DNA of 64,000 nt from IMG/VR virus record IMGVR_UViG_3300021400_000932. One strand, 5' to 3'. This stretch comes from a virus. Lineage: Duplodnaviria; Heunggongvirae; Uroviricota; Caudoviricetes. Shown here piece after piece: positions 1 to 64,000 of this stretch. Numbering within the stretch: position 1 is the stretch's first letter; the number at the start of each line of letters is the position of its first letter. Below the pieces are notes generated by a model. That model saw only the letters and a list, made by a program, of their open reading frames with translations, was not told the DNA's origin and did not search any database. The position numbers and the translations under genes were made by a program.

Positions 1-174
1 AACTGTTATATGGATTAGAATAGCTGCTGACAGGGTTGCTGTCATACTCTTCTTCAGAAAGCATTTCAGCAAAAGCTGCATCTAATGCATGAATGGTTGT
101 ACCCATATCTCTATTAGAAGATTGCATATCTAAATCATTGATGTCCATTTGTAACCTCATTGTAATTTACAGAT

Positions 175-251
175 TGGCTCCGAGGGTGGGACTCGAACCC
201 ACGACCCCATGATTAACAGTCATGTGCTACTACCAACTGAGCTACCTCGGA
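175..251 (-). tRNA. tRNA-Asn (anticodon GTT)
   Basis: Reverse complement folds as a cloverleaf: acceptor TCCGAGG/CCTCGGA, T-arm GTGGGTTCGAGTCCCAC, anticodon loop CTGTTAA, 3' CCA encoded. Confidence 0.85.
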
Positions 252-506
252 ATAAAAGTTGCAGGGAATAGGCTAACATCACCCTACTATGTGGACTCTA
301 ACCCTCTTATCTCCACTTCGGACAAACACCATTCCATATGCCCTTATGTTCTGGTACTATTCCTTGTCATCGGTTTATAGTTTCCCTCCTCAACGGGCGA
401 GGTGTCCGGCGCTCTCTGCAGGTCGTTGCTCACCTTTTGGGAACTGCACTTCCCTCACTACTTCGTGCAGAAAGTAGATGGCAAAGTACACTTATTTTGT
501 GTACTG

Positions 507-582
507 TGGCGATTCCAGCGGGGTTCGAACCCGCGACCTCTAGCGTGACAGGCTAGCGTTCTAACCAACTGAACTATGGAAC
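507..582 (-). tRNA. tRNA-Asp (anticodon GTC)
   Basis: Reverse complement GGTTCCATAGTTCAGTTGGTTAGAACG...CTGTCAC...GGTTCGAACCCCGC...GCCA; anticodon loop CTGTCAC; closely resembles bacterial tRNA-Asp. Confidence 0.85.
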
Positions 583-588
583 CGTATG

Positions 589-674
589 TGGTGCCGGTGG
601 TGGGACTTGAACCCACATGCTTATTCAGCAACAGATTTTGAGTCTGCCGTGTCTGCCAATTCCACCACACCGAC
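589..674 (-). tRNA. tRNA-Leu (anticodon CAA), type II with long variable arm
   Basis: Reverse complement has acceptor GTCGGTG/CACCGGC, anticodon stem-loop GCAGA-CTCAAAA-TCTGT, long variable arm, T-arm GTGGGTTCAAGTCCCAC, CCA encoded. Confidence 0.8.
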
Positions 675-679
675 ACATA

Positions 680-1381
680 TTATGAATATCTCTTATCCTT
701 GTCTTCTGCACTCCGGAAGATGAACTTCCGGTAATCCTCATAGTCTGAGAACTGAATGTACTCACCGGTGCGAACATCAAAGCAATTTGAATTTCTGCAA
801 AATTCATAGCTGTTTGCACTGACTACGATATAAATATCGCAAGATTCCCTCTGTTTGAAATCCTCAATAATGACATCGAACAAATCAGTTTTGACACTAT
901 CAATATTATCTACAGACAATCCACTATCGAGGGCATCCAGCAGCACCCAAATCTCCTTGCGGTTATTCGCATACTTACGAACAAATGCACCGATTTTCCT
1001 TGCTGTGTTGCCGAGATTCGTTACAATCTGTTCACCCTCAGAACTCTGTATCAATGTCGCAAGAAGACTCCAATCATCATGCCATCCAGCGGAATTCTTT
1101 GCTCTGTCGCCACCCTCACGGAGATTGTCGTAATGAAGAACAGCAACATCGGAATCTTGTTTTAAGATATCCTCTATGAGATTGAGAAATGTTGTCTTTC
1201 CAGAACCATTACACCCAACCAATACTGTGATTCCGCTTTTAATTACTACATCAGATTTCATATAAATCTTTCCGGAATCACCGCATTCATAAGGATTAGT
1301 AGGTATTTTGAATTTGTGCATATGTTCGCCTCCAGTTATGATGCCTAGGGTGTCGGGTATATGTGTGGTATAACCCGACAT
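680..1381 (-). CDS. P-loop NTPase, ABC/AAA_21-like minimal ATPase (likely start at internal Met MHKFKI)
   Basis: Walker A VLVGCNGSGKTTF preceded by an SMC/RecF-like N-terminal strand; Walker B IWVLLDALDSGL; no ABC signature motif; sits between tRNA genes. Confidence 0.6.
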   Translation of the reverse strand: MSGYTTHIPDTLGIITGGEHMHKFKIPTNPYECGDSGKIYMKSDVVIKSGITVLVGCNGSGKTTFLNLIEDILKQDSDVAVLHYDNLREGGDRAKNSAGWHDDWSLLATLIQSSEGEQIVTNLGNTARKIGAFVRKYANNRKEIWVLLDALDSGLSVDNIDSVKTDLFDVIIEDFKQRESCDIYIVVSANSYEFCRNSNCFDVRTGEYIQFSDYEDYRKFIFRSAEDKDKRYS

Positions 1382-1496
1382 TCTATGAATTCAATAACCA
1401 CACCTGAGTATTCATAGATGATGGTTTCAAAAAATTAAGGAGATTCATGAAAACCATTATTGAGTGTAGTGAAAAAAGTGTAAAAACCTACACCCA

Positions 1497-1593
1497 TGGT
1501 GGCGAGGGCAGGATTCGAACCTACGTTACCTGAGCTACATATCGTACTACTGTACTAAGCAATCAGTGTCTTAGACCACTTGACCAACCCGCC
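1497..1593 (-). tRNA. tRNA-like gene (type II-like, 97 nt) with non-canonical anticodon arm; identity undetermined, possibly pseudo-tRNA
   Basis: Reverse complement GGCGGGTTGGTCAAGTGG...GTAGGTTCGAATCCTGC CCTCGCC A CCA has good acceptor, D and T arms and an encoded CCA. No 5-bp anticodon stem with a 7-nt loop and U33/R37 can be drawn in the CTGATTGCTTAGTACAG region. Confidence 0.45.
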
Positions 1594-1710
1594 ATTTATA
1601 AATCAATAGGCTGTTCCTCTAACCCCATTTAACTACAGCACTTTGGACGCCTCGAAGTGTCAAACTTCTTCCATTATGCGATTTTCGTAGCACCCATCAA
1701 TTTTAATTTG

Positions 1711-2016
1711 TTATAAGAAATTCCTGCTCATAAAAAATTTCATAAAGCGTTCTTTAACCCTTCGGAACTTGTAAGAAATTCCCTTTGTAGAAATTACTTC
1801 GATTCCCATATTCCCATCCGGAAGTTTTGTGTTTCGAAATTCAAGAGAATCAATAGCATATCCGTATTCTGGTTCATCTATTGAGGTTTCTCCGGTTATA
1901 TGGAATCTCGATGAACCATCCTCATTAACCTTCGTGAATTCCAGCTCAATGAAGTATTCCTCATAGGAGTTATAAAGCCAGATGATGTCGCCTTGTTTTA
2001 ATTCTGATACTTTCAT
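1711..2016 (-). CDS. hypothetical protein
   Basis: 101-aa ORF in co-directional minus-strand array; no recognisable motif. Confidence 0.45.
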   Translation of the reverse strand: MKVSELKQGDIIWLYNSYEEYFIELEFTKVNEDGSSRFHITGETSIDEPEYGYAIDSLEFRNTKLPDGNMGIEVISTKGISYKFRRVKERFMKFFMSRNFL

Positions 2017-2025
2017 ATTGACCCC

Positions 2026-2241
2026 TTAATTATATTCAGTATCACAAAATTTGCAGATATGTCCATGTAATGGAGCTCCACAATTCTTGCAATTTGTGGG
2101 ATGATGTGGATGTTCATTTTCTATTGTGATTGGAACATCAGCTATTTGAGAATACCCATCTGCATTCCGGAGATATAAACCATCATTGCAACAACAGTAC
2201 AGTTGCGCCGATACAAACGACCAATCATTCATAACTTCCAC
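2026..2241 (-). CDS. zinc-ribbon protein (paralog of C-terminus of 15813..16151)
   Basis: C-terminal CKNCGAPLHGHICKFCDTEYN is nearly identical to CKNCGAPLHSNRCEFCDTEYD in ORF 15813..16151. Confidence 0.6.
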   Translation of the reverse strand: MEVMNDWSFVSAQLYCCCNDGLYLRNADGYSQIADVPITIENEHPHHPTNCKNCGAPLHGHICKFCDTEYN

Positions 2242-2252
2242 CTCACATCAAA

Positions 2253-2528
2253 TCAGGACATATGGTCTTCAACAAAAGATACCAAATCTGCCACTGTTCT
2301 GCATTCGCAAAATTCTGACAAAGCGGGTTCATTAATAGAGAATTTGAACATATCCTCTATATCAATAGCCAAGTCCACAGCATCAAGGGAATCAAGACCG
2401 AGGTCCCCACGAAGTTCGGTATCTAAAATTATCTCAGATTTATCTGTGTCTGATTGCTGAGATACCATGTTTCGTACAATTTCAAATACTTCTGACATTT
2501 GAACCTCCATGGCATATAACGATTTCAT
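2253..2528 (-). CDS. acpP: acyl carrier protein homolog (probable start at internal Met MSEVFEI)
   Basis: Phosphopantetheine-attachment motif LGLDSLDAVDL (DSL serine) in a small acidic ~80-aa protein, matching the bacterial ACP LGADSLD motif. Confidence 0.7.
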   Translation of the reverse strand: MKSLYAMEVQMSEVFEIVRNMVSQQSDTDKSEIILDTELRGDLGLDSLDAVDLAIDIEDMFKFSINEPALSEFCECRTVADLVSFVEDHMS

Positions 2529-2538
2529 TATACATATT

Positions 2539-2615
2539 TGGAGCAGATAAGGGGACTCGAACCCCCACTACCAACTTGGAAGGATGGTGTGCTAACCGTT
2601 GAACACTATATCTGC
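2539..2615 (-). tRNA. tRNA-Gly (anticodon TCC)
   Basis: Reverse complement GCAGATA...CCTTCCAAG anticodon loop (as in bacterial tRNA-Gly UCC), T-loop GGTTCGAGTCC, discriminator U, CCA encoded. Confidence 0.8.
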
Positions 2616-2634
2616 ATATTTGTAACTAAAAAAC

Positions 2635-3039
2635 TTAGTAGTTAAAAATTTGTCCATCTTCCGGTAGACCGGCAAATTCTGGACCCAGTTCATATGGGAA
2701 ACCATCGACATAAATGATATCGGCATCTTCATCATATGGATAAGTCTTGTTCACAGCATCACGAATAGAAGAATTGCTCTTGGCAATTTCCCGCGACCGC
2801 TTTTCAGTTGCGAAACTACGTGCAGCATTGACTAGCGAAAACATATCCGCATTAGAATAATATTTGCATTCGCAGTCCTTTTCATGATACGGAATCTTCT
2901 TCACACCAGAAAATACTAAAGTATTGATTCCACCTAATATATTCTGAATACTTGTTTCATCTGCATCGAATGCATGAAGAATATTATCAGAAAGTGCTAC
3001 GAAGATTGTATCACGCATCAACTTCATCCCTTTCATCAT
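2635..3039 (-). CDS. hypothetical protein
   Basis: 134-aa ORF between tRNA-Gly and tRNA-Leu; no clear motif. Confidence 0.45.
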   Translation of the reverse strand: MMKGMKLMRDTIFVALSDNILHAFDADETSIQNILGGINTLVFSGVKKIPYHEKDCECKYYSNADMFSLVNAARSFATEKRSREIAKSNSSIRDAVNKTYPYDEDADIIYVDGFPYELGPEFAGLPEDGQIFNY

Positions 3040-3189
3040 ATTCCTTCCGAACTAAATCATATCTATCTGCGGCTGACAACCTGTACCAATCATCTTTAAT
3101 ATCCAGAAAAGAAAAAACGGTAAGATTGTGTTCGGACAACAAATCGCAAAATTGTTCTTTATCCATATTTAACCTCAGAAATAAAAGTG

Positions 3190-3270
3190 TGGTGCGCCTG
3201 ACAGGACTCGAACCTGCACCCTTGCGGACTAGAGCCTAAATCTAGCGTGTATGCTTTCCACCACAGGCGC
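3190..3270 (-). tRNA. tRNA-Leu (anticodon TAG), type II
   Basis: Acceptor GCGCCTG/CAGGCGC, anticodon stem-loop CTAGA-TTTAGGC-TCTAG, variable arm, T-arm GCAGGTTCGAGTCCTGT, CCA encoded; D-loop lacks the GG dinucleotide. Confidence 0.7.
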
Positions 3271-3279
3271 ACATCTTAT

Positions 3280-3477
3280 TTATCCAATATCTCTATCATA
3301 AGTAGTTTTATCACAGTTCGGACATTTCATATAAGTGAAAAATTCTACGCACGGCGGAGAAATGTGGAGCTCAGCATCACTTCTATTCGCATACCACTCA
3401 CACCCACAATGTTTGCAAGTAAAATGAAACTCACCGGTCTTAGACTTGGTTACATCCCCCGATTTGACGATATTCAT
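3280..3477 (-). CDS. small zinc-ribbon protein
   Basis: CKHCGC...C...CPNC; two CxxC pairs in 65 aa. Confidence 0.5.
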   Translation of the reverse strand: MNIVKSGDVTKSKTGEFHFTCKHCGCEWYANRSDAELHISPPCVEFFTYMKCPNCDKTTYDRDIG

Positions 3478-3980
3478 AACAACTAACCTCGCTGTTCACC
3501 TAAGCATAAAGTTGTGCCGGATATTCCCCGCTCTATTCTCCGACTCCACCCCAATACACGCATTTGCCCATATCTGTGTCTTTACTGTCGTTTTTGTCGG
3601 ACAGGGTGGTATGTTTGTCAACTCAATACTTAGGATAGTCCCAAATTGCGTAGGCTTTATTGGCTTTGCATATTGGGCAGTATTTCGTACCATTTCACAT
3701 AGCACTTATCAGAGAGATTACTGTAGTTCCTCTCCATAAGATTTCAGCGCAGCACCTGCCCCTCCAGATGCCGAGTTTTATCCGTAACAAAACCAGACCT
3801 ATGTATTGAATTGACATTCTCTATCCACCACGCCGTACGCACATCATATAGCCCTCGGCGTAGCAGTCTGTGACCCCTCAAAGAGACGTGAGGTGCTTTC
3901 TTTGGCGGATTAGCTCGCCCCCGCCGGTCAGACATCGCCCTTTCATGCTTTGCCATCCTATAGTAAACCGACTTAGGTTT

Positions 3981-4056
3981 TGGTGTGCCGAGAGGGATTC
4001 GAACCCACGACCTGCGGATTAAAAGTCCGCTACTCTTCCGGCTGAGTTATCGGCAC
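3981..4056 (-). tRNA. tRNA-Lys (anticodon TTT)
   Basis: Acceptor GTGCCGA/TCGGCAC, anticodon stem-loop GCGGA-CTTTTAA-TCCGC, T-loop GGTTCGAATCC, CCA encoded. Confidence 0.85.
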
Positions 4057-4313
4057 ATAGATGTGAGGTTGGTAGTCATCCTTTTACTGCTGAGGGGGAC
4101 CCCACAACTCCCGTTTTCGAATGGGTCCGCACGGAGATTCCAAAAGGTGCGGATTTCGAAGTAGCTACTCTCCAGCTACAAGAAGAACGGTTTTACCAAA
4201 GGACTCACAACGCGATGTGAAAATCCTACCGACCGATAAGGGGATGATTTCTCGTTTACCATCCTAACGCCATCTTTTCGGCGACTAACCCAGGGCAGGT
4301 ATATGTTTCCCTT

Positions 4314-4400
4314 TGGTGCAAGTGAAGGGAATTGAACCCTTAATCCCAACAGGGCATGGGATTTTAAGTCCCACTTGTATGCCAGTTCCAACACACTTGC
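4314..4400 (-). tRNA. tRNA-Leu (anticodon TAA), type II
   Basis: Acceptor GCAAGTG/CACTTGC, anticodon TGGGA-CTTAAAA-TCCCA, variable arm CCC-TGTT-GGG, T-arm AAGGGTTCAATTCCCTT, CCA encoded. Confidence 0.85.
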
Positions 4401-4414
4401 ATATAATACTCGGG

Positions 4415-4717
4415 TTATCCGAACTGCATTACATCGGTAACCCAAGATGTTGGTATGTTCTTAGAATATCCGAAAGCCTTACATTGAAAGAATTCGTAAC
4501 TATGGTCGAAAGTTTCTTTCACAAACTTCAGTTCGGTTTCCGGAATATCTATTTCGAAGACAACTATATCTTCATGGAAAGTCCTCACTCTAGCGAATTT
4601 AAGCGCATTGTCCATCGAATCCGCAAGATATACTATGCCATCACAACCGGTTCGGATTACTTCATCCTGAACTATCGAAATGGCATTAGTACATCCCGTA
4701 GCATGATAATATTTCAT
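4415..4717 (-). CDS. hypothetical protein
   Basis: 100-aa ORF with AGGTGA ribosome-binding site and AATCGTTAT motif upstream; no confident domain. Confidence 0.5.
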   Translation of the reverse strand: MKYYHATGCTNAISIVQDEVIRTGCDGIVYLADSMDNALKFARVRTFHEDIVVFEIDIPETELKFVKETFDHSYEFFQCKAFGYSKNIPTSWVTDVMQFG

Positions 4718-4793
4718 ATCATATCACCTACTATATAACATAACGATTGTAAAATCAATATTTTTGATGAATTTTTATTTCGATGTGTAGCGA

Positions 4794-5252
4794 TTAAGAT
4801 TTGGCTTTTGAATCATGAGAGAACTGGACAGCCACATTGTCGGGATTATAAACCCAAACTTTGTGGACATGTAATTCAGATTCAACATCAATCACAGCAT
4901 TTCTTACACCGTAACCAAGAGACTTGGAAGAAATTTTATTCTTGAACCACTCAATGATGCGGTCAGCCTCAACTTCGTCCATATCCCTCAGACTTCCGAA
5001 AATACTGACGGTGTAGGAATCAACGCTATTCTTTACCGGATTCACCCAAACACTCATTGTAAGACTTCCCTCGGAACCCATAGGGAGATAGTTTTCTGGA
5101 TGGTTATATGCATCCTCGAAATCCCCATGTTCCCAAGAGCATTCCTTACCGAAACTCTTCTCAAACATTTCTTTTGCTTCTTCGACAGAAACCTGATTGC
5201 GCCGAATATCATCAATACGGGCAATCGCTGCAACTTGTAACCACTGACTCAT
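4794..5252 (-). CDS. hypothetical protein
   Basis: 152-aa ORF in minus-strand array. Confidence 0.5.
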   Translation of the reverse strand: MSQWLQVAAIARIDDIRRNQVSVEEAKEMFEKSFGKECSWEHGDFEDAYNHPENYLPMGSEGSLTMSVWVNPVKNSVDSYTVSIFGSLRDMDEVEADRIIEWFKNKISSKSLGYGVRNAVIDVESELHVHKVWVYNPDNVAVQFSHDSKAKS

Positions 5253-5269
5253 AATATAACCTCCTTGTA

Positions 5270-5665
5270 TTACTCTTGATTGAAAAACGTATCTAACTTG
5301 TCTGCTATCGTCGGCCAGAAGCCTTTGATGTACTGCTTATACCCATCCGAAGTTTCCTTGAACTCGCCTTTACGTATCTTATCAAAATCAGACTTCCACA
5401 TCTCCGGAACATTGAAAAGATATATGCCATATGTGTTATCATCTTCGTAATCATAGGTACTAACGAAATTCGGGTCTTCGTAAAGGACTTCCTCACCGAA
5501 TCCACAATTTCGGTTATTACCGCCGACACGTGTAAAGATAGCGATTTTATCATCCTCAACAAAACAATCGCGGAATCTCGGATATTCTGATTCTCTACGA
5601 CCAAGCAAAGGCATGATAAGTATGCAAGCAGGATTAAACCCATTAACCATATTGTACAGACTCAT
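5270..5665 (-). CDS. hypothetical protein
   Basis: 131-aa ORF; AATCGTTAT motif and GGAAAGGTGG ribosome-binding site upstream. Confidence 0.5.
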   Translation of the reverse strand: MSLYNMVNGFNPACILIMPLLGRRESEYPRFRDCFVEDDKIAIFTRVGGNNRNCGFGEEVLYEDPNFVSTYDYEDDNTYGIYLFNVPEMWKSDFDKIRKGEFKETSDGYKQYIKGFWPTIADKLDTFFNQE

Positions 5666-5780
5666 AGATTGACCACCTTTCCTATCTTTCTAATACACAT
5701 AACGATTCCATCATTAAAAATGTCAACAAAAATAGAACCCCACCGCAAGCGATGAGGTTCTATTGAAATTTTTGTGCAAA

Positions 5781-6407
5781 TTATGCAGAAATTTCGTCTG
5801 CGGTAAGCGGAATTACGCGCGAAATGACGAATGGCACAGAAACTGTCAGGATGGCCCCTCCGGCCTGGTCCCCTGGACCTCTGTTCAAAGCACCAATCCA
5901 AGTACCAGGACAACGGAGACCATGACGCAGATTACCTTGTCCATCATAGCGAAGGAAGTAAACCTGCTTCATATACTCTGTAGGTAATCCCATTCTTTCG
6001 GTTGCAGGGTCATACACCTGACGTCTCCACTCTTCGAGAGCTCCGAGAACATTAGGCTCACAGAAGCAGTTAAGAGTCCAAGTGACATCATCGAAGTTGA
6101 CCTTAGACGGGAATTTGATTAGACCATTACCGTAGTGTACTGTGATGATATCTTCACTCTCTGAGATATCACCGATTTCTGCGGTAGACAGGGTTAATAG
6201 GTCGGAATTTTCTGTCGGGCTGGAACCATCCATGTTGTAGATTCTTACCTCAAAGTTGTTAGTGGTCAGAGGTACATAGTTATCTACACCCAACATATGG
6301 TTTGTACGTTTGTGTTTAGCGGAATTTCGCAAGGATTCCGTTGTTGTAGCTCTCCGGAAACTACCTTTTACCTTTCGATAAAAGACCAGACTATTTGTTA
6401 ATCTCAT
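5781..6407 (-). CDS. hypothetical protein (first gene of a long minus-strand operon)
   Basis: 208-aa ORF starting at the divergent intergenic region 6408-6840. Confidence 0.5.
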   Translation of the reverse strand: MRLTNSLVFYRKVKGSFRRATTTESLRNSAKHKRTNHMLGVDNYVPLTTNNFEVRIYNMDGSSPTENSDLLTLSTAEIGDISESEDIITVHYGNGLIKFPSKVNFDDVTWTLNCFCEPNVLGALEEWRRQVYDPATERMGLPTEYMKQVYFLRYDGQGNLRHGLRCPGTWIGALNRGPGDQAGGAILTVSVPFVISRVIPLTADEISA

Positions 6408-6757
6408 TATATTTTGAGATTGTGGATTTTTCGCTCACCCATTGGCTTGGCAGCTAACTCCCCCTCAAGGGGATAGTCGTTGAACGTATTTCATATTGGA
6501 TATATTACCCAACTTAGAAATTTCGCTGCTAAACGTCCCATTGTTACATCTCTTACTTTTTAATCTATCACGATTACTATTTCTAGTTTCGTTGTAGCAA
6601 AGAGCTCTTAGGAACTTCAAAGCAATTAACACACAGCACATATGTATCACTACATATGTGGGGCATCATCCACCCATGTACAGCGGAGAAAACATATATT
6701 TTATCTCACCTTTCTATAATATTTTTGAGTTTTTGATTGACTCATTGATATTATAGG

Positions 6758-6786
6758 TTGCACTTTTTATGTTTTTATGATATAAT
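6758..6786 (+). promoter_or_regulatory. sigma-A/sigma-70-like promoter (TTGCAC-17nt-TATAAT)
   Basis: TTGCAC at 6758-6763, exactly 17 nt of spacer, TATAAT at 6781-6786; ~50 nt upstream of ATG 6841 with an A/G-rich ribosome-binding site. Confidence 0.55.
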
Positions 6787-7024
6787 TAGTACATAGGCAC
6801 AAATCACTTGAAAGGATTGGTAAGCTACGGAAAAAAGAAAATGTAAATTCTGCGGAAAAGAATTCTTACCCAAGTCTAATTTCCAGAAATACTGCAAAGG
6901 TCCGCATATCCGGATTTGTCCTGTTTGCGGAAAAGAGTACGAGGAAACCAATTCGGATAATCTGAAACGACCACCGCATGCTTGTTCCTATGCTTGCAGA
7001 GCAAAGAAAACCAGACAAACGAGT

Positions 7025-8530
7025 ATGGAAAGATATGGATGTGTTGCCCCTGGAAATAACATAGCAGCTAGAAAGAAAGCGAAAGCTACTATGCAAGAAC
7101 GATTTGGTGTTGACTATGCTATGCAATCGGAAACTGTCAGAAAGAAATCTGTTGCCACCAATATAAAAAAGTATGGTGTCGAAAACCCCCAACAAAATGA
7201 AACAATCAAACAAAAAACCGCAGAAACAAATCAGGAACGGTATGGGGGCACCGGTTTTCAATCAGAAGAGTTGCTAAATAAGTATAAAGATACAATGATT
7301 GATATATATGGTGTTACTTCCCCCATTCAAAACCAACAGATTCGACAGGATATTATGAATACTATGCAAGACAGACATGGCGCTTCATGGTTCTCTCAGA
7401 GTGAAGAATATAAAGATAAATGTCATACTACTTCATTATCTAAATATGGTGCGGAACACTGGATGCAAACAGATGAGTGTAAGCAGAAATGCAAAGATAC
7501 TTGGCTGCGGAATTATGGCGTTGATAATCCATCGAAATCTCCGCTAGTAATCGCCAAGATAAAGCAGACATTTATTGATAAGTATGGGACAGATGGACTA
7601 TTGAATGTAGCTGAAATCCGAGAGAAGATACAGAAGACTTGCATTGAAAGATATGGTGTTCCCTATGGGGTATTGACACCACAAGCACGAAAACACAATG
7701 GTGCTATATCGAAGCAAAACAAACAAGTAATGAAATTATTAGATGATGCCGGTTTGAGCTATCAGTCAGAATTCAATCTTGAAAATAAATCATTTGACAT
7801 CAAAATTTTATATTCCAATATACTTATTGAGATTGACCCATCATACACACATTCAATAGAACTAACTCACTGGAATACCTCTGTTTCAGATACATACCAT
7901 ATAGAAAAGACTATGTTGGCAAACAAACATGGATATCAATGTTACCATATCTTCGATTGGGACGATAGGAAAAAATTTGTCAAATCTCTAACTAAGAAAA
8001 AAGATATAGAAACAGACCAATATTATATATCTGAAGTAGATGAATTGACTGCAACTGAATTTTATTATAAATATTCCATCTATATGCCGGATACCAAGTA
8101 TGCAATCCATATTGGAATATTCAACAAGCGGAATAATGCACTACTGCAAGTATCGTCATTCAGATTCATAGATATTTCTAACTGTCGGTGGCTGCTTTGT
8201 GCTAACAGCATCAAATTCCAAATTAATGTTATAGATGGACTGCATAATATCATAGACCACTTTGTTAAATACTATGACCCTGCTGAAATTGTCGGATTAT
8301 GTGATATAGCAAAATCAAATGGGATGATGTTTGAATCAATAGGGTTCAAAGAACTTTCAGAAGAACCACCACGTTTGATTTGGAGTCGATATCGGTCAGC
8401 AATTTCTAATGACAATGTAAAAAGTCAAACCAAATTGAATGATGAACAAATATACTCTATGATGATAAACAATAAATATCTGCCTGTATATGACTGTGGA
8501 TACAAAGTATATTCATTGAAACTCCGGTAA
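7025..8530 (+). CDS. repeat-containing putative site-specific/homing endonuclease: tandem ~30-aa K..(K/R)YGV.NP.Q repeats plus C-terminal PD-(D/E)xK-like (DUF559/Vsr-type) domain; N-terminal Zn-finger module probably starts at 6841
   Basis: At least eight repeats (QERFGVDYAMQSE, KKYGVENPQQNE, QERYGGTGFQSEE, IDIYGVTSP, SKYGAEHWMQ, RNYGVDNPSKSP, DKYGTDGLLN, ERYGVPYGV). The C-terminal FDIKILYSNILIEIDPSYTH resembles a DUF559 nuclease core. The in-frame upstream sequence 6842-7024 encodes CKFCGKEF...CPVCGKEY and has no start codon. Confidence 0.75.
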   Translation: MERYGCVAPGNNIAARKKAKATMQERFGVDYAMQSETVRKKSVATNIKKYGVENPQQNETIKQKTAETNQERYGGTGFQSEELLNKYKDTMIDIYGVTSPIQNQQIRQDIMNTMQDRHGASWFSQSEEYKDKCHTTSLSKYGAEHWMQTDECKQKCKDTWLRNYGVDNPSKSPLVIAKIKQTFIDKYGTDGLLNVAEIREKIQKTCIERYGVPYGVLTPQARKHNGAISKQNKQVMKLLDDAGLSYQSEFNLENKSFDIKILYSNILIEIDPSYTHSIELTHWNTSVSDTYHIEKTMLANKHGYQCYHIFDWDDRKKFVKSLTKKKDIETDQYYISEVDELTATEFYYKYSIYMPDTKYAIHIGIFNKRNNALLQVSSFRFIDISNCRWLLCANSIKFQINVIDGLHNIIDHFVKYYDPAEIVGLCDIAKSNGMMFESIGFKELSEEPPRLIWSRYRSAISNDNVKSQTKLNDEQIYSMMINNKYLPVYDCGYKVYSLKLR

Positions 8531-8539
8531 ACAAAAATA

Positions 8540-8578
8540 AGGCACACCCAACCAAGCAACAAGGGTGTGCCTTTTTTG
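8540..8578 (+). terminator. rho-independent terminator (GGCACACCC...GGGTGTGCC + T6)
   Basis: 9-bp GC-rich stem with 13-nt loop followed by TTTTTT, immediately after the stop of the plus-strand gene. Confidence 0.7.
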
Positions 8579-8585
8579 TATAGGA

Positions 8586-8831
8586 TTAATTAATGACCAA
8601 GCAAAGCGTTCCAGAACCGTCTTCGGAAGGAGAAAATACCGTATAGGAATAAGGCGTGTAGTCGAATGCATCATAGGTTTCTTTCTTTTCTTTAATCATA
8701 AGCATAGGTTCTATGCCGGAAATACCTTGATAGCCACTTTTCTCCATATCTGACTGATAGCTAATGATGGGAGTATCATCCGGCAAATCTTTAATTGCTT
8801 CTTTTAGATGTCTTACGGTACGTACTATCAT
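8586..8831 (-). CDS. hypothetical protein
   Basis: 81-aa ORF. Confidence 0.4.
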   Translation of the reverse strand: MIVRTVRHLKEAIKDLPDDTPIISYQSDMEKSGYQGISGIEPMLMIKEKKETYDAFDYTPYSYTVFSPSEDGSGTLCLVIN

Positions 8832-8847
8832 AATGGACCCCCTTCAA

Positions 8848-9198
8848 CTAAGGTTTTTCTTTTGCAACTTTTCTTTGTCGCCGGTAATCATAGAGAGCAT
8901 CAATCAGCTTCTTCTGGTCAGCGGTAGGGATATCTTTCTTTGCGATAATACCTCTGTCTGCATAAGTAAGAAGAGTTCTGCGAACAGATTCATACTTAGC
9001 ATAGGCCTCACAGTAAATATCTCTGGCTTCGTTCAGTTTCACAATTAGCTGATTGAGTTCTTCGATTTTCTGCTTTGCATTCTCAGTCGCCTTGCCATTA
9101 TCGGGGCTTACATTAGAAGAACCGCAGTATGGACAAAACTTCGGCTTGTTTGCAAATCGAAATCGCTTATTGCAGTCAGAACAGATAAATTGTTTCAT
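8848..9198 (-). CDS. zinc-ribbon / coiled-coil protein
   Basis: N-terminal CSDCNKRF...CPYCGS; AATCGTTTAT motif and GAGGTGA ribosome-binding site upstream. Confidence 0.55.
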   Translation of the reverse strand: MKQFICSDCNKRFRFANKPKFCPYCGSSNVSPDNGKATENAKQKIEELNQLIVKLNEARDIYCEAYAKYESVRRTLLTYADRGIIAKKDIPTADQKKLIDALYDYRRQRKVAKEKP

Positions 9199-9244
9199 TT
9201 AGTAGTCACCTCTTTTTGTCATTTTCTTATTATAATAAACGATT

Positions 9245-9430
9245 CTATTTTGTATTTTCTGCAACTTCCGAGGAAAGCCAATTAGCAGTAGCTTCTCTAC
9301 AATGGCTTAGGTCTTCCCCACATTGATACTGCCGTTTGTATTTGCAATACTCGCATATATTTGCCCCATCACAAAGGAAATCAAGCATAGCATCAAAATC
9401 AAATGATTTGATTTTATCAAAATTAGTCAT
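9245..9430 (-). CDS. small Cys-rich protein
   Basis: 61 aa with CDGANICEYC...C...C. Confidence 0.4.
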   Translation of the reverse strand: MTNFDKIKSFDFDAMLDFLCDGANICEYCKYKRQYQCGEDLSHCREATANWLSSEVAENTK

Positions 9431-9986
9431 CTGGATACTCCTGTTCTAAATCTTCAACATAGCACCAACTTTGTGGTGGAGATAATAATTGTTTCATACA
9501 AGTATCAAACTGTGGGTCATATGCATTGCACAGACCACAATCGCCTTTATGCTTAATGCAAGGTTTCCTGAACTCTCGTATATCCTTTGGACAATCATAA
9601 ATCTTCAGCCCTGTAATGTTCCACCCATAACCGGTCTTACCATTTCCTAGATAACTTATGATTTCACGGTCGGTCATTTCCGTAAATGGAAATAATGCAT
9701 CCGCTATCGGAGATTTGGGATTACTATATTCTACCTTAATGGGTACAACACGATTACAGAAAAATTCACCGATAACCGCACCTCTGCCGGTGCTGACGTC
9801 ATATTTAGAGGTATCTAAGAAATGAGGAATATACCCAGATGTCTTTGTTTCATAGATATATACCTTGAAGATATCACCATACTTCGGTCGAGTTTTTCTG
9901 ACTTCGATTTTCTTTTTACCACTCTCAATGAGCCGGCACCATCCAGGGTTTATGCTAACCATAACAGATAACATTTTATACCTCAC
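9423..9986 (-). CDS. ASCH (PUA-like) domain protein with Cys-rich C-terminus
   Basis: N-terminal LSVMVSINPGWCRLIESGKKKIEVRKTRPKYGDIFKVYIYE fits the ASCH pattern. Confidence 0.5.
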   Translation of the reverse strand: MRYKMLSVMVSINPGWCRLIESGKKKIEVRKTRPKYGDIFKVYIYETKTSGYIPHFLDTSKYDVSTGRGAVIGEFFCNRVVPIKVEYSNPKSPIADALFPFTEMTDREIISYLGNGKTGYGWNITGLKIYDCPKDIREFRKPCIKHKGDCGLCNAYDPQFDTCMKQLLSPPQSWCYVEDLEQEYPDD

Positions 9987-10342
9987 AGTAAAAATCCAAC
10001 GATATTGTCACCATCATCATTCATTACGGAAGTTATAATCCAAGTTTCTATGCCATCATCTGATTCCAATACTCTGTCATAGCCGTTAGAAACAAGTTTA
10101 ACTCGCCCCACTCGCAATTCAGTATCAGCTTCGCATTCAACATATCCGGCAACCTGAACAGCAGCAAAATCAGAATCCGTGGCAATTACCTTGCCGATAA
10201 ATGTCTCATTCTCCCCAGCCCTGCAAACTGTAGAAGAATCATACATTGTAACAAGGTCGCCAGGGTCAACCATCCCTTCATAGCGAAATGTCAAAACACT
10301 TTCATTGAATCCGGCATAGGATAACTGAAAATCTCTAATCAA
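9983..10342 (-). CDS. hypothetical protein
   Basis: 119-aa ORF overlapping neighbours by 4 nt (ATGA). Confidence 0.45.
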   Translation of the reverse strand: MIRDFQLSYAGFNESVLTFRYEGMVDPGDLVTMYDSSTVCRAGENETFIGKVIATDSDFAAVQVAGYVECEADTELRVGRVKLVSNGYDRVLESDDGIETWIITSVMNDDGDNIVGFLL

Positions 10343-10844
10343 AATAACTCCTCCAATCTAATCTTCGTCCACATGTTCCACAGTAGTTTACATCTTTGCG
10401 GTGTGACACAGGAAGTCCACAACTAGGACAAGTATACTTAAAACATTTCAGTTTTACCTTAGCAGGTATATCTCTATGTAAAGACTCTCTTGCAGCCGCC
10501 AAAGCTGCCTGAGCTCTGCGATTGTCTACCCACTTTGGATTGCAGTCAGAAATCAACAAATTTATTGTTGTTGCTGCATCGTCCGCCGGAATATTATGCT
10601 CATTCTTGTCTTTCATATTAGAATCACCTATCGGAGTTGTGGTTGTGCTTGGGTAATACTTCAAATCTTCCGCAATACCTGTGGAAGTAGATGTAAAAGA
10701 ATGTTTCCAGTTTGTTTCACCATCTACCCATACAGGAAAGCCATTAATATACTCAATGTGGCCATTCATCAATGTATTCCCTCTTTTCCCAATCAAGTCT
10801 TTGTCCGCACTTAGTACAATAATCATATGGAACACAATAATCAT
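10335..10844 (-). CDS. zinc-ribbon protein, CG(Q/R)(R/K)LDW family (true start probably internal Met ~10769)
   Basis: C-terminal CPSCGLPVSHRKDVNYCGTCGRRLDW; the listed N-terminus overlaps the upstream gene. Confidence 0.5.
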   Translation of the reverse strand: MIIVFHMIIVLSADKDLIGKRGNTLMNGHIEYINGFPVWVDGETNWKHSFTSTSTGIAEDLKYYPSTTTTPIGDSNMKDKNEHNIPADDAATTINLLISDCNPKWVDNRRAQAALAAARESLHRDIPAKVKLKCFKYTCPSCGLPVSHRKDVNYCGTCGRRLDWRSYFD

Positions 10845-11055
10845 ACCTTATTTCTTCATCGTCGGCATGACAGCAAGGACAGAAGAAATAAAGACCCTCT
10901 TTGACTACAAGAACAGGTTTCGGTATTTGTTTCTCTATAGCAGCAACAGCTATCTTTTTCGCCTCAGCAATGGCAAAGCTATCACCAAGATACTCCACCT
11001 TTAATTCCTCAATCGCTTGTGGTAGTTCCATCCGATGTATCCTCCTCAAATTCAT
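10753..11055 (-). CDS. zinc-ribbon protein, CG(Q/R)(R/K)LDW family
   Basis: CPCCHADDEE...CTKCGQRLDWEK. Confidence 0.5.
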   Translation of the reverse strand: MNLRRIHRMELPQAIEELKVEYLGDSFAIAEAKKIAVAAIEKQIPKPVLVVKEGLYFFCPCCHADDEEIRYDYCVPYDYCTKCGQRLDWEKREYIDEWPH

Positions 11056-11257
11056 CTGTCACATGGTTCGTATTTTCGCACATAGGACATTTACATTCCT
11101 TGACTGTGCCATTGTAAATTCGCATAAAACCATCAGACTTTATGGTATACTCTCCGTATTCGGCTATATAAACACACCCGCAAGCACAACAAGTAAATTC
11201 AGTAGGAACTAATTTCGGCTTTTTAAGTATTTTCATAGTGCGTCCTCCGTCATACAA
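11009..11257 (-). CDS. small Cys-rich protein
   Basis: CCACGC...C..CPMC. Confidence 0.45.
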   Translation of the reverse strand: MYDGGRTMKILKKPKLVPTEFTCCACGCVYIAEYGEYTIKSDGFMRIYNGTVKECKCPMCENTNHVTDEFEEDTSDGTTTSD

Positions 11258-11628
11258 AGTAATTCATCCTGATACAGACTGCAATATTCTTTAGCTACAC
11301 ACTTTTTACATTCCCCCAACCATATTTCTTCACAATGTAGGCCACAATCATTTACCAAAAATAGCCTATCATCCGGATTTAGCCAATCCAGGCAATAAGA
11401 CTCCCCACTATCATTGTATCTTGAATCGGCGAGTGGAAACCTAGTTGCTTCGAGATGTAGAAAATCTACATCATCAAGAAACCAGAGTGCTTCCGATTTT
11501 GCCTTTCCTCTGGTTGGTGCAAAGGCAACAACACAGTTAAACCCATTCCTCTCACGCACCATCCAAGCCTTCATATGTTCTTCACCTCTACACCTTGTAA
11601 AGTATCCTGCGCATTCGACGCCAACCAC
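11233..11628 (-). CDS. hypothetical Cys-rich protein
   Basis: 131-aa ORF. Confidence 0.45.
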   Translation of the reverse strand: MVGVECAGYFTRCRGEEHMKAWMVRERNGFNCVVAFAPTRGKAKSEALWFLDDVDFLHLEATRFPLADSRYNDSGESYCLDWLNPDDRLFLVNDCGLHCEEIWLGECKKCVAKEYCSLYQDELLCMTEDAL

Positions 11629-11846
11629 TTATACAGTCGAGATTGACAAGTTGCCGGACTGCTGATTTTAATACTTTGACAATCAGTAAAACCATTCCGA
11701 CAATCCTCATAACAAGGACAATGTTCGCAATTAGTCCACCGGTACATAAAATCTGCAAAAACACCGGATGTCAGTTCAGCACCGTTCAAGATTCTAAACA
11801 AATCACCCAATGTTGTATTCTTCATCTTATCGAAATTTGTCATCAT
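11571..11846 (-). CDS. hypothetical protein
   Basis: 91-aa ORF. Confidence 0.4.
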   Translation of the reverse strand: MMTNFDKMKNTTLGDLFRILNGAELTSGVFADFMYRWTNCEHCPCYEDCRNGFTDCQSIKISSPATCQSRLYKWLASNAQDTLQGVEVKNI

Positions 11847-11850
11847 AGCA

Positions 11851-12240
11851 TCAACACATCTTGAAATTATCTATATCCTGTTCATCATCTCGTTCGAAAT
11901 GAACAACTTCCGGAAGTTTATAGTAGCTAAAACTACCTCTTTTATCTCCGAATACTGTACGGATAGCTTGGTACACATCCCAAACTTTGTCGGCATTTTC
12001 AAACTTGCCGATACCATATGAATGACCTCTACCAAACAACTCCGGATAAATATACTTGCGAGCTTCAAGAAGAAGTTCATCAGCTTTCTCTCTGCGCTCC
12101 AAGTATTCATCCGAATTGATGGTAAGACTAAGAAGTTCATATGGAATTTCCGTGAACTGACCCATAAAAACGCGAGCATAAAACTCACAAGCATGTCCAA
12201 GCAATTTGGCTTGTTTATCTGTTAGAGTAATCTGTATCAT
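11851..12240 (-). CDS. hypothetical protein
   Basis: 129-aa ORF. Confidence 0.45.
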   Translation of the reverse strand: MIQITLTDKQAKLLGHACEFYARVFMGQFTEIPYELLSLTINSDEYLERREKADELLLEARKYIYPELFGRGHSYGIGKFENADKVWDVYQAIRTVFGDKRGSFSYYKLPEVVHFERDDEQDIDNFKMC

Positions 12241-12256
12241 AATAGTTTATCCCTTT

Positions 12257-12517
12257 CTAAGTTTCCGCATCTTCCGAATCCCATAAATCAGAATAAGGAG
12301 AAAGCAAGTTGCTCCAGAAATTCCAACCATAGTCAACTTCGCTTTCAAGCCACTTTCTTCTGCAGTCGTCACACATATCCCGTTCACAGTCATCAAAACA
12401 TTGGCAATAGAAAGTTGCTTCCTGGAAACATCCTAGTACGCTACCTTTCTCTACAAATGCGATAAACTTTGCTACCTCATCTGCTGTGAGAGATTGTAAC
12501 ATTTCAAGATTTGTCAT
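12257..12517 (-). CDS. hypothetical Cys-rich protein
   Basis: 86-aa ORF. Confidence 0.4.
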   Translation of the reverse strand: MTNLEMLQSLTADEVAKFIAFVEKGSVLGCFQEATFYCQCFDDCERDMCDDCRRKWLESEVDYGWNFWSNLLSPYSDLWDSEDAET

Positions 12518-12527
12518 ATTATTACCT

Positions 12528-12926
12528 TTAATCCTTGTTCTGTCTGAGAGATTTACCGCAAATAGGACAGTAGTTTATCTTTGACTGCAACCCATTTGAA
12601 CTGCCGCCATGTATATCATATCCATATGCGATAATAACAGGTCCGGTTGGTTCTGTTTCTTGCTTTATGGCGATGCCGACGTCATTAGTCTTTCCGATTA
12701 CCAATGGTTCTGCCCCATCACAGTAGGGGCAAGGCTGGCTATCTGATTCGGAAATCTTTTGTTCTACCCAAGCCATTTCTTTATCATGAATCTCATTAAT
12801 CATCTGCACTCTGACACCTGTGCTCACATTGGCAATCCGCAAAATATTATCTACTGACTCCAAAAGATGATTAAGCAAAGTTTCTATGCCATCGACCATA
12901 CTCTTATTGTTCATCTTTAACCTCAC
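12528..12926 (-). CDS. zinc-finger protein
   Basis: CPYCDG...CPICGK. Confidence 0.45.
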   Translation of the reverse strand: MRLKMNNKSMVDGIETLLNHLLESVDNILRIANVSTGVRVQMINEIHDKEMAWVEQKISESDSQPCPYCDGAEPLVIGKTNDVGIAIKQETEPTGPVIIAYGYDIHGGSSNGLQSKINYCPICGKSLRQNKD

Positions 12927-13134
12927 AACTTCTCATATTCCAAGCATCTACTGCTTCTTCTCTTGTTTTATATGCTTTGGTGGTAACACCACAATCTGTA
13001 CACTCACCCCTATACCCACCATAGACGTGGTGTTCATCAAATGGATTATTTATATACCTTGCTTGTGTCCACCTGCTACCGCAAAATGGACAAGGCTTTA
13101 ATTCAGATGCATCATTCATTTTCGCATGCTGCAT
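12904..13134 (-). CDS. zinc-ribbon protein
   Basis: CPFCGS...CTDCGV. Confidence 0.45.
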   Translation of the reverse strand: MQHAKMNDASELKPCPFCGSRWTQARYINNPFDEHHVYGGYRGECTDCGVTTKAYKTREEAVDAWNMRSCEVKDEQ

Positions 13135-13345
13135 ATTTTAAATATTCCTCCTGAGAAATAGACACAATGTTACTACTGCCTTTAACATACTCAGTGTGAC
13201 ACTCTGGACATCGGATGGTAGAACGCACACCAAGAGTTTTATAATTTATGAATTCAATTTCATCGAAAACAAATATACAACCGCAAGGACAACTTGCTTT
13301 ATAATACTTGTGCGGTTCTTTTTCTCTGTGTTTAATAACTACCAT
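13112..13345 (-). CDS. zinc-ribbon protein
   Basis: CPCGC...CPEC. Confidence 0.45.
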   Translation of the reverse strand: MVVIKHREKEPHKYYKASCPCGCIFVFDEIEFINYKTLGVRSTIRCPECHTEYVKGSSNIVSISQEEYLKYAACENE

Positions 13346-13362
13346 ATTGTAGCCCCCTTAGT

Positions 13363-13554
13363 TTATTTGTTATTTGGTATGTCTGAATCTGGAAGTTCAT
13401 GAATAGGACAATCCTCAAGTCTATCACAACAAAACTGGTCATAGCATTCTCTGTCCAACCGAGAACAAATGCGTCGTGAATAACTGTTTACATAAGAAAA
13501 CTGACATTCGTAGCACTCTTTCGGGACTTCCATATCTTCAATCCACACAGCCAT
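13363..13554 (-). CDS. small Cys-rich protein
   Basis: 63-aa ORF. Confidence 0.35.
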   Translation of the reverse strand: MAVWIEDMEVPKECYECQFSYVNSYSRRICSRLDRECYDQFCCDRLEDCPIHELPDSDIPNNK

Positions 13555-13575
13555 TTATTATCACCAAAGTACCTT

Positions 13576-13992
13576 TCATTGTTCAGTATAATCTTTATCT
13601 AAATATCGCCATCTCATTGGGACTACTGCCTTATCATCATGGAAAAATTCACTTGGCATATATCCAACATGGTCACTAACTTCTTTGATAATTCCATAAA
13701 GTTTTATTGTCGATATATTGAGAATAGAAAATCCGTTAATGTCATAGTTTATCCCAACGCACACACACTCTCCGAATATTAACCCCTTGGGAGAAAGCGG
13801 TCTATCCGATGTAGGATAGTAAAATGAAATATCTCCGACACTATCTTCATTACAATAGAGAAAACATTTAAACGGTGTCTTAATTTCTATCTTATCCGGC
13901 AAAACGATAACATGATATTTTTCGGCGATATCATATTCCGCTACGTCAATGTTGACCATTAGGCATTTCCGGTCAGATTCTTTTACAGCCAT
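13576..13992 (-). CDS. hypothetical protein
   Basis: 138-aa ORF. Confidence 0.45.
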   Translation of the reverse strand: MAVKESDRKCLMVNIDVAEYDIAEKYHVIVLPDKIEIKTPFKCFLYCNEDSVGDISFYYPTSDRPLSPKGLIFGECVCVGINYDINGFSILNISTIKLYGIIKEVSDHVGYMPSEFFHDDKAVVPMRWRYLDKDYTEQ

Positions 13993-14270
13993 TATTCATC
14001 CTCACCCCAATCAAGTTTCTGCCCACAATGACTACAGAATGGGTCATGATGAAAAATCAAACGACCACAAGCCGGACACTGTATATCCCCACAAACCTTG
14101 GTTTTGCGTATAGGCTTTTGAGGACTGTTAGACTGATTTGCATGAATGACTAATTTATCCACCGCACGACGGATTTCTTTTATCATTTCCGAAATCTTTG
14201 TGATAACCAATATGAAACAGATAATCAATACCGACACGGCTATGAATAAAATAAGACCAAGTAATTCCAT
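13992..14270 (-). CDS. membrane-anchored zinc-ribbon protein, CGQKLDW family
   Basis: N-terminal hydrophobic helix LLGLILFIAVSVLIICFILVI; C-terminal CPACGRL...CSHCGQKLDW. Confidence 0.5.
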   Translation of the reverse strand: MELLGLILFIAVSVLIICFILVITKISEMIKEIRRAVDKLVIHANQSNSPQKPIRKTKVCGDIQCPACGRLIFHHDPFCSHCGQKLDWGEDE

Positions 14271-14279
14271 AATTAAACC

Positions 14280-15212
14280 TCACACATAAGATATTTCCAT
14301 AGTGGCTGCAGCATCCGGACATAAAAGAGAATATCCGAAAAATGAATAAATCCCTGTGTTTTCGAACTGCTTGTCAATCAGTCTTTCATAATCCACATGA
14401 ACAGGGCCAAATCTAATCATCTCTAATGCAAACCTGTTGTCCATACCAACAATTACAGGGTATGGCATATTTGGACAAATAATTATCTTGGTATCTCCGC
14501 AATAGTAATTGTTATCTTTGAGTGTGATTGCCGAACCTAAATAATTCTGCAGTGATTCAAGCTCAGAAGATGAACAAATCATAGTTGATAATTTATATCC
14601 GTTTTTAGCATATAGTGATTTTGTAAATTTAGTTATGATACTATGTATATTATGTTTACCGACACATTCACAATCATTAAGCAGTTCCACAGCAGCAACA
14701 AGCTGGCATTTTGAAATATAACAACCAATTTGTTGTAATACCTTAGTTAATGTGGAGATTCTTTGAAATCTCAATGGTTCATATGCTGCATTAAGATTTC
14801 TGCCACATTTTCTTCTTGTGACTAAATCATGGTATGTACGCATACGCAATGATGCTTGTTTGTTATCCGATTCAGTATAAACGGAGCGGTAATCCATTCC
14901 ATTTGCATCAATAGTGTTTGCAACAATGTCCTGCACAACACTATTTTCATCAATGCCGATTTGTACACATCTTCTTACATACTCAGGGAACAGAACCGCT
15001 GAGTTGCTTGTTGCGAAGAATTTCTCTACTGTGTCGCTACTATTGCCACTTACTTTAATGTCAAATCTCTTTAGCTGGCGTGAAAAAGCATCCAAATCCT
15101 GTAAAGTTGTTCCATAGTAATTCTCGGATGGGTCCATGCTTTCTAATACATCGCTAAGGTTTCCGGCTTCATACATACCCTTTTCTAAAGTTATGCTATC
15201 AAAATTACTCAT
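14280..15212 (-). CDS. hypothetical protein
   Basis: 310-aa ORF. Confidence 0.5.
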   Translation of the reverse strand: MSNFDSITLEKGMYEAGNLSDVLESMDPSENYYGTTLQDLDAFSRQLKRFDIKVSGNSSDTVEKFFATSNSAVLFPEYVRRCVQIGIDENSVVQDIVANTIDANGMDYRSVYTESDNKQASLRMRTYHDLVTRRKCGRNLNAAYEPLRFQRISTLTKVLQQIGCYISKCQLVAAVELLNDCECVGKHNIHSIITKFTKSLYAKNGYKLSTMICSSSELESLQNYLGSAITLKDNNYYCGDTKIIICPNMPYPVIVGMDNRFALEMIRFGPVHVDYERLIDKQFENTGIYSFFGYSLLCPDAAATMEISYV

Positions 15213-15215
15213 AAA

Positions 15216-15503
15216 TTACTCCTCCCCAATCATCATAGGTGGAGTATCGTTTTTAAACCACCCTATTGACTGTTCTCCGGTCTCAGTATTCGTAAGAATC
15301 TCTACAGTACAATCTTCATGCCTTTCAACCACATTGAACATATTTGTCATTACGGTCGTGCGGTTATAAAGATATGGACACAAGACATCTTCTCCAAAGT
15401 AATCTGAATACCACTTCCGTCCTTCCTCTATGTCCTTATACATATAACAAACATCTTTATGACTGCAATGTTGACATATTTTCTTATTCATTAGATGTGC
15501 CAT
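15216..15503 (-). CDS. hypothetical protein
   Basis: 95-aa ORF. Confidence 0.4.
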   Translation of the reverse strand: MAHLMNKKICQHCSHKDVCYMYKDIEEGRKWYSDYFGEDVLCPYLYNRTTVMTNMFNVVERHEDCTVEILTNTETGEQSIGWFKNDTPPMMIGEE

Positions 15504-15513
15504 AGTTTATACC

Positions 15514-15804
15514 TCAATCTGTGTCATTTTGGGGTCTGTCATATTTTGATTTTAACCATGCTTGAAACTCTTCACGGTGTTCATCTGCGAACTTCTCGAA
15601 CTCTTCGGGTAGAGGTGTATAGCAAGAGGATGCCGCCATAGCAGACCTCTCCCAAAAGTTAGATTGCTTAGGTTCGCACATTCGCAGGAAAGTTCGCAGC
15701 ACTAAATCCATTGCCCTATCAGACTGTTGTTCTAAAATAGTATGTTGTAATTTCGCAGTTTCATCAGCAGCGTAAACACCACCAGAAGTATCAGAATTAA
15801 ACAT
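15514..15804 (-). CDS. hypothetical protein
   Basis: 96-aa ORF. Confidence 0.4.
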   Translation of the reverse strand: MFNSDTSGGVYAADETAKLQHTILEQQSDRAMDLVLRTFLRMCEPKQSNFWERSAMAASSCYTPLPEEFEKFADEHREEFQAWLKSKYDRPQNDTD

Positions 15805-15812
15805 ATTATCAC

Positions 15813-16151
15813 CTACCTGTCATATTCAGTATCACAGAATTCGCATCGGTTACTGTGTAATGGAGCTCCGCAGTTCTTACAATTTGTGAGTTTCGGAATC
15901 ATATTTTTAGTTGTTGGGACATCTGACACATCCCTCTCTTCTATACAACGATTTAGATAATGAATAAGGAACCCATTACCGCCGAGGTCTTTATAAATTT
16001 TTACATAATCGACTTCAGAATCATCGCAATCTTCTCTTTGCTTTTCTTCGTATTCTTTCGCCTTGAATCCGATGTGCAAATCTACAAAAACCGCAATTAT
16101 TATGATTATCAAAATTATGGACAGCAAAATGCCCCATACTATGTTAGTCAT
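15813..16151 (-). CDS. membrane-anchored zinc-ribbon protein (paralog of 2026..2241)
   Basis: N-terminal transmembrane helix ILLSIILIIIIIAVFV; C-terminal CKNCGAPLHSNRCEFCDTEYD. Confidence 0.55.
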   Translation of the reverse strand: MTNIVWGILLSIILIIIIIAVFVDLHIGFKAKEYEEKQREDCDDSEVDYVKIYKDLGGNGFLIHYLNRCIEERDVSDVPTTKNMIPKLTNCKNCGAPLHSNRCEFCDTEYDR

Positions 16152-16153
16152 AA

Positions 16154-16513
16154 TTACACCGCCACATCATCCGAAAGCAATTTTGTATTGTCATTATGCA
16201 CCTGCTCAAGATACGACAAAACAGACATAACCTTTTTATACATCTGTAAAAGTTCTTTATCATCTTGCACGATATCGCACTCCGCGCAGTTCCTATCACA
16301 TTTAAGTATGCCGGACTGACGCGATACACATTCATACTCATAGCTGAGTAACTTTTTAATACGACCAACATCTGTTCCGAGATTGCAAAGAAACCGATAG
16401 TTTTCCAACCATCGGCGTAACTGACGATGTTCTTCGCCACAAGCAGAACAATCTTCTTTTTCTTTGCAATGCTCGATTGCTTCATCTATCGTCATAAGCA
16501 TATTTTCAGTCAT
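16154..16513 (-). CDS. hypothetical Cys-rich protein
   Basis: 119-aa ORF. Confidence 0.4.
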   Translation of the reverse strand: MTENMLMTIDEAIEHCKEKEDCSACGEEHRQLRRWLENYRFLCNLGTDVGRIKKLLSYEYECVSRQSGILKCDRNCAECDIVQDDKELLQMYKKVMSVLSYLEQVHNDNTKLLSDDVAV

Positions 16514-16522
16514 TGGAAAACC

Positions 16523-16849
16523 TCATTTTTGTAATCTCGGTGTTATGCAAATATTATCGCCGGAGCCGCTGTTTTCACTAACAACAATATACTCAACACC
16601 GTACTCATTATCAGTAAGAACAGAAACCATGTAATATTTAGGATACTCCGGTTCAGACATCGTAAATGATGAATTTGTTGTAGCATCCACCTTACTTACT
16701 GAACAAGCACCAAGGAAGAATGCTAATAAAAACACGGCGACCAACAAGCAGGCGATTAAGACACGGATAAATTTAGGTTTCATTGTACTCCTCCGATAGC
16801 AATTCTGGATTATCATATATGTTCCCAAGAAATTCATAGATGCGACCAC
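16523..16849 (-). CDS. predicted lipoprotein (start likely internal Met MKPKF)
   Basis: Signal peptide with lipobox: MKPKFIRVLIACLLVAVFLLAFFLGAC. Confidence 0.5.
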   Translation of the reverse strand: MVASMNFLGTYMIIQNCYRRSTMKPKFIRVLIACLLVAVFLLAFFLGACSVSKVDATTNSSFTMSEPEYPKYYMVSVLTDNEYGVEYIVVSENSGSGDNICITPRLQK

Positions 16850-17216
16850 TTCCGATAGAACTAAAAGTCACAATATTATTCACATACTCAATTCGCCATT
16901 GGCAATTCTCTGCATTGTAACATATCTTCCCAATAGGCTGATAATAGGAAGTAACTGTTTCCCTTACAATGTCACCACCGAACAACTTTCTACCACTCTT
17001 GTCAACAAGACCGGTGAATGCGGATAGAGTATCTTTGTCGATAAACTCATAATCCCACAGTTCGCTTACACACATCTCACCACCGGACTTGACAATACAG
17101 TGATAAAATTCTTCACTGACAGCATCTTGGACATAGATGTAATGACCCTCAATCCACTCATTATTGTCAAGTCGCTTTGCGCGAAAAAGGATTCCACTCA
17201 TTTTGTATTCCACCAC
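16773..17216 (-). CDS. YopX-like protein
   Basis: N-terminal ILFRAKRLDNNEWIEGHYIY matches the YopX-family N-terminal signature. Confidence 0.5.
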   Translation of the reverse strand: MVEYKMSGILFRAKRLDNNEWIEGHYIYVQDAVSEEFYHCIVKSGGEMCVSELWDYEFIDKDTLSAFTGLVDKSGRKLFGGDIVRETVTSYYQPIGKICYNAENCQWRIEYVNNIVTFSSIGSGRIYEFLGNIYDNPELLSEEYNET

Positions 17217-17497
17217 TGAAAATTAGTTCTTTCATAATGTCTATCGAGATATTCTTGGTCGCATACTGTAAAACAGCCAGGACTATCACGGATGATGTAA
17301 TCATTCTCAAAAACAATGCTTCGAGGTTTAAGGACACACAGTTCTTTCGTCTTAGTGCCATCCTCACTCTGCAATGTAAAAAATCTTATGTATTTTCCGC
17401 AAAAACGCTTCAATTCGTCTTTGTTTTCACCTGTCCACTGTAAGACCTTTACTGCGACTTTGCGCTTCTCTCTATAAAATATTACCATATCAACCAC
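17198..17497 (-). CDS. hypothetical protein
   Basis: 99-aa ORF. Confidence 0.4.
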   Translation of the reverse strand: MVDMVIFYREKRKVAVKVLQWTGENKDELKRFCGKYIRFFTLQSEDGTKTKELCVLKPRSIVFENDYIIRDSPGCFTVCDQEYLDRHYERTNFQWWNTK

Positions 17498-17505
17498 CGC
17501 TTAAT

Positions 17506-17958
17506 TCAGAAAAGCATCTCTTCAAGCCTGCGTGCTTTTTCCTCAGCTTGTTTCAGCCAGGTTTCATATCTATCCAGCCAATAACCTCGTTCCATAGAGA
17601 GCATTTCCAGCAACTCTTCATCGCTTGCATCGGACAAAGGCAAATGTCCGCTACAACGTGCAGACTCAGTAATTGTATCTGAATCAAACCAAACCCAACC
17701 CTCACAAACACCGACCAGGGTAAAGCCGTACTTTCCGAACAAATTTGGATATTTGGTATCCCAACCCAAGGCTGGGCTGCTCTGATTAACTGCATCAAGC
17801 AGTTCTTGTCTTGTCATATATTTCATAGTATTACTCTTCCAACAGACTCCCAATCGAAGCTGCGGTATTCTGAGCAAGTTTGACATCAACTTCACTCGGA
17901 ACCTGAATCCTATCGTCTGCAAGCAGAACAACCGAACCATAAACATCGCCATTTGCAA
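17506..17958 (-). CDS. hypothetical protein
   Basis: 150-aa ORF; its N-terminus overlaps the next gene, so the true start is probably internal. Confidence 0.4.
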   Translation of the reverse strand: MQMAMFMVRLFCLQTIGFRFRVKLMSNLLRIPQLRLGVCWKSNTMKYMTRQELLDAVNQSSPALGWDTKYPNLFGKYGFTLVGVCEGWVWFDSDTITESARCSGHLPLSDASDEELLEMLSMERGYWLDRYETWLKQAEEKARRLEEMLF

Positions 17959-18367
17959 TAATCGGAATCACCAAAGATGCCGGTCGGCAATTAGCATCGA
18001 ATGTCGGACGAACGACATTATCATGACTGTATGTGTATTGTCTTCTGCTTTCGATGACAGTTTCGAGTTCATTTGAGATAGTCTGTTCAATGTATTGTCG
18101 CTTACTTACTCCGGAAACAGCTACTACTGAGTCTCTGTCAGTAATCAAAACAGAGTGCGAACTTAGCGATTCAAGTACATTTGCAAACTTGCCGACAAAA
18201 GATGATAGAGAACTGATTGGATGATACTTCTTGTAAATAATAGCACCATCCTCAACATAGATTTCCAGAGGGTCACCCTCTCTAATCCTTAAAGAACGGC
18301 GTATCTCCTTCGGAATTATAACTCTCCCGAGGTCATCAATTCTACGAACAATTCCGGTTGCTTTCAT
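17831..18367 (-). CDS. spoVT: SpoVT-like transcriptional regulator (AbrB-type N-terminal domain + GAF-like C-terminal domain)
   Basis: 178 aa. N-terminal MKATGIVRRIDDLGRVIIPKEIRRSLRIREGDPLEIYVE closely resembles Bacillus SpoVT (recalled from memory, not database-checked). Length and two-domain layout also match. Confidence 0.75.
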   Translation of the reverse strand: MKATGIVRRIDDLGRVIIPKEIRRSLRIREGDPLEIYVEDGAIIYKKYHPISSLSSFVGKFANVLESLSSHSVLITDRDSVVAVSGVSKRQYIEQTISNELETVIESRRQYTYSHDNVVRPTFDANCRPASLVIPIIANGDVYGSVVLLADDRIQVPSEVDVKLAQNTAASIGSLLEE

Positions 18368-18379
18368 GATATATACTCC

Positions 18380-18709
18380 TTATTCAAAAGTTTCTGTCAA
18401 AGATAGAACATAAGTCAGCAGATTTTCGGCATCAATCAGCTTACACACTATGCCCATATCCTCTGCTGTTGTAACACTATGTCCATACCAAATTTCTGCT
18501 TTTTCTACATAGCGCTTTGCCTTAGCTAAGGAATCTCGGAAATCCTCAATGGTCTTAACTTCATCACATTTCTTGATTAAAATGCCATCCTCAGCAGCAC
18601 AAAATTCAAATTCATCATTTGTCCTAAGACCTAGTGACTTTCGGATATCTTCTGGAATCTGGATTCTTCCTGTAGCATCAATATGCCTTGTTACTGGTGC
18701 ATCTTTCAC
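18380..18709 (-). CDS. AbrB/MazE-family (SpoVT-AbrB swapped-hairpin) DNA-binding protein
   Basis: N-terminal TRHIDATGRIQIPEDIRKSLGLRTNDEFEF. Confidence 0.6.
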   Translation of the reverse strand: MKDAPVTRHIDATGRIQIPEDIRKSLGLRTNDEFEFCAAEDGILIKKCDEVKTIEDFRDSLAKAKRYVEKAEIWYGHSVTTAEDMGIVCKLIDAENLLTYVLSLTETFE

Positions 18710-19056
18710 ATTACTACCACCTTTCCATTAGCATACTGCGTTGCACACATCCCCACACATTGAGGTGTGCTATAGTGCTTATCCCCATATCTCTTTGTAC
18801 ACACATACCGTGTATCGAACCAACCGGTTCTGCTATCCGAGATGACAGAACTTCCGATAACCAAATCCCCCGCATCGAATAACCTACAGTTACCAAAGTT
18901 ACCCTGAGTAGCAACGATGTGTGCAAACATCTCTTCCTTTGTGTTGAATTCCTTTGCTTCACTCATGGATTCGGCTAACCCACCTCTGTGCGGTCTATAG
19001 ATATACATTAAGACACCTACCTCACAGACAACCACCAATGGATTGTAGATAGGCAA
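18706..19056 (-). CDS. hypothetical protein
   Basis: 116-aa ORF. Confidence 0.4.
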   Translation of the reverse strand: MPIYNPLVVVCEVGVLMYIYRPHRGGLAESMSEAKEFNTKEEMFAHIVATQGNFGNCRLFDAGDLVIGSSVISDSRTGWFDTRYVCTKRYGDKHYSTPQCVGMCATQYANGKVVVM

Positions 19057-19282
19057 TTTTACAACCCTCTTGTAATCTTATGGTTGTTCCATCTGGATTT
19101 TTTATGAATACCTTAGTATTATCTAACGATGCTAACTGCGATAATGCTCGTTCTGCATTTCTTACAATCATTTCATTGTGTGCAATAAAAGATAACGGTA
19201 TGGCTGCATCAGAACTTTTCTTGGCGGTATCTGGATTCTCAGCAACATTAAGGTCGTTTAAGATGTTATCTAATCTCGACAT
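19022..19282 (-). CDS. hypothetical protein
   Basis: 86-aa ORF. Confidence 0.35.
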   Translation of the reverse strand: MSRLDNILNDLNVAENPDTAKKSSDAAIPLSFIAHNEMIVRNAERALSQLASLDNTKVFIKNPDGTTIRLQEGCKIAYLQSIGGCL

Positions 19283-19309
19283 TTTACTTCTCCCTCAGTA
19301 TCATCAGCA

Positions 19310-19807
19310 CTATCTAAAGTGATTTCCACCGTTGACAATTTCGTAAATATACTCATCAACATATTCCCCAGAAGGTGCTCTCACAGCTTCATGCAGTTTT
19401 ACAATGTTGCCACCATAATGATGACAAAACTTATCATAGTGCCTTTTTACAGAGTTTCCGGCAATCATATGCCATTCGACACGATGGTGTGATTGCACTA
19501 ATTCTTTCATCTTTTTAAGAATATCTCTACCAACGATAGGATTACCACGGTCGAACGAATACAGACCGAAGTTATGTATAGTATCGCTAAGTGTGCTAAG
19601 CTGGTAAGATAAGTAGCCGATAAGTTGCTGACCATCAGGCTTGCTGCTGTCAATTATGGCATACTGAAATGAGAAATCTTCACACTTTATTTCTGGAATA
19701 TACGCAGACCCATCATACCCAATGTAGTAGAAAAAATCTTGTGTATATAACTGTTCCTTGAATTTACATTCAATATCATCTTTATAAAGAATTGCAGGCC
19801 TGAGCAT
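19310..19807 (-). CDS. hypothetical protein
   Basis: 165-aa ORF; weak GNAT-like RGNPIVGRDILKKM motif only. Confidence 0.45.
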   Translation of the reverse strand: MLRPAILYKDDIECKFKEQLYTQDFFYYIGYDGSAYIPEIKCEDFSFQYAIIDSSKPDGQQLIGYLSYQLSTLSDTIHNFGLYSFDRGNPIVGRDILKKMKELVQSHHRVEWHMIAGNSVKRHYDKFCHHYGGNIVKLHEAVRAPSGEYVDEYIYEIVNGGNHFR

Positions 19808-19833
19808 ACAAAACCTCCTCGCATGAATTATCT

Positions 19834-20133
19834 CTAACCGGAAGATAGAATACGCAAATCCATCTTCATCCCTTGGTCATCGGGGATTCTGATAAATTTT
19901 CCATAGTTATCCACAGATAACTCATCCTTATCTCCATACCAACAACCATAGCATACACCATATGCTTTTTGATATCTGTTCCAAAACACGCGACCAACTG
20001 TAGAAGATGAAATGATTTCTACCATATCGCCTGTTATGATTTCTCTGTTTTGTGAGTCATATATTCCAGTCGGAATTCCGACATTCTCTCGTTTATCTCT
20101 CGGAATCGGTCTATATTTCTTTTTATCCGGCAT
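19834..20133 (-). CDS. hypothetical protein
   Basis: 99-aa ORF. Confidence 0.4.
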   Translation of the reverse strand: MPDKKKYRPIPRDKRENVGIPTGIYDSQNREIITGDMVEIISSSTVGRVFWNRYQKAYGVCYGCWYGDKDELSVDNYGKFIRIPDDQGMKMDLRILSSG

Positions 20134-20144
20134 TCTTTACTCCT

Positions 20145-20342
20145 TCAACTCTTCACACTCGATATTGCCTTTAATGCAGTATGATGATACAAATGACCAT
20201 CAGCACAAAGAATAAATGCGTCTTTATCTTCGATAGAGATATTACATATTTCTTCTTGTCTGTATATCGGACTTTTACCACCGTGTTCAATAATCAGAAC
20301 CTTGTCACCGGCATTCAACTTCTTAATGTCCGAAAACCTCAT
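20145..20342 (-). CDS. hypothetical protein
   Basis: 65-aa ORF. Confidence 0.35.
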   Translation of the reverse strand: MRFSDIKKLNAGDKVLIIEHGGKSPIYRQEEICNISIEDKDAFILCADGHLYHHTALKAISSVKS

Positions 20343-20376
20343 AATCCATCCCTCTGTTTCGATATAAAAGAATACA

Positions 20377-20754
20377 TTAATCTTGTATCCCTCTGGATTC
20401 TTCGTCTAACACCTTTAGAATAAACTTTAATGCATCCATTATAGTGCTAAGTTCGCTATCGCCGCCAAGAACTACTTCGAATCCGTCCTCTCCAACATCC
20501 GTACAGGAATCAATAAGTTGTACTTCAATATCTGTACTTGCGAGGTCATGAATACGAAAATACGTGCGTCCTCCATGTCCCGAATCTCCGCCCATATAAC
20601 CGGTGGTACCAGCCTCTACTTCGAGCATATTGGCACCAAATATTACACGACTATAAGTTGTAATTGCTTTTCCATCCGGCAATGTGCGTACATCTTTTTT
20701 AATTTCATACATTTTAATTCCCCTCCAGTTTATTTGTATTTTCCCAACCATCAA
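20377..20754 (-). CDS. hypothetical protein
   Basis: 125-aa ORF. Confidence 0.4.
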   Translation of the reverse strand: MMVGKIQINWRGIKMYEIKKDVRTLPDGKAITTYSRVIFGANMLEVEAGTTGYMGGDSGHGGRTYFRIHDLASTDIEVQLIDSCTDVGEDGFEVVLGGDSELSTIMDALKFILKVLDEESRGIQD

Positions 20755-21115
20755 AGATATTGCCTATAACTTCGAGGTACTGCGAATTCCATAAAGCATC
20801 TGAATCAGGACAAGGATGTTTGTCCTCTAAGGCATATAAATCCCAGCCTGCAAAATACTGTGAGCTGAGCCACACAACGGAGCAAGCTCTGCCATGCTGA
20901 GTACGAACAACATCACCTTCAAAAATAGGAGTTCCAAACTTATCATTTCGACCGGTATATTCACACACAGATTCCGGAATGATTTCATACGGAGAATCAA
21001 ATTCTTGTGTTTCTGTATCAATGTGGGTAATCTGCTGTTCTTTGGTAAACACACCGCAAGCAGGAAGTCCTTGTATCCACTGCTTATTGTCTTTCCTCTT
21101 TGCCCTGATTGACAC
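20714..21115 (-). CDS. YopX-like protein (second paralog), GTG start abutting the IS right end
   Basis: MSIRAKRKDNKQWIQG parallels the other YopX-like N-terminus; the start codon GTG at 21113-21115 lies ~5 nt from the IS terminal hairpin. Confidence 0.5.
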   Translation of the reverse strand: MSIRAKRKDNKQWIQGLPACGVFTKEQQITHIDTETQEFDSPYEIIPESVCEYTGRNDKFGTPIFEGDVVRTQHGRACSVVWLSSQYFAGWDLYALEDKHPCPDSDALWNSQYLEVIGNIFDGWENTNKLEGN

Positions 21116-21116
21116 T

Positions 21117-21300
21117 CCACACGACTAAAGTCGTGGGATTCTTGCTTCAACGACTACGGCGAGCGTTTTACTCAAAGAGTTCAGCTCGACTTACACAATC
21201 TCCACAAGCTAGATTAAAGAGTTCCCGTGTGCCCCACGGTGCTCTGTGTATTAATAGAGGTTAAGCTATCATAGCCAACCCTTTAGTTAATATATTCATA
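21117..21300 (-). ncRNA. putative TnpB omega/right-end guide RNA (3' end of tnpB plus right end)
   Basis: Structured ~145-nt right-end segment downstream of the tnpB stop, ending in the terminal hairpin; by analogy to characterised IS605 TnpB systems. Confidence 0.4.
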
Positions 21301-22355
21301 GCGGCATTGACATCTCTGTCGTGATACTCTCCGCACTCGGGGCAAGTCCACTTTCGTATAGCTAAATTCTTAACTAATGGATTTTTATATCCGCACTTGT
21401 TACACAACTGACTGCTCGGATAGGTAGTAGGCACTCTCTGTACTGTCCTGCCGTACCAGGCAGCTTTGTATTCAAGCATTGTAAAAAACTTAGACCACGA
21501 AGCGGAGGATATACTTTTAGCCAGCTTGTGATTTTTGAGCATATTTTTGATTTTCAAGTCTTCTACACAGATTACTTGGTTTTCGTTAATCAGTGTAGTT
21601 GAAAGCTTTTGCAAAAAATCATTTCGCTGATTAGATACCTTCTCGTGGACTTTAGCTACTCTTAGTCGTTGCTTATCTCTGTTATGGGAGTCAACCTTCT
21701 TTCTGGAAAGTTTTCTTTGTTCTCTGCGTAATTTTCTTTGTGTTCGTTCTAACCTTTTGTGATTAGGTACAGAATTACCGTTACTGTCGGAATAGAAATC
21801 TTTTATGCCGACATCTATACCAATAACGGAATCTATTCTGTCTAAAGGTTGAGGTTCAAAGTCAATGTTAAGAACAGCAAAATACTTTCCTGTAGGTGTT
21901 CTCTCTACAGTAACATTATTAATATGACCTATATTCATTGACTGTTTGACTTTAATATAGCCAAGCTTTGGTAACTTTAGTTTATTGCCGTCAATGCGAA
22001 TATTATTACCTTGATTAAGAGTTCTGTAACTCTGGCGATGGTTATGTTTACTTTTGAAACAAGGATATCTGCCTAACTTCTTAAAGAAGTTTTGATACGC
22101 TCGGTCTAAATCCCTGAGAGATTGTTGCAGAGCAATACTATCAACTTCCTTAAGAAAGGAAAAGTCATCTTGCATTTTCATAGAGGTGAGCATAGCAGAA
22201 GTAGCGGTATAGTTAGCTTTATTACCTAACTTGTATTGTTCAATTCTGTATGCTAAACCTTTGTTGTAAATGAATCGAACACAACCAAGAGTGCGGTTTA
22301 TTATGTTTTGCTGTTCCCGATTGGGATAGATACGAAACTTTACACCTTTGTTCAT
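21261..22355 (-). CDS. tnpB: TnpB (IS605 OrfB-family RNA-guided nuclease)
   Basis: 364 aa; RuvC-like motifs ([10 protein letters not shown]) and C-terminal zinc finger CNKCG...CPECG. Confidence 0.85.
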
Positions 22356-22364
22356 TACAAACTC

Positions 22365-22781
22365 CTATGGTCTTGTTTTCTGGGTATTTACATACCACTG
22401 TATTGTTTCAGAGCTTACATTACCGGCAGTAGAAACAAAGTAACTTCTAGTCCAAAGACTAGGCATAGCACTGAGTTCGTTAAATTCTTTGCGAAGTATC
22501 ACTGAGGATGCACCTTTAATGTATTGCATGATTTGTGGAATTGATTGTGTAGGTAAAGCACTTACAAAAATATGAACGTGGTCTACATGACATTCTAAAG
22601 CAAGAATTTCAATCTTTTGTTTTTTGCACACCGCTAAGGTTAATTCCTTGAACCGTTCTTCAACTCCTTTAATATTGAAGATTTTTCTACGGTAGCGAGG
22701 GCAAAATACAAAATGATAGTTAATCAATGATACTGTTGTTTTTGTGTGTTTATATATATTCTTCATATATATATTATACAA
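22365..22781 (-). CDS. tnpA: TnpA (IS200-like Y1 HuH transposase)
   Basis: INYHFVFCPRYRRKIF and HVDHVHIFVSALP (HuH) motifs; ~130 aa. Confidence 0.85.
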   Translation of the reverse strand: MYNIYMKNIYKHTKTTVSLINYHFVFCPRYRRKIFNIKGVEERFKELTLAVCKKQKIEILALECHVDHVHIFVSALPTQSIPQIMQYIKGASSVILRKEFNELSAMPSLWTRSYFVSTAGNVSSETIQWYVNTQKTRP

Positions 22782-22797
22782 CTATGAATAGATGTAG

Positions 22798-23217
22798 TCA
22801 AGAAATACATCTACTAATTTTAAGAATATTTGCGGCTATCATCCCACAGCTAAAGCAATAGGTTTTCTCACCGCAAGAAATTATAAGAAAATTCTCTACT
22901 TCTTGATGTTCGTCAAGATATTTTTGAATTTCATCACCCCTGTTTCCGGTAGAAACATATGGGGTTCGACCGAGTATCTTAACACCATCCCAAAGACCGC
23001 CATTGACAAGACAATCCTTGTAGTTATTATCGAATCGCCATGTACTTGTCACAACAATAGCATACCCACATTCCTCGCAGAATTTGGATACCCATTGGAC
23101 AGCTTGGAAGTTATTTACTTTATTATCTCCGGAATGATTAAACCGGCAGTGCTTACCGATATCATCCCACATAGGAGTATTCACAACTCCATCATAGTCT
23201 AAAAACAGGACATTCAT
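22798..23217 (-). CDS. HAD-superfamily phosphatase-like protein (C-terminus possibly remodelled by IS insertion)
   Basis: N-terminal MNVLFLDYDGVVN matches HAD motif I (DxDGV). The last codons SRCIS-stop are encoded by the 5' arm of the IS left-end hairpin. Confidence 0.55.
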   Translation of the reverse strand: MNVLFLDYDGVVNTPMWDDIGKHCRFNHSGDNKVNNFQAVQWVSKFCEECGYAIVVTSTWRFDNNYKDCLVNGGLWDGVKILGRTPYVSTGNRGDEIQKYLDEHQEVENFLIISCGEKTYCFSCGMIAANILKISRCIS

Positions 23218-23354
23218 TCTTTGTTATCCCTTTCCTCTTTCTTAGCTCTTGTAAGCATGAGAAGTACAATAGACAGAATCACTTGAACAATAGTTAAGAT
23301 TGTCTGAAAGAAGTTTACCATCAATATAAGAAAGGAGAAATTTCCTTCGGACAT
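23214..23354 (-). CDS. small hydrophobic membrane peptide (46 aa), not in ORF track
   Basis: Translated by hand: MSEGNFSFLILMVNFFQTILTIVQVILSIVLLMLTRAKKEERDNKE; the TGA stop overlaps the ATG of the downstream gene (ATGA). Confidence 0.45.
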   Translation of the reverse strand: MSEGNFSFLILMVNFFQTILTIVQVILSIVLLMLTRAKKEERDNKE

Positions 23355-23370
23355 CCACTTCGAAATATTA

Positions 23371-23529
23371 TCAAATAAGTTCATCGACGTCTTTACCTTG
23401 TTCTATAGATTTTATGATTGCATTTATGTTATGTACCCTAACAATGCACATTATGGCAACGCCAAAGAAACCGCCTACAAGTAAACCGATTAAACCGCCG
23501 ACAAGAAGTCCGGCCATAAAATCAGGCAT
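23371..23529 (-). CDS. small glycine-zipper membrane peptide (52 aa), not in ORF track
   Basis: Translated by hand: MPDFMAGLLVGGLIGLLVGGFFGVAIMCIVRVHNINAIIKSIEQGKDVDELI. Confidence 0.45.
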   Translation of the reverse strand: MPDFMAGLLVGGLIGLLVGGFFGVAIMCIVRVHNINAIIKSIEQGKDVDELI

Positions 23530-23547
23530 AATATCAACTCCAAACAA

Positions 23548-24069
23548 TCATTCATATGTTATGGTTCCCGATGTGATGGGAAAACCAGTTGATTCCTCGA
23601 TAGACTCACGTGTGTTGTTTATGAGTTCCTGTGTCATAGGCAGACAACCCCTATGCACAGCCGAAACCTTTGCATCATTCGGATGAATACCGAAAGGCAT
23701 TTTGAACTTCTTCGGCAGCACCCAAAGATGATATGTGTCTGTCATATCTACTAAACGATTTTCGGCAGGGAATACCTCTATGGCTACCCTATCCTCACCG
23801 AACAACTCATTCTTGATTTCCTGCTTGATTCTCCACGGAATGTCACCGGCACCGGAGTTGTCAAGAGATTTTGCAATGTCTCTATTTATCCGGATAATAG
23901 TAACATGTTCTACCTTACCGATTTCTGTTCCGATAAGTCTTGAACACACCTGAAAACCATCATTTGAATGCCAGCACCTATCCATCTTAGGCATCCAATC
24001 ACCACGGTATACATGCATTGTATCATTCAATGCTTTAGGAGATATTACATCTCTCCACACTCTCGCCAT
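23548..24069 (-). CDS. hypothetical protein
   Basis: 173-aa ORF. Confidence 0.5.
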   Translation of the reverse strand: MARVWRDVISPKALNDTMHVYRGDWMPKMDRCWHSNDGFQVCSRLIGTEIGKVEHVTIIRINRDIAKSLDNSGAGDIPWRIKQEIKNELFGEDRVAIEVFPAENRLVDMTDTYHLWVLPKKFKMPFGIHPNDAKVSAVHRGCLPMTQELINNTRESIEESTGFPITSGTITYE

Positions 24070-24105
24070 ATAGAAAATCCTCCAATCAATTTACATAAAC
24101 ATGGA

Positions 24106-24702
24106 TTATAAAACGCTCAAGCACTCATCAATATATGCTTTAACCCGCAGACCAAACTCCTTAACTCGTTCGCAATATATAACCATCATCCTTTCGGTGA
24201 TTGTTTTATCTTCGCGTTCTAAGGCTTGCTTGATTAATCCTTGATTTGCAAGCATATTCCGCAATGTTTTATTAGAAATGGTATTCAGACCATCAATGAT
24301 GGCATCCAACAGTTCTCTATCGGACATTGTGATATGAGGATTAAATTTGCGTTTGCCTAATTCAGCAATCCCGTTACGTGTGTCCCAATAAATTGCAATT
24401 TTCGGCATCGACCTAATCCTATACTTATTACCGCAGTAGTTGTCCATCCACTCAGTATATGGCCAATGCTTATTTCTAACATAGATAGTGGAATTGAACA
24501 TCGGACTATCAATTTGCATAATGCTATAAAGTTGGATAAGATATAAATACATATCCAACCTTTTGCGTCGCATATGAATACCATTAGCTAAGTTGGTGTT
24601 TACAATATAACCGGCAATATCCAAAACTGTGTATATTCTGTGCTTAGACCTCACCTTTACCATTTCAGCTCGTTCATCAGCTTGCTTTACAAGATTAAGC
24701 AT
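24106..24702 (-). CDS. hypothetical protein
   Basis: 198-aa ORF. Confidence 0.5.
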   Translation of the reverse strand: MLNLVKQADERAEMVKVRSKHRIYTVLDIAGYIVNTNLANGIHMRRKRLDMYLYLIQLYSIMQIDSPMFNSTIYVRNKHWPYTEWMDNYCGNKYRIRSMPKIAIYWDTRNGIAELGKRKFNPHITMSDRELLDAIIDGLNTISNKTLRNMLANQGLIKQALEREDKTITERMMVIYCERVKEFGLRVKAYIDECLSVL

Positions 24703-24717
24703 ATGCAGAAATCTCCC

Positions 24718-25155
24718 TTATGTTTCAGTAAAATAAAACCCGGTTAATTCTGCACCCTTATCCAGATATGCAACTCTGGCTGCCGGATTATCAATCAAAT
24801 TGTTGTCAAGAGGAAAAGCAATAAAATCCTTTAGGTTGTGAATTTTCTCTTTGTACGAATCAACCATATATTTATACAGTTGTCCAGCCCTTTCTATTGC
24901 ATTGTCTCTGCGTGCAAACAAGCTATCATTTCTCACATCGAAATTATTTTTATCTATGGCAGCAAACGATGCATTGTCATCTTCATCTAGGTCATCCACA
25001 TCAGCAACATATGACCATTCCTGACCAGGCAGAACACAAGTTACTTCCATAGGAACAGGATTCCCAGAAACCACAAGGAAATAAAACTCATCCTGTTCAA
25101 TTATCTCGCCATCGGCAGTATACATTTCTTTATCTAACATAGTAATCCTCCCCAA
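24718..25155 (-). CDS. hypothetical acidic protein
   Basis: 145-aa ORF. Confidence 0.45.
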   Translation of the reverse strand: MGRITMLDKEMYTADGEIIEQDEFYFLVVSGNPVPMEVTCVLPGQEWSYVADVDDLDEDDNASFAAIDKNNFDVRNDSLFARRDNAIERAGQLYKYMVDSYKEKIHNLKDFIAFPLDNNLIDNPAARVAYLDKGAELTGFYFTET

Positions 25156-25158
25156 CTC

Positions 25159-25353
25159 TTAGCATTCATCGCAACAGAGAGTTACACGACCGTCTGATTC
25201 GCAAATATCAGTAACATTCCCACCAGCGGTTGCGTATCCGCAATCGTAAGTGCATAACAATTCGATGATGCTATCTTCATTATAAGTTTTGAGCTTTTCA
25301 ATCAATTCTTTTACTTTCATAATTGCCGCCATCCTATTACTATATTGTATCAC
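25159..25353 (-). CDS. small Cys-rich protein
   Basis: 64-aa ORF; AATCGTTAT motif upstream. Confidence 0.4.
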   Translation of the reverse strand: MIQYSNRMAAIMKVKELIEKLKTYNEDSIIELLCTYDCGYATAGGNVTDICESDGRVTLCCDEC

Positions 25354-25434
25354 ATTGTATATAACGATTATAAAAATAGAATTACCGCCTACAATCCGAA
25401 ATTGGAAAGTAGACGGTATTGAAAATATTTTGTA

Positions 25435-27027
25435 TTATGTATTTGAAATGTCGGATACCTGTGTTGGGATATCTGTAGTAGGAACGTCATTCACATGAAC
25501 CGCTACATTATCACCGCCAAGTGCCTTAGCACCGAACAGACCGACAAGCAGGGACTTGAGGTCAAATCCCATAGATTCGCTCAGACCATCATTAACCTGA
25601 GTCAGTCCGTTGATAATCTGTCCGGTAAACTGACCTGCATCACCACCAAAAATCTTGATGGAATCAACAGAACTGAATCCACCTGCGATAGCCGAAGCAA
25701 TTTCCGGCAGCTTGTCAAAGTAGGCAACTGCCGCATCGAGAACCATCTGTTTCTGTGCAGCTTCGCCATACAGAGCCATAGCCTCAGCCTTTTCTTTCAA
25801 ACCTTCAGCCTCAGCAATCAGCTTAGCCTTTGCGGCCTCAGCCTCTGCATTACCTTTGGCGCGGATAGCATCAGCTTCTGCTAAACCAGCAGCACGAATA
25901 GCCTCTGCATCCTGTTCCTTTGCGAAACGTTCAGCCTCCGCAGATGCCTTTTTAGCCGATGCACTCTGCTGTGCCTCATACATCTGAGCATCTGCATCCT
26001 GCTGGCGCTTGTACTTCTCAGCTTCTGCATTACGCTGTTCTGTGTAAAGTTCAGCATCAGCTTCCTGCTGTGCAGCAAACTTATCAGCTTCTGCTTTCTT
26101 CTTGATTTCGGCTTCAAGTCTACGCTCAGTAATCTTTACCTCACGTTCTTCAAGTTCAATCTGCTTTTCCTGACGAGCAAGGTTCGCATCAGCTTCTGCA
26201 ATTTCCTTGGACTTGCGCTGATTCTCAGCCTCAATGCCCTTGGCCGCCTCTGCCTTTGCAATCTTGATGTCCTGCTGTTCCTTGAGTTCAGCCTGCTTGA
26301 TAGCAAGCGCATTCTCTTTAATAGCAATTTCAGTCTGGGCCGCAATCTCAGCATCATTAGCTTGCTTCTGTGCATCCGCCTGAGCAATAGCTACCTCTGC
26401 CCTTGCGCGTGCTGCAGCAATAGAGGCATCCTTTTTAATCTGTTCAGTATTCTCAATACCGAGATTGTCAATAACCCCATTCTGGTCAGAGAAGTTCTGA
26501 ATATTAAAAGTAGTGAGCTTAAGACCCATATCTCGAAGATTCGGACTGACATTCTCAGTAATCTTCTCAGCAAGTACTTTCTTATCTCCGCGAATTAAAT
26601 CAGTCAGCGGAATCTGAGAAATGATTTCACGAATGTTACCCTCTAAAATCGGGGTAATTTCAACCCGAATTTCTTCTGTAGTACGACCTAGGAATTTAGA
26701 AGCCGCAATCTTCAGAACCTCTGGGTCTTGGTCAATAGACATATTGGCTACAGCATCGACACGAATATTGATTGCATCCTGTGTCGGAATCTCACTCTTA
26801 GAAACAAAGTCAACCTGAATGTTTTCGAGTGACATAAAGTCCACTCTCTGAAAAAATGGGATTACAAATTTCGCCCTACCGATATAAGTCTTTGCACCTC
26901 TCGGACCAGTAACAACCATAGCTCGGTTGGGTGGGCATTTTCGATAGCACACCTTAAAGATAAGGACCAACAGAAAAAGAACTACAATGCCTGCGATAAC
27001 TGGGGTAAGAATTTGCCATGGAACCAT
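25435..27027 (-). CDS. flotillin-like SPFH/band-7 protein (FloT/YqiK-like)
   Basis: N-terminal transmembrane helix, SPFH core (NRAMVVTGPRGAKTYIGRAKFVIPFFQRVDFMSLENIQVDF), long Ala/Glu-rich coiled coil (AEAE repeats), C-terminal domain; 530 aa. Confidence 0.8.
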   Translation of the reverse strand: MVPWQILTPVIAGIVVLFLLVLIFKVCYRKCPPNRAMVVTGPRGAKTYIGRAKFVIPFFQRVDFMSLENIQVDFVSKSEIPTQDAINIRVDAVANMSIDQDPEVLKIAASKFLGRTTEEIRVEITPILEGNIREIISQIPLTDLIRGDKKVLAEKITENVSPNLRDMGLKLTTFNIQNFSDQNGVIDNLGIENTEQIKKDASIAAARARAEVAIAQADAQKQANDAEIAAQTEIAIKENALAIKQAELKEQQDIKIAKAEAAKGIEAENQRKSKEIAEADANLARQEKQIELEEREVKITERRLEAEIKKKAEADKFAAQQEADAELYTEQRNAEAEKYKRQQDADAQMYEAQQSASAKKASAEAERFAKEQDAEAIRAAGLAEADAIRAKGNAEAEAAKAKLIAEAEGLKEKAEAMALYGEAAQKQMVLDAAVAYFDKLPEIASAIAGGFSSVDSIKIFGGDAGQFTGQIINGLTQVNDGLSESMGFDLKSLLVGLFGAKALGGDNVAVHVNDVPTTDIPTQVSDISNT

Positions 27028-27246
27028 AAGTAAATTTCCTCCTTAAATTTTTATATACTTATTTCCTATCTCTTCGCCGTTTGCACTAGAACAAAACACC
27101 GAGGCATTGCATCAAATACCAATACTGACAAGCAAATGCTTTCAGTAACTATCACCACCCTTTCTTTAATATATACAATATAACGATTCATATAAATAAA
27201 AATGCGGTATGGTTTAGCACCTTACCGCAGAATTTTCAGATTTTAT

Positions 27247-27543
27247 TTATTCTTGTTCAAATTTAGATGGGTCGATGTCACACAGAGCTTGCAGAGCTTC
27301 GGATACTTTGTCAGCTTTTTCACCATAACCACCGATAACCGAAGCAACAGCGCACACCCAAGCATCCGCACTCACTTCTTCTTTCCCCAGAGCCTGCCAA
27401 AACTCATCACAAGCGTCAGTAAGTTCTTCGCACTCTTGCTTTAGGTCAGAATTTGTTTTGATGATTGCCTTAGCTTTATCAAGGATTATCTGCTTTAATG
27501 AATTGAAATATGCACTTCTGTACATTTCTGTGAGAGCATCCAT
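27247..27543 (-). CDS. hypothetical protein
   Basis: 98-aa ORF. Confidence 0.4.
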   Translation of the reverse strand: MDALTEMYRSAYFNSLKQIILDKAKAIIKTNSDLKQECEELTDACDEFWQALGKEEVSADAWVCAVASVIGGYGEKADKVSEALQALCDIDPSKFEQE

Positions 27544-27558
27544 AACTTTATTCCTCTT

Positions 27559-28233
27559 TTATTCTACAATAAAAATATATCTGCTGCCTTTTCTTTCATA
27601 GAAAAGACCGTTAAAAGTATAACCTCTTGTTATTGCTTTTACGTCCTGTTCGGTATGACCGCCACCATAATTTGCCTCTTTGTCTGTTTTTGTGTCTATT
27701 TTCGTGATTGTATAATACTGCTCACCATCTATATCATGAGAACCATATACTTTATCTAAAAACTTTTTCTCAAAAGAAGTCATATACTTGAATACATCTG
27801 TCGGTTTCTTGATTTTTCTCATATCAATCTTTTCTTTTACAACTTCAACAGATTCAGACGGAGATTCAAGTTCAACTACCAAAGTATTTGGAGTTTCCAT
27901 ATACACATCAGACAATCCCCACTCAGCACCATCCGGATAGTCGCCATCCATATTAAGAGCTTGAACTAATGAATCCGCAAATTCAACTATATCATCTTTC
28001 GTAAAGAACTGTTCTGGGTCTACATCATATGCACCACCATAGTTAGCTGCATACACTTTGCCATGCTCCAAATAGGAATCTATCATAGACTTTACATGCT
28101 CTTCTGATTCTCCATACTGAACGTGACCTTTATCATCTACAAAGTAACACTTCTGAGGTGGAGTATCTTCCATCCCTATACTGTATCCCTTATATGTACC
28201 TATTTCTGAATTTGCTTTGATTACTCTTTTCAT
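27559..28233 (-). CDS. hypothetical protein with shared N-terminal motif MKRVIKANSEI
   Basis: 224 aa; its N-terminus is shared with the next two genes. Confidence 0.5.
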   Translation of the reverse strand: MKRVIKANSEIGTYKGYSIGMEDTPPQKCYFVDDKGHVQYGESEEHVKSMIDSYLEHGKVYAANYGGAYDVDPEQFFTKDDIVEFADSLVQALNMDGDYPDGAEWGLSDVYMETPNTLVVELESPSESVEVVKEKIDMRKIKKPTDVFKYMTSFEKKFLDKVYGSHDIDGEQYYTITKIDTKTDKEANYGGGHTEQDVKAITRGYTFNGLFYERKGSRYIFIVE

Positions 28234-28234
28234 A

Positions 28235-28789
28235 TCATTGTTCCTCTTTCTCCAACGGCGTCTTAAACACAGCTATCAAAGAATCTATGGTCGCTATAGT
28301 GTTATCAGACAGCAACATATTTTCTTTATTTTTGTTGTACCAGCTATATGCGGTAGACTCTGGGTCCTTTGCGGAAAAGCTATGCCAATCACAAAGCATT
28401 TCATATATAGCCGGTTCAGACATATCAAGAGGTCTGTACTTTGGTTCATCAGTGTCCTGTATTAACACCCAATATTGCCAATGGTGCTCATTGGCATTCT
28501 GGTGATGCACCCAAGCTAAATCAAAGGCATCTTTAGCCTCACCCTCATCCGGATGGTCACCATAGAACCACTCCGCATAAGCATTATATTCTTCTTCATC
28601 TGTTTTGGATGCATCATGAGCTTTCATACGGAAGTCCAATTCCTGTAACTCTTCTTCATCAATTCCCTGCTCAGCTAAGTACGGTCTTAAAATTTCAGAC
28701 CAAGCTCGCTGTACATTGCGGATATGGGAAAAGAGGTATTCGTCGTATTGCTGAAAAATATCGGAACTCGCTTTAATTACTCGCATCAT
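28235..28789 (-). CDS. hypothetical protein with shared N-terminal motif MMRVIKASSDI
   Basis: 184 aa. Confidence 0.5.
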   Translation of the reverse strand: MMRVIKASSDIFQQYDEYLFSHIRNVQRAWSEILRPYLAEQGIDEEELQELDFRMKAHDASKTDEEEYNAYAEWFYGDHPDEGEAKDAFDLAWVHHQNANEHHWQYWVLIQDTDEPKYRPLDMSEPAIYEMLCDWHSFSAKDPESTAYSWYNKNKENMLLSDNTIATIDSLIAVFKTPLEKEEQ

Positions 28790-28792
28790 GCT

Positions 28793-29056
28793 TCAATCTT
28801 CCTTTGGTTCTATTTCATCATATTCCTGAAGGAGCTGATTCAGCAACACAGTATGATTCTTTTCATCGGAAATAATTTCTTCTATTACCGCAAGCTGTTC
28901 ATCAGTCGCACCTACATCCTTCAGACAGGACAAAAGAACCTCATAATTCTTTATGGCGTCCTGTTCGCTCTGATTGTTCTCTGCAATCAATGCAGCAATA
29001 GAATTTTTGGATTTGTCATCATACTGCTTATCAGCGCCAAGAATAAATCTATACAT
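28793..29056 (-). CDS. hypothetical acidic protein
   Basis: 87 aa; starts MYRFILGADK. Confidence 0.4.
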   Translation of the reverse strand: MYRFILGADKQYDDKSKNSIAALIAENNQSEQDAIKNYEVLLSCLKDVGATDEQLAVIEEIISDEKNHTVLLNQLLQEYDEIEPKED

Positions 29057-29071
29057 ACAAAAATTACTCCC

Positions 29072-29530
29072 TTAAAATTCACCTACATAGTATGTGCTGT
29101 CATCGACATAGGTAGCTAGACCATCGGCACACATACCCTCTAAGGCTTTAAGCATCTGGAATGTAGACAAACCAATCTTGTTTGCGGAATAAGTTAATCC
29201 ACCAGGTTGATTTGCTTTTGCTATTGCCTTAGATATCTTCTGACCTTTATAAGTTCTGTATATCAAATCGCCATACTTCTTAGCTTCAACTTCACCGAAC
29301 CCGCGAGAGAAGTAACTATCTATATTCTCATATACCATATCGACAACCTTTTCAATGTCATCGTCGTTAAGACCTGGAATTTCTTTCCAAGCCAGTTCTC
29401 GAATCTCGGCATCAATATTATGTGCTTGTGCATCCTTGTAATTGACGATATTCATAACATCATTGAATATGTTATGAGCATACTTGTCAACATCCTCTAT
29501 GGTCAAACTTGCTTTTACATATCTATACAT
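29072..29530 (-). CDS. hypothetical protein with shared N-terminal motif MYRYVKASLTIED
   Basis: 152 aa. Confidence 0.5.
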   Translation of the reverse strand: MYRYVKASLTIEDVDKYAHNIFNDVMNIVNYKDAQAHNIDAEIRELAWKEIPGLNDDDIEKVVDMVYENIDSYFSRGFGEVEAKKYGDLIYRTYKGQKISKAIAKANQPGGLTYSANKIGLSTFQMLKALEGMCADGLATYVDDSTYYVGEF

Positions 29531-29536
29531 ATAAAA

Positions 29537-30073
29537 TCACACTCCGTAATTGCTATTGATGTAGTCGATAAATTCCTGCTGATACTTCGCAACACCATCC
29601 ACAAGGTCATCATACCTAACCACATTTTCCCAAGTGTCCGGACAAACAACATGACGACCACTTCTTCCGACATAGCCAACATCGGAAACACCATATTCCG
29701 CTTCAAACCTATCAATGAATTCATCAACAATATTCCAGTAAGTTCCATTATCTATATCCGCATCAATCTCCCAAAGGATACGACCGTCGGACAACTCAAG
29801 ATAAGTTTCTCCGCCCTCAGAATAATAATCGACCGGACGAGCCATCGCAAAATCATCATAAATCTGGCGAACATCCGCATCATCAAAATCATATGGTGGA
29901 TAATTATTTAAAACATCATCAATGAATTCATTGTAGTTGTCCCCATCTTCATCATAGTAATCCTCTATTGTTTCCAATATCTCATCAATACTATCATAAT
30001 CATTATACAACCAAGATTCAACATCAAATAACCTATCGCTGCTTAACATATTGAAATAGCACACCCCTTGCAT
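29537..30073 (-). CDS. hypothetical highly acidic protein
   Basis: 178 aa, rich in D/E/Y. Confidence 0.45.
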   Translation of the reverse strand: MQGVCYFNMLSSDRLFDVESWLYNDYDSIDEILETIEDYYDEDGDNYNEFIDDVLNNYPPYDFDDADVRQIYDDFAMARPVDYYSEGGETYLELSDGRILWEIDADIDNGTYWNIVDEFIDRFEAEYGVSDVGYVGRSGRHVVCPDTWENVVRYDDLVDGVAKYQQEFIDYINSNYGV

Positions 30074-30276
30074 AATTTGGAATTTTCATCTAATACAACG
30101 ATACCATTAGTATTATTGTATAGGGATACCGGCACAACATCTGTACCACAAAACATTTCATCGACTGTCCGAATTGCGGCAGAATCTGTATACTGGATAA
30201 AATCAAAGATGTGCTGATTGTGGTATTCATCAAAATATGTAAACCTATACTGCATTTTAATGAAATGAACCGCCAT
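30043..30276 (-). CDS. hypothetical protein
   Basis: 77 aa; extended -10 TGtTATAAT ~25 nt upstream. Confidence 0.4.
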   Translation of the reverse strand: MAVHFIKMQYRFTYFDEYHNQHIFDFIQYTDSAAIRTVDEMFCGTDVVPVSLYNNTNGIVVLDENSKLCKGCAISIC

Positions 30277-30344
30277 ATCTGCACCTCTATGAACATTCGA
30301 TTATAACAATTCCACTAAATATATTATAGGTTAGTTTTGACAAA

Positions 30345-30390
30345 ACAAGTATAACCGCAAGAGTAAAATCTACGCCTGCGGTTATTTTTA
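30345..30390 (-). terminator. probable intrinsic terminator (AACCGCAGGCG...CGCCTGCGGTT hairpin) downstream of 30395..30715
   Basis: 7-bp stem-loop directly after the stop codon, followed on the minus strand by a U-rich tract. Confidence 0.4.
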
Positions 30391-30394
30391 ATTC

Positions 30395-30715
30395 TTATTT
30401 ATTTCCGTCAGCAATCTTAGAGAAAAGAGGATTTCCACAAGCTACCGCTTTCGGTTTATATTCTCCGTGATACACATAGGTAACATAAGTAGATGTATTA
30501 CCATACCGGTCAGTAAACTCATGCGAAACACTTTCAATGTCGTATCTCTTTCGAAGATTAAAGATTATCGCACTGAGTCTTGTTGCACCATACAGCTCAA
30601 TAGCTTCCCAGATGGAAATTGAACCTTTCTCCTTTAAGTGGGCAAGGACTTTTGCTGTCTTTCCTTTCATTCCGACGTTTGCGAACTTTAACATCTCAAC
30701 TGTAGTTGTTTCCAT
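30395..30715 (-). CDS. hypothetical protein (possible winged-helix DNA-binding)
   Basis: 106-aa ORF. Confidence 0.45.
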   Translation of the reverse strand: METTTVEMLKFANVGMKGKTAKVLAHLKEKGSISIWEAIELYGATRLSAIIFNLRKRYDIESVSHEFTDRYGNTSTYVTYVYHGEYKPKAVACGNPLFSKIADGNK

Positions 30716-30732
30716 AAAATACCTCTCAGCAA

Positions 30733-31029
30733 TTAACCGGCACAGGGGTCCGGAATGATATCTGTACCACCGAGTTCTTCATACATGTGCTTGAAATCAT
30801 AATGGGTTTCATCCAGATGTTCTTCTAAGTCTGATACCTCAACATAGAAAGCATACATTCTATCTGCAACATCTTCATCCAATGTGTTATCGAAAGTATT
30901 CTTCAACTCTTCCGTCACCTTTCTGAGCTCTGTGAGGTCATTGACCATTTTTGCCATATCGGTAGAAATTTTCTTTGTCAATCTTCTTGCTTCTGCCAAA
31001 GAAGATGATTTCTTTTTTGTACTACTCAT
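30733..31029 (-). CDS. hypothetical protein
   Basis: 98-aa ORF. Confidence 0.4.
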   Translation of the reverse strand: MSSTKKKSSSLAEARRLTKKISTDMAKMVNDLTELRKVTEELKNTFDNTLDEDVADRMYAFYVEVSDLEEHLDETHYDFKHMYEELGGTDIIPDPCAG

Positions 31030-31053
31030 AAAATAACTTCCTTTCTTTTTATA

Positions 31054-31284
31054 CTACATCGCAAGCGAAAACATTATTAGACCACCAACAAATACCATTA
31101 TCAGTTGAATGATACCCATAATGATTCCAATTACAAATAGAACAAGTAGAATAGTTTTTATCTTATTCATAACATTCACCGAATTTAATCGTTTAGTCCA
31201 ATTTGATAAAATTAGGTATCTATGAAATGTGCCGGTATCTTCATCTTTTCGCCATCCGCATTTACGATTGTCAACTCTTTCCAA
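31054..31284 (-). CDS. small membrane protein
   Basis: C-terminal transmembrane helix ILLVLFVIGIIMGIIQLIMVFVGGLIMF. Confidence 0.4.
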   Translation of the reverse strand: MERVDNRKCGWRKDEDTGTFHRYLILSNWTKRLNSVNVMNKIKTILLVLFVIGIIMGIIQLIMVFVGGLIMFSLAM

Positions 31285-31859
31285 TAGTGACGAGTCACCT
31301 TTTGGTCTTTCAGCGAATCAGGTATCCTGAAAATGTCTTCATGGTCAATCCACACAGCACCGACAATCCAACCTTCGTCACAAAGCACGCACAGCTCCAT
31401 AGCCTGCGTTTTATGCAAACAGAATTCCCGAACCGTAATCGGATTTGGGTCATCAAACAAAACACCTTTATCTGTAAATACACCGTATTTGCCTGTAATC
31501 TCAAATGACTCTGATAGAGGTGTAAAACACAGTTTACCTGTATCTACCGGTCTACCATCTTCGGAAACAGAAATAGTGATATGAGGATGTTTGATGGTCT
31601 GGTATTCGGAAGATAATCTAGCATGAATCAGCGAAACCTCTACGCTTAGTCCTTGATTCTTTCTGTCACAGGCATATCCGGTTACAGTAAAGCATACCGG
31701 CTTGCCGAGCAAACTGGTGTCCACAGAACTCGGTTTAAAAGTAAATGTAACATGAGGATTTTTAATGATATTAGACAATGTTTCTTCTCCGACATACTTA
31801 GCAAATTTCTCGCTAAGTTCAGCAGCATCGAAGAAAACACCGGTATAGATATACTTCAT
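31212..31859 (-). CDS. possible 2H phosphoesterase (LigT-like) protein
   Basis: Two H-x-T/S-x motifs (HVTFTF and HITISV) ~55 aa apart in 215 aa; weak support. Confidence 0.35.
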   Translation of the reverse strand: MKYIYTGVFFDAAELSEKFAKYVGEETLSNIIKNPHVTFTFKPSSVDTSLLGKPVCFTVTGYACDRKNQGLSVEVSLIHARLSSEYQTIKHPHITISVSEDGRPVDTGKLCFTPLSESFEITGKYGVFTDKGVLFDDPNPITVREFCLHKTQAMELCVLCDEGWIVGAVWIDHEDIFRIPDSLKDQKVTRHYWKELTIVNADGEKMKIPAHFIDT

Positions 31860-31861
31860 AT

Positions 31862-32080
31862 TTACAAAACCTCCGTAAAAACATATATGACGAGAATAGG
31901 ACCATAATTAGATTGAATTAATTCAAAATTACGAATTTCACAATTAGCATAATCGCTCAAAATAGCATTGTATGCGCTATCCTTGAAAACAATTTCACAA
32001 TCGACAGACATGTAGTCTCGAATAATTACCTCTTGTCGTTCTGTGTATTTAAGAAAAGAACACAGTTCTAATACCGTCAT
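31862..32080 (-). CDS. hypothetical protein
   Basis: 72 aa; AATCGTTTAG motif and AAAGGTGG ribosome-binding site upstream. Confidence 0.4.
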   Translation of the reverse strand: MTVLELCSFLKYTERQEVIIRDYMSVDCEIVFKDSAYNAILSDYANCEIRNFELIQSNYGPILVIYVFTEVL

Positions 32081-32148
32081 AGTATAACCACCTTTCTAAC
32101 CCACTAAACGATTATGGTTTACAAAATTCCCACCGAATTACACCGCAG

Positions 32149-32604
32149 TCAAACAACAGCCGCACCATATCTTTCGATATTTGTTTTAACAGTTTTCTCT
32201 CGTTTCTTCTTATTTAGACATTCTGTAGAACAATAACCCCTAAACAAGATATTGCCTTTGCTTATCTTACTAGCTACAGCAGCACCGCAACATTCGCAGG
32301 TAGAAAAATGCGTAAAATTACCATCAAAGCCATCGCAATACTTGCGTTTTGACTTCTGATAAAACTGCTTACCGCCACGAATGATAGGATGTTTCGAAAT
32401 AAACGGTCTGCCGCAGTATTCGCATATCTTCATAAACTTCGCATCATCAGAATTTTCAATATCCTGTTTCAGTTTAGCAAATTCATCTATGCATTCTTGA
32501 CATACCGCACCAGATGTATCATTATTCAGTTGTTTTCCGCAGCTTACACATACCATAGTATCACCGAACATAAAAATATGGTGAGCCAGATACTGACCCA
32601 CCAT
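32149..32604 (-). CDS. Zn-finger + single ERYG-repeat protein, paralog of the N-terminal module of the 6841/7025-8530 gene
   Basis: CEYCGRPF...YCDGF...CECCG...ECLNKKKREKTVKTNIERYGAAVV aligns with CKFCGKEF...YCKGP...CPVCG...ACRAKKTRQTSMERYGCVAPG upstream of 7025. Confidence 0.55.
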   Translation of the reverse strand: MVGQYLAHHIFMFGDTMVCVSCGKQLNNDTSGAVCQECIDEFAKLKQDIENSDDAKFMKICEYCGRPFISKHPIIRGGKQFYQKSKRKYCDGFDGNFTHFSTCECCGAAVASKISKGNILFRGYCSTECLNKKKREKTVKTNIERYGAAVV

Positions 32605-32671
32605 ATATAACGATTGTCGATATTAAATTGTAAGGTATTTGTGCAACTTCTACAACAAACTTGCGAACAAA

Positions 32672-35551
32672 TTAGGTATAATTTGTAAGGTCTGTCTGAG
32701 GAGGAAGTGCAATAAGGTCAATGGTAATCTTCTGAATTGTTCCTGCTGGAGTAATGTAGATTTTGCCCACGCAGCTATTGGCCTTGACCGTGCCGATGGC
32801 ATCAAAGTCATTACCAATAACAACCTTGTAATCTCCGATAGCTCCGGCATTCTTCATAGAATCGAGGATAGGAGTTACGCCAACATAGAAGCTAGAGAAA
32901 GCTGCTTGGTTGGTATACTGGAATGTGATGGAGATACCTACCTTGTATACTACATTCTTGATGGCATTGACCAACAGACGAGTCGATAGATTTCTCAGAG
33001 CCTGATAGGTTGCAGGCGGATTCTCATACAGAGTGGAGTCACCCCATACGCTTAAACCGAGGTCGGGAATATTAGCGATAGCATTGACGCCAACACCACC
33101 CTCAGTATCGGGGTCAGGCTGCCACTTATCGAGATACTTCTTAGATACAGTGTAATCCATCTTACCGATTCTTACATTGTTCTTTCTCGAAGTTGGCTGA
33201 ATCCACTCATACTGCAAGCTCTGGTTCAGAACCATAGACCTCTGGATTAACAATGCGAGGAAAGAAGGAGAAGCGATGTTCTGCTTGTTAGTTCCTACAT
33301 AGATGTAGTTACCCCAAGGTCCGAACAGTGCTGCATGGGTAGAACGCAGACCATCCATACCGGAATCATATCTTGCCAATCTCTGAGCATAGCCGGTTTC
33401 AGCAGGCTGCTGAGAAGAATTGGTTACATATACCTTAGAAAGACTTCTCGGAATATCGAGATATGCAGTAGCACAACGAGAACCATAAGCAACATCCATC
33501 AGCTTAGTCTGGAGCGGAGATGGAGTCATCATATTGTGCGGATACTTGTCATCACCTGTTACAAACAAGAAGTCTTGGTCATCCCAACCTGGGCTAATCA
33601 ATCTATTCGGATTGTATGCTAACTTATCTGTCAGCAGACCGTATACAGGCAAGCAGTTAGTGAATAACCACTCTCTATAAAGTAAAGTCTGCGCAGTAGT
33701 AGAATCAATCGGAGAAGATATAACTTTTGTACCGTCCAAGATAGTTTTGTTGTACATGTCACAGAATGTCGATAGATAAGCAGTTTGCGCAAACCAGTCA
33801 GTAACCTTGCACTTTACTTTGTATGTGTATTCCTCAGTTGTTGTAAACTTGGCAACACCAGCAGCAGTAAAGATAATATTAAGTTTATTTTCCGAAATCG
33901 TATAATGCGTATTCTTCTCAAGTCCTGGAGCACTACCAACAGGCTCGCCATCATGAATCGGAGATGAGTCATCAGCATTTATAGCTACACCATTATGTTT
34001 GGAATAGTACTTAATATTTAAAGTTGGCGCGCCCTTGTCATAGTATTTATTCGACTCCCAAGTTGGCGCACTCGCTCCAGAAGGCACAGCCACATAGTTA
34101 CCGCTTAAATCCTTTTCATAGTAACTAGTATAGGTTGTAGCCCAGTCATCAGGTTCAGAAGTAAGCAAAGTATATTTAGTATGAGATTCCAGAATATCCT
34201 TAGAAATCGTAATATTTACGTCATCATCAGACTCTTTCTTCTTTGGATTCTCACCATAACGGCTACCGACATAAGCAATAGTATCTATCAAGCATTTTGC
34301 GATATCGGTTTCAGCAGTTTTGTCTGAACCGCCCGCAAATTCAATCCATGTATTCACATTATCAACATCCGTTTGTCCATTTGCCGCAGCAAAAACGGTA
34401 TCTTCACTAAGACCCTCTGCAACAATATTAACGAACTGAGACTGAACCTCTCCTACATATGGAATGTTGTCAGTCGAATTTGTGATATCAAATGTGAATA
34501 TCATATTTTCAACTGCAAGTCTTACACCAGAAGCATCCTGAATATAGGTGATGAGGTTCCAATACTTCTGACCTCTGCTCTCCATCTTATTGAGAGAACA
34601 ACGAATGTTATTACCGAATGTGCCTGGGTACTTAGCAGTTAAAGTAAGAGAACCTGTTTCTTCAGCCTTACCAGTTTTCGGATTTACTGCGCGAATGTCT
34701 GTAGAATAGGTAATGGTAATAGAATCATCTGCCATAATTCCTACAGATTCCCATGTGGGATAATCGGTTCTGTAGTAAGTGTTTTCAGCGAAAGTAGGTG
34801 CGGAATCACCACTGAGCGGAGTATATGTATCGCCGGACTTGGAATAATATGATTTCCATTTAGTGCTCCAATCCTCCGGTGCTGCTTCAAGAACAATAAA
34901 TGGACGCTTGAACTTAACAACTATTGTTTCTCCAGTTTTGCTGTACTCAAGCCACTTTTTGCTTTCCGCAGTTTGCTTCCCATCCTTATCCAACTTAATC
35001 TCACGATAATTCGAATTGAAATTAGGATTAGTAGATGTACAAATAAAACTATGTTCATCATTCGGTTCTCGATTCAATGCGAATGTTGCAATGCTTACAG
35101 AATCATTTATATTTACGTTTTTCGCATCATCAGAATCTTCGACAACATCACGCTTGATACTATTACTCATATTGCCGACTGCGGCAATACCTGGCGAAAC
35201 TCTACAAACAAGAACATCATAACCAGCAGTAAGCAGCGAAACAGCCATTTGGTAGGAATAATCCTGAGCTAGACGATAGTTAGCGGCCGCACCACGATAG
35301 GTGGACACAAAAGATTCAAGACCCTGAGAATTTGCTTTGAATCTCGTCCATACAATATCTTCGATAGCCTGCTCATCAGCACTTGCTGAAGATACAGTAA
35401 TTTTGCCTGTTTTGCCATCCATCACCTTTTCAGAACCAAGATATGCAGGTCCCCAACTTGCGGTAATCGGCAGAGCAACACAACAGTATGAATTATCGCC
35501 TATGACATACGAATAATTTTGGGATATTTCATTAATTAAAATATCTGCCAT
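32672..35551 (-). CDS. tail sheath protein (959 aa, with insertion domains)
   Basis: N-terminal ILINEIS...VALPITASWGPAYLGSEK matches the sheath N-terminal consensus (compare P2 FI LEINEG...TASDAD). C-terminal SVWGDST...GKIYITPAGTIQKITIDLIAL matches the sheath C-terminal domain (P2 FI RFWGNRT...GKLYIDYDYTPV). Confidence 0.8.
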   Translation of the reverse strand: MADILINEISQNYSYVIGDNSYCCVALPITASWGPAYLGSEKVMDGKTGKITVSSASADEQAIEDIVWTRFKANSQGLESFVSTYRGAAANYRLAQDYSYQMAVSLLTAGYDVLVCRVSPGIAAVGNMSNSIKRDVVEDSDDAKNVNINDSVSIATFALNREPNDEHSFICTSTNPNFNSNYREIKLDKDGKQTAESKKWLEYSKTGETIVVKFKRPFIVLEAAPEDWSTKWKSYYSKSGDTYTPLSGDSAPTFAENTYYRTDYPTWESVGIMADDSITITYSTDIRAVNPKTGKAEETGSLTLTAKYPGTFGNNIRCSLNKMESRGQKYWNLITYIQDASGVRLAVENMIFTFDITNSTDNIPYVGEVQSQFVNIVAEGLSEDTVFAAANGQTDVDNVNTWIEFAGGSDKTAETDIAKCLIDTIAYVGSRYGENPKKKESDDDVNITISKDILESHTKYTLLTSEPDDWATTYTSYYEKDLSGNYVAVPSGASAPTWESNKYYDKGAPTLNIKYYSKHNGVAINADDSSPIHDGEPVGSAPGLEKNTHYTISENKLNIIFTAAGVAKFTTTEEYTYKVKCKVTDWFAQTAYLSTFCDMYNKTILDGTKVISSPIDSTTAQTLLYREWLFTNCLPVYGLLTDKLAYNPNRLISPGWDDQDFLFVTGDDKYPHNMMTPSPLQTKLMDVAYGSRCATAYLDIPRSLSKVYVTNSSQQPAETGYAQRLARYDSGMDGLRSTHAALFGPWGNYIYVGTNKQNIASPSFLALLIQRSMVLNQSLQYEWIQPTSRKNNVRIGKMDYTVSKKYLDKWQPDPDTEGGVGVNAIANIPDLGLSVWGDSTLYENPPATYQALRNLSTRLLVNAIKNVVYKVGISITFQYTNQAAFSSFYVGVTPILDSMKNAGAIGDYKVVIGNDFDAIGTVKANSCVGKIYITPAGTIQKITIDLIALPPQTDLTNYT

Positions 35552-35667
35552 GAGTTCGATACCTCCTATGTATTTTGAACATTGTTAGAATTTTTATACA
35601 AAGGTTTCGTACTTTTCATTCTAAGAATATATAAGGTTATTTTCGGACTGTTAATATATAAGGTTTT

Positions 35668-36000
35668 TTATTCAGCATCGGATGCCGTAGGTTCTTCAAC
35701 CACAGACTCAACAAATTTCGGCTTTCTACCGCGAGTAGTCTTAGGTTTTTCCGTGGATGTTTCCGTGGGTTTTGGGATTTCAGTAGGTTTTGGGGCTTCC
35801 AGCACAGTAGATTTATTCTCTACTGGAAGCACTTTAGGAATTTCAGTTACGGATGGCTTTGCAGGTTCTGGACGAGAACCGCACAGAACAAACCTCTTAT
35901 CTCGAATTACCCCACCGACTTCTTTCTTATCTCCATAATTAAATGTGACGCCATAATATGTCTTTGACATCCTACTATGGCTGATATAGGTATACAGCAT
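35668..36000 (-). CDS. hypothetical Lys/Pro/Thr-rich protein
   Basis: 110-aa ORF with PKPTEIPKPTETSTEKPK low-complexity segment. Confidence 0.4.
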   Translation of the reverse strand: MLYTYISHSRMSKTYYGVTFNYGDKKEVGGVIRDKRFVLCGSRPEPAKPSVTEIPKVLPVENKSTVLEAPKPTEIPKPTETSTEKPKTTRGRKPKFVESVVEEPTASDAE

Positions 36001-36005
36001 AATTC

Positions 36006-36656
36006 TTAGTTTCCTTTCTCTAATCTTGACAAATTTTCTTCCAAAAACTCATGTCGAACCGGAACTACATGGTCGAAACTAATGTGTTTCATTCTTACCG
36101 CCTTATAGGATACCAGTATACAACCCTCACAAGTTAATGGGATTATTGATTGATAAAGTTTACCGCCCTCTAAGTATTCAAATGTTCCGGATGTACTCTG
36201 CACATCGGAATCCGGCGAAATTGTAACTCCGAATCTTATCTTCCTATCAGCTTCATATGGGAGCTTTATAGTGAGATAATACATATTGATATACTTGAAT
36301 AAAAACTCTCTTGTAATCTCGTCTAAGTCAGCAGTATTTGTCGCCAAGATAGTAAGATTGTAATTGAGCTTTATCGGGATTACTCGTTCATAGTACAAGT
36401 AATTGGTTTCTTTGTCCATTACCGCAAGTTGACCTCTGTGCATCTGAGTGAAGTTTGTTCTTGCGGAATCTATGGTAAATGGGTCTTCCCTCGTCAGAAC
36501 TACGAGAGGAAATGTTATTTCATCATTTTGTATCTGCGCAGCTATATTGATTGCCGCCTCTGGATTGACAACTCGTATAGCGGGGGTCTCACCAGGCTCT
36601 ACGTCGAATGAATCTTTAATATCATCGGCGATTGCATCATCATATAAATAAAGCAT
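36006..36656 (-). CDS. hypothetical virion (neck/tail-completion?) protein
   Basis: 216-aa ORF immediately upstream of the sheath gene. Confidence 0.4.
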   Translation of the reverse strand: MLYLYDDAIADDIKDSFDVEPGETPAIRVVNPEAAINIAAQIQNDEITFPLVVLTREDPFTIDSARTNFTQMHRGQLAVMDKETNYLYYERVIPIKLNYNLTILATNTADLDEITREFLFKYINMYYLTIKLPYEADRKIRFGVTISPDSDVQSTSGTFEYLEGGKLYQSIIPLTCEGCILVSYKAVRMKHISFDHVVPVRHEFLEENLSRLEKGN

Positions 36657-36657
36657 A

Positions 36658-37203
36658 CTACACTTCCTTATCTACCTTAGTGGTGTAATAGTCACCTCGG
36701 AAATCTGTATTAGATTTTAAGAAGTGGTTAGATTTGTTAAATGTATTGGCTCTCTCAGTCTTAGTTCTTCCAAGTAACTGTGTCTTATCATATACCGGAA
36801 CAATCTTGCACACAATATGGTCTGGTGCTTGCAAATCATAAGATATTTCCGTTACTCGGAATATCCTTTCCGGTAACTCAGAATACTGACCAGCGATACT
36901 GAATATGGCATCCTTTTGAACCTGCGGTAAATACCAAGAACAGTGTATCAGGAATGGCAAATCCTCATGGTTTTCAACTACCCAACCGAATCGCTTTAAT
37001 GTTTTAGCCTTTGGGTTACTTTCAAAAAATATAAAAGTATCAATCGGGTCGGAATAGCTGTCTACAAGACTTTCACCTTGAGTATTGGTATCCGGAATTA
37101 TGGGAAACTGAAACTTGCATGGTATTCCTCGCATCTCAAGAGCTTCCTCATAACGCTTTCGGAACAATTTAATGTCTGATTGAATTAAATTAGCCATATT
37201 CAA
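36658..37203 (-). CDS. hypothetical virion protein
   Basis: 181-aa ORF, 1-nt spacing to neighbours. Confidence 0.4.
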   Translation of the reverse strand: MNMANLIQSDIKLFRKRYEEALEMRGIPCKFQFPIIPDTNTQGESLVDSYSDPIDTFIFFESNPKAKTLKRFGWVVENHEDLPFLIHCSWYLPQVQKDAIFSIAGQYSELPERIFRVTEISYDLQAPDHIVCKIVPVYDKTQLLGRTKTERANTFNKSNHFLKSNTDFRGDYYTTKVDKEV

Positions 37204-37821
37204 TCACCTGCTGTATTCTTCTATGATGTCAGATATGTTGAGCACATAGTCTCTTAGGAAACTCCAATCGAAATGCTTTTCTTCACTTATTGCAGTAATA
37301 TTGATTGCTGTTCCACCCATCAACGCATTTTGAAATTCATCTGTTCTGGCTCTGTATGTATTGTTAATCCAATCCGGATGGTCCTTTATCTTAAAGGCGG
37401 TAACAAAATACTCTGGGTCTTTCTCAGTATCAAACAAAGTAGGTTCGGAAATAAGCATATATCGTATCTTGTCATAGCCTAACTTATCTAATGTAATGAG
37501 ATATTCTATTACATCTCCTGGCAAAGTGCCGAGAACATCATATGTGATAAGAAAACCGAATCTACGAAGCTCTGACAATATTTCTTCCGGAGTCAATAGA
37601 GGGATTGACGGATTTTCAACATCAACGCCAGTGCCATCTACAAGATATGCGAACAAACAACCATATTTCTTATGAGTAACCCGCACCACCGTACCATGAA
37701 GTCGGTCATCCACAATCTGAATACCAGAAGCTCTTAGGTCTTGGTCATAGTTGGACAGACATCGATTTAATTGCAGCCAAGATGTTATTTTGTATTTTAA
37801 TGTTCTTGACACTTTCAACAC
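37204..37821 (-). CDS. hypothetical virion protein
   Basis: 205-aa ORF. Confidence 0.4.
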   Translation of the reverse strand: MLKVSRTLKYKITSWLQLNRCLSNYDQDLRASGIQIVDDRLHGTVVRVTHKKYGCLFAYLVDGTGVDVENPSIPLLTPEEILSELRRFGFLITYDVLGTLPGDVIEYLITLDKLGYDKIRYMLISEPTLFDTEKDPEYFVTAFKIKDHPDWINNTYRARTDEFQNALMGGTAINITAISEEKHFDWSFLRDYVLNISDIIEEYSR

Positions 37822-37832
37822 CTCAATATTTT

Positions 37833-38156
37833 TTAGATAACAGACTCTGCGAATTCACGAAGTTCATTCTGAAATCCGGTGAGCGTTTCTGTAGAAGATT
37901 CTGGATATTGCGCAAAATACTGACTGATTAAATCCAACTTCAACTCGAAGTATAACTGATTGAGTTCAGAAACGGATAAATCTTCTTTGTGTTTCTCTCG
38001 GAATATGAAATACCTTGTTATGACTGAAGAAAAGGATTTATGTGCTTTTGCATCATCCGCAGACAAGTCAGCAGTAAGCAATGTTTTGAAATTTGTACTA
38101 TTGTATTGTTTCAACTCGCGGAAAAACATATTTTCCAGTTCTTTTGCAGTCTTCAC
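37833..38156 (-). CDS. hypothetical protein
   Basis: 107-aa ORF. Confidence 0.4.
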   Translation of the reverse strand: MKTAKELENMFFRELKQYNSTNFKTLLTADLSADDAKAHKSFSSVITRYFIFREKHKEDLSVSELNQLYFELKLDLISQYFAQYPESSTETLTGFQNELREFAESVI

Positions 38157-38174
38157 AGTTTGAAGCCCTCCCCA

Positions 38175-39689
38175 TTATAGTGTAGTTTCTTCAGTTTCCG
38201 AAGAAACATCCAGAGCTGTATCGGATATAGTTGCACTAGTCTTTGGCATACACTCACCAAGAATCTCTGACAATGCTATCTTAAACACCTCTGGCTTATC
38301 TACTCTAAGACTTTTCAGCAAATCAACAAGTGTGGAAGATTGCGTAATAGCCATATCGCGCTTATCAAACTGCAATGCACTCATTTCAGTAAGAATCGGC
38401 TGCATATGCAATTCGAACTTGTTTTCGTATCGAGAATGACCCTTTGCCACAAAATACTTGTTTAATGCATCAGTCCATCCGGCCATATATGCGGTTTCTA
38501 TTCGTTGCAAGGAGTTTGCATACAAAGCAGACCGCTGCGACATTACAGCACCGGCACCGCCAAGACCTTCAGCAGAAGAGAAGTTCAATGCCTCTTTCGG
38601 AATTCCCAGAACAGACAATTTCTTATCCTGATAGTAATTCAATAACTTATCAGCATTCTCAGAATCATCTTTCATGTTAAGGTCAGTAACAGATACAGCA
38701 TCTTGTCCGTTGACCTTTGGTATGTAAATCAAATTATTTGGCGACTGTGGGTTCAAGAAACTCTGGGTGTCGCCAGTATCTGTATTAAGAGAAAGCTGTT
38801 GCTGTATTGCATCCTTTATTTGTTGTAAGTTATCTCGGATTTCTTCTTCCTCTGTAGTGGTTCCGCAATCGACATTTATAAATCTTACAACTTTTACCAG
38901 AGATGACAAAATTGATGCATCTTCAAGCAGGTTCAGTATTTGTGTAGGTTGCAATGCCGCTTCTAACAATGGGTCTGCAAACTGAATATCATATACTGCG
39001 TCATTTCCATCTTTATCTCTTACAGCTATTTGATAATCACCAAGTAAACCACCGAGAGCAAAGTGAATAATGGACTGTTCAGGATAAATTACAGAACTTG
39101 ATGGCAAATAAGAAGTTTTTCCTTTTTGTTCTTCTGTAGGAGAAAGAATAAATCCTTTTCTTTCTCCTTGTTGCCAAACATGTATTACATCATCAGCAGG
39201 AATTTTTGTAGATGGTATGATATCATAACCATTGTCCGGAACGGTATTTGTATCAAGTGCAACACCAACATTCATATGTCGTGTTGACAAATCCTTATAC
39301 AAATCCGTTGTCGGTAAATACAAATTTCCTGTTGTAGCTAATTCAAGTATGTGGTCTCTTGCATATGCATTAATATTCCATTTACGGAATAATGCGTTTA
39401 TCAGTTCTGCCGCATCTTTCGGACCATCCGGAACCGTAGTAGCCCAAATTATCTGTCCGGATGAATTTGGAATTGTGGCGTCGGTCGCATAATAGGATAA
39501 AGCGGTTGCTACCTGAGAGTCCTTTGCCAAAGCTCGCATCTTATCAATAGTTGTCTTAATATCTGCGAGGTCTGAATCACTTTTTATGTCAGATAGGCGA
39601 TAAAAAGAACCACCAACGACACTTCTTAAAAATGACTGCGGCTTTGGACGCCGAACTACGGTCATAATCTTATCAAAAAATTTTGCCAT
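38175..39689 (-). CDS. putative portal protein
   Basis: 504-aa protein in the terminase-proximal position; CCTTATATAAT motif upstream; no diagnostic motif verified. Confidence 0.4.
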   Translation of the reverse strand: MAKFFDKIMTVVRRPKPQSFLRSVVGGSFYRLSDIKSDSDLADIKTTIDKMRALAKDSQVATALSYYATDATIPNSSGQIIWATTVPDGPKDAAELINALFRKWNINAYARDHILELATTGNLYLPTTDLYKDLSTRHMNVGVALDTNTVPDNGYDIIPSTKIPADDVIHVWQQGERKGFILSPTEEQKGKTSYLPSSSVIYPEQSIIHFALGGLLGDYQIAVRDKDGNDAVYDIQFADPLLEAALQPTQILNLLEDASILSSLVKVVRFINVDCGTTTEEEEIRDNLQQIKDAIQQQLSLNTDTGDTQSFLNPQSPNNLIYIPKVNGQDAVSVTDLNMKDDSENADKLLNYYQDKKLSVLGIPKEALNFSSAEGLGGAGAVMSQRSALYANSLQRIETAYMAGWTDALNKYFVAKGHSRYENKFELHMQPILTEMSALQFDKRDMAITQSSTLVDLLKSLRVDKPEVFKIALSEILGECMPKTSATISDTALDVSSETEETTL

Positions 39690-39705
39690 CTATATCTCCC
39701 CTACA

Positions 39706-41265
39706 TTATATAAGGTGTAACTTCTCAAGGTCATTATCTATCTGAAAACTGCTGAAAAATTCATCTTCTACATAGACAGGGATGTTGTAGCTTTGAGCTA
39801 AGTCGATAATTTGTTTTGGTTCTCCCCTAAAATGACCAACAACCAGACAACTGCAATCTGAAGTTAATTCCAAAGTCACATCGGCACTATAGCTGTTAAG
39901 GATAGAAGTAATTTCTTCCAACGAACCATGTTGGAATTTTCCTGCAATGCAGATTTTCTTGTTAATAAATATGGGGTCACCCTTAAACTTCTTTTGAACT
40001 TCGACAATCTCAATATTTTGATTGTGGATGATGCTATCAAATGTTTCAGCATGTCTTCCATCAGAAAACCAGTCAACAAGATTCTTTGCAAACATAGGAT
40101 TCAGTCTTAGTTCAGAATATGCTTTATCTGGATTATTGATATAATAATGTACCGCAGTTTGTGATTTTGCTTGTCTAACGAACTGAGCTACATTGTCAAT
40201 ATTTCCCATAGTAACAGATACAGGGAGAATACTAAACAACAAGTTGGTGAGCGTGGTCTTAATTCCCCTCTCTGCATACTGAGGAAGATTGAGCACACTT
40301 TGCAGAGAACTAATTTCACCGGAATTTGCGGCTTCGATATATTCTTCATAAGGAAGTTGGTCTAAACCGAAACCAACAAGCATCTTAACAACATTCTTGT
40401 AATTGCGAGATGGACAATCAGAATCAGCGCAGATTGTAGTGCCATCATTAATGGTATACTGCTTACCGCAAATAGGACAAGTGAACACATTCGACAATCT
40501 ACCGTACTCCAGATGCGGAGAAATCGAATACACAACCTCATTATCTTCAAGCATCACATAAGTTCCGACCGAAGCATCATAAGCCACAGCATCGGAATAA
40601 GGTATGATATATTTATCCTCATTTCCAACTATGTTCCAATGCACATATCCAGATTCATCTATAAGCGGACTGGCTGATTTTACCGTATCTGCGACAAGTC
40701 CACGAGATATAAAACTGGTGGATGCCCCAATCGAAACATTGTAACCCACAGCAATCGGCAATGCCTTGTTAGTGGATTGACCTATCGTATCAATGTATGC
40801 ATCCAGTTGAGATGGAACAGAATTAGCCGTAACACTAATACCGCCGATAAAACTAAAACCATAAGACCTTAACTTACTTGCCAACATCAATGTGGCCACA
40901 TTCAAATTATTATAATGTGCTCCACCATAAGCATAAAACTTACACTTAGTCGGCCATTTTGTAATAAATTTGATTATGCTATCGTAATAACACTCCGGAA
41001 CATCACCTGTGCAAGACGAATACCTAAAATCTGGGTCTGTGATAACAATAACACCATCAACCCTGGATATTTTAGATATGGTGGAAATTCTTTGAGAGAT
41101 TACTTTTGCAGAACACAAATCTGTTACTACAGAAAATGGCAATTCCTCATTAGTTGGATTTGCAACTATGCTTGTTACAAATCCTTGTTGGGCATAGTTG
41201 ACAGAACATAAAAGTCCTACAGGAATTGGTTGAACATACTGACCCGATGAAAAAGTTGTTGACAT
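39706..41265 (-). CDS. protein with NAD-ligase-like C-terminal module (C4 Zn-finger + HhH + BRCT) and uncharacterised N-terminal domain
   Basis: CPICGKQYTINDGTTICADSDCPSRN (LigA-type Zn finger), HhH-like VVKMLVGFGLDQLP...ERGIKTTLTNLLFSI, and BRCT-like KKICIAGKFQHGSLEEITSILNSYSADVTLELTSDCSCLVVGHFRGEPKQIIDLAQSYNIPVYVEDEF. No KxDG adenylation motif. Confidence 0.55.
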   Translation of the reverse strand: MSTTFSSGQYVQPIPVGLLCSVNYAQQGFVTSIVANPTNEELPFSVVTDLCSAKVISQRISTISKISRVDGVIVITDPDFRYSSCTGDVPECYYDSIIKFITKWPTKCKFYAYGGAHYNNLNVATLMLASKLRSYGFSFIGGISVTANSVPSQLDAYIDTIGQSTNKALPIAVGYNVSIGASTSFISRGLVADTVKSASPLIDESGYVHWNIVGNEDKYIIPYSDAVAYDASVGTYVMLEDNEVVYSISPHLEYGRLSNVFTCPICGKQYTINDGTTICADSDCPSRNYKNVVKMLVGFGLDQLPYEEYIEAANSGEISSLQSVLNLPQYAERGIKTTLTNLLFSILPVSVTMGNIDNVAQFVRQAKSQTAVHYYINNPDKAYSELRLNPMFAKNLVDWFSDGRHAETFDSIIHNQNIEIVEVQKKFKGDPIFINKKICIAGKFQHGSLEEITSILNSYSADVTLELTSDCSCLVVGHFRGEPKQIIDLAQSYNIPVYVEDEFFSSFQIDNDLEKLHLI

Positions 41266-41303
41266 TGTTAAAATCCTCCCTTAACAGTTTTAAGTGGTAG
41301 TTT

Positions 41304-43625
41304 TTATCTTCTTATATATGGTCCGAACACCGATGGCATTCGGCTTTTTGGTGTTGATGGTCGTCCATTTACACTCGAAATTACACTTGCCATATTGTTG
41401 ATAGATGGCTTAATTTGGTCTTGATGTTGGATATGTGTCCAGCAAGCACCGCAAAGAGCATCAGAAAGGTCCTTTGAACCATTCTGTGGGTGGTCTATGC
41501 GATTATTCAATCTTTGTAATTTGACAAGTTCATCCTCTTGTTTTTGATTCTTAATGAGCTCCAATCTCTGGTCTTGCAATAAATTACGCAAACCAATGTA
41601 TGGGTCTTCCGATACATCGACAGAAATCTTTTCAACTGCAAATCCTTGCTGTGCTAAAGTTTCTCGCACGTAGGATGATTGAAATTGGTCCGTAGATATT
41701 ATGTTTACATTAAATCCGGTTCTACGAAGCCAAATCATAAAGTTGATTACTTTTTGGAATGACATCCTATCACCGGATGGAGCTTCAATACCAACCTGGA
41801 ATACCTGTCGATAGAATGGTAACATCACTCGTCGTTCGGTATCCAAATCAAGTACATTCTTCATACCATCTTGAACTACTCCGCTAATACCTATTCTATC
41901 GGATACCTCAGCAAAGTCTATGTGGATATTCATGGGTAATGATTTAATGTGCTTATCCACTACTTCAGGATGACAATGATTTTCGATAGTATCATTATCC
42001 CGTATGCCGATGACCAATATATCTTCAAAGAATGGATTTTTCCTTGCTGAAGTAACATTGGGTGTGATTGAATCCTGTGTAATGAATCCCATAGCACCGG
42101 TCACAGATATGCCAGCTATATCTCTTAGAGCTATATCATAATCGGCAAGGAAGTTAGTTTTGAAATCTTTGGGAACTGCAAGAACTCGATACCCAGATTT
42201 TCGGTATGCTTCCAAATGCTGTTCATCCTCATTTTCTTTCGGTATGACAAAACCTCGTTTATATCTGTCACCGACAGTAATATAGAACTTTTCCGGACTG
42301 AACATCTCTTTCGGAAGAACTTCCCACTGTGGTTTATCTACAAGATACATATTAGAGTTTCCGGCATTTAACTGAGTTTCAATATGTTCTGATAGATAAT
42401 CGGAATCTGTGTTCTTAGACGATGAAGAAATCAACTTACCATACACTTCACCACCAAGTTTGAATGTACCGGTGATACGAGCATGGACGGTGTTATACAG
42501 ATTTTTCATATGCTGTTTAGCTATATTGATATCCTTAACACCGGAACGACTGAAGTTGACCTCATCCATAAGACAGTTATGTGAAACCAAATTGGAATTA
42601 GCACAAAGTATGAAATTATGATAAGGCTGTACATTTATCACATCATACACCGGAATGGGGATATCATAAATCTTCTTGGACATCGCCACTATGGTAGGAT
42701 TTGCACCGTTAACTGAAAGCAATTCGGCACCAATGGTTAAATTACCAATCGGTCTATACTCGCCATCCGATTTCAACATCAAGTGGTCCGAAGTGCCCTC
42801 TATAATTGAACCATCTGATAAATGTAATTTAATAGTGGATGTAACATATCGAGTACATCTAATTTCAGCCTCTGTAGGTATGCAATCTTCACCAGAATAC
42901 TGATAAATGGTAACTGTGTGATTGGAACAGTATTCCAATGTCTTTACTCCTTCAGAAGTAAGTATCTTTGTATCTCCCACAAGACAGGCCCAAACCTGCA
43001 TTCCGAGTACATGCGCTGAATCGGATGCCGGTATTATATCAATCTTTCCACCCTCTGGTAGATAGACATAATTGCTTGCACTGTTGCTAAATTTACCGTG
43101 GTCATTAAACCAGGGACTTTCCCTCAGAGTTGTTTGAAATTCTCGGAATGCAACACCAGCAGCCAAATCCTTTGTCAAATTCGCAAAGGCGATAGTAAAT
43201 TTGGATACCTCTTTCTTCTTAAAATAAGAATGCGGGTCCTTATATATCATCAGCCGGTACAGCATATATGCCACAATGGAAACCGCAGTAGATGACTTTC
43301 CTATACGAGTTGCACCCGACAATATTATTTCAAAAAACTTGTTTCCATTATTAAATATATCGCTGAGAGTGTGTTTCCAAAATGGATAAACAGACTCACC
43401 TTGATTGTTGGTATTTCCTAAATATCTCGGATTGCATAAAAATTCATCTATAGATACAGGAACTTCCTTGAAATCAGAAAGCCATAATTGTTCCAGTGTC
43501 TGAGAGTATCCCTTATCCACCATCTCTTGAAGAATAATTTTGAGGGTGTTCTGTTCCATCTTAGAACAACTTGCATACACAGTTTGTATCCGATGAAGCA
43601 CATCCTCATAATCAATCTCCTTCAT
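41304..43625 (-). CDS. terminase large subunit containing a mini-intein
   Basis: Walker A ILSGATRIGKSSTAVS. The intein runs CLVGDTKIL ... VSHN, followed by C+1 and LMDEVNF (Walker B region). A C-terminal nuclease region follows. Confidence 0.8.
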   Translation of the reverse strand: MKEIDYEDVLHRIQTVYASCSKMEQNTLKIILQEMVDKGYSQTLEQLWLSDFKEVPVSIDEFLCNPRYLGNTNNQGESVYPFWKHTLSDIFNNGNKFFEIILSGATRIGKSSTAVSIVAYMLYRLMIYKDPHSYFKKKEVSKFTIAFANLTKDLAAGVAFREFQTTLRESPWFNDHGKFSNSASNYVYLPEGGKIDIIPASDSAHVLGMQVWACLVGDTKILTSEGVKTLEYCSNHTVTIYQYSGEDCIPTEAEIRCTRYVTSTIKLHLSDGSIIEGTSDHLMLKSDGEYRPIGNLTIGAELLSVNGANPTIVAMSKKIYDIPIPVYDVINVQPYHNFILCANSNLVSHNCLMDEVNFSRSGVKDINIAKQHMKNLYNTVHARITGTFKLGGEVYGKLISSSSKNTDSDYLSEHIETQLNAGNSNMYLVDKPQWEVLPKEMFSPEKFYITVGDRYKRGFVIPKENEDEQHLEAYRKSGYRVLAVPKDFKTNFLADYDIALRDIAGISVTGAMGFITQDSITPNVTSARKNPFFEDILVIGIRDNDTIENHCHPEVVDKHIKSLPMNIHIDFAEVSDRIGISGVVQDGMKNVLDLDTERRVMLPFYRQVFQVGIEAPSGDRMSFQKVINFMIWLRRTGFNVNIISTDQFQSSYVRETLAQQGFAVEKISVDVSEDPYIGLRNLLQDQRLELIKNQKQEDELVKLQRLNNRIDHPQNGSKDLSDALCGACWTHIQHQDQIKPSINNMASVISSVNGRPSTPKSRMPSVFGPYIRR
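42576..42986 (-). other. mini-intein (137 aa, residues 214-350 of the terminase)
   Basis: Block A CLVGDTKIL, block B GTSDH (TxxH), terminal blocks VYDVINVQPYHNFILCANSNLVSHN followed by Cys+1; no homing-endonuclease domain. Confidence 0.8.
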
Positions 43626-44145
43626 TGGTTTCTTCTCTTTCTTTCAAGGTATCAATAATAAGTTGTGCGTTCTCGCGCAACTTCTTTCTCTCATTTTGGT
43701 CAAGCAGACTATTTCCAAAAGAATCTTCAACCGGTTGTTGCGGAATATATAGCGATATATCCGAATAAGGTTCAAGCAACTTTTGACTGTTCATCATTAT
43801 GCGTTGCAACTGTTCTTGTGCATTTATAAGAACCGTCCAGCTAGTGGTATCAGTTTCATCTAAGCTATCCATAAACCTATCCATAGACTCATAGGTTTTC
43901 TGTTCTATCTTATCCATATACTCAGTAAACTTAATGAGCCTGGATAGCTGGTGAAATATCCGCATAGAAAAAATATTCTGCATAGCGAAAGAGACAGAAG
44001 TAGCATTACTTCTGTCGCAATTTAACAATGCAGAACGCATAGCAGATACATCAGCCTGTTGTTGCATGTTTAAATCAGCGGCTGATTTTGTACCTGTGTC
44101 TAAAGTTGTAACATTAGAAATCTCGACGGTTTCGGGATTTTTCAT
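43612..44145 (-). CDS. hypothetical protein
   Basis: 177-aa ORF upstream of the terminase. Confidence 0.45.
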   Translation of the reverse strand: MKNPETVEISNVTTLDTGTKSAADLNMQQQADVSAMRSALLNCDRSNATSVSFAMQNIFSMRIFHQLSRLIKFTEYMDKIEQKTYESMDRFMDSLDETDTTSWTVLINAQEQLQRIMMNSQKLLEPYSDISLYIPQQPVEDSFGNSLLDQNERKKLRENAQLIIDTLKEREETNEGD

Positions 44146-44162
44146 AAAATTTCGCCTCGGTA

Positions 44163-44405
44163 TTAATCACATAAATCAAGAAGAATTACGCCGAGATTGG
44201 CAATGGATTCTTCTACTTTCGTGCTATCCGGATTCTCTATCGCACACTGGCTCAACAGACTAATAGCACTCTTGATATGTTCACAAGCCTCTGCCTTATT
44301 GTCTACAATAGCACCATCAGCAACAAGGCTCGATGCGGTAACCGCCTTATTAGATTTCTTTATTCTCATTTGGAAAAACCTCCTCAGTCTTTGGTAAGTT
44401 AGCAT
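44163..44405 (-). CDS. hypothetical protein
   Basis: 80-aa ORF. Confidence 0.35.
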   Translation of the reverse strand: MLTYQRLRRFFQMRIKKSNKAVTASSLVADGAIVDNKAEACEHIKSAISLLSQCAIENPDSTKVEESIANLGVILLDLCD

Positions 44406-44682
44406 ATACTGTAATATCGTCAGATTCTATACATGACTGAAATTGCTTTACAGCCTTATCCAAATCTTCATCATCTATATCGGAACGAGAGATGTCTCTG
44501 CATAGAAGATTAAAATACTTCTTTATATCCGATAGATTTGGAAATCTGTTGTGAACAGCAATTTCTAATTCAGCTATATGTTCAACAGTTTCATAAGGCC
44601 AAATATAGTTCCTAAGCTGACGATATAGCCTAATGTATGCATAGGACACATCATGCATATCAATTATTTGATTTTCTGCCAT
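44350..44682 (-). CDS. hypothetical protein
   Basis: 110-aa ORF. Confidence 0.4.
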   Translation of the reverse strand: MAENQIIDMHDVSYAYIRLYRQLRNYIWPYETVEHIAELEIAVHNRFPNLSDIKKYFNLLCRDISRSDIDDEDLDKAVKQFQSCIESDDITVYANLPKTEEVFPNENKEI

Positions 44683-44884
44683 TCAAAATCACCAAATTTC
44701 GACAAGTTTCATTTACAAGCGCACTAAGATTAACAACAGTTATGCGATTCGCACTCAACAAATGTGAGAACTCTCTACTTATGTTGCTATCTTGCACTTT
44801 ATATATGTAGGTTTGATAGAATTTCCAAAACTCCGTAGTATCGTGTTTCTCCGATTCAACTACAGCCTTAATTGTTTCTATCAT
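44660..44884 (-). CDS. hypothetical protein
   Basis: 74-aa ORF. Confidence 0.35.
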   Translation of the reverse strand: MIETIKAVVESEKHDTTEFWKFYQTYIYKVQDSNISREFSHLLSANRITVVNLSALVNETCRNLVILNGRKSNN

Positions 44885-45188
44885 TATAGACCGCCTTTAT
44901 CTTATCCACTAGTTCAGATAATCCATCGGGTATCTCAGATTTAGACTTCTTTATATAGACGTCATAGAAACACTGTAAAGCATCTATTGACTTCGATAAT
45001 TCATCTAATGTGGGAATCCGTATCATTTCGCCGCCGGAATACTTACACAGCTTTATCAAAGATTCATGTCCTACAATAGAAAACAATTCAGGCAACCAAC
45101 TGTATTCAGGAACATCATGAAGCGGTGGCATTAACCCCAGCAGATAATGAAAGTCTAATTCTTCAGTAACTGGGAGTTTCATCGTCAA
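44868..45188 (-). CDS. hypothetical protein
   Basis: 106-aa ORF. Confidence 0.4.
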   Translation of the reverse strand: MTMKLPVTEELDFHYLLGLMPPLHDVPEYSWLPELFSIVGHESLIKLCKYSGGEMIRIPTLDELSKSIDALQCFYDVYIKKSKSEIPDGLSELVDKIKAVYNDRNN

Positions 45189-45436
45189 TAGTCCAATTCC
45201 TCTTCTTTAATAACTTCTTCTGATACAGCTATGCCACCATTGGATTCATTTTTAACAATTCTATAGTACACTACTGGGTTATTGTTATATTCCCCGTATT
45301 CAATGCAATCATTAACATACTTCTCTGCATTGTAAACATTATCAGAGACATCGCTATCATATTCACCATCTGCATACTCAATATCAACATTATAAGAAAT
45401 TACATATGCCGATGCAATAATTCTTTTCACAACCAA
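45185..45436 (-). CDS. hypothetical acidic protein
   Basis: 83-aa ORF. Confidence 0.35.
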   Translation of the reverse strand: MVVKRIIASAYVISYNVDIEYADGEYDSDVSDNVYNAEKYVNDCIEYGEYNNNPVVYYRIVKNESNGGIAVSEEVIKEEELDY

Positions 45437-45455
45437 TACCCCCGCAAATTAAAAA

Positions 45456-46136
45456 TTACGTTAAAAATACAATAGCATTATCGGAACGTGCAAGTCGATT
45501 GAACTCCAAACCATACCCAAGAGTATTCAAGGTTTCAATCGCACTTGCCATTACCTTATTCAGATTGATAGAATCTTCATAATAGACCCAAAGTTCATCA
45601 TCTTTTACTGCGGTTCTACTAACGCCAGCGGTTTCTGCATTATCATTCAAAGCCGCCTTTACAGAATCGGCAATAGACTTCGTATCTTGTATTCCATTAT
45701 CCTCAATACCATTGTCTATGTCGGTAGCGGCTTCCATCTTTGTATCAACAGAACCGGTATCCGTAGGCGCACCCTCTGCAGTTTCAGACGGTTCGTCCTC
45801 AGACATATTTTTCTCAGCCTCTTTGAACTTACTGTGAAGATTGGATGGTTTAGCCGGTGGTGCAGAATGTTCTTTTGGCTCAGCACCAGTTTCCTCAGTT
45901 ACTTCCGATTCCTCGGTTTCCTCTACCTCTGGCTCAGCAGATTCAGTCTGCGCCTGACGCAACTTCTCTTGGTCTTCTTCATCCAAAAGATACTCTGCTT
46001 TCTGATAGGATTTATCTAAAGCAGTAGAAAGTTGCTGCATTAGATTCTGATTTATAGGATTACTTGCTGCGGCCCGAATTTCTGCCTTTCGGCTACTAAC
46101 AGCAAACAACTTTGATGAAAAAATAGGTTCTACCAT
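45456..46136 (-). CDS. hypothetical acidic Glu-rich protein (scaffold-like composition)
   Basis: 226 aa with long E/T/S acidic tract. Confidence 0.45.
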   Translation of the reverse strand: MVEPIFSSKLFAVSSRKAEIRAAASNPINQNLMQQLSTALDKSYQKAEYLLDEEDQEKLRQAQTESAEPEVEETEESEVTEETGAEPKEHSAPPAKPSNLHSKFKEAEKNMSEDEPSETAEGAPTDTGSVDTKMEAATDIDNGIEDNGIQDTKSIADSVKAALNDNAETAGVSRTAVKDDELWVYYEDSINLNKVMASAIETLNTLGYGLEFNRLARSDNAIVFLT

Positions 46137-46139
46137 AGC

Positions 46140-46571
46140 TTAACCCTCATCTTCCTCAGTCTTTGGTGGGTTACCCCTATCCGGCATATACACATAAGGA
46201 GTTTCCGGATTGTCGTCTTGGATTATATATGCGATATACACCGATTCAGAATAACCATTCTCCGGTATAGGTTCAAACACCAATTTATATATGTGCATAC
46301 CGGAAACTAAATCAAGTATGCCGGAATCAATTCTGACCCATGGATGTGGATAATCCTGCATTACAGTATCTGCACTAAATTCAACTTCTTCGTACTTCTG
46401 CTTAGAAACATCTATAATGGACTTTAAAGCCAAAGCACTTACATATGGCGGAAGATTTACCCACACACCGGATGACAAAGCATCTTTGTTAAATATCTTG
46501 GTGTTTATATTAATTTTATCATATTCACAAGCAATAAGCAAGCTATATGGAATCATTCTGCGTCTCTCCAA
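46140..46571 (-). CDS. hypothetical protein
   Basis: 143-aa ORF. Confidence 0.4.
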   Translation of the reverse strand: MERRRMIPYSLLIACEYDKININTKIFNKDALSSGVWVNLPPYVSALALKSIIDVSKQKYEEVEFSADTVMQDYPHPWVRIDSGILDLVSGMHIYKLVFEPIPENGYSESVYIAYIIQDDNPETPYVYMPDRGNPPKTEEDEG

Positions 46572-46849
46572 GAAATTATATGCGGAGCATTGTCAATGGC
46601 ATATGAAGAAGTTGACTTATATTCATATCCCTCTTCTTTCAGTTTCTTAACCATCTTATCGGAGAGCTGTGTTATGCACATAACTTCAGTTCTTCCTGCA
46701 TTAGCCGCATCATTTATCAATCTGGCAACCATCATTTCTTCAACTGTATCTACATAAACTCTGCTTTCTGCCGTAGTTCTCGATTCAACAGCCGAATGCA
46801 AAACAGTATCAAAAGCCACACAAATCACTCCATTTATAAAATCATACAT
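46553..46849 (-). CDS. hypothetical protein
   Basis: 98-aa ORF. Confidence 0.4.
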   Translation of the reverse strand: MYDFINGVICVAFDTVLHSAVESRTTAESRVYVDTVEEMMVARLINDAANAGRTEVMCITQLSDKMVKKLKEEGYEYKSTSSYAIDNAPHIISWRDAE

Positions 46850-46924
46850 AAATATAAAAGGTTATAATTTGTGTGGCTTTTGGTATTGATATTTTTAGTT
46901 GTAATTTTAATTGTTTTGATATGC

Positions 46925-47707
46925 TTATTCTGTATATTTACTTTCAAATAGAAACTTTGCTAATGTTGCATGCGTAGCTATTTTTGTTGCAGATAAATTA
47001 GATATACATTCGATTGCCGCTTGCTTGATATGTTCGGATTTTGTCATAGACACAATATATCTCATTACAAGGTCTATTGGAGTTTCAGACTTATCTGGGT
47101 AATGTCCGAGTGTCCACATCATATTTGATATCGAACCAGAGAATGACAGTATAGAAGATAAAGATTTGAAATACTCTTGTTGTTCGCTTGTGAGATTCAA
47201 TATAGTATTCGCATCTTTAAATGTTCTCGCACAACCCCACAACTTACTTCTTTTTGTGGCTAAATACCTATCAGGATTCAACTGTTCTGCATAAGACAGT
47301 ATATCAGAAACAATAGGAGTTGTGACAGTAGTAACCGAGCATCTACTTATGATGGTGTCAGGAATATTGAGAATGTTTCTACATGTTACAATGACATATG
47401 CTGTAGGTATTGGTTCTTCAAGGAATTTAAGCAATGTATAAGCTGCGGATGCTACACCCAAATCGAGATTTTCTATGCACAGCACCATAGGCGATTTTAA
47501 TGCTATGCAGGAATCAACAGATTGCCTAATGTCAGATACTTTCGGCTGAACAGAAATGAAATCCGAAACATTAAGCATCTTAGCATACTGTTTTGCTAAA
47601 TATGTCTTTCCGCATCCTTCCGGACCCTCAATGATAATGCTGTGTGTATTGTTGTTCGCAAATTGAGTCAATTCATCAACTGCGGATTTTTGATTCTTTA
47701 CTACCAT
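46925..47707 (-). CDS. AAA+ clamp-loader subunit (DNA pol III delta-prime/RFC-like)
   Basis: P-loop IIIEGPEGCGKTYLAKQY, Walker B CIENLDL, SRC-type motif TIISRCS. Confidence 0.6.
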   Translation of the reverse strand: MVVKNQKSAVDELTQFANNNTHSIIIEGPEGCGKTYLAKQYAKMLNVSDFISVQPKVSDIRQSVDSCIALKSPMVLCIENLDLGVASAAYTLLKFLEEPIPTAYVIVTCRNILNIPDTIISRCSVTTVTTPIVSDILSYAEQLNPDRYLATKRSKLWGCARTFKDANTILNLTSEQQEYFKSLSSILSFSGSISNMMWTLGHYPDKSETPIDLVMRYIVSMTKSEHIKQAAIECISNLSATKIATHATLAKFLFESKYTE

Positions 47708-48627
47708 ATGTCCATCTCCCCCACCGATGGGATATTGTTAAACTGCAGTAATCCGGCAAGATATGTCAAACAATTCTGAGGTTCGACAGAAAGCGACCGT
47801 ATCAATGAAAGCTGATTGTATGCTTGCATAAATAAATTATAAATATCCTGCCGTTTCCACAGATTGGCATATTCCGATAGATTAGATTCTACTCTTTTCC
47901 TATCGAATAACTTATCAAGTTCAACCGCAACAGATAAGAAATCATAGATTACTGAGTCATACGATTCTGTGTACTCAGAAATGCACTTATTGACATTTGC
48001 AAACTTTCTCGATGCTATGGCAATCTGCATCTCCTTGTTTCCGGAATCTTCAACATACCCGAACAATGTACAGATATCATCATCAGACATATCATCTATG
48101 ATTGCCGGATTGCAGGCAGACATGCCGACACAAATATTCCTCGCATGTCCATAGTTCCTGCAAATCTTTGTAGCAATAGACAGTAAATGATTACTACAGT
48201 TCGGAAACTCGGATTTAAGATATTTCATAATCATATTGGCCTGTATCGGTTCAATGAATGATGAATTATCCGGCAAATACTTTTCAATCTTGGAAAAATA
48301 CTTTGTTTCATACAAGCAAACAACCGTTCCGGATATTTTCAAATTGATTATTTCCTTTGCTAAGTCAGCAGAAATATTTGAACCGAAATCTTCATCATAT
48401 CGAACAACATACAGAGCCGAACCGAGAGGAATAAGTTGCTTTATCTTTGATGATGCGATAATTTCACTTACAGTATTACATTCTATTTTCTGTCCATAAT
48501 ACTTAGTGAGTTCATCAATGTATCTTGCCTTTATCCCATATTCGGAACCACCAAGCACATAAAAATTGCGAGGTGTATGATTTAGTATCTCCAACCCTAA
48601 CTGTTGTATTGATAACATTTTTGACAC
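47701..48627 (-). CDS. probable clamp-loader delta-like subunit
   Basis: 308-aa ORF between two clamp-loader AAA+ genes; assignment by position. Confidence 0.35.
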   Translation of the reverse strand: MSKMLSIQQLGLEILNHTPRNFYVLGGSEYGIKARYIDELTKYYGQKIECNTVSEIIASSKIKQLIPLGSALYVVRYDEDFGSNISADLAKEIINLKISGTVVCLYETKYFSKIEKYLPDNSSFIEPIQANMIMKYLKSEFPNCSNHLLSIATKICRNYGHARNICVGMSACNPAIIDDMSDDDICTLFGYVEDSGNKEMQIAIASRKFANVNKCISEYTESYDSVIYDFLSVAVELDKLFDRKRVESNLSEYANLWKRQDIYNLFMQAYNQLSLIRSLSVEPQNCLTYLAGLLQFNNIPSVGEMDIW

Positions 48628-48637
48628 CTCGCAATTC

Positions 48638-49198
48638 TCAAATTTGTTTCTTAAATTCAGAAATAGGCATAACTACCACTTTTTCATTATGGAAGTTGTA
48701 CCCAAGACACCCTGCACCCAATTCTTGATATCGCATAAAATCATCCGCCTTTAGAACAAGAGTGGACCGGTCTGTGTTGATGTACTCAACCGGAGAGTGG
48801 GAAACCTGAAACTCTCGCATCATACACCATGTACCAGGAATAGCCTGAGTTCCGTTATCTACGAATAGAACAGGAAATCTCCGCTGTGTCATGGCCTCTT
48901 CACAAATCTTACTCCACTGTGAATATAAAAATCTGATTTCCTTAATCGGCTTAGTGTGCGTTTTACACTCTCCGAGCCATTCTTCTGATTTAATATCCCC
49001 AGGGTGGCAGTCACGAGCTCCACTTGCTGAAACTCGTGTCCATCCAAGATATTTAGCGATTAGTTCTTCCTGCTTATTTGAATAGTCCTTTGTAGCCAAA
49101 TCACTCGTCCTCATTTGTATTTGTATAATATTCTCCGAACACCTCTGTTGCTTCCTTAACCTCGGTGCAGTCATCTTCTTCGGAGTTCTCAACCCCAT
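48638..49198 (-). CDS. Hjc-like Holliday junction resolvase (PD-(D/E)xK); start probably internal
   Basis: LGWTRVSASGARDCHPGDIKSEEWLGECKTHTK fits the archaeal Hjc core motif pattern; the listed N-terminus overlaps the recA-like gene. Confidence 0.45.
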   Translation of the reverse strand: MGLRTPKKMTAPRLRKQQRCSENIIQIQMRTSDLATKDYSNKQEELIAKYLGWTRVSASGARDCHPGDIKSEEWLGECKTHTKPIKEIRFLYSQWSKICEEAMTQRRFPVLFVDNGTQAIPGTWCMMREFQVSHSPVEYINTDRSTLVLKADDFMRYQELGAGCLGYNFHNEKVVVMPISEFKKQI

Positions 49199-50321
49199 TT
49201 ATGTCATCGGAGATATATTTCTTCAACTTTTCATAATATTCTGTATTCTCTTGAAGAAAAGCATATACCTTTGCCATTCCATTGATTTTGAGTTCGGCAC
49301 CAGTACCTGTAGTCAACACTTCTCCGGTATATGGGTCACAGATTGTAAACCATCCACCGCGTTTTCTAATTATACCCTTGCCGACAGCCAACTTAGCAAA
49401 ATCGAAATCCTCTCTTATACCAGAATCATACATTAAGAAATATGTTCCAACTCTGCGGTTGTTCGGTGCGGACTTCTGCTTCACTATCTTAGCATTGATA
49501 ATATATCCGGCAGGACTTTCTGCACTCTTCGGAAGTTCATTGCCGAGGAAGTCAACAGGATTTCCCAACTGGAACAGAATACGCAAAGAAGAATAGAACT
49601 GCGGAGCTTTACCACCAGGAACCTTTATCACATACGGATTATCCATATTATCTCTAATCTGGTTGATGAATAATAGAGTACATTCATATCTTGTAAGCAG
49701 AGGAACAACTTTACGGAAAAACACACAAAGCAAGCCAGCAAGTGCAGCCACAGTACTTTCTCCATAATGCTTATCAAGTTCACGCTTTGTTACAAGAGAT
49801 GGGATTGAATCTAATACTACTAACCCGACTTCTCCAGTACAGATTAGTTCTTGCATAGTTTCAAGAATTTCCTCAGCAGCCAAATTAGGTGGCGTCATAA
49901 TATTGATTTCATCCGGCTTGATGCCCAATGTTTTTGCCCAAGCACCATCAAATGAATTTTCGAGGTCAAGATACAGAACTTTCTTTATACCTCTATCCTC
50001 TAAATCCTCAAGAGCCCCTTGGTACTTCTTCTTGTCCTTGGCGGCTTTTGTCCTCAAATCTTGGAGCTGGGTTTCATATTCTTCCTTAAAAATCTTGTAG
50101 GCATTCTTACAGATATCAATAGCGGTTGTAGATTTACCGCCGGATGGTGCCCCATGAAATTCGGTAATCTTGTTACGCGGAATTCCGCCATAGGTACACC
50201 AGTTCATTAACGGGGATGAGAATGGGAGCTTGTTTCCCCTCGGAGCTGTTGCTCTGTCCATCAATTCAGGACAATCCCACTCTTTGGATTTTTGTTTGAT
50301 TATGTCTGCAAATGAAGCCAT
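49101..50321 (-). CDS. RecA-family recombinase (UvsX/RecA-like)
   Basis: GGIPRNKITEFHGAPSGGKSTTAI (Walker A); VLDSIPSL; LLFINQIRDNM (compare RecA LIFINQIRMKI). Confidence 0.75.
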   Translation of the reverse strand: MASFADIIKQKSKEWDCPELMDRATAPRGNKLPFSSPLMNWCTYGGIPRNKITEFHGAPSGGKSTTAIDICKNAYKIFKEEYETQLQDLRTKAAKDKKKYQGALEDLEDRGIKKVLYLDLENSFDGAWAKTLGIKPDEINIMTPPNLAAEEILETMQELICTGEVGLVVLDSIPSLVTKRELDKHYGESTVAALAGLLCVFFRKVVPLLTRYECTLLFINQIRDNMDNPYVIKVPGGKAPQFYSSLRILFQLGNPVDFLGNELPKSAESPAGYIINAKIVKQKSAPNNRRVGTYFLMYDSGIREDFDFAKLAVGKGIIRKRGGWFTICDPYTGEVLTTGTGAELKINGMAKVYAFLQENTEYYEKLKKYISDDINGVENSEEDDCTEVKEATEVFGEYYTNTNEDE

Positions 50322-50324
50322 ATG

Positions 50325-50897
50325 CTATATCCCCTCTTCTGAAAGTATTGATTTATCATAGTGCTTTGATGCCGAATATTCAGACCTCGGCTGAGATTGT
50401 GTATCAACCGGACCGATTGGAACGGATTGTTCCGCTTTACGCCGACCATCCCAAATCTTCTTAGATGCCATAATGAGTTCCCTTGTATAAGAAACTTCTT
50501 TCTCCACTCGTTCAATTAAAGTTTCATATACAAGTTCTAAAGCACGGTTTCCGATTGTTGCGACATCCGCCTCAGCATTCCGCTGAGTTACAGTAGATGC
50601 TTTTGACTGCTTTACCGCCTCAGTATGTTCTTTCTTGTTGTGAAGTTTAATCACCTCATAGTTCAACTTGATGTCGCTCAGCTTAGAAGCAACCTCAAAT
50701 AAATCCAGAGGCAGATTAGTTAGGACAGATTCGAGTTCTTGGTCAGAAATCGGTTGAGTTTTTGATTTCATGCGGGCAGATAATACCCGAACCTCATTAA
50801 AGTATTCAGCAAACAGTTCAGCATATTTTGAATTCACCCAACTGCAAGCATCATTTATATCTGCCGACACCGACATCTCAACTTCTTTTAGTTCCAT
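50325..50897 (-). CDS. hypothetical coiled-coil protein (possible recombination mediator)
   Basis: 190-aa ORF between recA-like and clamp-loader genes. Confidence 0.4.
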   Translation of the reverse strand: MELKEVEMSVSADINDACSWVNSKYAELFAEYFNEVRVLSARMKSKTQPISDQELESVLTNLPLDLFEVASKLSDIKLNYEVIKLHNKKEHTEAVKQSKASTVTQRNAEADVATIGNRALELVYETLIERVEKEVSYTRELIMASKKIWDGRRKAEQSVPIGPVDTQSQPRSEYSASKHYDKSILSEEGI

Positions 50898-50900
50898 ACA

Positions 50901-51923
50901 TTACTTCCTCTTTGAATTACAGAGGTATGTAATAGCTACCTCTTGCAGATAATTTGTTGTTTTGAGTTCGTGGTTCATCTTAATAAGAACATTAGCCAAA
51001 CGCAAACACAAAGTAGCATGCGCACTACCATACTTAGAAATTTTATCCTGGTAGTATGCCGGTATCATAGTCTTGTTAATATCTTGAAGAAAGATATATT
51101 TTACAATCTGACACACAAATGAATGAAATCCCTCAAACCACCGAACAAAATTTGTTCCCGAATCATATATGTCATTGATAACTCCGATTACCGCTGCATC
51201 ATCTTTCTTTGCGACACCATTCAACAATACGAAGTAATCATCATAGTTAGGCAAATCAAGTGCAACCGAAAGATTCTCTAAGGTGATTTCAGATGAATAT
51301 GCTAAAGCTCTATCCAACAACTGAATGGAAGCTCGCATACCACCTTTACCCAACTTAGCAATATAACGCAGCGCATTTTCATCATAATGAATGTTTTTAC
51401 CCTCTGCTATTTCGCTATCACAGATATATTTCAGTCTGTTAGTAATTCCATCCAAACTAATTTTAGATAATCTGAATGTCTGCACTCTCGACAAAATTGT
51501 TTCCGGTATCTTCTCAGGGTTGGTGGTACAGAAAATAAATACCGATTTAGCCGGACTTTCTTCCAACACCTTTAGCGCAGCCTGCCAAGCCGCCTTGGAA
51601 AGAGCATGTACTTCATCAAGAATAAACACTTTCCATTTTGTTCCGACAGGATATTGTTGAGCCTGCACTACTATGTTTCGCATATCCTCTACACCGCTAT
51701 TCGATGCAGCATCCAGTTCTATCGGTTCACCCTTACCATCATTAAGGATATTACCAATAACACGAGCAATAGTAGTCTTGCCGATACCGGCGGCACCAAC
51801 AAACAAGAAGTTCCTATTTGTCAAAGTAGGCTGACTACAAATGTTTTTAACTATATCTATAACAGCCGCTTGTTCTGTAATATCATCGAAAGATTTTGGT
51901 CGATATTTTGTTGCAAGATTCAT
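50901..51923 (-). CDS. clamp loader ATPase (DnaX gamma/tau N-terminal-like / RFC large-type)
   Basis: FLFVGAAGIGKTTIARVIG, ILDEVHALS, ILSRVQTF sensor motif. Confidence 0.7.
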   Translation of the reverse strand: MNLATKYRPKSFDDITEQAAVIDIVKNICSQPTLTNRNFLFVGAAGIGKTTIARVIGNILNDGKGEPIELDAASNSGVEDMRNIVVQAQQYPVGTKWKVFILDEVHALSKAAWQAALKVLEESPAKSVFIFCTTNPEKIPETILSRVQTFRLSKISLDGITNRLKYICDSEIAEGKNIHYDENALRYIAKLGKGGMRASIQLLDRALAYSSEITLENLSVALDLPNYDDYFVLLNGVAKKDDAAVIGVINDIYDSGTNFVRWFEGFHSFVCQIVKYIFLQDINKTMIPAYYQDKISKYGSAHATLCLRLANVLIKMNHELKTTNYLQEVAITYLCNSKRK

Positions 51924-51968
51924 TTACTCGCACCCCCACACCTTATATAAACGATTCTTGTTGGCAAA

Positions 51969-52793
51969 TTACCACTCTTTACACTTCTTAAAATATGGAC
52001 ATCTTGAAGAACTGCACCACACATCACCGCTCGGTAGTTTTGGCGGAGCGATACAAGCATCAGCTAGTTTCTGAACCTCTGAGAACATATTCCATGTTTC
52101 AATCATCTGCGGGTAAGATACCTCTATCTCAAAACACTTGATATTGCCATACTGTCTATCCTGATATACAAACAATACCTTGTGTACTTTTAGAACAGTA
52201 GCATAACCAATAGCTTGTTCAACATGCTGAGGTTTTGGTTCAGTAAGAGAGTCAAAACTACTGTAATCGGAAGTTTTAATCTCGATTAGATAGTATTCAC
52301 CATTAATTTTAATAAGACCATCGCAAGAAAATCTAATGGGTGGACTAACTATCTCTACCTGCGTCTCAAATTCTGTTTTATTTACTGTGTATTCATAGTC
52401 TGGATTCAATTCAGATAAATAATCCTCAACATCTATCCAATTATCACCGTACATCTCAGATAGATTTGATTGGATTATCTTATGACAAGCTGTTCCTACA
52501 TCTGCAGTAAAATTTAGTGTTAAATCCGGTGCTTCATCTTTGTCCGGTAAAACACCTCTGAGCCTAAACCAAGAGATGCGCCTACAGCGAATGTAGCTCA
52601 TGGCGAAAGTCCTGTGTTTAGGCTCTAGGCTTTTAGCACGTATTTTGTTTGTTACAAAATTATTATAATCAGATAAAAATTTGTAGCTTGTCTGTGAATT
52701 GAATGAAACTATGCGATTTAATCCTGCCGGTCTAAACCCCATAGTCCACCCCTTAGTTGCTAAAGGGTGCCAGCACAACGGACATAGTATCAT
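51969..52793 (-). CDS. PD-(D/E)xK exonuclease with C-terminal Cys cluster (Cas4/RecB-nuclease-like)
   Basis: DGLIKINGEYYLIEIKTSD (D...ExK) and C-terminal CSSSRCPYFKKC plus N-terminal CPLC cysteines. Confidence 0.55.
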   Translation of the reverse strand: MILCPLCWHPLATKGWTMGFRPAGLNRIVSFNSQTSYKFLSDYNNFVTNKIRAKSLEPKHRTFAMSYIRCRRISWFRLRGVLPDKDEAPDLTLNFTADVGTACHKIIQSNLSEMYGDNWIDVEDYLSELNPDYEYTVNKTEFETQVEIVSPPIRFSCDGLIKINGEYYLIEIKTSDYSSFDSLTEPKPQHVEQAIGYATVLKVHKVLFVYQDRQYGNIKCFEIEVSYPQMIETWNMFSEVQKLADACIAPPKLPSGDVWCSSSRCPYFKKCKEW

Positions 52794-53874
52794 CGCTGAA
52801 TACTACTCCATCTACCACCGAACCGGTCTCTTCATCGAACTTCGGAGCAATTCTAACAGATGCATCGAAACGAGAAAGAACCTGCCTTAAATCACCAGAC
52901 TTAAATGTGCAACTCCAAGGTGCATCCACTTCGGTCTCTGTCGGAATTTCCTTCTTACCCTTGTTTTCCTCAATAATGATGCACTTATCGGCAATAGTCA
53001 TAGACACAGGACTATCGGAAGATGCGGCCAAGAGAGAAGTCTGTGACAAGAACTTGCGAAGTTCTGCTGTAGTGACAAGAACACCATCATTGGACGGGGT
53101 AAGTGCATAGAAGATTACCTCATGATGATATTCACCGACACCCTCATCTGCTTCATACTCAGGGGTAAATTCCGTAAGATAGTCATAACCATCGGTTGAT
53201 AAGTGAATAAGATATGAGCTCGGCAACTTGATTAGTTCCGCACCTTCAGGAAGAGCGGCGAACAGATTAACAATAGTCGAAAGCAACAGACAGGTATCTG
53301 CCAATGCACCTTTCTTGGAATGGGTGAAGATACCTTTATCCACGTCACCAACAAGAACATCACCGTCAGCACCAACCCAAACTCGTGTATAGATTGGATG
53401 CTTCAACTCAGTAGCAAGCGCAAATAGCTGGTGGTCTCTTACAAACTTCCAACTCTCCGTATCAATGGCGGTCGAAACATACTGCTGTGTAAAGGTTTTA
53501 GGATTAGCAGGAACGCCGAAAGAAGAATCTGCATCATCAGACATCTGAGCCAGCTTAAATTTCGACTTTCCGGAATGCATAATTACTCCGCCCTGCACAA
53601 ACTCAATGGTGGTGACATCCGCATCGAAAGTGGTTACAAGGTTGCGGAATGTAATGCTGTCCAAGATGACAGATACTGGACCAACCTCATCGCCAGAACC
53701 ATGCAGGGTCAGTTCTGTCACAATTCTCGATGCTTCGATATTGATTTTCAATGCGGATTCAGTTGCGGTCAGCTTTACAACTCGGCTGCGACTTACAAAC
53801 TGAGAGATATTACTTTTGATAATACCTAACTCGATGGCTGTCTTCAAAGGCTTTGTACTACATGTGAATTTCAT
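52753..53874 (-). CDS. dnaN: DNA polymerase sliding clamp (beta-clamp/DnaN-like)
   Basis: 373 aa; N-terminal MKFTCSTKPLKTAIELG resembles the DnaN start; located between clamp loader and polymerase. Confidence 0.6.
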   Translation of the reverse strand: MKFTCSTKPLKTAIELGIIKSNISQFVSRSRVVKLTATESALKINIEASRIVTELTLHGSGDEVGPVSVILDSITFRNLVTTFDADVTTIEFVQGGVIMHSGKSKFKLAQMSDDADSSFGVPANPKTFTQQYVSTAIDTESWKFVRDHQLFALATELKHPIYTRVWVGADGDVLVGDVDKGIFTHSKKGALADTCLLLSTIVNLFAALPEGAELIKLPSSYLIHLSTDGYDYLTEFTPEYEADEGVGEYHHEVIFYALTPSNDGVLVTTAELRKFLSQTSLLAASSDSPVSMTIADKCIIIEENKGKKEIPTETEVDAPWSCTFKSGDLRQVLSRFDASVRIAPKFDEETGSVVDGVVFSDDTMSVVLAPFSN

Positions 53875-53901
53875 TGGTATTTCTCCTTTTGGTATATAAA
53901 T

Positions 53902-56799
53902 TTAATTTTTGTTGTGATTGGATGGTAGCTTAGGCTTAACATATCCACGCTCAACCCTCTGCTGAATGTCAGAAATGAAATCAGATTTCGGTATATTGAA
54001 CCTCACACAATAGTCATCTATGCTATCCGACAATTCTTGTGTCCATATACCATTGACGCCATGGGCAGCATCACCTCTCGGCTTCTCGCCATTTTCATCA
54101 TTAAACAATGGCAACACATATTCCATTTCGCAAATATGTGCTTGCACCCACTTAATATTGTCTTCCGACATATTATCTAACGATTCCGGTTTTTGATGCT
54201 TGTATGCGATAGAATTTACACTCAACCCATACCACCTATAAGTTATCTCCAAGTCGCAGTTGATGGCAAATGGTAAGAAACTACCGGCATTAACCATACA
54301 GTCAGTAAGAACCTTGCCGGCTTCTTCTGCATACTCCGCAGGAACTTCAGCTATCAGCTCGTCATGTACAGGAACAAGGAATCTACCACCAAACCTCTGC
54401 CAATCCTTATTATTGATTAGACTAATAATAGCCATTTTTGTTAGTTCGGATGCACTGCCCTGAATAATTGAGTTAACGCACTCTCGTGAGGCATCATTGA
54501 TTTTAGACCGATTGTCTATAACCTTGATATGTTCTTCATACAATTCATTGTTTCTTCTGTATCGCTGACCGTTGTATTTGAATGAAGCATACTCTTTTGT
54601 CAGAGCATCAACAATCCTTGCAGGAATAACCTCTTTGTTATGAAGAGTAGATGGGTCTAATGGGTCAATATCTGGATTAACATATCCAGCCATAGGTTCA
54701 AAAGCGAATGGGGGTAACATCATATCCGGAATATGGCGACGTCTGCCTAAAATGGTTTCCACATAGCCTTTTTGCTTGGCAGTAGCCTGTGCAGAAATCA
54801 TTAACTGACGAAGATTAGGAAAAGCAGCCATAACGGAATCATATACCTTTTGGGCTTCTTTGGTCTTTTCATCATCAGACATTGTATCGTCACTACCAAA
54901 CAACTGTTCTGCGATTGATGGGATTGAACGACCGTAGCTGACGCCGAGTACGATGCTTTTTGCTTGCGTTCTCCTTGCCTTACCCTCTTTTTGATATTCA
55001 CCCGTCACAGGATGATTCTCCAAGCACTCTTCATAAGGAACATTAAAAGCTATACTTGCGATAGTAGAATAAATGTCCTTACCTTCAGAAAATGCTTTAA
55101 TCATTGCGGGGTCTTTTGCTACAAACCCAAGAATTTTGGGTTCCTGCTGTGAGTAATCACTGCCGATAAGAACATATGGTGGTGTTCTGTGCCGTAAGAC
55201 ATAATGAATATCGGATGACACCTCATCCGCTCCTATGTAAACATAAGCATTGGGTTCATTTATAACTTTTGACTTTACAGGGAAATATCGTATCGGGGCA
55301 TTTGTTTTATTACCCAACCGAATTTCCACCAAGTCACCGCAGACAAGATTCTTTACTTGTTTCTCTTCACCAGATTCAAGATAAACTACTGAAAGGAGAT
55401 TCAATTCAATTCTCAGCATAGTTCCCTCAATAGTACACTCTCCGTCAGTTTCCATCTCAGGTGTTGCCCTAAACATATGTCTTATGTCTGTATGCTTACT
55501 TGGGATATTTTGGAGATTCGGGGATTGGGAACTCATACGACCGGTAGCTGCACCGATGGATTTGAATGATGCGTGAATTCTGTTGTCGCTTGCTACGGAA
55601 TTAGGGAGTTTTTCAGTAAAGGTTCCTATAAGGGTAGACAAACTCCTAACCTTCAGAAGTTGTTTGGCTTCCGGCATATTGATTTCACCGACAACTTCTT
55701 TTCCTGTTGGTTTCTTACCCTTATTCTTACCAACGGTAGGAACAGGGACCTGCATTAAGGTGTATAATAAATATTTAGTGTGTACTACACTGTCCGGATT
55801 GAAGTCTGCACCGGTTTTGAATGGTCTTGCCGAATTGTTTGGTATATCCATCTCGTCAATGAGTTTTTGAACCATATCTCGCATAGTAGCAAGTTCTTTT
55901 TCATAATACTCATTGTATCGCTTTGTAATGTATGAAGCTACATCCTTTTCGATATACATTCCCGTTCTGTGCAGTTCGGCACAGGCTTTAATCATGGGAA
56001 TCTCAATACCCCATACGATATCAGCAATATGTTCAAGATGGTGGCTTATACACTTAGGGTTAGTCTTAGTAACATATGGTAACTGCCACAGAAACAGTTC
56101 ATAAGTAATCCTAGCATCATTGGCCGCATACAGCTTTGCAACATCCGGCTTGCAGTATGGAAAAGTCTTGGCATCAAAAAAGTCAGAGAATTTCTTGGGG
56201 TCACCCTCACCCTTTAACACATACTTGGAATACAGTTGTTTCAATCCATTATGCGGTTCATTTTCTTTGATAACTCTCCAAGCCAAGATTACATCATAAT
56301 AACAAGCAGGGATAAAATCTACTTTGTAATCTTTGTAAAGCATCGCAATATCATAATCCGCATTTGCAAAGATACATTTTACTTTATTATCAACAAGCCG
56401 TTGGAATTCTTCTTGACATTCCGCATAGGATAACTGATTAGACCTGTAGTTTTCCATTATAGGAACCTTGTGGAAGTTTGGAATATAACATTCAACACCG
56501 CCAGGGTAATACAGGGATGAACCAACAATAGTATCTGACACTTTATCCAGACCTGTGGTTTCCGTATCTATTCCGGCATACCCAGCATCTATACATCCGT
56601 CAATATACTCATGTAGCTGTTCCTTGGAAGTGATAAGAATTGCTTCGGAATCCTTAAAGTACTCCCTTACTGTTTCTTCCATAGCGGCTATTTTATCAAC
56701 CGTACTGTTGGAAATGGCTGGTTTTGTTGCTAACTTCTGCTTGCTTTTGGCCGCTACCGCATCTATTGCCGCCATAGAAGCCGAATCAAACAAAGCCAT
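53902..56799 (-). CDS. polA: family A DNA polymerase with 3'-5' exonuclease domain
   Basis: Exo I GIDTETTGLD, Exo II FANADYD; motif A DYSQQEPKIL, motif B RRTQAKSIVLGVSYG, motif C LVPVHDEL. Confidence 0.85.
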   Translation of the reverse strand: MALFDSASMAAIDAVAAKSKQKLATKPAISNSTVDKIAAMEETVREYFKDSEAILITSKEQLHEYIDGCIDAGYAGIDTETTGLDKVSDTIVGSSLYYPGGVECYIPNFHKVPIMENYRSNQLSYAECQEEFQRLVDNKVKCIFANADYDIAMLYKDYKVDFIPACYYDVILAWRVIKENEPHNGLKQLYSKYVLKGEGDPKKFSDFFDAKTFPYCKPDVAKLYAANDARITYELFLWQLPYVTKTNPKCISHHLEHIADIVWGIEIPMIKACAELHRTGMYIEKDVASYITKRYNEYYEKELATMRDMVQKLIDEMDIPNNSARPFKTGADFNPDSVVHTKYLLYTLMQVPVPTVGKNKGKKPTGKEVVGEINMPEAKQLLKVRSLSTLIGTFTEKLPNSVASDNRIHASFKSIGAATGRMSSQSPNLQNIPSKHTDIRHMFRATPEMETDGECTIEGTMLRIELNLLSVVYLESGEEKQVKNLVCGDLVEIRLGNKTNAPIRYFPVKSKVINEPNAYVYIGADEVSSDIHYVLRHRTPPYVLIGSDYSQQEPKILGFVAKDPAMIKAFSEGKDIYSTIASIAFNVPYEECLENHPVTGEYQKEGKARRTQAKSIVLGVSYGRSIPSIAEQLFGSDDTMSDDEKTKEAQKVYDSVMAAFPNLRQLMISAQATAKQKGYVETILGRRRHIPDMMLPPFAFEPMAGYVNPDIDPLDPSTLHNKEVIPARIVDALTKEYASFKYNGQRYRRNNELYEEHIKVIDNRSKINDASRECVNSIIQGSASELTKMAIISLINNKDWQRFGGRFLVPVHDELIAEVPAEYAEEAGKVLTDCMVNAGSFLPFAINCDLEITYRWYGLSVNSIAYKHQKPESLDNMSEDNIKWVQAHICEMEYVLPLFNDENGEKPRGDAAHGVNGIWTQELSDSIDDYCVRFNIPKSDFISDIQQRVERGYVKPKLPSNHNKN

Positions 56800-56825
56800 A
56801 TCTAATAACCACCTTTACAATAGAA

Positions 56826-56868
56826 ATAAAGGGCAAGACTTCTGTTGATAGGAAGACCTTGCCCTTGA
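56826..56868 (-). terminator. probable intrinsic terminator after the SSB gene
   Basis: GGGCAAG...CTTGCCC 7-bp stem followed (minus-strand sense) by a TTTATTTCTATT tract. Confidence 0.45.
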
Positions 56869-56881
56869 TGTTTATGACAGA

Positions 56882-57727
56882 TTAAAACCCAACATTGTCG
56901 GGAATGTCATCCCCTAAACCGAGTGCATCAATGTCCACGTCATCCATACTTGGCAGACCAACCTTACCGGCAGTAGGAACATCCATAACCTCAGCCGAAA
57001 AAGAAGCGGGGACGGGTGCTGCGGGAACTGTTGGAGCAGGTGCAATAGGTGCAACATATTGCGGAGCACTCACAATCGGAACAGCACTCTCAGGCGGAAC
57101 TGCATTCGACTGGTGTACGGTTCTCGGAGTCGCACCGTATGTCTGTCGCGGAGAAGTATTCTGAGAACTCTGCTGTAAGAGGATTCTGCGGAGCTCTGTT
57201 GCCGAATAGTCTTTGCAGATAATATCATAGGACTCCGGAAGAGAAATCTTATACTTGGCCATAATGTCATCATATGGACCAACAAGATTTTCTTCGAGTA
57301 CATTGATTGTATATCTTGTACCACGGTCGTTGGGAACTCCATAACGAGTAATACGGAAAATAAATCCGGACGGGTCGGGATAGTTCTTGAACACATCGTT
57401 CATGAGCTGTGCCTGGAACTTAGTAGACCTATCCCAGAACTGAATCTTCGGTCCCTTGAAATCGGGGTCGGAATGAGAAAGCACCAGCATCGGAATGAAA
57501 AGGTTTGTCTGGACGCGAATACCCTTTTCGCAAGCAGGGCAACCATCTTCCAAACACTGGACATATCCGTTGTACTCCGCCGACTTAACATAGTGGGTGT
57601 CCGCAATCAGAACATCTGCGGTGCTACGATATAGGAAGATTACATCCGCATAGTCCTGGTCATTGACCAGTCTAAAGGAGTTTCCGTATCTCTGTTCGTT
57701 GTATTCTGTCATTTTCTTGAATGCCAT
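56882..57727 (-). CDS. ssDNA-binding protein, T4 gp32-like (zinc-binding) with acidic C-terminal tail
   Basis: H...CLEDGCPAC zinc motif (gp32-type His/Cys3) and C-terminal DIDALGLGDDIPDNVGF acidic tail. Confidence 0.55.
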   Translation of the reverse strand: MAFKKMTEYNEQRYGNSFRLVNDQDYADVIFLYRSTADVLIADTHYVKSAEYNGYVQCLEDGCPACEKGIRVQTNLFIPMLVLSHSDPDFKGPKIQFWDRSTKFQAQLMNDVFKNYPDPSGFIFRITRYGVPNDRGTRYTINVLEENLVGPYDDIMAKYKISLPESYDIICKDYSATELRRILLQQSSQNTSPRQTYGATPRTVHQSNAVPPESAVPIVSAPQYVAPIAPAPTVPAAPVPASFSAEVMDVPTAGKVGLPSMDDVDIDALGLGDDIPDNVGF

Positions 57728-57884
57728 AAATCCACTCTCCTTAAAAATCTTTGTGTTTTGATATGTTTTAGGTGACAGTCGGCATATCTACTCTGTCACA
57801 TATTATATAACGATTGTGTATTTCAGATTGTACACAAAAATGGCGGTTTTGCAAAAATTAGTAATTGGTAATTTTTTCCTTATT

Positions 57885-58241
57885 TTACCAGCTCAGTTCA
57901 TCCATCTTTGCACCGCAATGTGGACAATAGTTTGGTACATCCCCATCGGCTAACAGTTGGTTAGCTTCTGAAGTAGATTCACAACCGGTATAAAAAGAAT
58001 GTCCACATACTGAACAGTCAAGATATTCATATTCGGTAACGAACCAATGACCATGCTTATGACCATCTTCGTCCTTATGATTTTCGATAATCAGTCGGCC
58101 ATCCATTTCCTTGAAAGCCCTATCGGCTTTATCATATTCATCATAGGCACCATAAAACCAAAGTTGCCCCTCAACCAGAGTTGCCACTACGTACTTGTAG
58201 TGATTTGCATACTCAGGAATATTATTGATTTTAACATTCAT
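57885..58241 (-). CDS. zinc-ribbon protein
   Basis: CSVCGH...CPHCG. Confidence 0.45.
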   Translation of the reverse strand: MNVKINNIPEYANHYKYVVATLVEGQLWFYGAYDEYDKADRAFKEMDGRLIIENHKDEDGHKHGHWFVTEYEYLDCSVCGHSFYTGCESTSEANQLLADGDVPNYCPHCGAKMDELSW

Positions 58242-58262
58242 AATTTACCTCCCGCGCTTTTA

Positions 58263-59330
58263 TCAACCTGCTACATAAAAGTAATCGACTTCTTGTGCAT
58301 CTGTTCCGTCATCGACCCAGTGCGCCTTAATGGGCTCACCGGAATTCTTGAGTTTGAACATCATGTCCTTATAGCTATCGGATGTTACAGCAAAAGTTCT
58401 GATAGCATCCTCTACCCGTAACTTAGAAGTCTTGCAGAGATGTGCATAGATTTCTGCACTAATCTTGGGCTTTTTGCGAAGAGGTGCAGGAATGAGGTCT
58501 TCTTCGGTAGCGGGAATGAGGTCGGTGCCAAGAAATACTTCCTTGTATTTCTCTAACTTCACACGAAGGTCTTTGATGATTCTTTCGAAATCTCTGCGAG
58601 ATACGGAAACCGGAAGCAGCGGATTGTCGGGATTCTCATTGATAACCTTATCGCGAGCTTTACCAAGACTTTCGCCATTCAACAGATACTGGATAACCTT
58701 TTCATACTTATGGCACTTCAGAACAGCCTTGCTGTCATCTGTCGGATTTCCGTCCTTATCTTTGGGGATGAACAGCTCTTCGATTTCTGCCCAGAATTCT
58801 TCTTTCTCGGCATCAGCAACCACATCAATCTCTACATTGTGGTTGGTATCAACAACAGAGTCGAATAAATCGAACTCTCCATCGGTTGCATCTGTTGCGA
58901 TGTTGGAAACCTCAAATCTTGGTCTAAGCTGAGCGGACTTGGTGCGACGCAGGCAACTCATAGAGTTCCAAGACACAGAATAGATGTACTTGCTGGTATA
59001 TCTATTCGGATTGTCCTTGATTTTCTCCACATTCTTTTCGAGATACTGAAGAACACACTCGATGCCATCTTCCTCATCTACGCCATCGCCTTTAGCAGAG
59101 TTCCACGCCGCCTTGACATGAGGATAGAAATTAACAAAAAGAGCCGCAGACTTATAAGAGTCAGGAATAGCCATCCATGACTCATAGCTCAGCGACTCAT
59201 TGTCATTATCAATACCGAGGATGTTGGCAAACATTTTCTTAGTAGCAAAAAACTGTGACATAGTAACTCTCCTTTTGGATTCTTGATATGCTTTGGATTT
59301 TGATATGATAATGTCGGATTTCTTTTTCAA
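58263..59330 (-). CDS. hypothetical protein
   Basis: 355-aa ORF. Confidence 0.5.
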   Translation of the reverse strand: MKKKSDIIISKSKAYQESKRRVTMSQFFATKKMFANILGIDNDNESLSYESWMAIPDSYKSAALFVNFYPHVKAAWNSAKGDGVDEEDGIECVLQYLEKNVEKIKDNPNRYTSKYIYSVSWNSMSCLRRTKSAQLRPRFEVSNIATDATDGEFDLFDSVVDTNHNVEIDVVADAEKEEFWAEIEELFIPKDKDGNPTDDSKAVLKCHKYEKVIQYLLNGESLGKARDKVINENPDNPLLPVSVSRRDFERIIKDLRVKLEKYKEVFLGTDLIPATEEDLIPAPLRKKPKISAEIYAHLCKTSKLRVEDAIRTFAVTSDSYKDMMFKLKNSGEPIKAHWVDDGTDAQEVDYFYVAG

Positions 59331-59419
59331 ACCTTCATTATGGTACTATTATAGCGTATCATAAGAAAAAGTCAATAGTTATTGCCATTAGAACGGTAAT
59401 TGTAATAGTTTTGTTACTT

Positions 59420-60640
59420 TTAGCTCGTAAACCTGAGATAGTCGGTATACTCAATTTGGAATTTTCTTGCGATTACTCTTGCGGTGCTGTTGTTCAGCGG
59501 CCGGTTTGAAGCCACAGACAGCGTTAATGGTTTCTTGTTAGTATCAGCAAAGGTAATTACAAAGATTAGTTGGTATCCAACTTCATTGCCCTTAGTGTTC
59601 TCTCGGACATCAAAATCAATGTCAATATCAGCAATCTCCGGAAACATAGAGAAGATAATATTCTTCACTTCGAACATCTTTCTCTGGTTTCTTCGATTTA
59701 ATGCATTCAACCACTCAGAGTTTTCGATACATTGCTTTCTTTCCTTACGAATGAAGTATGACCAAAAATCCCTGTTCGGAATTGCATCATCTTCTTTGAT
59801 GCTTTCGGTCGCAGCCACATAGGTAGCACCTTGCTGAAACATCGACCACAGCTTTGCATATACCCCGCGACCAACATCAAGCTGAGTAGCCTCAAAAATC
59901 GGAGAACTCTCATGTTCCTCAGTGAGATATTCCTGTATAGGCATATGATAGTACTGCTGACCATCTTTTGCCTTATAGAAATAATCTACCTCAGTATTAT
60001 CAGACTCAGGGTCACGGCAGATAGAAATATCGGAAATTCTTCTCGACCGATAGATGCTGGTAACGAAAGTGTAAATGACATCTCTCCAGTTGAATCCAAC
60101 AGAACTGATTCTTACCCACAAGGAGTTAGAACCCTTTACACTATTCAGCTTACCACCAATACGAACTCGGCAGAACTGCTGATTGATAGACCTACGGATT
60201 TTTAGACAAATATCATCAAACTCTTCGATTAAAATTCTGTCGATAAACTCATATAGAGTATCAACATCATTGAAATTATTAGCTGCGATATGAATTTTAA
60301 CTAACTCATCTCCGGTGAGAGGATAAGCAAAATGATACGGAAGTTCATTTGGAAGATTTCTGATAGCATCAATGATATCTTCCTCAGTATCATCATATTT
60401 TACCTTGTCCTCTAAACAAAGAGCAAGCCACGCATCTATCACATACTGAGATAATTGCTTATCAGCAGAATTAGTTTTCAGCAAGAATGCTGCTACCTCT
60501 GCCTCGGAAGATAAGTCCCCATCCCCCATAGCATACAAATGTACCTGCACAGGGAATGCTTTACCATCTTGTCTTAAATGCCATGCATTTGCCACAGTAT
60601 CACCTCTATTAACACTGAGTTCGATTCTCATATAAGGCAT
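59420..60640 (-). CDS. hypothetical protein
   Basis: 406-aa ORF. Confidence 0.5.
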   Translation of the reverse strand: MPYMRIELSVNRGDTVANAWHLRQDGKAFPVQVHLYAMGDGDLSSEAEVAAFLLKTNSADKQLSQYVIDAWLALCLEDKVKYDDTEEDIIDAIRNLPNELPYHFAYPLTGDELVKIHIAANNFNDVDTLYEFIDRILIEEFDDICLKIRRSINQQFCRVRIGGKLNSVKGSNSLWVRISSVGFNWRDVIYTFVTSIYRSRRISDISICRDPESDNTEVDYFYKAKDGQQYYHMPIQEYLTEEHESSPIFEATQLDVGRGVYAKLWSMFQQGATYVAATESIKEDDAIPNRDFWSYFIRKERKQCIENSEWLNALNRRNQRKMFEVKNIIFSMFPEIADIDIDFDVRENTKGNEVGYQLIFVITFADTNKKPLTLSVASNRPLNNSTARVIARKFQIEYTDYLRFTS

Positions 60641-61619
60641 CGAACTCTTCCTTTTCTAAATCATTTACATCTTTGCCATCCGGCACATGAACAGTCCAGA
60701 CTACAGCCACACCTCGCAAAGCCTTTCTGAGCTTGGCAGATGCACGACGTCCGGCATCATCACCATCAAGACAAAGAATAAACTCCCTTGCACCAAGTCT
60801 TTGCAGTTGCTTGATTTGCATTGAGTTTCCTGTACCCATCAAAGCTACGCAATTATAACCCCAACTCGTTGCGGTCAAAGCATTGATGCAACTTTCCATT
60901 ATGCAAACAGAAGATACATTCTTTGGAAGTTCATAAATCCCATATAGTGGTTTTTGTACTCCGGATGGGTAGTGATAAAATTTATGTTCAATCGCCCTAC
61001 GGCAGAAAAACAATGTTCTGCCTTGCGAATCCCTAACAGGAAATGTTATGCAAGCTATCGGTTTCTTTCTTCCTTCAGGTAGAAATTCTGGGTCAAAGCC
61101 GATATCATACTTCGCTATGATTTCATCGGTCAACTTTCGTTCATACATATAATCAACTGTGTATCTATACTTAGCCAACTCTTCCTCAGAAACATACTGG
61201 ATTTTGTTTCGATTAGCCAATTCCGACAGTTGTTTCAATGCTAATGTGTTTTGTGTGTTTATGGATATTCTGATATTGTCAGGAATCAGGTGTTCGGTTG
61301 ATGCATCTGGCGGTGTAAATCCTGGCACATTCTCAACCAACCATTGCATACCATCAGAACTTATACCCCTCTGTTTTAGAATTAAGGTTAAGACTTCCGG
61401 CAATGACTTAGCCAAATGGCAAGTAAAGCAGTGGAACATGCCTTGACTATATTTTTTACCGTTTCGGTAGATGTCATGCAAAAGCACACCGCAAGATGGT
61501 TTTCGTTCTTGACCATCGGAATGAATAGGACAATAGATTTGATAGTAGTCTCCGGAAACTTTGCTTAATCTCACCAAACCATGAGATTGCATTACTTCCA
61601 GTATCTGTTCTACATCCAT
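60609..61619 (-). CDS. dnaG: DnaG-like DNA primase (zinc-finger + TOPRIM)
   Basis: YCPIHSDGQERKPSCGV (CHC2-type Zn finger); TOPRIM ESCINAL...LCLDGDDAGRRA. Confidence 0.7.
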   Translation of the reverse strand: MDVEQILEVMQSHGLVRLSKVSGDYYQIYCPIHSDGQERKPSCGVLLHDIYRNGKKYSQGMFHCFTCHLAKSLPEVLTLILKQRGISSDGMQWLVENVPGFTPPDASTEHLIPDNIRISINTQNTLALKQLSELANRNKIQYVSEEELAKYRYTVDYMYERKLTDEIIAKYDIGFDPEFLPEGRKKPIACITFPVRDSQGRTLFFCRRAIEHKFYHYPSGVQKPLYGIYELPKNVSSVCIMESCINALTATSWGYNCVALMGTGNSMQIKQLQRLGAREFILCLDGDDAGRRASAKLRKALRGVAVVWTVHVPDGKDVNDLEKEEFDALYENRTQC

Positions 61620-61804
61620 CTTATTACTCCATTTCCTAATTTATGGCAGAATGGTCACCACTAAAGAATTTTTCAATGCTGTCGCTACTCTTGCCAGAAA
61701 CTTTTATACCAAATCTTTTGATTCGTTGTTCAAATGTTTCGAAATCACTGAACAGAATTTCCGAATTGTCATCTTCACACTTCATAGAACGATTCTTACT
61801 TTCA

Positions 61805-62146
61805 TTATTCATCTGAATAGTCCCTTTCCCAACCCTCGAATAGACCCATCCTATCCATCACGGCTCGGTCAATGCGTTCCCATAGATAATCAGTATCTTC
61901 ATTCTCATCGAAGAAAATCTGATAATCCGCAATAACATCGAGACACCTTTTCTTGCCGAACCCGTACTTATCATTCAAAACATAGCACAGAACCTTTAGA
62001 AATCTTCGCAAGGTATAAGCTCTTTCCTCTTTTCTGATTTCTTCTGTCCGTTCATCGAGTTCTCTCTGGGCTTCTGCCATCCGGAGAGCAACTTCTTGTT
62101 CGATGCGTTTACGGGTTTCGGCTGATAGCGGAACTCTAGCTTTCAT
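61805..62146 (-). CDS. hypothetical protein
   Basis: 113-aa ORF. Confidence 0.4.
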   Translation of the reverse strand: MKARVPLSAETRKRIEQEVALRMAEAQRELDERTEEIRKEERAYTLRRFLKVLCYVLNDKYGFGKKRCLDVIADYQIFFDENEDTDYLWERIDRAVMDRMGLFEGWERDYSDE

Positions 62147-62176
62147 AAATTTCTCCCTTAGTCAATTTAATATAAA

Positions 62177-62395
62177 TTATCTTGCATACATCTTTACTAC
62201 ACCCTGGAATTTTACCAGTTCAGTAAAGATGTAATATTCATCACCATTCATATCTCTGTGAATATCCCTTGTTTGAAAATGCGGATTACCCATAGTATCG
62301 TTGAATACAAATTTAACTTTGTCTTTATCAACCTCAACTACTCGCATAATCCCATACTGTTGACCTTTTCTGAATTTCTTAGCCACCACATACAC
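62177..62395 (-). CDS. hypothetical protein
   Basis: 72-aa ORF. Confidence 0.35.
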   Translation of the reverse strand: MYVVAKKFRKGQQYGIMRVVEVDKDKVKFVFNDTMGNPHFQTRDIHRDMNGDEYYIFTELVKFQGVVKMYAR

Positions 62396-62396
62396 C

Positions 62397-62684
62397 TCAT
62401 AAGGACAATTTGAATTTACCCGAACCGACTTTCAGCAGATAGTCAAAATACTCTTTTTGTCTGAGAGCTTCTTGCATTGTCGGATATTCCAACCCGAACC
62501 GTTCTCGACTTTCAAAAGTAAACACAAGAAGAAATCCATTACCATTGGTATTTAAGCCATTTGGGGTGATAGACATTCCTGGTGCAAATTCTACCGAAAT
62601 GACTATCCCATCCGGTTTCACAGAGCCCAAGGCTCGAATGGTTTTCAATATGTTATTATCTACCGAATATACTTTATCTGCCAT
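62397..62684 (-). CDS. hypothetical protein
   Basis: 95-aa ORF. Confidence 0.4.
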   Translation of the reverse strand: MADKVYSVDNNILKTIRALGSVKPDGIVISVEFAPGMSITPNGLNTNGNGFLLVFTFESRERFGLEYPTMQEALRQKEYFDYLLKVGSGKFKLSL

Positions 62685-63138
62685 CTTTACCTCCGGATTC
62701 TACAGCCGATATAGCCATCAGGCTGTGATACATCACAAATTTTTCAATATCATGTTGTGCATCTTTTAATGATACATTGGAAAAACAATATCTATTGTTA
62801 CCAAATTTAATAAAGTGACCATAAAGTGCAGAAGACAGACTGTCATTATTCGCTATGTGTGCTACCCTATCGGATGACCTTTTAGAGAATACGACTTGAA
62901 ATCCTCTATCGCAATATTCGGCAGGTGTGAAATTTGAAATCTTTATACCATAGAGGTCGGCAACCATAAGCCACTTCGTAGACAGAAAAAGGTAATTAGT
63001 CAGTTGTTCCTCTTGTTGTTTCCTTTTTAATTCAGCTTTCTCCTTTTTACGAATCTGCAAACTGCTGATTACCCCATAACAAATACACACGAGTGCAACA
63101 ACCGCACCACCAATACATAAAGCAAGTGATAATGGCAT
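62674..63138 (-). CDS. membrane protein
   Basis: N-terminal transmembrane helix LALCIGGAVVALVCICYGVISSL. Confidence 0.4.
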   Translation of the reverse strand: MPLSLALCIGGAVVALVCICYGVISSLQIRKKEKAELKRKQQEEQLTNYLFLSTKWLMVADLYGIKISNFTPAEYCDRGFQVVFSKRSSDRVAHIANNDSLSSALYGHFIKFGNNRYCFSNVSLKDAQHDIEKFVMYHSLMAISAVESGGKDGR

Positions 63139-63156
63139 ACATACTTCCCCCTTTGG

Positions 63157-64000
63157 TCAGAACTCTACATCTTGGTCTTCAAGTTCAAGAGATGCCAAGT
63201 CATCCGCAGGACCTTGAACATCCGTAAGAATATTATCTTGTACAGGCGAAATGGTTGAATTGTTTATCTGAACATCGCCAGGGATATACTGAACATTACC
63301 GGTATTAACATCCCAGCTATAGCTTAGAACAGGTTTTTCATTCTTCGCATTTCTCGACTTTTCAAGTCGTATGTCAAGAACATGTTGGTCGAATATCTGT
63401 CTTACAGTAAATACCTGAGTCGCAACACGAGCCGGTACATCACTACCCTCGATAGAATACAGGTTAGGAAATGGTACACCCTTTTCGTCTACCATATCTT
63501 TCGTATCTCTGTTAGCCTGCATTGTTACTACTACTGCGCATCTATATGTCTTAGACAGCACAAACAGTTCTTCGCTTATATGCTTATACTTCTCATAATC
63601 TCTTGTAGATTTCTGAGAATCAGTCATATAGGACAATCCGTCAATTATCAATAGCTTTATGCCATGCCGCTTTACGAACATAGATAGCTTCTGAACGGTT
63701 ACGCCACCTGGCATATCTTTATCCTCTATGATGAATGCATCCGCCGTTTCATTTTCAAGATTTTTCAGATAATGGCTGTAATCATCTGTATACTTGCCTT
63801 GATACAAGTCGCTGTTCTTAAAATGAGCTCGCCATGAGTCGAATCGAGTTCCGATATACTCAGCCCTCATTTCGGGAGAGTAGTAAGCTACATTATATCC
63901 AGCTTTCTGTGCTGATTCCATCATTTTTGTCATCAGCCAAGATTTACCAGTGTTGGTACGAGCTACCACAAGTATGAAATCTTCGATTGTACTGAAACCA
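63157..64000 (-). CDS. dnaB: DnaB-family replicative helicase, C-terminal RecA-like domain (5'-truncated by window edge)
   Basis: Walker A ARTNTGKSWLMTKM; LLIIDGLSYM (Walker B); the ORF continues past position 64000. Confidence 0.65.
   Translation of the reverse strand, partial: GFSTIEDFILVVARTNTGKSWLMTKMMESAQKAGYNVAYYSPEMRAEYIGTRFDSWRAHFKNSDLYQGKYTDDYSHYLKNLENETADAFIIEDKDMPGGVTVQKLSMFVKRHGIKLLIIDGLSYMTDSQKSTRDYEKYKHISEELFVLSKTYRCAVVVTMQANRDTKDMVDEKGVPFPNLYSIEGSDVPARVATQVFTVRQIFDQHVLDIRLEKSRNAKNEKPVLSYSWDVNTGNVQYIPGDVQINNSTISPVQDNILTDVQGPADDLASLELEDQDVEF

Follow-up and report, generated by a model that had tools for sequence, protein, structure and literature searches.

A predicted IS608-type insertion sequence standing in place of 516 bp between two TTAT sites in a myovirus-like rumen phage

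IS608 (ISHp608) of Helicobacter pylori carries tnpA followed by tnpB in one orientation and has no terminal inverted repeats. Its subterminal palindromes resemble each other, its left cleavage falls approximately 19–20 nt 5' of the foot of the left hairpin (19 nt between cleavage and hairpin, with the guide 4 nt 5' of the hairpin foot), its right end closes in TCAA with GAAT 5' of the right hairpin, and its tetranucleotide target is kept at the left flank and is not duplicated (PMC3201880). For the nuclease component, the TnpB-ωRNA system of ISDra2 from Deinococcus radiodurans provides the reference, with an ωRNA encoded at the 3' end of tnpB and in the right end of the element, and with a guide taken from the flank. 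The TAM of ISDra2 is TTGAT. A TTTAT TAM is found in ISGst2 of Geobacillus stearothermophilus, an IS605-type element encoding both TnpA and TnpB (Meers et al., PMC10055086), for which TAM-dependent excision by TnpA, cleavage of the donor joint by TnpB and recombination-based retention of the element were shown experimentally (PMC10055086). In phages, the IS200/IS605 elements ISCaje1-4 were described in the virulent Campylobacter phages CP220/CPt10, which are large myoviruses; they include one tnpA plus tnpB element of the IS608 subgroup and indicate an apparent exchange between host and phage (PMC2853527). TnpB genes are present in 410 of 50,697 phage records.

The locus described here lies in the window, i.e. 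the whole 64,000-nucleotide stretch of virus DNA that was analysed, which holds one copy of the element only. By its ends and gene content, the minus-strand segment 21109-22882 (1,774 bp) is a complete IS200/IS605-family insertion sequence organized like IS608: a subterminal imperfect palindrome at the left end is followed by a promoter, tnpA, tnpB, the ωRNA scaffold, the right-end hairpin and TCAA at the terminus. The whole is explained best, and with high confidence, by a mobile IS608-type element that stands for 516 bp between two TTAT sites of the phage. The features of the locus, all on the minus strand, are as follows.

22798..23217, minus: truncated HAD_SAK_2 gene, 139-aa ORF, in which the Pfam match ends early
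22883..22886, minus: TTAT target and predicted TAM in phage DNA, HAD codons 111-112, directly 5' of the left end
21109..22882, minus: complete IS200/IS605-family (IS608-type) insertion sequence, 1,774 bp, with end-to-end copies elsewhere
22831..22876, minus: outer left-end stem TTGCGGT / GCCGCAA, from the DNA fold, enclosing the imperfect palindrome
22863-22866, minus: predicted left guide tetranucleotide AAAA, from its position 5' of the left hairpin
22843..22862, minus: left-end imperfect palindrome CCTATTGC-TTTA-GCTGTGGG, the likely TnpA-binding hairpin by likeness to the right-end hairpin
22789..22813, minus: second left-end hairpin TAGATGTA / TACATCTA, from the DNA fold and family conservation
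22773..22801, minus: predicted sigma-70-like promoter TTGACT-17-TATAAT for tnpA, 11/12 consensus positions
22365..22766, minus: tnpA, Y1 (HUH) transposase, 133 aa, ATG start, Pfam Y1_Tnp
21261..22355, minus: tnpB, RNA-guided nuclease, 364 aa, intact, three Pfam domains
21109..21245, minus: ωRNA scaffold and right end (candidate 5' extent), from covariation across the family
21138-21141, minus: predicted right guide GAAT
21120-21135, minus: right-end hairpin CACGAC-TTTA-GTCGTG, within the palindrome 21116-21138
21109-21112, minus: predicted cleavage tetranucleotide TCAA
21093..21108, minus: predicted 16-nt ωRNA guide template TCAGGGCAAAGAGGAA, phage DNA, YopX codons 6-11, directly 3' of the right end
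20714..21115, minus: 5'-truncated YopX gene, native sequence from 21108

A preliminary description of this DNA had recognized an IS605-type tnpA-tnpB element inside the phage, which is borne out by the Y1_Tnp and OrfB/TnpB domains and by the presence of both hairpins. The extent it gave, 21117-22835, is too narrow, the true ends (21109-22882) being 8 nt further right and 47 nt further left. These were located by comparison with nine further copies of 88-98% identity, in eight other contexts, at least six of them distinct and with ends at positions 1 and 1774, which align to element positions 1-1774 (two of them stop at a contig end, and one reaches only 1758, where the locus ends). The flanks of close copies part from one another exactly outside positions 1-1774, so that both ends are base-exact. 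On the right, six different flanks part directly after ...GAGTGTCAA, which closes the element at 21109, and approximately 20 more do likewise in genomes; family members of approximately 68% identity have the same ends as the window element. On the left, TTAT precedes the end in every copy examined, whether 88-98% or ~68% identical (nine family copies and all close copies), and the variability of position -5 across copies limits the motif to 4 nt. A TTAC-like target had been expected earlier and is replaced by TTAT in all copies examined. The right flanks do not repeat TTAT, i.e. the target is not duplicated. A left boundary after TTATAA, with which the HAD and YopX genes would be fused in frame, was also considered and is ruled out by the nine aligned left ends, where the boundary follows TTAT, and by element-free siblings.

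As in IS608, terminal inverted repeats are absent and similar subterminal imperfect palindromes, conserved and covarying across the family, are found at both ends. The left palindrome is 20 nt from the cleavage site, near the IS608 layout, and TnpA is likely, by analogy, to bind this 22843-22862 hairpin. The element differs from IS608 in its target (TTAT instead of TTAC), in its predicted left guide (AAAA instead of AAAG), in the distance of TCAA from the hairpin foot (~8 nt instead of 10 nt) and in having an extra outer stem and a second, promoter-associated hairpin. The outer stem, as read off the alignment, is kept in the family with changed sequences (e.g. TGTGGGC/GCCCAC and GTGGC/GCCAC). 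The second hairpin, at 22789-22813, had been taken previously for the left-end hairpin carrying the stop of the HAD-like gene: both the hairpin and the TGA in its loop exist, but the likely transposase-binding structure is the one at 22843-22862. This second hairpin is conserved family-wide with compensatory changes (GTAGATGTA/TACATCTAC and GTAGATAAT/ATTATCTAC), its loop carries the -35 box of the tnpA promoter together with the HAD stop, and it is absent from element-free relatives, which speaks against a native phage hairpin. The predicted promoter is the top minus-strand site in the scanned region and its hexamer positions are kept in family members; an alternative TTG start for tnpA lies upstream at 22781.

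The TnpA protein matches Pfam Y1_Tnp with E=6e-37 (126.9 bits, cut-off 23) and aligns end to end with solved IS200/IS605-family transposases, ISHp608 TnpA being a distant relative (E=7e-26). The HUH motif is found as HVH in HVDHVHI, starting at residue 60, and the C-terminal Tyr in QWYVNTQ, starting at residue 123. By analogy with these enzymes, excision and integration of the window element would be single-stranded and strand-specific. The tnpB gene starts 10 nt past the tnpA stop, downstream on the same strand, and its product matches HTH_OrfB_IS605, OrfB_IS605 and Cas12f1-like_TNB. Its alignment with ISDra2 TnpB (8BF8/8EXA/8H1J) is near-full-length (E=1.4e-97 over residues 2-360), with the RuvC triad D181, E265 and D348 matching D191, E278 and D361 of ISDra2, and with both zinc-finger CxxC pairs (CNKC and CPEC) kept; the window protein has 364 residues and no C-terminal tail, ISDra2 TnpB 408. 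Between copies, tnpB accumulates 17-78 synonymous versus 11-39 non-synonymous codon changes. The proposal of an intact tnpB with its guide RNA agrees with these data, in that there is no frameshift, the triad is kept and the ωRNA scaffold is conserved. Gene tables list a 310-aa, seemingly truncated tnpB in bacterial copies; translation gives an intact 364-aa ORF in all copies, and the listing is therefore a gene-calling difference.

As in ISDra2, the putative ωRNA comprises the 3' end of tnpB and the right end, and its guide would come from the flank. The scaffold contains helices 21239-21235/21229-21225, 21208-21204/21145-21141 and 21200-21197/21155-21152, followed by the right-end hairpin 21138-21116. 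Across 23 family sequences, 99.2% of the cells of its 22 pairs are paired and 8 pairs show compensatory changes; the slid controls gave 31-53% paired and 0/500 shuffles reached the observed covariation score. The right-end hairpin doubles as a TnpA DNA site, and its covariation is not RNA-specific evidence. The ωRNA sequence is not recognizably like that of ISDra2. A search of Rfam returned only RAGATH-18 (RF03064), below the cut-off (23.3 versus 44.9 bits, E=0.33, at 21139-21208), so the resemblance is a weak one limited to the core and the ωRNA is not assigned to RF03064. With the TAM (TTAT) and guide taken from the junctions, TnpB and ωRNA would be expressed and cleavage would depend on TAM and guide; the 16-nt guide length and its use by TnpB follow, by analogy, the TnpB rule (PMC10055086). 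The guide template sequence is unique in the window.

The effect of the element on the phage was established with element-free sibling contigs, whose flanks are 97-98% identical to the window. In four of them (L008, L009, L012, L013) the alignment with the window breaks off at 22883 and continues from 21108, and the 516 bp in between (7188-7703 of L008) are without counterpart in the window. The comparison of the empty site with IS-free relatives, proposed earlier, could thus be made. The missing DNA corresponds to the 3' 60% of a 291-aa HAD-fusion gene (179/291 residues, with the DDD motif and all of the second module) together with the initial 16 nt of YopX. At the left junction the siblings read CTTAT followed by CTTTGATGATGA (also given as CTTAT followed by CTTTGATG...), and at the right junction ...GATTTTAT followed by TCAGAG, after a TTAT in YopX codons 5-6. 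Both ends of the 516 bp are thus directly 3' of TTAT, which makes the left and right junctions of the element canonical, at two different targets (sites A and B). With a TTAT density of ~8.5/kb, a random endpoint follows TTAT approximately 1% of the time, and seven unused TTAT sites lie between the two used. That the 516 bp might be a secondary insertion in the siblings was rejected: the HAD profile crosses site A in the siblings, and the order HAD, 131-aa gene, YopX, regarded as ancestral, recurs in phages that are more distantly related.

In the window the HAD ORF consists of 112 native residues followed by 27 encoded by the element (ISCGEK...SRCIS). The HAD_SAK_2 profile is matched only over positions 1-111 of 139, with FDDDSD missing, and homologues span only ~81% of the protein, leaving the tail uncovered; the sibling gene (291 aa, with which the window protein is 92% identical) matches positions 1-136 and keeps FDDDSD. 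By this comparison the HAD gene has lost its DDD motif and its fused second module. The earlier suggestion of a remodelled HAD C-terminus holds in that the native 3' end is replaced by element residues, with a loss far larger than supposed. On the other side, the YopX ORF opens with GTG-TCA-A (21109-21115), which is element DNA, the GTG being 7 nt inside the right end, while the siblings read ATG CGA AAG ATT TTA T followed by TC AGA... (MRKILFRAKRK, 136 aa). The window lacks the native ATG, together with five codons and the ribosome-binding site. Since GGAG overlaps the GTG, the ORF has no spaced Shine-Dalgarno sequence; gene callers choose an internal start giving 112 aa. The YopX profile is matched over positions 3-122 of 128, and no relative of the YopX protein turned up in a scan of viral contigs. 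The hairpin at 21120-21135 and the GTG-started ORF next to it do exist as first described, but with the right end at 21109 the GTG at 21115 belongs to the element, so that YopX is 5'-truncated and not an intact gene adjoining it.

A simple single insertion, which would have altered the last few residues of HAD and left an intact GTG-started YopX alongside, accounts for the HAD ORF reading into the element and stopping in the hairpin loop, and for a YopX-homologous ORF opening at GTG 21115. It has practically no probability left, being ruled out by the sibling comparison, in which 516 bp, a 291-aa HAD-fusion gene and an ATG-started 136-aa YopX lie at the junctions, and the GTG falls within a right end defined by more than 20 copies. 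At the level of the DNA, neither the HAD ORF nor the GTG-started YopX ORF of the window is a native gene model by this comparison, both being artefacts of the insertion, which has probably inactivated two phage genes.

Every contig comes from short-read assembly of metagenome samples in which this 1.77-kb repeat is abundant, so that the link between the two junctions through a single copy is a product of the assembly and was not read directly. The real arrangement could then have been element-516 bp-element, or a mixture of phages with the element at site A only or at site B only, with the repeat collapsed or mis-threaded. Such an artefact, which would entail junctions of RE followed by CTTTGATGATG (also RE followed by CTTTGATG) or of GATTTTAT followed by AATTTCTTGCGG on the SNP background of the window strain, is considered improbable. 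In its favour, the element exceeds short-read inserts and is abundant in the samples (the exact TnpA protein is present in 239 index blocks), Logan contigs break inside it (L010 ends at 21561, L015 starts at 21137), and in bacteria L101 and L104 share a left flank while their right flanks are unrelated, possibly through a similar mis-join. However, two scaffolds (L007 and L011) span left flank, element and right flank at 100% identity, and in a third dataset the Logan contig pair L010 and L015 covers both junctions separately. Furthermore, L010 (left flank plus positions 1-1321) and L097 (489-1774 plus right flank) share an 833-nt overlap that is 100% identical where other copies differ by 2-4%. 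L010 also runs unbroken from the flank into the left end, which, to judge from the behaviour of assembly graphs, argues against a second left junction there, and in a phage with a UvsX-like recombinase, direct repeats of 1.8 kb with 0.5 kb between them would be unstable.

The most likely origin of the 516-bp loss itself is that copies inserted at both TTAT sites and then underwent homologous recombination with each other, whether within one genome or between two phage genomes. The element at only one of the two sites was sought with a 26-nt left-end pattern in metagenomes and with the 139-aa HAD protein, and none was found. The scan gave 0 matches, a weak negative because the pattern contained a window-specific SNP (GGTGA versus GGCGA elsewhere). 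The protein search, aimed at a longer HAD with the same element-encoded tail, omits near-identical sequences (the window protein and the 92% sibling were also unreturned) and is for that reason uninformative. A deletion made by the transposase, with TnpA cutting and joining two TTAT sites on one strand or a circle integrating by using both, would dispense with the second copy, but seems to have little probability. Both endpoints exactly 3' of TTAT fit it, and TnpA finds its site only by pairing with the left-end guide (PMC3201880), so that a nearby TTAT on single-stranded DNA would be chemically eligible. Excision, on the other hand, reseals the donor with neither gain nor loss of DNA (PMC3201880), seven other TTAT sites lie between those used, and recombination between two copies yields the same junctions by known reactions.

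In the proposed mechanism, TnpA would move the top strand by single-strand 'peel and paste', and the AAAA guide beside the left hairpin would pick the TTAT target. TnpB with the ωRNA, the 3' 16 nt of which would derive from the YopX flank, might then cut any TTAT+TCAG(G/A)GCAAAGAGGAA site, be it a donor site that has been resealed or the allele that a co-infecting sibling carries without the element, and recombination, possibly aided by the UvsX-like recombinase of the phage, would restore the element there by copying. Both TAM-dependent excision and the cleavage of donor joints by TnpB have precedent in PMC10055086. ISGst2 serves here as the working model for the window element; its TAM is nearly the same, but the motif in the window has 4 nt with position -5 free, and host and element are different.

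An extension of this scheme is an RNA-guided gene drive between co-infecting siblings, in which TnpB-ωRNA would cut the element-free YopX allele (TTAT+TCAGAGCAAAGAGGAA) and repair would copy the element together with the linked deletion. It is put forward tentatively and is on the whole unlikely. A patch of ~1.2 kb with 4-7% divergence from the element-free siblings is centred on the element (-306 to +892) and is bordered on each side by ~1.5 kb identical to them; in the drive scheme the patch would be a co-conversion scar. The sibling site has one mismatch to the guide, at position 5. It was considered as an escape mutation, and no inference is drawn from it: a SNP within 16 nt is expected in ~38% of cases at ~3% flank divergence. 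The 'non-restorative homing' of TnpB between co-infecting phages is raised only theoretically in PMC13565253, and the locus provides a concrete triplet of TAM, guide and target for it. Domestication of TnpB, with the element retained as a weapon of the phage against competitors or as a regulator, is very improbable. Abstracts on TldR describe phage-encoded TnpB relatives repurposed as RNA-guided regulators, and the guide does match the allele of a sibling phage, but the RuvC triad and the ends are intact, tnpA is present and essentially invariant, the element occurs in many unrelated contexts and its insertion has probably inactivated two phage genes, a set of features expected of a selfish element that moves. 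Its presence/absence polymorphism among the phages also argues against domestication.

At 96-98% identity, the element recurs in two further phage contigs, one of them Gp23-type, and in a locus beside dockerin/CBM26 genes. Close copies follow TTAT in other phages and in Ruminococcus-like chromosomes, which indicates a family that is still mobile or was so until recently. When the element is excised in silico from L100, a 124-codon ORF is restored with nothing duplicated, so that this copy is a simple insertion. Thus, one element at 96-98% identity is common to Ruminococcus-like chromosomes and at least three different phages. The locus, although well documented, belongs to a kind of element that is already known; it leaves the understanding of the family unchanged and adds no new kind of system. 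With respect to ISCaje1-4, it differs in that element-free siblings allow the site to be reconstructed at the base level and reveal a 516-bp replacement between two targets. It thereby offers a base-resolved natural before/after pair for IS200/IS605 in a phage population, with both alleles in the same sheep-rumen datasets, and indicates that such an element can remove phage genes, beyond interrupting them, with both breakpoints at its own target motif.

The host replicon is a ~190-kb myovirus-like rumen phage. Genes for sheath, portal, major head protein, DNA polymerase, clamp loader and a UvsX-like recombinase are present, and the gene content of the 64 kb appears compatible with a large lytic myovirus. 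In phage records the nearest relative is an unannotated element of Enterocloster phage CB473P3 (OP172757.1, 97107-98844), which is 68% identical over the whole length, shares the final 37 nt of the right end, follows a TTAT and likewise lies in a YopX gene. It differs in host genus, insertion site and tnpA, for which tblastn gives two overlapping matches, a hint of a frameshift; in the record its genes appear solely as hypothetical proteins. Another phage, CB457P1, carries a right-end remnant beside a 501-aa ORF, which is unrelated to the 501-aa ORF of the window.

Every gene in the element's part of the window lies on the minus strand, and the locus carries the following features.

Features at the insertion locus
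20714-21115, minus: YopX-like ORF downstream of the element, with a Pfam YopX match
21261-22355, minus: tnpB ORF, 364 aa (Pfam HTH_OrfB_IS605, OrfB_IS605 and Cas12f1-like_TNB)
22365-22766, minus: tnpA ORF, 133 aa from ATG, with an upstream TTG at 22781 (Pfam Y1_Tnp, E=6e-37)
22801-22773, minus: predicted sigma-70-like promoter, TTGACT-17-TATAAT, 11/12 match to consensus
22798-23217, minus: HAD ORF upstream of the element (Pfam HAD_SAK_2, profile positions 1-111 of 139 only)

Since both hairpins of the preliminary description (21120-21135 and 22789-22813), the domain matches, the HAD stop codon within the loop of the 22789-22813 hairpin and the GTG at 21115 with which the YopX-like ORF begins were all found, the initial observation of a tnpA-tnpB element at this site is confirmed.

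The ends were fixed with other copies. The exact TnpA protein, which occurs in 239 index blocks, led to nine loci beyond the window's own contig (a Gp23-type phage contig, a second phage contig and bacterial loci adjoining dockerin/CBM26 genes), where the copies are 88-98% identical to the window element; positions 1-1774 align in seven of them and a contig end cuts off the other two. TTAT lies 5' of the element in all nine and also in distant family members (approx. 68% identity), position -5 being variable. The final 29 nt before 21109 are also present in IMG/VR contigs and two Enterocloster phages, divergence sets in directly past ...GTGTGGAGTGTCAA in six different right flanks, and about 20 further genomic family members show the same right-end divergence and a hairpin with compensatory changes. 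The shared ends and the TTAT common to the copies place the element, as judged by alignment, at 21109-22882 (1,774 bp), with TTAT as target and TCAA as right terminus, rather than at 21117-22835 with a TTAC-like target as first read. The nearest bacterial copies are found in uncultured Ruminococcus MAGs, and the dockerin/CBM26 neighbours point the same way. Bacterial copy L101 shares a 99.6% identical left flank with L104 and L106 while the right flanks are unrelated, which may stem from recombination among copies at separate loci or from a repeat mis-join in assembly. In the four phage insertions (L098, L100, L002 and the window), the element always points the same way as the phage genes around it, which would fit the known preference of IS608-type transposition for the lagging-strand template.

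The layout of the element, on sequence, matches that of IS608, in which the corresponding tetranucleotides are TTAC/AAAG and TCAA and the spacings 19 and 10 nt (PMC3201880). The left imperfect palindrome (22843-22862, CCTATTGC-TTTA-GCTGTGGG), similar to the right one (21116-21138), is separated from the cleavage site by 20 nt and has AAAA directly 5', and the right hairpin has GAAT on its 5' side and TCAA on its 3' side. The hairpin at 22789-22813, initially taken for the left end, is instead a second, element-internal structure, kept with compensatory changes, and encloses the -35 box of the sigma-70-like promoter. An outer stem (TTGCGGT/GCCGCAA, 22831-22876, minus strand) surrounds the left palindrome and, by eye, is kept with different sequences in family members; we are not aware of any reported function.

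TnpB aligns with ISDra2 TnpB (8BF8) over residues 2-360 (E=1.4e-97), its D181, E265 and D348 falling on the catalytic D191, E278 and D361, with both CxxC pairs kept; the 364-aa ORF is retained in all copies, and tnpB is intact, as had been proposed. The copies differ at 29-117 tnpB codons, synonymous differences being approx. 1.4- to 2.7-fold commoner than non-synonymous ones. For TnpA, alignment to solved IS200/IS605-family transposases, ISHp608 TnpA among them, shows HUH and the C-terminal Tyr to be conserved. Compared with the window, tnpA and the left end are near-invariant in copies L098, L100, L102, L104 and L105 (0-1 codon differences), even for the copy only 88% identical overall, and such a tnpA beside a varied tnpB hints that the elements are mosaic or that copies have recombined with one another. 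The approx. 140 nt from the tnpB stop to the right end, the ωRNA scaffold, form a structure with covariation support from 23 family sequences (99.2% of cells paired, compensatory changes in 8 pairs; slid controls, 31-53% paired), and Rfam matches only its core, sub-threshold, to RAGATH-18.

Look-up of a neighbouring protein retrieved both element-bearing and element-free contigs of this phage. Element-bearing contigs L007 (from a 193-kb scaffold), L010, L011, L014 and L015 match the window at 100% identity; the element-free siblings L008, L009, L012 and L013 are 98.1% identical up to window 22883 and realign from window 21108 (91-98% by contig), and 516 bp (L008 7188-7703) have no counterpart in the window. 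The sibling HAD gene encodes 291 aa, running on as ...ENFLI-FDDDSDMG... and matching HAD_SAK_2 positions 1-136, and its 3' end is overlapped by a 136-aa YopX gene starting ATG CGA AAG ATT TTA TTC AGA (MRKILFRAKRK). The 291-aa protein (L008 6853-7728) is a fusion of two genes separate in the L108 sequence (3001-3869), being 78% identical to the HAD protein and 48% identical to a 131-aa protein. Distant relatives share the order HAD (156 aa), 131-aa gene and YopX, which indicates that the element-free arrangement is ancestral. The window HAD remnant has 112 native residues followed by 27 encoded by the element; the proposed replacement of the native 3' end holds, but the loss is not limited to the last residues, 516 bp being gone with respect to the siblings. 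YopX is retained from codon 6 on: the GTG formerly regarded as the start of a gene abutting the element belongs to element DNA (GTG-TCA-A), in place of the sibling ATG, and is overlapped by GGAG, which leaves no Shine-Dalgarno spacing, and gene callers use an internal start (112 aa). Only three of the remaining YopX residues differ from the sibling, which hints that the event is recent. The window also has a second YopX paralogue, intact and 142 aa long, a few kb downstream of the element (16773-17201, minus).

In the siblings the left breakpoint falls between CTTAT and CTTTGATG, and the right one between GATTTTAT and TCAGAG, so that comparison with IS-free relatives reconstructs the site, with TTAT directly before both breakpoints. 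By sequence, the left junction of the window is the product expected of insertion at the HAD TTAT, and the right junction that expected at the YopX TTAT; with approx. 8.5 TTAT per kb, an unrelated deletion would end right after one approx. 1% of the time. Replacement is not the element's usual outcome because the L100 copy, in another phage, is a simple insertion, removal of which restores a 124-codon ORF. The deletion might have been made by direct TTAT-to-TTAT joining by TnpA, which is considered improbable; the most economical origin would be insertions at both TTAT sites followed by recombination between the two copies, in one genome or in two co-infecting genomes, and the phage encodes a UvsX-like recombinase. 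That the assembler collapsed a real element-516 bp-element structure has to be weighed, since all data come from metagenomes assembled out of short reads and the element, at 1.77 kb, is an abundant repeat. However, two scaffolds span the whole structure, Logan contigs of a third dataset cover both junctions, and contigs joining flank to left end and right end to flank share an 833-nt overlap at 100% identity, where other copies differ by 2-4%. A Logan contig also runs on without a break where the flank meets the variant-specific left end, an argument that presumes how the assembly graph behaves. Such a collapse thus seems quite unlikely.

By the IS605 rule, the guide is the sequence directly past the right end (PMC10055086), so the predicted guide would be the 16 nt TCAGGGCAAAGAGGAA (21108-21093), with the transposase target TTAT as TAM. 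The guide sequence occurs once in the window and is there preceded by TCAA, for which reason the element-bearing genome would escape the predicted targeting. In each of the four element-free siblings TTAT is followed by TCAGAGCAAAGAGGAA, which has one synonymous mismatch at position 5. Both alleles occur in the same datasets (L009 with element-bearing L097 in GCA_001684375.1; L007 with L012 in BioSample SAMN02144230). They diverge chiefly between -306 and +892 relative to the element (23 and 39 SNPs; 4-7%), namely in window 22883-23189 and 20217-21108 against the four siblings, with approx. 1.5 kb free of SNPs (100% identity) on each side. This patch has the pattern expected of a co-conversion tract left by recombinational transfer of the element, but is no more than suggestive, as the 6 kb compared contain other, similar patches. 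A review has put forward the idea of homing between co-infecting phages (PMC13565253).

Among the products of the window's genes are a tail sheath, portal, major head protein, DNA polymerase, clamp loader, UvsX-like recombinase and ligase-like protein, and this content over 64 kb, with the 193-kb source scaffold, fits a large myovirus-like phage, which, judged from 64 kb, might still be capable of lysogeny. TnpB homologues occur in 410 of 50,697 phage records, and IS200/IS605 elements were described in virulent Campylobacter phages in 2010 (PMC2853527). The element is thus an unnamed addition to a known family, with a well resolved and somewhat unusual insertion history.

In Enterocloster phage CB473P3 (L002, OP172757.1 ~97107-98844), a homologous element (68% identity) follows a TTAT within a YopX gene that seems to lack its 3' two-thirds; the tnpA of this element appears as two overlapping tblastn pieces, which suggests a frameshift, and the element genes are annotated as hypothetical proteins only. 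Phage CB457P1 (L001, ~2812-2940) and IMG/VR contig L005 hold a solo right end with the ωRNA scaffold (~125 nt), near-identical to its CB473P3 counterpart and with no tnpA/tnpB beside it, a possible remnant or miniature derivative. In the window, a 501-aa ORF at 7025-8530 (plus), among long ORFs nearly all on the minus strand, has matches in PHROG homing-endonuclease/HNH families and in Pfam DUF7487 and may be another mobile gene. A MazE/SpoVT-like protein (178 aa; 17831-18367, minus) is encoded a few kb downstream of the element, and a 530-aa SPFH/Band 7 protein that includes a flotillin-like region at 25435-27027 (minus).

Follow-up and report, generated by a model that had tools for sequence, protein, structure and literature searches.

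The window, that is, the whole 64-kb stretch of phage DNA analysed here, carries two small open reading frames on the minus strand between a gene for an HAD-like protein and the gene at 23548..24069. Reading of the minus strand and the ORF listing agreed on both frames, each shorter than 60 aa, as the preliminary description had reported. The first, pep1 (23371..23529, minus strand), begins with ATG 23529, ends with the stop codon at 23371 and encodes the 52-aa peptide MPDFMAGLLVGGLIGLLVGGFFGVAIMCIVRVHNINAIIKSIEQGKDVDELI; the second, pep2 (23214..23384, minus strand), begins with ATG 23384 and encodes the 56-aa peptide MNLFDNISKWMSEGNFSFLILMVNFFQTILTIVQVILSIVLLMLTRAKKEERDNKE. Each product is a predicted single-pass membrane peptide, and that of pep1 is the glycine-zipper peptide that had been described before. 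Upstream of pep1 on the same strand is a DUF7694 gene (23548..24069, 173 aa; PF24746 with 6.5e-15 in Pfam; phrog_7839), preceded by a gene for a Panacea-like protein (24106..24702, minus strand, 198 aa) that lies two genes upstream of pep1 and shows a sub-threshold SocA/Panacea match. Downstream of pep2 is a HAD_SAK_2 gene (22798..23217, minus strand) encoding a phosphatase-like protein (PF18143, 2.9e-16 in Pfam).

These genes are closely packed. The stop codon of the DUF7694 gene and the ATG of pep1 are spaced by 18 nt, and a GGAG sequence (23541..23538) is located 8 nt upstream of this ATG. pep1 and pep2 overlap out of frame by 14 nt (23371..23384, minus strand), forming a translational-coupling junction. 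The same 14-nt overlap is present in the related loci L008, L009, L015-L019, L021 and L103, and in L022 the overlap amounts to only 4 nt (ATGA). The stop codon of pep2 in turn overlaps the start codon of the HAD_SAK_2 gene in the sequence ATGA (23214..23217, minus strand), which confirms the coupling to the downstream gene noted earlier; this overlap is kept in all pep2-bearing loci. An A/G-rich, Shine-Dalgarno-like stretch (AGAGGAAAGGG, 23238..23228) is found within the tail codons of pep2, before the HAD_SAK_2 gene. On the coding strand, no internal promoter-like or terminator-like site was found from the DUF7694 gene to the HAD gene. Clearly, pep1 and pep2 are translationally coupled within a long co-directional operon. 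We also considered a single frameshifted gene with two transmembrane domains (TMDs) and rejected it, as each lineage, L021 and L022 among them, retains separate stop and start codons.

Chance alone produces many short hydrophobic ORFs: in the six frames of the window, 30 of the 118 ATG-initiated ORFs of 45-65 aa were hydrophobic (Kyte-Doolittle 19-mer of at least 1.6). We therefore used conservation as the test of coding. The preliminary description had made its proposal depend on conservation of the reading frames in related phages, and such conservation was found. An intact pep1 was present in 17 loci (16 related ones plus the window) and an intact pep2 in 12, the window counted. The gene order DUF7694, 52-aa ORF, 56-aa ORF, HAD_SAK_2 and YopX, and with it the 14-nt and 4-nt overlaps, recurred in L008 (43 kb), in L009, part of a contig of 128 kb, and in L010, L015-L019 and L103. 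Among homologous clusters, 12 contained pep1 with 75-96% identity, mostly at exactly 52 aa, and 7 contained pep2 with 84-96% identity; the relatives include members with amino-acid identities of 54-61%. L021 and L022, the contigs of two of the three distant pep1 relatives recovered by profile search, both carry an intact pep2 homologue (about 60% identity), uncalled in the former and called in truncated form in the latter.

Based on Nei-Gojobori counts over distinct sequences, pN/pS in the claimed frames was 0.23 for pep1 and 0.27 for pep2, compared to 0.17 for the adjacent HAD gene (first 50 codons); in the other frames it was 0.8-2.5, except for the antisense frame with shared third codon positions. 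Relative to the most distant loci (L021 and L022), dN/dS was 0.19-0.33 at pS 0.54-0.64, and pep2 showed dN/dS of 0.09-0.20. The ATG of pep1 and a GGAG or GGGGG box before it are conserved among relatives, and the upstream TTG at 23547 is not. Judging from these substitution patterns, pep1 and pep2 are real protein-coding genes under purifying selection. That the frames are spurious, lying in a non-coding spacer or conserved merely through recent descent or for regulation, would fit the abundance of chance hydrophobic ORFs in AT-rich DNA and the missing family annotation. It is nevertheless very improbable, given purifying selection that is frame-specific and equal to that on the neighbouring gene, frames that stay intact at pS of about 0.6, a pep1 indel with a length divisible by three, conservation of both the start codon and the Shine-Dalgarno sequence, and independent gene calls on many contigs. 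An ORF on the opposite strand (23414..23686, plus strand, 90 aa, rich in Pro, Thr and Ser) was rejected as a mirror of the glycine codons, the antisense pN/pS being 0.84-2.5 except in the frame that shares third positions.

Searches of Pfam, PHROGs, NCBIfam and PADLOC returned no above-threshold family for either peptide, tblastn of both against 50,697 phage records gave no match, and no relatives turned up when IMG/VR was scanned with the two profiles. With blastn, the 2.5-kb region produced only a 175-bp match, to Enterocloster phage CB473P3, the genes of which are all annotated as hypothetical. A pep1 profile had only 5 matches among 1.84 billion representatives and yielded three further relatives (P0020, P0022 and P0023); a pep2 profile run against 5.8 billion clusters recovered the same 7 clusters again. 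The best database match of pep1 was DUF3789 (PF12664), a short uncharacterised glycine-rich transmembrane family for which no publication mentioning it was found. This match (18.6 bits, E 0.0016, below the gathering cut-off of 22) aligns pep1 residues 13-30 with profile positions 5-22 of 32 and spans only the low-complexity Gly/Leu/Val core. As far as these collections reach, both peptide families are orphans confined to one narrow rumen phage clade. The more distant viral loci anchored by DUF7694 (L001-L007) have neither peptide and were left out of the conservation analysis.

The pep1 peptide starts with an acidic N-terminus of three residues (MPD), followed by roughly 27 hydrophobic residues (Wimley-White 19-mer -6.7 kcal/mol; KD 2.49) that make up a predicted transmembrane segment (about residues 4-30). 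Its glycine zipper follows a GxxxG pattern, G7-G11-G15-G19-G23, with G12 and G20 in addition. C28 is invariant and lies within an invariant IMC. After the helix come R31, H33 and K40 in a conserved amphipathic tail (R31...GKDVDELI), and the motif GKDxDEL is retained in P0020, which is 54% identical. AF2 predicted one helix for residues 2-51 with a pLDDT of 80. In the distant homologues P0020, P0022 and P0023, the zipper is shorter by exactly 4 residues and the register G7, G11, G15 and G19 is preserved; the underlying 12-nt indel is the sole one in pep1. Survival of the zipper register through an exact 4-residue indel argues that the glycine periodicity of pep1 is itself selected.

For pep2, the preliminary description had given a 46-aa peptide (23214..23354, minus strand), which corresponds to the same frame read from an internal Met. 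The hydrophobic frame and the charged tail TRAKKEERDNKE were borne out, and the length is more likely 56 aa. The start is most likely ATG 23384 (56 aa, beginning with MNLFDNISKWMSEGN) rather than Met 23354: comparison among homologues showed that M1 is invariant, that Met 23354 is replaced with Val (GTG) in L008, and that MNxFDxxxxW, the ten residues upstream of Met 23354, is kept at about 60% identity, even in L022, where pep1 reaches only 4 nt into pep2. In most loci, gene callers also chose the upstream ATG; in a few clusters they began two codons further upstream.

Read from this start, pep2 has an N-terminus of 15 residues with net negative charge, a hydrophobic run of some 29 residues that forms the predicted transmembrane segment (approximately 16-44; Wimley-White -12.5 kcal/mol), and a C-terminal tail that is highly charged, with five K/R and four D/E. 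AF2 predicted one helix, residues 3-55, with a pLDDT of 84. N24, Q27, Q34 and S38, which lie roughly on one helical face, form a polar stripe that is invariant across homologues of about 60% identity.

Inspection revealed no signal peptide or lipobox in either peptide. The N-terminus of pep1 is acidic, its Cys28 is preceded by I-M and not by L-[AS]-[GA], and pep2 lacks an N-terminal hydrophobic segment. The topology was assigned by hand from the charge distribution according to the positive-inside rule. With acidic N-termini and K/R after the helix, we infer that pep1 and pep2 would each adopt an N-out/C-in orientation. Pf3 coat protein is built along similar lines: it has about 45-55 aa and no signal peptide, its acidic N-terminus lies outside, and a single transmembrane segment leads to a basic C-terminus inside. 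The likeness is one of topology alone: Pf3 coat, from the virion of a filamentous phage, is not homologous to either peptide.

In the lineage L011-L014/L104, a clean 115-nt deletion has taken out codons 10 to about 48 of pep2, of which MNLFDNISQ* is left. pep1 is intact and under selection in this diversified lineage, represented by at least 3 distinct loci. The deletion of pep2 with persistence of pep1 indicates that pep2 is dispensable and that pep1 is the core of the module. The pep2-less loci have an extra gene of 101-109 aa upstream; L022 possesses both the 101-aa gene and pep2.

The HAD_SAK_2 domain is the constant downstream neighbour of the peptides, and the C-terminus of the protein is modular. 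L008 and L103 have the complete gene (290-291 aa), in which an unrelated 131-aa domain is fused to the HAD part; this domain is encoded by a separate ORF in L009 and is absent in L021. In the window, the HAD_SAK_2 gene is cut after about codon 112 by an IS insertion (breakpoint 22883), with loss of the DDDSD motif region. In the pep2-less loci L011 and L013, HAD_SAK_2 is fused to a SocA_Panacea domain (33 bits against a cut-off of 25.7), and the fusion gene lies 39 nt downstream of pep1. The 198-aa protein encoded upstream in the window scored 19.8 bits against SocA/Panacea, below the same cut-off, over profile positions 5-108 of 113. All six orthologues in its family also matched Panacea below threshold (best E 1.2e-4). 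hhalign of this family with the Panacea domain of L011 gave a weak alignment (E 0.024), and the 198-aa family had no match by sequence in the PDB.

Panacea proteins are the antitoxins of PanT toxins. Kurata et al. reported in 2022 that the predicted PanT toxins include many small transmembrane peptides, that three validated ones depolarise the membrane, and that PanA also occurs in phages (PMC8832971). For the membrane-depolarising toxins that the preliminary description had named beside holins, this publication and the Panacea-domain neighbours offer indirect support. By analogy, pep1, with or without pep2, might depolarise the membrane and be neutralised by a phage Panacea protein, either the 198-aa upstream protein or, in some lineages, the HAD-Panacea fusion; the phage would then carry a toxin-antitoxin-like or anti-defence module. 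The short transmembrane form of pep1, its position directly upstream of the Panacea-containing protein in L011 and L013, and the near-full-profile matches of the 198-aa family all speak for such a pairing. However, bona fide Panacea adjacency is found in one lineage only, and there it is part of a fusion with HAD_SAK_2. A Panacea domain is missing from the HAD protein in the window, L008, L009, L021 and L103. HAD_SAK_2, and not Panacea, is the constant partner of pep1. The sole Panacea-like gene of the window is sub-threshold and non-adjacent to pep1, with DUF7694 in between, PADLOC gave no match, and in the window strain the downstream gene has been destroyed by the IS while the peptides are intact. 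We consider a PanT-like toxin unlikely. The broader proposal that the module is a phage-borne toxin-antitoxin or abortive-takeover switch, in which pep2 modulates pep1 and which is linked to an RNA-repair-type HAD phosphatase, appears equally doubtful. If the PanT-like reading were true, the swap of the HAD C-terminus together with the loss of pep2 would represent an observed step in antitoxin exchange.

Type I toxins of the Hok, Fst and TisB class stand alone and are repressed by antisense or overlapping sRNAs. The peptides resemble them in length (about 50 aa), in the single transmembrane helix and in the charged C-terminus, but differ in that their genes are translationally coupled in an operon. 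A type I arrangement was rejected: the sole strong antisense promoter-like site (23003..23030, plus strand) is not conserved, its -10 hexamer varying in 8 related loci, and Rfam gave no match at E <= 1. Promoter-like sites were not enriched over shuffles.

A Pfam scan of the 93 ORFs across the 64-kb window identified 12 + 17 families. The part from about 32 to 64 kb encodes DNA polymerase A, a clamp loader, DnaB, primase, RecA and a T4-like portal, together with a PHROG sheath-like match. The part from 1 to about 32 kb contains small accessory genes (YopX, MazE/SpoVT-like, Lar, a PP-binding protein, DUF5662, HTH_39 and flotillin), and the peptides belong to a block of such genes with YopX, HAD_SAK_2, Lar and the MazE/SpoVT-like gene. 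Several other small N-terminally anchored proteins are encoded by the phage, at 13992..14270 and 15813..16151. Relatives of the phage come from rumen metagenome assemblies, the longest related contig being 128 kb, and we regard the phage as a large uncultured myovirus. The IS element in the window encodes a TnpB with 83-84% identity to the TnpB copies of rumen Ruminococcus MAGs; this likeness suggests that the host is probably a Gram-positive member of the rumen Clostridia.

The preliminary description had proposed that such peptides are typical of holins or antiholins. T4 carries its holin gene unlinked to that for endolysin, and the two peptides could similarly act as a holin with its antiholin, or as a two-component holin, that times lysis apart from the endolysin. 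Both are small, with at least one predicted TMD (a single one in our models) and a highly charged, hydrophilic C-terminus, and two such membrane peptides are adjacent in a phage with a T4-like portal; the endolysin search, moreover, spans the 64-kb window, about half of the genome. In pinholin S21 68, a glycine zipper serves helix packing en route to the pinhole, a small depolarising pore (PMC9025707). This holin of phage 21 is likewise a small phage membrane protein with a GxxxG-type zipper and a charged C-terminus. However, S21 68 has two TMDs with the zipper in TMD2 and is encoded in a lysis cassette beside a SAR endolysin, whereas pep1 has one TMD and a longer zipper (five Gly), shows no sequence similarity to S21 68 and has no endolysin in the window.

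Several further results disfavour the holin or antiholin label. Neither peptide showed similarity to a holin family at E <= 0.1 in Pfam or PHROGs, and no endolysin or holin Pfam family was among the 12 + 17 families of the 64-kb window. Within this window, the neighbours of the peptides are not lysis genes but DUF7694 and HAD_SAK_2, in an accessory-gene setting and with coupling to a phosphatase-like gene. pep2 is freely lost, the family is very narrow, with the 5 profile matches given above, and an essential lysis gene would be expected to be recognisable in sister phages, yet L001-L007 are without the peptides. A role in timing lysis is improbable; the peptides are probably accessory membrane-acting peptides rather than the holin of the phage.

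Large lytic phages are known to produce tiny early membrane proteins, such as Imm and Sp of T4 and gp56 of SPO1. Like them, pep1 and pep2 are encoded amid accessory or takeover genes and away from lysis genes; they have no sequence relationship to them, and the likeness is one of genomic context. The main rival to a pore-forming or depolarising function is a membrane-anchored inhibitor or exclusion role, in which the peptides would not permeabilise the membrane but would act as specific regulators by binding to a membrane protein of the host or the phage. They might act in superinfection exclusion (as T4 Imm/Sp), inhibit division (as SPO1 gp56) or block a membrane-bound defence or transport protein. 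Such a role is in keeping with the block of small accessory genes, which is co-directional with the replication genes, and with the further small N-terminally anchored proteins of the phage. The predicted cytoplasmic tail of pep1 also fits: its motif GKDxDEL, conserved in P0020 too, suggests that the peptide contacts one specific protein in the cytoplasm and is not simply a generic pore. Against it, the peptides show no homology to known exclusion or takeover proteins in Pfam, PHROGs, tblastn, NCBIfam or PADLOC searches, and features such as a five-glycine zipper and an N/Q stripe are seen more typically in bundles that self-assemble. Both kinds of motif are also known from membrane proteins other than pores. 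On balance, we rate anchored regulators as possible and rather less probable than membrane-perturbing peptides.

We tentatively favour the view that pep1 and pep2 are oligomerising N-out/C-in peptides that serve as small pore-forming or depolarising accessory effectors at the host membrane. Under this proposal, both peptides would insert N-out/C-in into the host cytoplasmic membrane and, via the glycine zipper and the polar stripe, could assemble into homo- or hetero-oligomeric helix bundles. Such bundles may perturb or gate the host membrane. The core would be formed by pep1, with pep2 as a modulator that can be dispensed with, and pep1, pep2 and HAD_SAK_2, in this order, would constitute a conserved accessory module for host manipulation that lies outside the lysis cassette.

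What is new here is the two orphan families; small membrane peptides in phage accessory regions are already well known. pep1 and pep2 offer clean motifs, namely a glycine zipper that withstands a one-turn indel and an N/Q stripe, together with a lineage that is a natural 'knock-out' of pep2. If the Panacea link is true, the module would tie a membrane toxin to a hyperpromiscuous antitoxin domain in a lytic phage; without that link, the result is a tidy, routine correction of gene finding. Annotation cut-offs routinely miss small membrane peptides of phages, among which are holins, exclusion proteins and toxins on which the outcome of infection depends.

The HAD_SAK_2 gene downstream of the two small predicted membrane peptides (pep1 and pep2) differs between lineages in its C-terminal domain. 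In the lineage that has lost pep2, HAD_SAK_2 carries a SocA/Panacea C-terminus (L011:3198-4151 and L013:1779-2732). At the related loci compared with these, HAD_SAK_2 is accompanied by a 131-aa domain unrelated to SocA/Panacea (L008:6313-7185 and L009:10168-11036); outside the pep2-less lineage, this domain is either fused to HAD_SAK_2 or encoded as a separate ORF.

A gene encoding 101-109 aa lies between the DUF7694 gene and pep1 in some lineages only (L011:2671-2976, L104:1147-1476 and L022:2-232), and the window has no copy of it. Since locus L022 carries both this gene and pep2, the two are not simply mutually exclusive. On the plus strand, a 90-aa Pro/Thr/Ser-rich ORF (23414..23686) runs antisense to pep1 and to the final part of the DUF7694 gene. 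This ORF showed no frame-specific constraint, and we rejected it as a gene, regarding it as the mirror image of the glycine codons.

The DUF7694 gene adjoins a minus-strand gene (24106..24702) for a 198-aa protein with sub-threshold matches to the Panacea antitoxin domain; its orthologues (6 of 6) match the domain over nearly its full length, all below threshold. Because this Panacea-like gene and the DUF7694 gene are adjacent, they might form a toxin-antitoxin-like pair of their own. Roughly 2 kb upstream of the peptides lies a phage gene for a 530-aa SPFH/flotillin protein (25435..27027, minus strand; Band_7, 2.9e-20; Flot, 1.4e-07), which has a TM helix at its N-terminus. L009 and L010 carry this gene, but L008 and L011 lack it at the corresponding position, so it is a variable moron.

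In the region 1..21000, the Pfam matches include a PP-binding (acyl-carrier-like) protein, Lar restriction alleviation, DUF7487 and AAA/ABC-type ATPases. The ATPase matches probably come from the single large ORF on the plus strand (7025..8530, 501 aa), which runs opposite to the rest of the window. Two minus-strand genes encode proteins of 92 aa (13992..14270) and 112 aa (15813..16151), both of which combine a strongly hydrophobic TM helix at the N-terminus with a CxxC...CxxC zinc-ribbon at the C-terminus; these may be paralogous membrane-anchored factors.

The HAD_SAK_2 gene of the window is the insertion site of an IS200/IS605-family element (21109..22882, minus strand) encoding a Y1 transposase (tnpA, 22365..22781, minus strand) and TnpB (tnpB, 21261..22355, minus strand). 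The element has replaced 516 bp that are retained in L008 and in L103, a contig otherwise ~95% identical to the window. It cuts off the HAD gene after about codon 112, and the downstream YopX gene has lost its first codons. The nearest copies of TnpB (83-84% amino acid identity) come from MAGs of rumen Ruminococcus, a hint as to the host of the phage.

Follow-up and report, generated by a model that had tools for sequence, protein, structure and literature searches.

The 64,000-nt stretch of phage DNA analysed here (the window) carries on its minus strand a gene for a 530-residue flotillin. This gene is a self-contained unit, in which the terminator of the upstream gene, the motif AATCGTTATA, a leader, a ribosome-binding site, the coding sequence and a further terminator follow one another. 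The features of the locus are listed below in the direction of transcription; L001, L002 and L011 denote syntenic phage sequences.

27198..27228, minus strand: intrinsic terminator of the upstream gene (hairpin and T-run, from the sequence; stem conserved)
27179..27188, minus strand: promoter-like element AATCGTTATA (earlier given as AATCGTTAT(A)), 152-161 nt upstream of the ATG
27028..27178, minus strand: leader of about 150 nt, from the upstream alignment of the window, L001, L002 and L011
27038..27044, minus strand: Shine-Dalgarno sequence AAGGAGG, 10 nt before the ATG, invariant in the window, L001, L002 and L011
25435..27027, minus strand: flotillin coding sequence (ORF call), ATG start, 530 aa, 57.6 kDa, pI 4.9
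26947..27018, minus strand: N-terminal membrane anchor, aa 4-27 (hydropathy and AlphaFold2 helix)
26398..26934, minus strand: SPFH/Band-7 core, aa 32-210 (PF01145; pLDDT about 80; Foldseek)
25921..26451, minus strand: Ala/Glu-rich long helix, aa 193-369 (AlphaFold2, composition, alignment to the flotillin-1 coiled coil)
25633..25881, minus strand: flotillin C-terminal domain, aa 383-465 (PF15975; alignment to flotillin-1)
25372..25418, minus strand: intrinsic terminator of the flotillin gene (-20.8 kcal/mol, z=-7.3)
25360..25369, minus strand: second AATCGTTATA, which opens the next transcription unit (from the sequence)

Two domains of the protein pass the Pfam curated cutoffs: Band_7 (PF01145) at aa 32-210, where 73.5 bits exceed the cutoff of 23.6 (E=2.9e-20) and profile positions 4-176 of 176 align, and Flot (PF15975) at aa 383-465, which scores 32 bits with a cutoff of 27 (E=1.4e-7). 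A generic coiled-coil protein is thereby ruled out. There is a single hydrophobic segment, with a Kyte-Doolittle maximum over 19 residues of 3.08 at residue 6 and none elsewhere, and the membrane helix at aa 4-27 is followed by the basic segment KVCYRKCPPNR, so that a positive-inside orientation with the bulk of the protein in the cytoplasm is predicted. Residues 191-420 consist to 65% of A, E, K and Q and contain 35 EA/AE dipeptides. In an AlphaFold2 monomer model built from a 21-sequence alignment, a transmembrane helix (4-27), an alpha/beta SPFH core (35-180) and an unbroken helix (193-369) were obtained, with pLDDT values of about 80 for residues 1-370 (76-87 in the long helix) and below 50 for aa 372-530. 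The long helix is modelled as the equivalent of the CC1/CC2 wall of flotillin cages.

The same placement within the SPFH superfamily came from structure comparisons. Flotillin cage chains were the top Foldseek matches (E of about 3e-18), with stomatin, HflK/C, prohibitin, erlin and QmcA at 1e-10 or weaker, and flotillin-1/2 (9bq2, 9l3g) were the only sequence matches in the PDB (best E=4e-39), aligning in two stretches that cover the SPFH-coiled coil and the CC2-CTD (flotillin-1 residues 295-414). By both sequence and fold matches to the PDB, the phage protein is nearer to flotillins than to stomatin, prohibitin or HflK/C. The NCBIfam FloT model NF058507 also matches aa 11-387 (E=1.5e-77); its score of 261.7 bits falls well short of the 700 demanded of an equivalog, which makes the protein a member of the flotillin family and not a FloT ortholog in NCBI's sense. 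The initial annotation had described a FloT/YqiK-like phage flotillin with an N-terminal membrane anchor and a long Ala/Glu coiled coil, and had let its case hang on recovery of the SPFH domain by a PF01145 profile. That description holds throughout: the protein is full-length, with every flotillin domain present, the SPFH domain was recovered by sequence and by fold, Pfam, the FloT model, PDB, AlphaFold2 and Foldseek agree on the family, the anchor is the single helix at aa 4-27, and the coiled coil is seen in both the model and the composition. Among PHROGs, a weak match to a 'lipoprotein' family (phrog_200, E=1.6e-4) was also recorded; tape-measure matches were rejected as spurious, being caused by the coiled coil.

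Comparison with known systems places the phage protein closest to bacterial chromosomal flotillins. Those of Lachnospiraceae and other Bacillota (e.g., P0016, MAG GCA_024399135.1, annotated 'flotillin family protein') are 59-66% identical over nearly the full length and have the same length and domain order; the phage copy is set apart from the Lachnospiraceae flotillins by 14 diagnostic substitutions and by its own promoter-like element and leader. The nearest bacterial copy (L006) is, like the phage gene, a stand-alone gene without an adjacent NfeD, although the bacterial flotillin sits among transporter and GGDEF genes and the phage gene among small ORFs on the same strand. B. subtilis FloT (YuaG) and E. 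coli YqiK share with the phage protein the anchor, the SPFH domain, the EA-rich coiled coil and the C-terminal domain, whereas the NfeD partner of this type (yuaF/yqiJ-like) does not adjoin the phage gene. The human flotillin-1/2 44-mer (9bq2, 9l3g) is the best solved-structure match in sequence and fold, and the flotillin order SPFH1-SPFH2-CC1-CC2-CTD (PMC13000311) is that of the phage protein. The human proteins are 23-27% identical to it, attach to the membrane by acylation and hydrophobic loops rather than by a predicted N-terminal transmembrane helix, and form a hetero-oligomer, whereas a single paralog is encoded here. The SPFH cage of HflK/HflC-FtsH is a structural match as well, yet a weaker one (E of about 1e-10 against 1e-18), and HflK/C lacks the Flot C-terminal domain. 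No FtsH-related gene lies near the phage flotillin. HflK/HflC has historically been tied to phage biology through lambda CII; its bulk is periplasmic, whereas that of the phage flotillin is predicted to be cytoplasmic.

The limits of the transcription unit are well marked. Between the end of the upstream ORF at 27247 and the leader lies the upstream terminator, whose stem is kept in L011 and L001 despite sequence changes (the hairpins there reach -15.1 and -15.6 kcal/mol, with z between -5 and -7); the terminator behind the flotillin gene shows a compensatory A-U to G-C change in L011. With terminators on both sides that are conserved in related phages, the flotillin gene is monocistronic. The element at 27179-27188 reads as a putative extended -10 (cGtTATAtt) and is overlapped by a sigma-70-like site at 27196-27168. 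Five exact copies of AATCGTTATA, all on the coding strand, are present in the window against 0.24 expected, which argues against a chance match; at up to one mismatch there are 16 sites against 7.2 expected. The sites are intergenic, and some adjoin structural and replication genes. The motif recurs in the syntenic phages L001, L002, L011 and L094, was not found in the other clade members L003, L008 and L010, and is missing from all but two of the flotillin loci in IMG/VR. It is probably a lineage-specific promoter-like element of the extended -10 type; several sites agree with a simple -10 promoter, but since just about 16 nt separate the copies at 2515 and 32606 from the start codon that follows, its promoter role is one that we infer.

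The leader behind this element is well conserved. Across 243 aligned columns of the upstream region that includes it, mean column identity among the window, L001, L002 and L011 is 92%, with an invariant block of about 55 nt within the leader, while dS in the adjoining coding sequence ranges from 0.28 (against L011) to 0.98 (against L001); the leader must therefore be constrained. The long untranslated region and the motif some 160 nt upstream, both pointed out in the initial annotation, are thus real features of the lineage. One further, near-identical leader copy (L094) was found in JGI metagenomes, none in IMG/VR and no second copy within the window. The leader is absent from L003, L010 and L008, where the spacers measure just 43-61 nt and are also without AATCGTTATA. 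An Rfam search returned a single chance-level match that lies inside the coding sequence, the predicted fold is no better than that of shuffled sequence (MFE z=-0.29), and the alignment of the four sequences with L094 varies too little for covariation. A GTG-initiated ORF of 31-35 codons is open in all leader variants; its Shine-Dalgarno spacing is poor and its substitution counts are uninformative, so that a coding role is weakly indicated.

PHROG and Pfam scans of the window identified a tail sheath (32672-35551), a portal (38175-39689), a large terminase (41304-43625) and a DNA polymerase (53902-56799), together with a UvsX-like recombinase, clamp-loader subunits, a primase, a DnaB helicase and homing endonucleases. 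The sheath, portal, terminase, polymerase and eight tRNAs mark the window as part of a large tailed phage, whose ORFs are small and nearly all on the minus strand. The identical flotillin sequence also occurs on a 193,432-bp contig (that of P0121) and its siblings on contigs of 187-194 kb, so the complete genome is probably about 190 kb. It is probably an uncultured phage of gut Clostridia with a Lachnospiraceae-like host. When the 12 kb around the flotillin gene were searched against INPHARED at near-identity DNA level, just one 50-bp, IS-associated match was returned, which leaves the phage without a characterised close relative. The window shows no integrase, and a large phage that carries its own DNA polymerase and tRNAs would usually be virulent.

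A homologue search of 5.8 billion proteins placed the nearest copies (P0001-P0012) at 96-68% identity, followed by a continuum from about 65% downward that includes a protein named Lachnospiraceae flotillin. The DNA around the high-identity copies is phage-like, and four gene arrangements occur in it: the syntenic window type (L001, L002, L011), one with ROS/MucR, Lar and ligase genes (L003), one with NAD-salvage genes, RtcB and LemA (L010), and one with Thy1, adenylosuccinate synthase and a YunG-like gene (L008). A neighbour-joining tree of 121 sequences recovers the phage copies as monophyletic. Pairwise dN/dS within the clade is 0.03-0.11, none of the copies is truncated, and just 14 positions, mostly conservative, are diagnostic of the clade against 107 bacterial sequences. 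The phage flotillin is about 65% identical to the nearest Lachnospiraceae chromosomal copies, and dS between phage and bacterial copies is saturated. The initial annotation had raised a recent host capture as a question for phylogeny; the depth of the monophyletic clade (68-96%), the distance to host copies and the saturated dS point instead to an old one. Judged from these sequence comparisons, flotillin is an old phage gene under strong purifying selection. Within the window-type lineage its conservation matches that of the adjacent genes (80-96%), which agrees with stable vertical inheritance; between lineages it is nearly the only gene in common among the regions compared around it, and it has possibly been swapped among phages. 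Codon usage, compared with that of the phage and with that of a bacterial locus, did not discriminate: the RSCU correlation with other phage genes is 0.58 (0.54-0.87 for large window genes), and GC3 is 0.39, inside the phage range of 0.35 +/- 0.05.

How common such genes are depends on where one looks. A tblastn search of INPHARED found matches in 11 of 50,697 records, two of them annotated as 'flotillin family protein' (csAssE-Sib and KIT04), the BFVD contains 26 viral proteins of SPFH fold, nearly all of the short stomatin/HflK type, and a GTDB genome scan yielded two MAG loci. Single-protein scans of IMG/VR gave no flotillin match; by an alignment-based scan, at least 88 IMG/VR contigs with a full-length flotillin were recovered (37-62% identity, mostly 100-200 kb, about 20 groups at 80% identity). 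Their median ORF is 80-180 aa and typically at least 70% of genes lie on the flotillin's strand, compared with 436 aa and 21% at a bacterial flotillin locus. Thus, the statement in the initial annotation that phage flotillins are rare is fair for INPHARED and does not extend to these contigs, and annotations exist in GenBank as well; on present database counts, flotillin is uncommon across phages overall and recurrent in large phages. The SPFH membrane proteins on record for tailed phages include those of csAssE-Sib, Vibrio phage KIT04 and Kayvirus (MbpS), and further Band-7 proteins occur in Rhizobium phage Pasto, Vibrio phage pVa5 and Streptomyces phage StarPlatinum. Most are short proteins of the stomatin/HflK type (260-330 aa), and those of csAssE-Sib and KIT04 are 27-36% identical to the window flotillin in the SPFH core only. 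None of them has been functionally characterised; in the literature searched, phage SPFH genes appear in genome descriptions only (PMC7150955, PMC13239085, PMC13384950), and we found no functional study of one there. The family itself is known, and its phage setting is uncommon yet already on record.

The immediate surroundings of the gene offer few leads. Pfam and PHROG scans of the ten nearest neighbours yielded nothing informative on function; NfeD, holin and endolysin genes were all missing among them, and the flotillin gene does not belong to a recognisable lysis or structural module, so that the roles put forward in the initial annotation (lysis scaffold, exclusion, interference with signalling) are speculative. 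The flanking ORFs (27247-27543 and 25159-25353) have neither a Pfam match nor a transmembrane segment. Judged from the adjacent ORFs, and with terminators isolating the gene, the locus does not hold a two-gene SPFH-NfeD module. One neighbouring gene has a weak SocA/Panacea-like match, and two small ORFs with a single transmembrane segment each lie at 23214-23547, 2 kb downstream of the flotillin gene.

The explanation that in our view best covers the whole, and in which our confidence is evenly balanced, is that of a functional flotillin-subfamily SPFH protein carried as an auxiliary host-like gene by a tailed phage of about 190 kb. As to its role within that explanation, we lean more tentatively towards an auxiliary function that would sustain flotillin-dependent membrane properties during infection. 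The N-terminal helix would insert into the host cytoplasmic membrane, leaving the bulk of the protein in the cytoplasm, and the SPFH domains would dock at the inner leaflet; the long helix would then build the wall of a multi-subunit dome comparable to the flotillin-1/2 44-mer, with CC2/CTD as its roof, and nanoscale patches of membrane would be fenced off by it. By analogy, such an oligomeric dome at the membrane would be the most likely mechanism; since the C-terminal third of the model has pLDDT below 50, cage formation is argued from homology. Flotillin domes are known to enclose a membrane patch of 30 nm (PMC13000311, PMC11260169), and flotillins have been implicated in membrane fluidity and peptidoglycan synthesis (PMC7360373) and in the stabilisation of unfolded membrane proteins (PMC11222466). 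The phage protein would add to the host's own flotillin, perhaps in joint assemblies, and in this way membrane fluidity, the stability of membrane-protein complexes and tolerance of envelope stress could be kept up through a long infection cycle; it would not be expected to kill or lyse the cell.

No conserved functional partner that might point to a process was found near the gene, and this supplementing role is preferred chiefly on the ground that the protein shows no obvious change from the host versions, an observation that co-assembly for the purpose of hijacking fits equally well. Overproduced phage flotillin could join the roughly 65%-identical host flotillin and remodel or poison its microdomains, and the phage would gain from the resulting disturbance of division, cell-wall synthesis, secretion or the onset of sporulation. 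We consider such dominant interference possible, if unlikely: mixed oligomers are plausible given how similar the phage and host proteins are, and the strong ribosome-binding site, dedicated promoter and terminator suggest high expression, whereas the 14 conservative diagnostic sites give no sign of neo-functionalisation. A SpoVT homolog elsewhere in the window (17831-18367) shows that manipulation of sporulation would be within the repertoire of the phage, and a link from flotillin to SpoVT and KinC-dependent sporulation had been proposed in the initial annotation. This gene, however, lies 7 kb from the flotillin gene in a different transcription unit, and no SpoVT was found within 10 kb on either side of flotillin in the clade contexts L003, L008 and L010, so that the link is unsupported. 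KinC-type signalling is moreover a feature of Bacillus that is not known to be established in Clostridia. That the gene is a functionless, recently captured passenger, or a generic coiled coil, would agree with its host-like sequence and with an RSCU correlation at the low end of the range for large window genes; the Pfam domains, the monophyly of the phage clade and dN/dS values of 0.03-0.11 down to 68% identity effectively refute it, the saturated dS against bacteria and the phage-like GC3 weigh in the same direction, and we regard it as extremely improbable.

Two further readings draw on the genomic setting. The arrangement of promoter, gene and terminator resembles that of a moron. Flotillin is nearly the sole gene common to phage neighbourhoods that otherwise differ, a pattern suggestive of movement between phages, and its region is an accessory one in which a neighbouring gene has the weak SocA/Panacea-like match. 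On this reading its cage would serve exclusion or defence: it would sequester a receptor, an injection channel or an abortive-infection effector that acts at the membrane, and so shield an infected (or lysogenic) cell against other phages or against defences of the host. We hold this to be rather doubtful. PADLOC defence models gave no family for the protein at E<=0.1, AATCGTTATA is the phage lineage's own recurrent motif and stands beside structural and replication genes as well, and the phage, with no integrase seen in the window, is of a kind that would usually be virulent. It is also improbable, to a further degree, that the flotillin acts in lysis timing or secretion by organising holin rafts or the Sec-dependent export of lytic enzymes. 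In Kayvirus, the stomatin-like SPFH protein MbpS is encoded between lysK and tgl, and a lysis or secretion scaffold has been speculated for it (PMC7150955); the two single-transmembrane ORFs downstream of the flotillin gene could be read similarly. The window flotillin, in contrast to MbpS, does not lie in a lysis region, no adjacent gene matches an endolysin or holin family, the gene is its own transcription unit, and the neighbourhoods differ wholly between phages of the clade.

Bacterial flotillins are structurally well described, and their physiology is debated, with roles as a scaffold, a fluidity regulator and a stabiliser of unfolded membrane proteins under discussion. A host-like gene would stay under strong purifying selection in phages only if it removed a bottleneck of infection, and since the clade is maintained in several large gut-phage lineages, it amounts to a natural experiment on which membrane function limits phage production. 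The value of the locus lies in the evidence that selection maintains flotillins in large gut phages, and in its conserved leader, which is so far unexplained. Membrane-microdomain organisation joins the host functions carried by large phages, and the leader and AATCGTTATA are entry points to the transcription programme of uncultured Clostridia phages. A bolder and rather doubtful proposal is that many large gut phages (100-200 kb) have long carried flotillin as an accessory gene, have swapped it between lineages and use it to build a dome-fenced membrane compartment of their own. This would be a platform for a phage process such as replication, assembly or membrane anchoring, or would ward off abortive-infection effectors that target membranes, and here a constrained 150-nt leader of an undescribed kind would regulate the gene. 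Such a compartment would be a viral counterpart of membrane-microdomain organisation.

No gene was found to travel with flotillin in the window's own clade. In other phage groups, the recurrent neighbours of flotillin are metallophosphatases, a PhoH-like protein, an AAA_33 kinase and a small transmembrane and acidic ORF; none of these recurs in the clade of the window, and they were read as shared genome architecture rather than as obligate partners.

Five exact copies of AATCGTTATA occur on the coding strand of the window, against 0.24 expected, and all of them are intergenic:

2515-2524, minus strand, AATCGTTATA
25360-25369, minus strand, AATCGTTATA
27179-27188, minus strand, AATCGTTATA
32606-32615, minus strand, AATCGTTATA
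57806-57815, minus strand, AATCGTTATA

The element is also present in the syntenic phage loci L001, L002 and L011 and in L094, a metagenomic locus with a near-identical leader, and it is absent from the other flotillin phages, being restricted to the lineage of the window's phage. AATCGTTATA is probably a promoter or a regulatory element particular to this lineage, although at two sites only ~16 nt separate it from the next start codon, which counts against a simple promoter reading. Sequence reading of the leader itself gave one further feature:

within 27028-27178, minus strand, putative GTG-initiated ORF VVIVTESICLSVLVFDAMPRCFVLVQTAKR, 31-35 codons

This frame stays open in every leader variant, even though 6 nt have been deleted in frame and a stop codon has become Lys. 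Its Shine-Dalgarno spacing is poor, and protein coding by it is unproven.

The neighbourhood of the flotillin gene differs among phages. In many other large flotillin phages from IMG/VR (loci L023-L092), two calcineurin-like metallophosphatases, a PIN-PhoH-like ATPase and an AAA_33 kinase form a conserved block together with the flotillin. Directly downstream of it are a 154-aa ORF and an 82-aa ORF with a transmembrane segment and an acidic tail, and the 82-aa ORF could encode a flotillin partner (examples from the block: L023 9721-10185 and 10228-10476; L026 7390-7956; L018 3875-5080). In the 151-kb human gut phage csAssE-Sib (OR575929.1; locus L095, 3399-5626), a 164-aa "transmembrane protein" that may be an NfeD-like partner directly precedes an annotated "flotillin family protein," whereas the window's flotillin gene has no counterpart of it. 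In L010, a phage of the same flotillin clade, LemA and RtcB lie upstream of the flotillin, and downstream of it come tRNA-like sequences (11566-11900) and an NAD-salvage set of isochorismatase/nicotinamidase, NAPRTase and NAD synthase (11898-15567).

Several genes of the window lie downstream of its flotillin:

24106-24702, minus strand, 198-aa protein, weak SocA/Panacea-like match
23371-23547 and 23214-23384, minus strand, two overlapping small ORFs (58 and 56 aa), each with a single hydrophobic helix
21261-22781, minus strand, IS200/IS605-type element inserted between the HAD_SAK_2 gene and its neighbour
22365-22781, minus strand, its Y1 transposase TnpA
21261-22355, minus strand, its TnpB
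17831-18367, minus strand, full-length SpoVT homolog

Conserved versions of the two small ORFs, which lie 2 kb downstream of the window's flotillin, occur in L001 and L011. The ORFs matched no family; they could encode holin-like or other membrane effectors. The HAD_SAK_2 protein is only 139 aa long in the window, compared with 317 aa in L011 (12045-12998), where it also has a faint SocA_Panacea match. The IS200/IS605-type element is not at the corresponding position in L001 and L002. Just beyond the tnpB stop, 50 bp (21108-21157) with 96-98% identity to Enterocloster phages CB457P1 and CB473P3 are probably the end of this element.

The SpoVT homolog, kept in L001 and L011, combines an AbrB/MazE-type N-terminus with a SpoVT_C GAF-like domain (E=1.5e-29) and is a phage-borne sporulation regulator; its presence therefore suggests a spore-forming host.

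Two further features were recorded:

175-4400, minus strand, cluster of eight tRNA genes (Asn, Asp, Leu x3, Lys x2, Gly) with small ORFs in between
7025-8530, plus strand, 501-aa homing/HNH endonuclease

The endonuclease gene is the sole large plus-strand gene of the window, all other large genes being on the minus strand.
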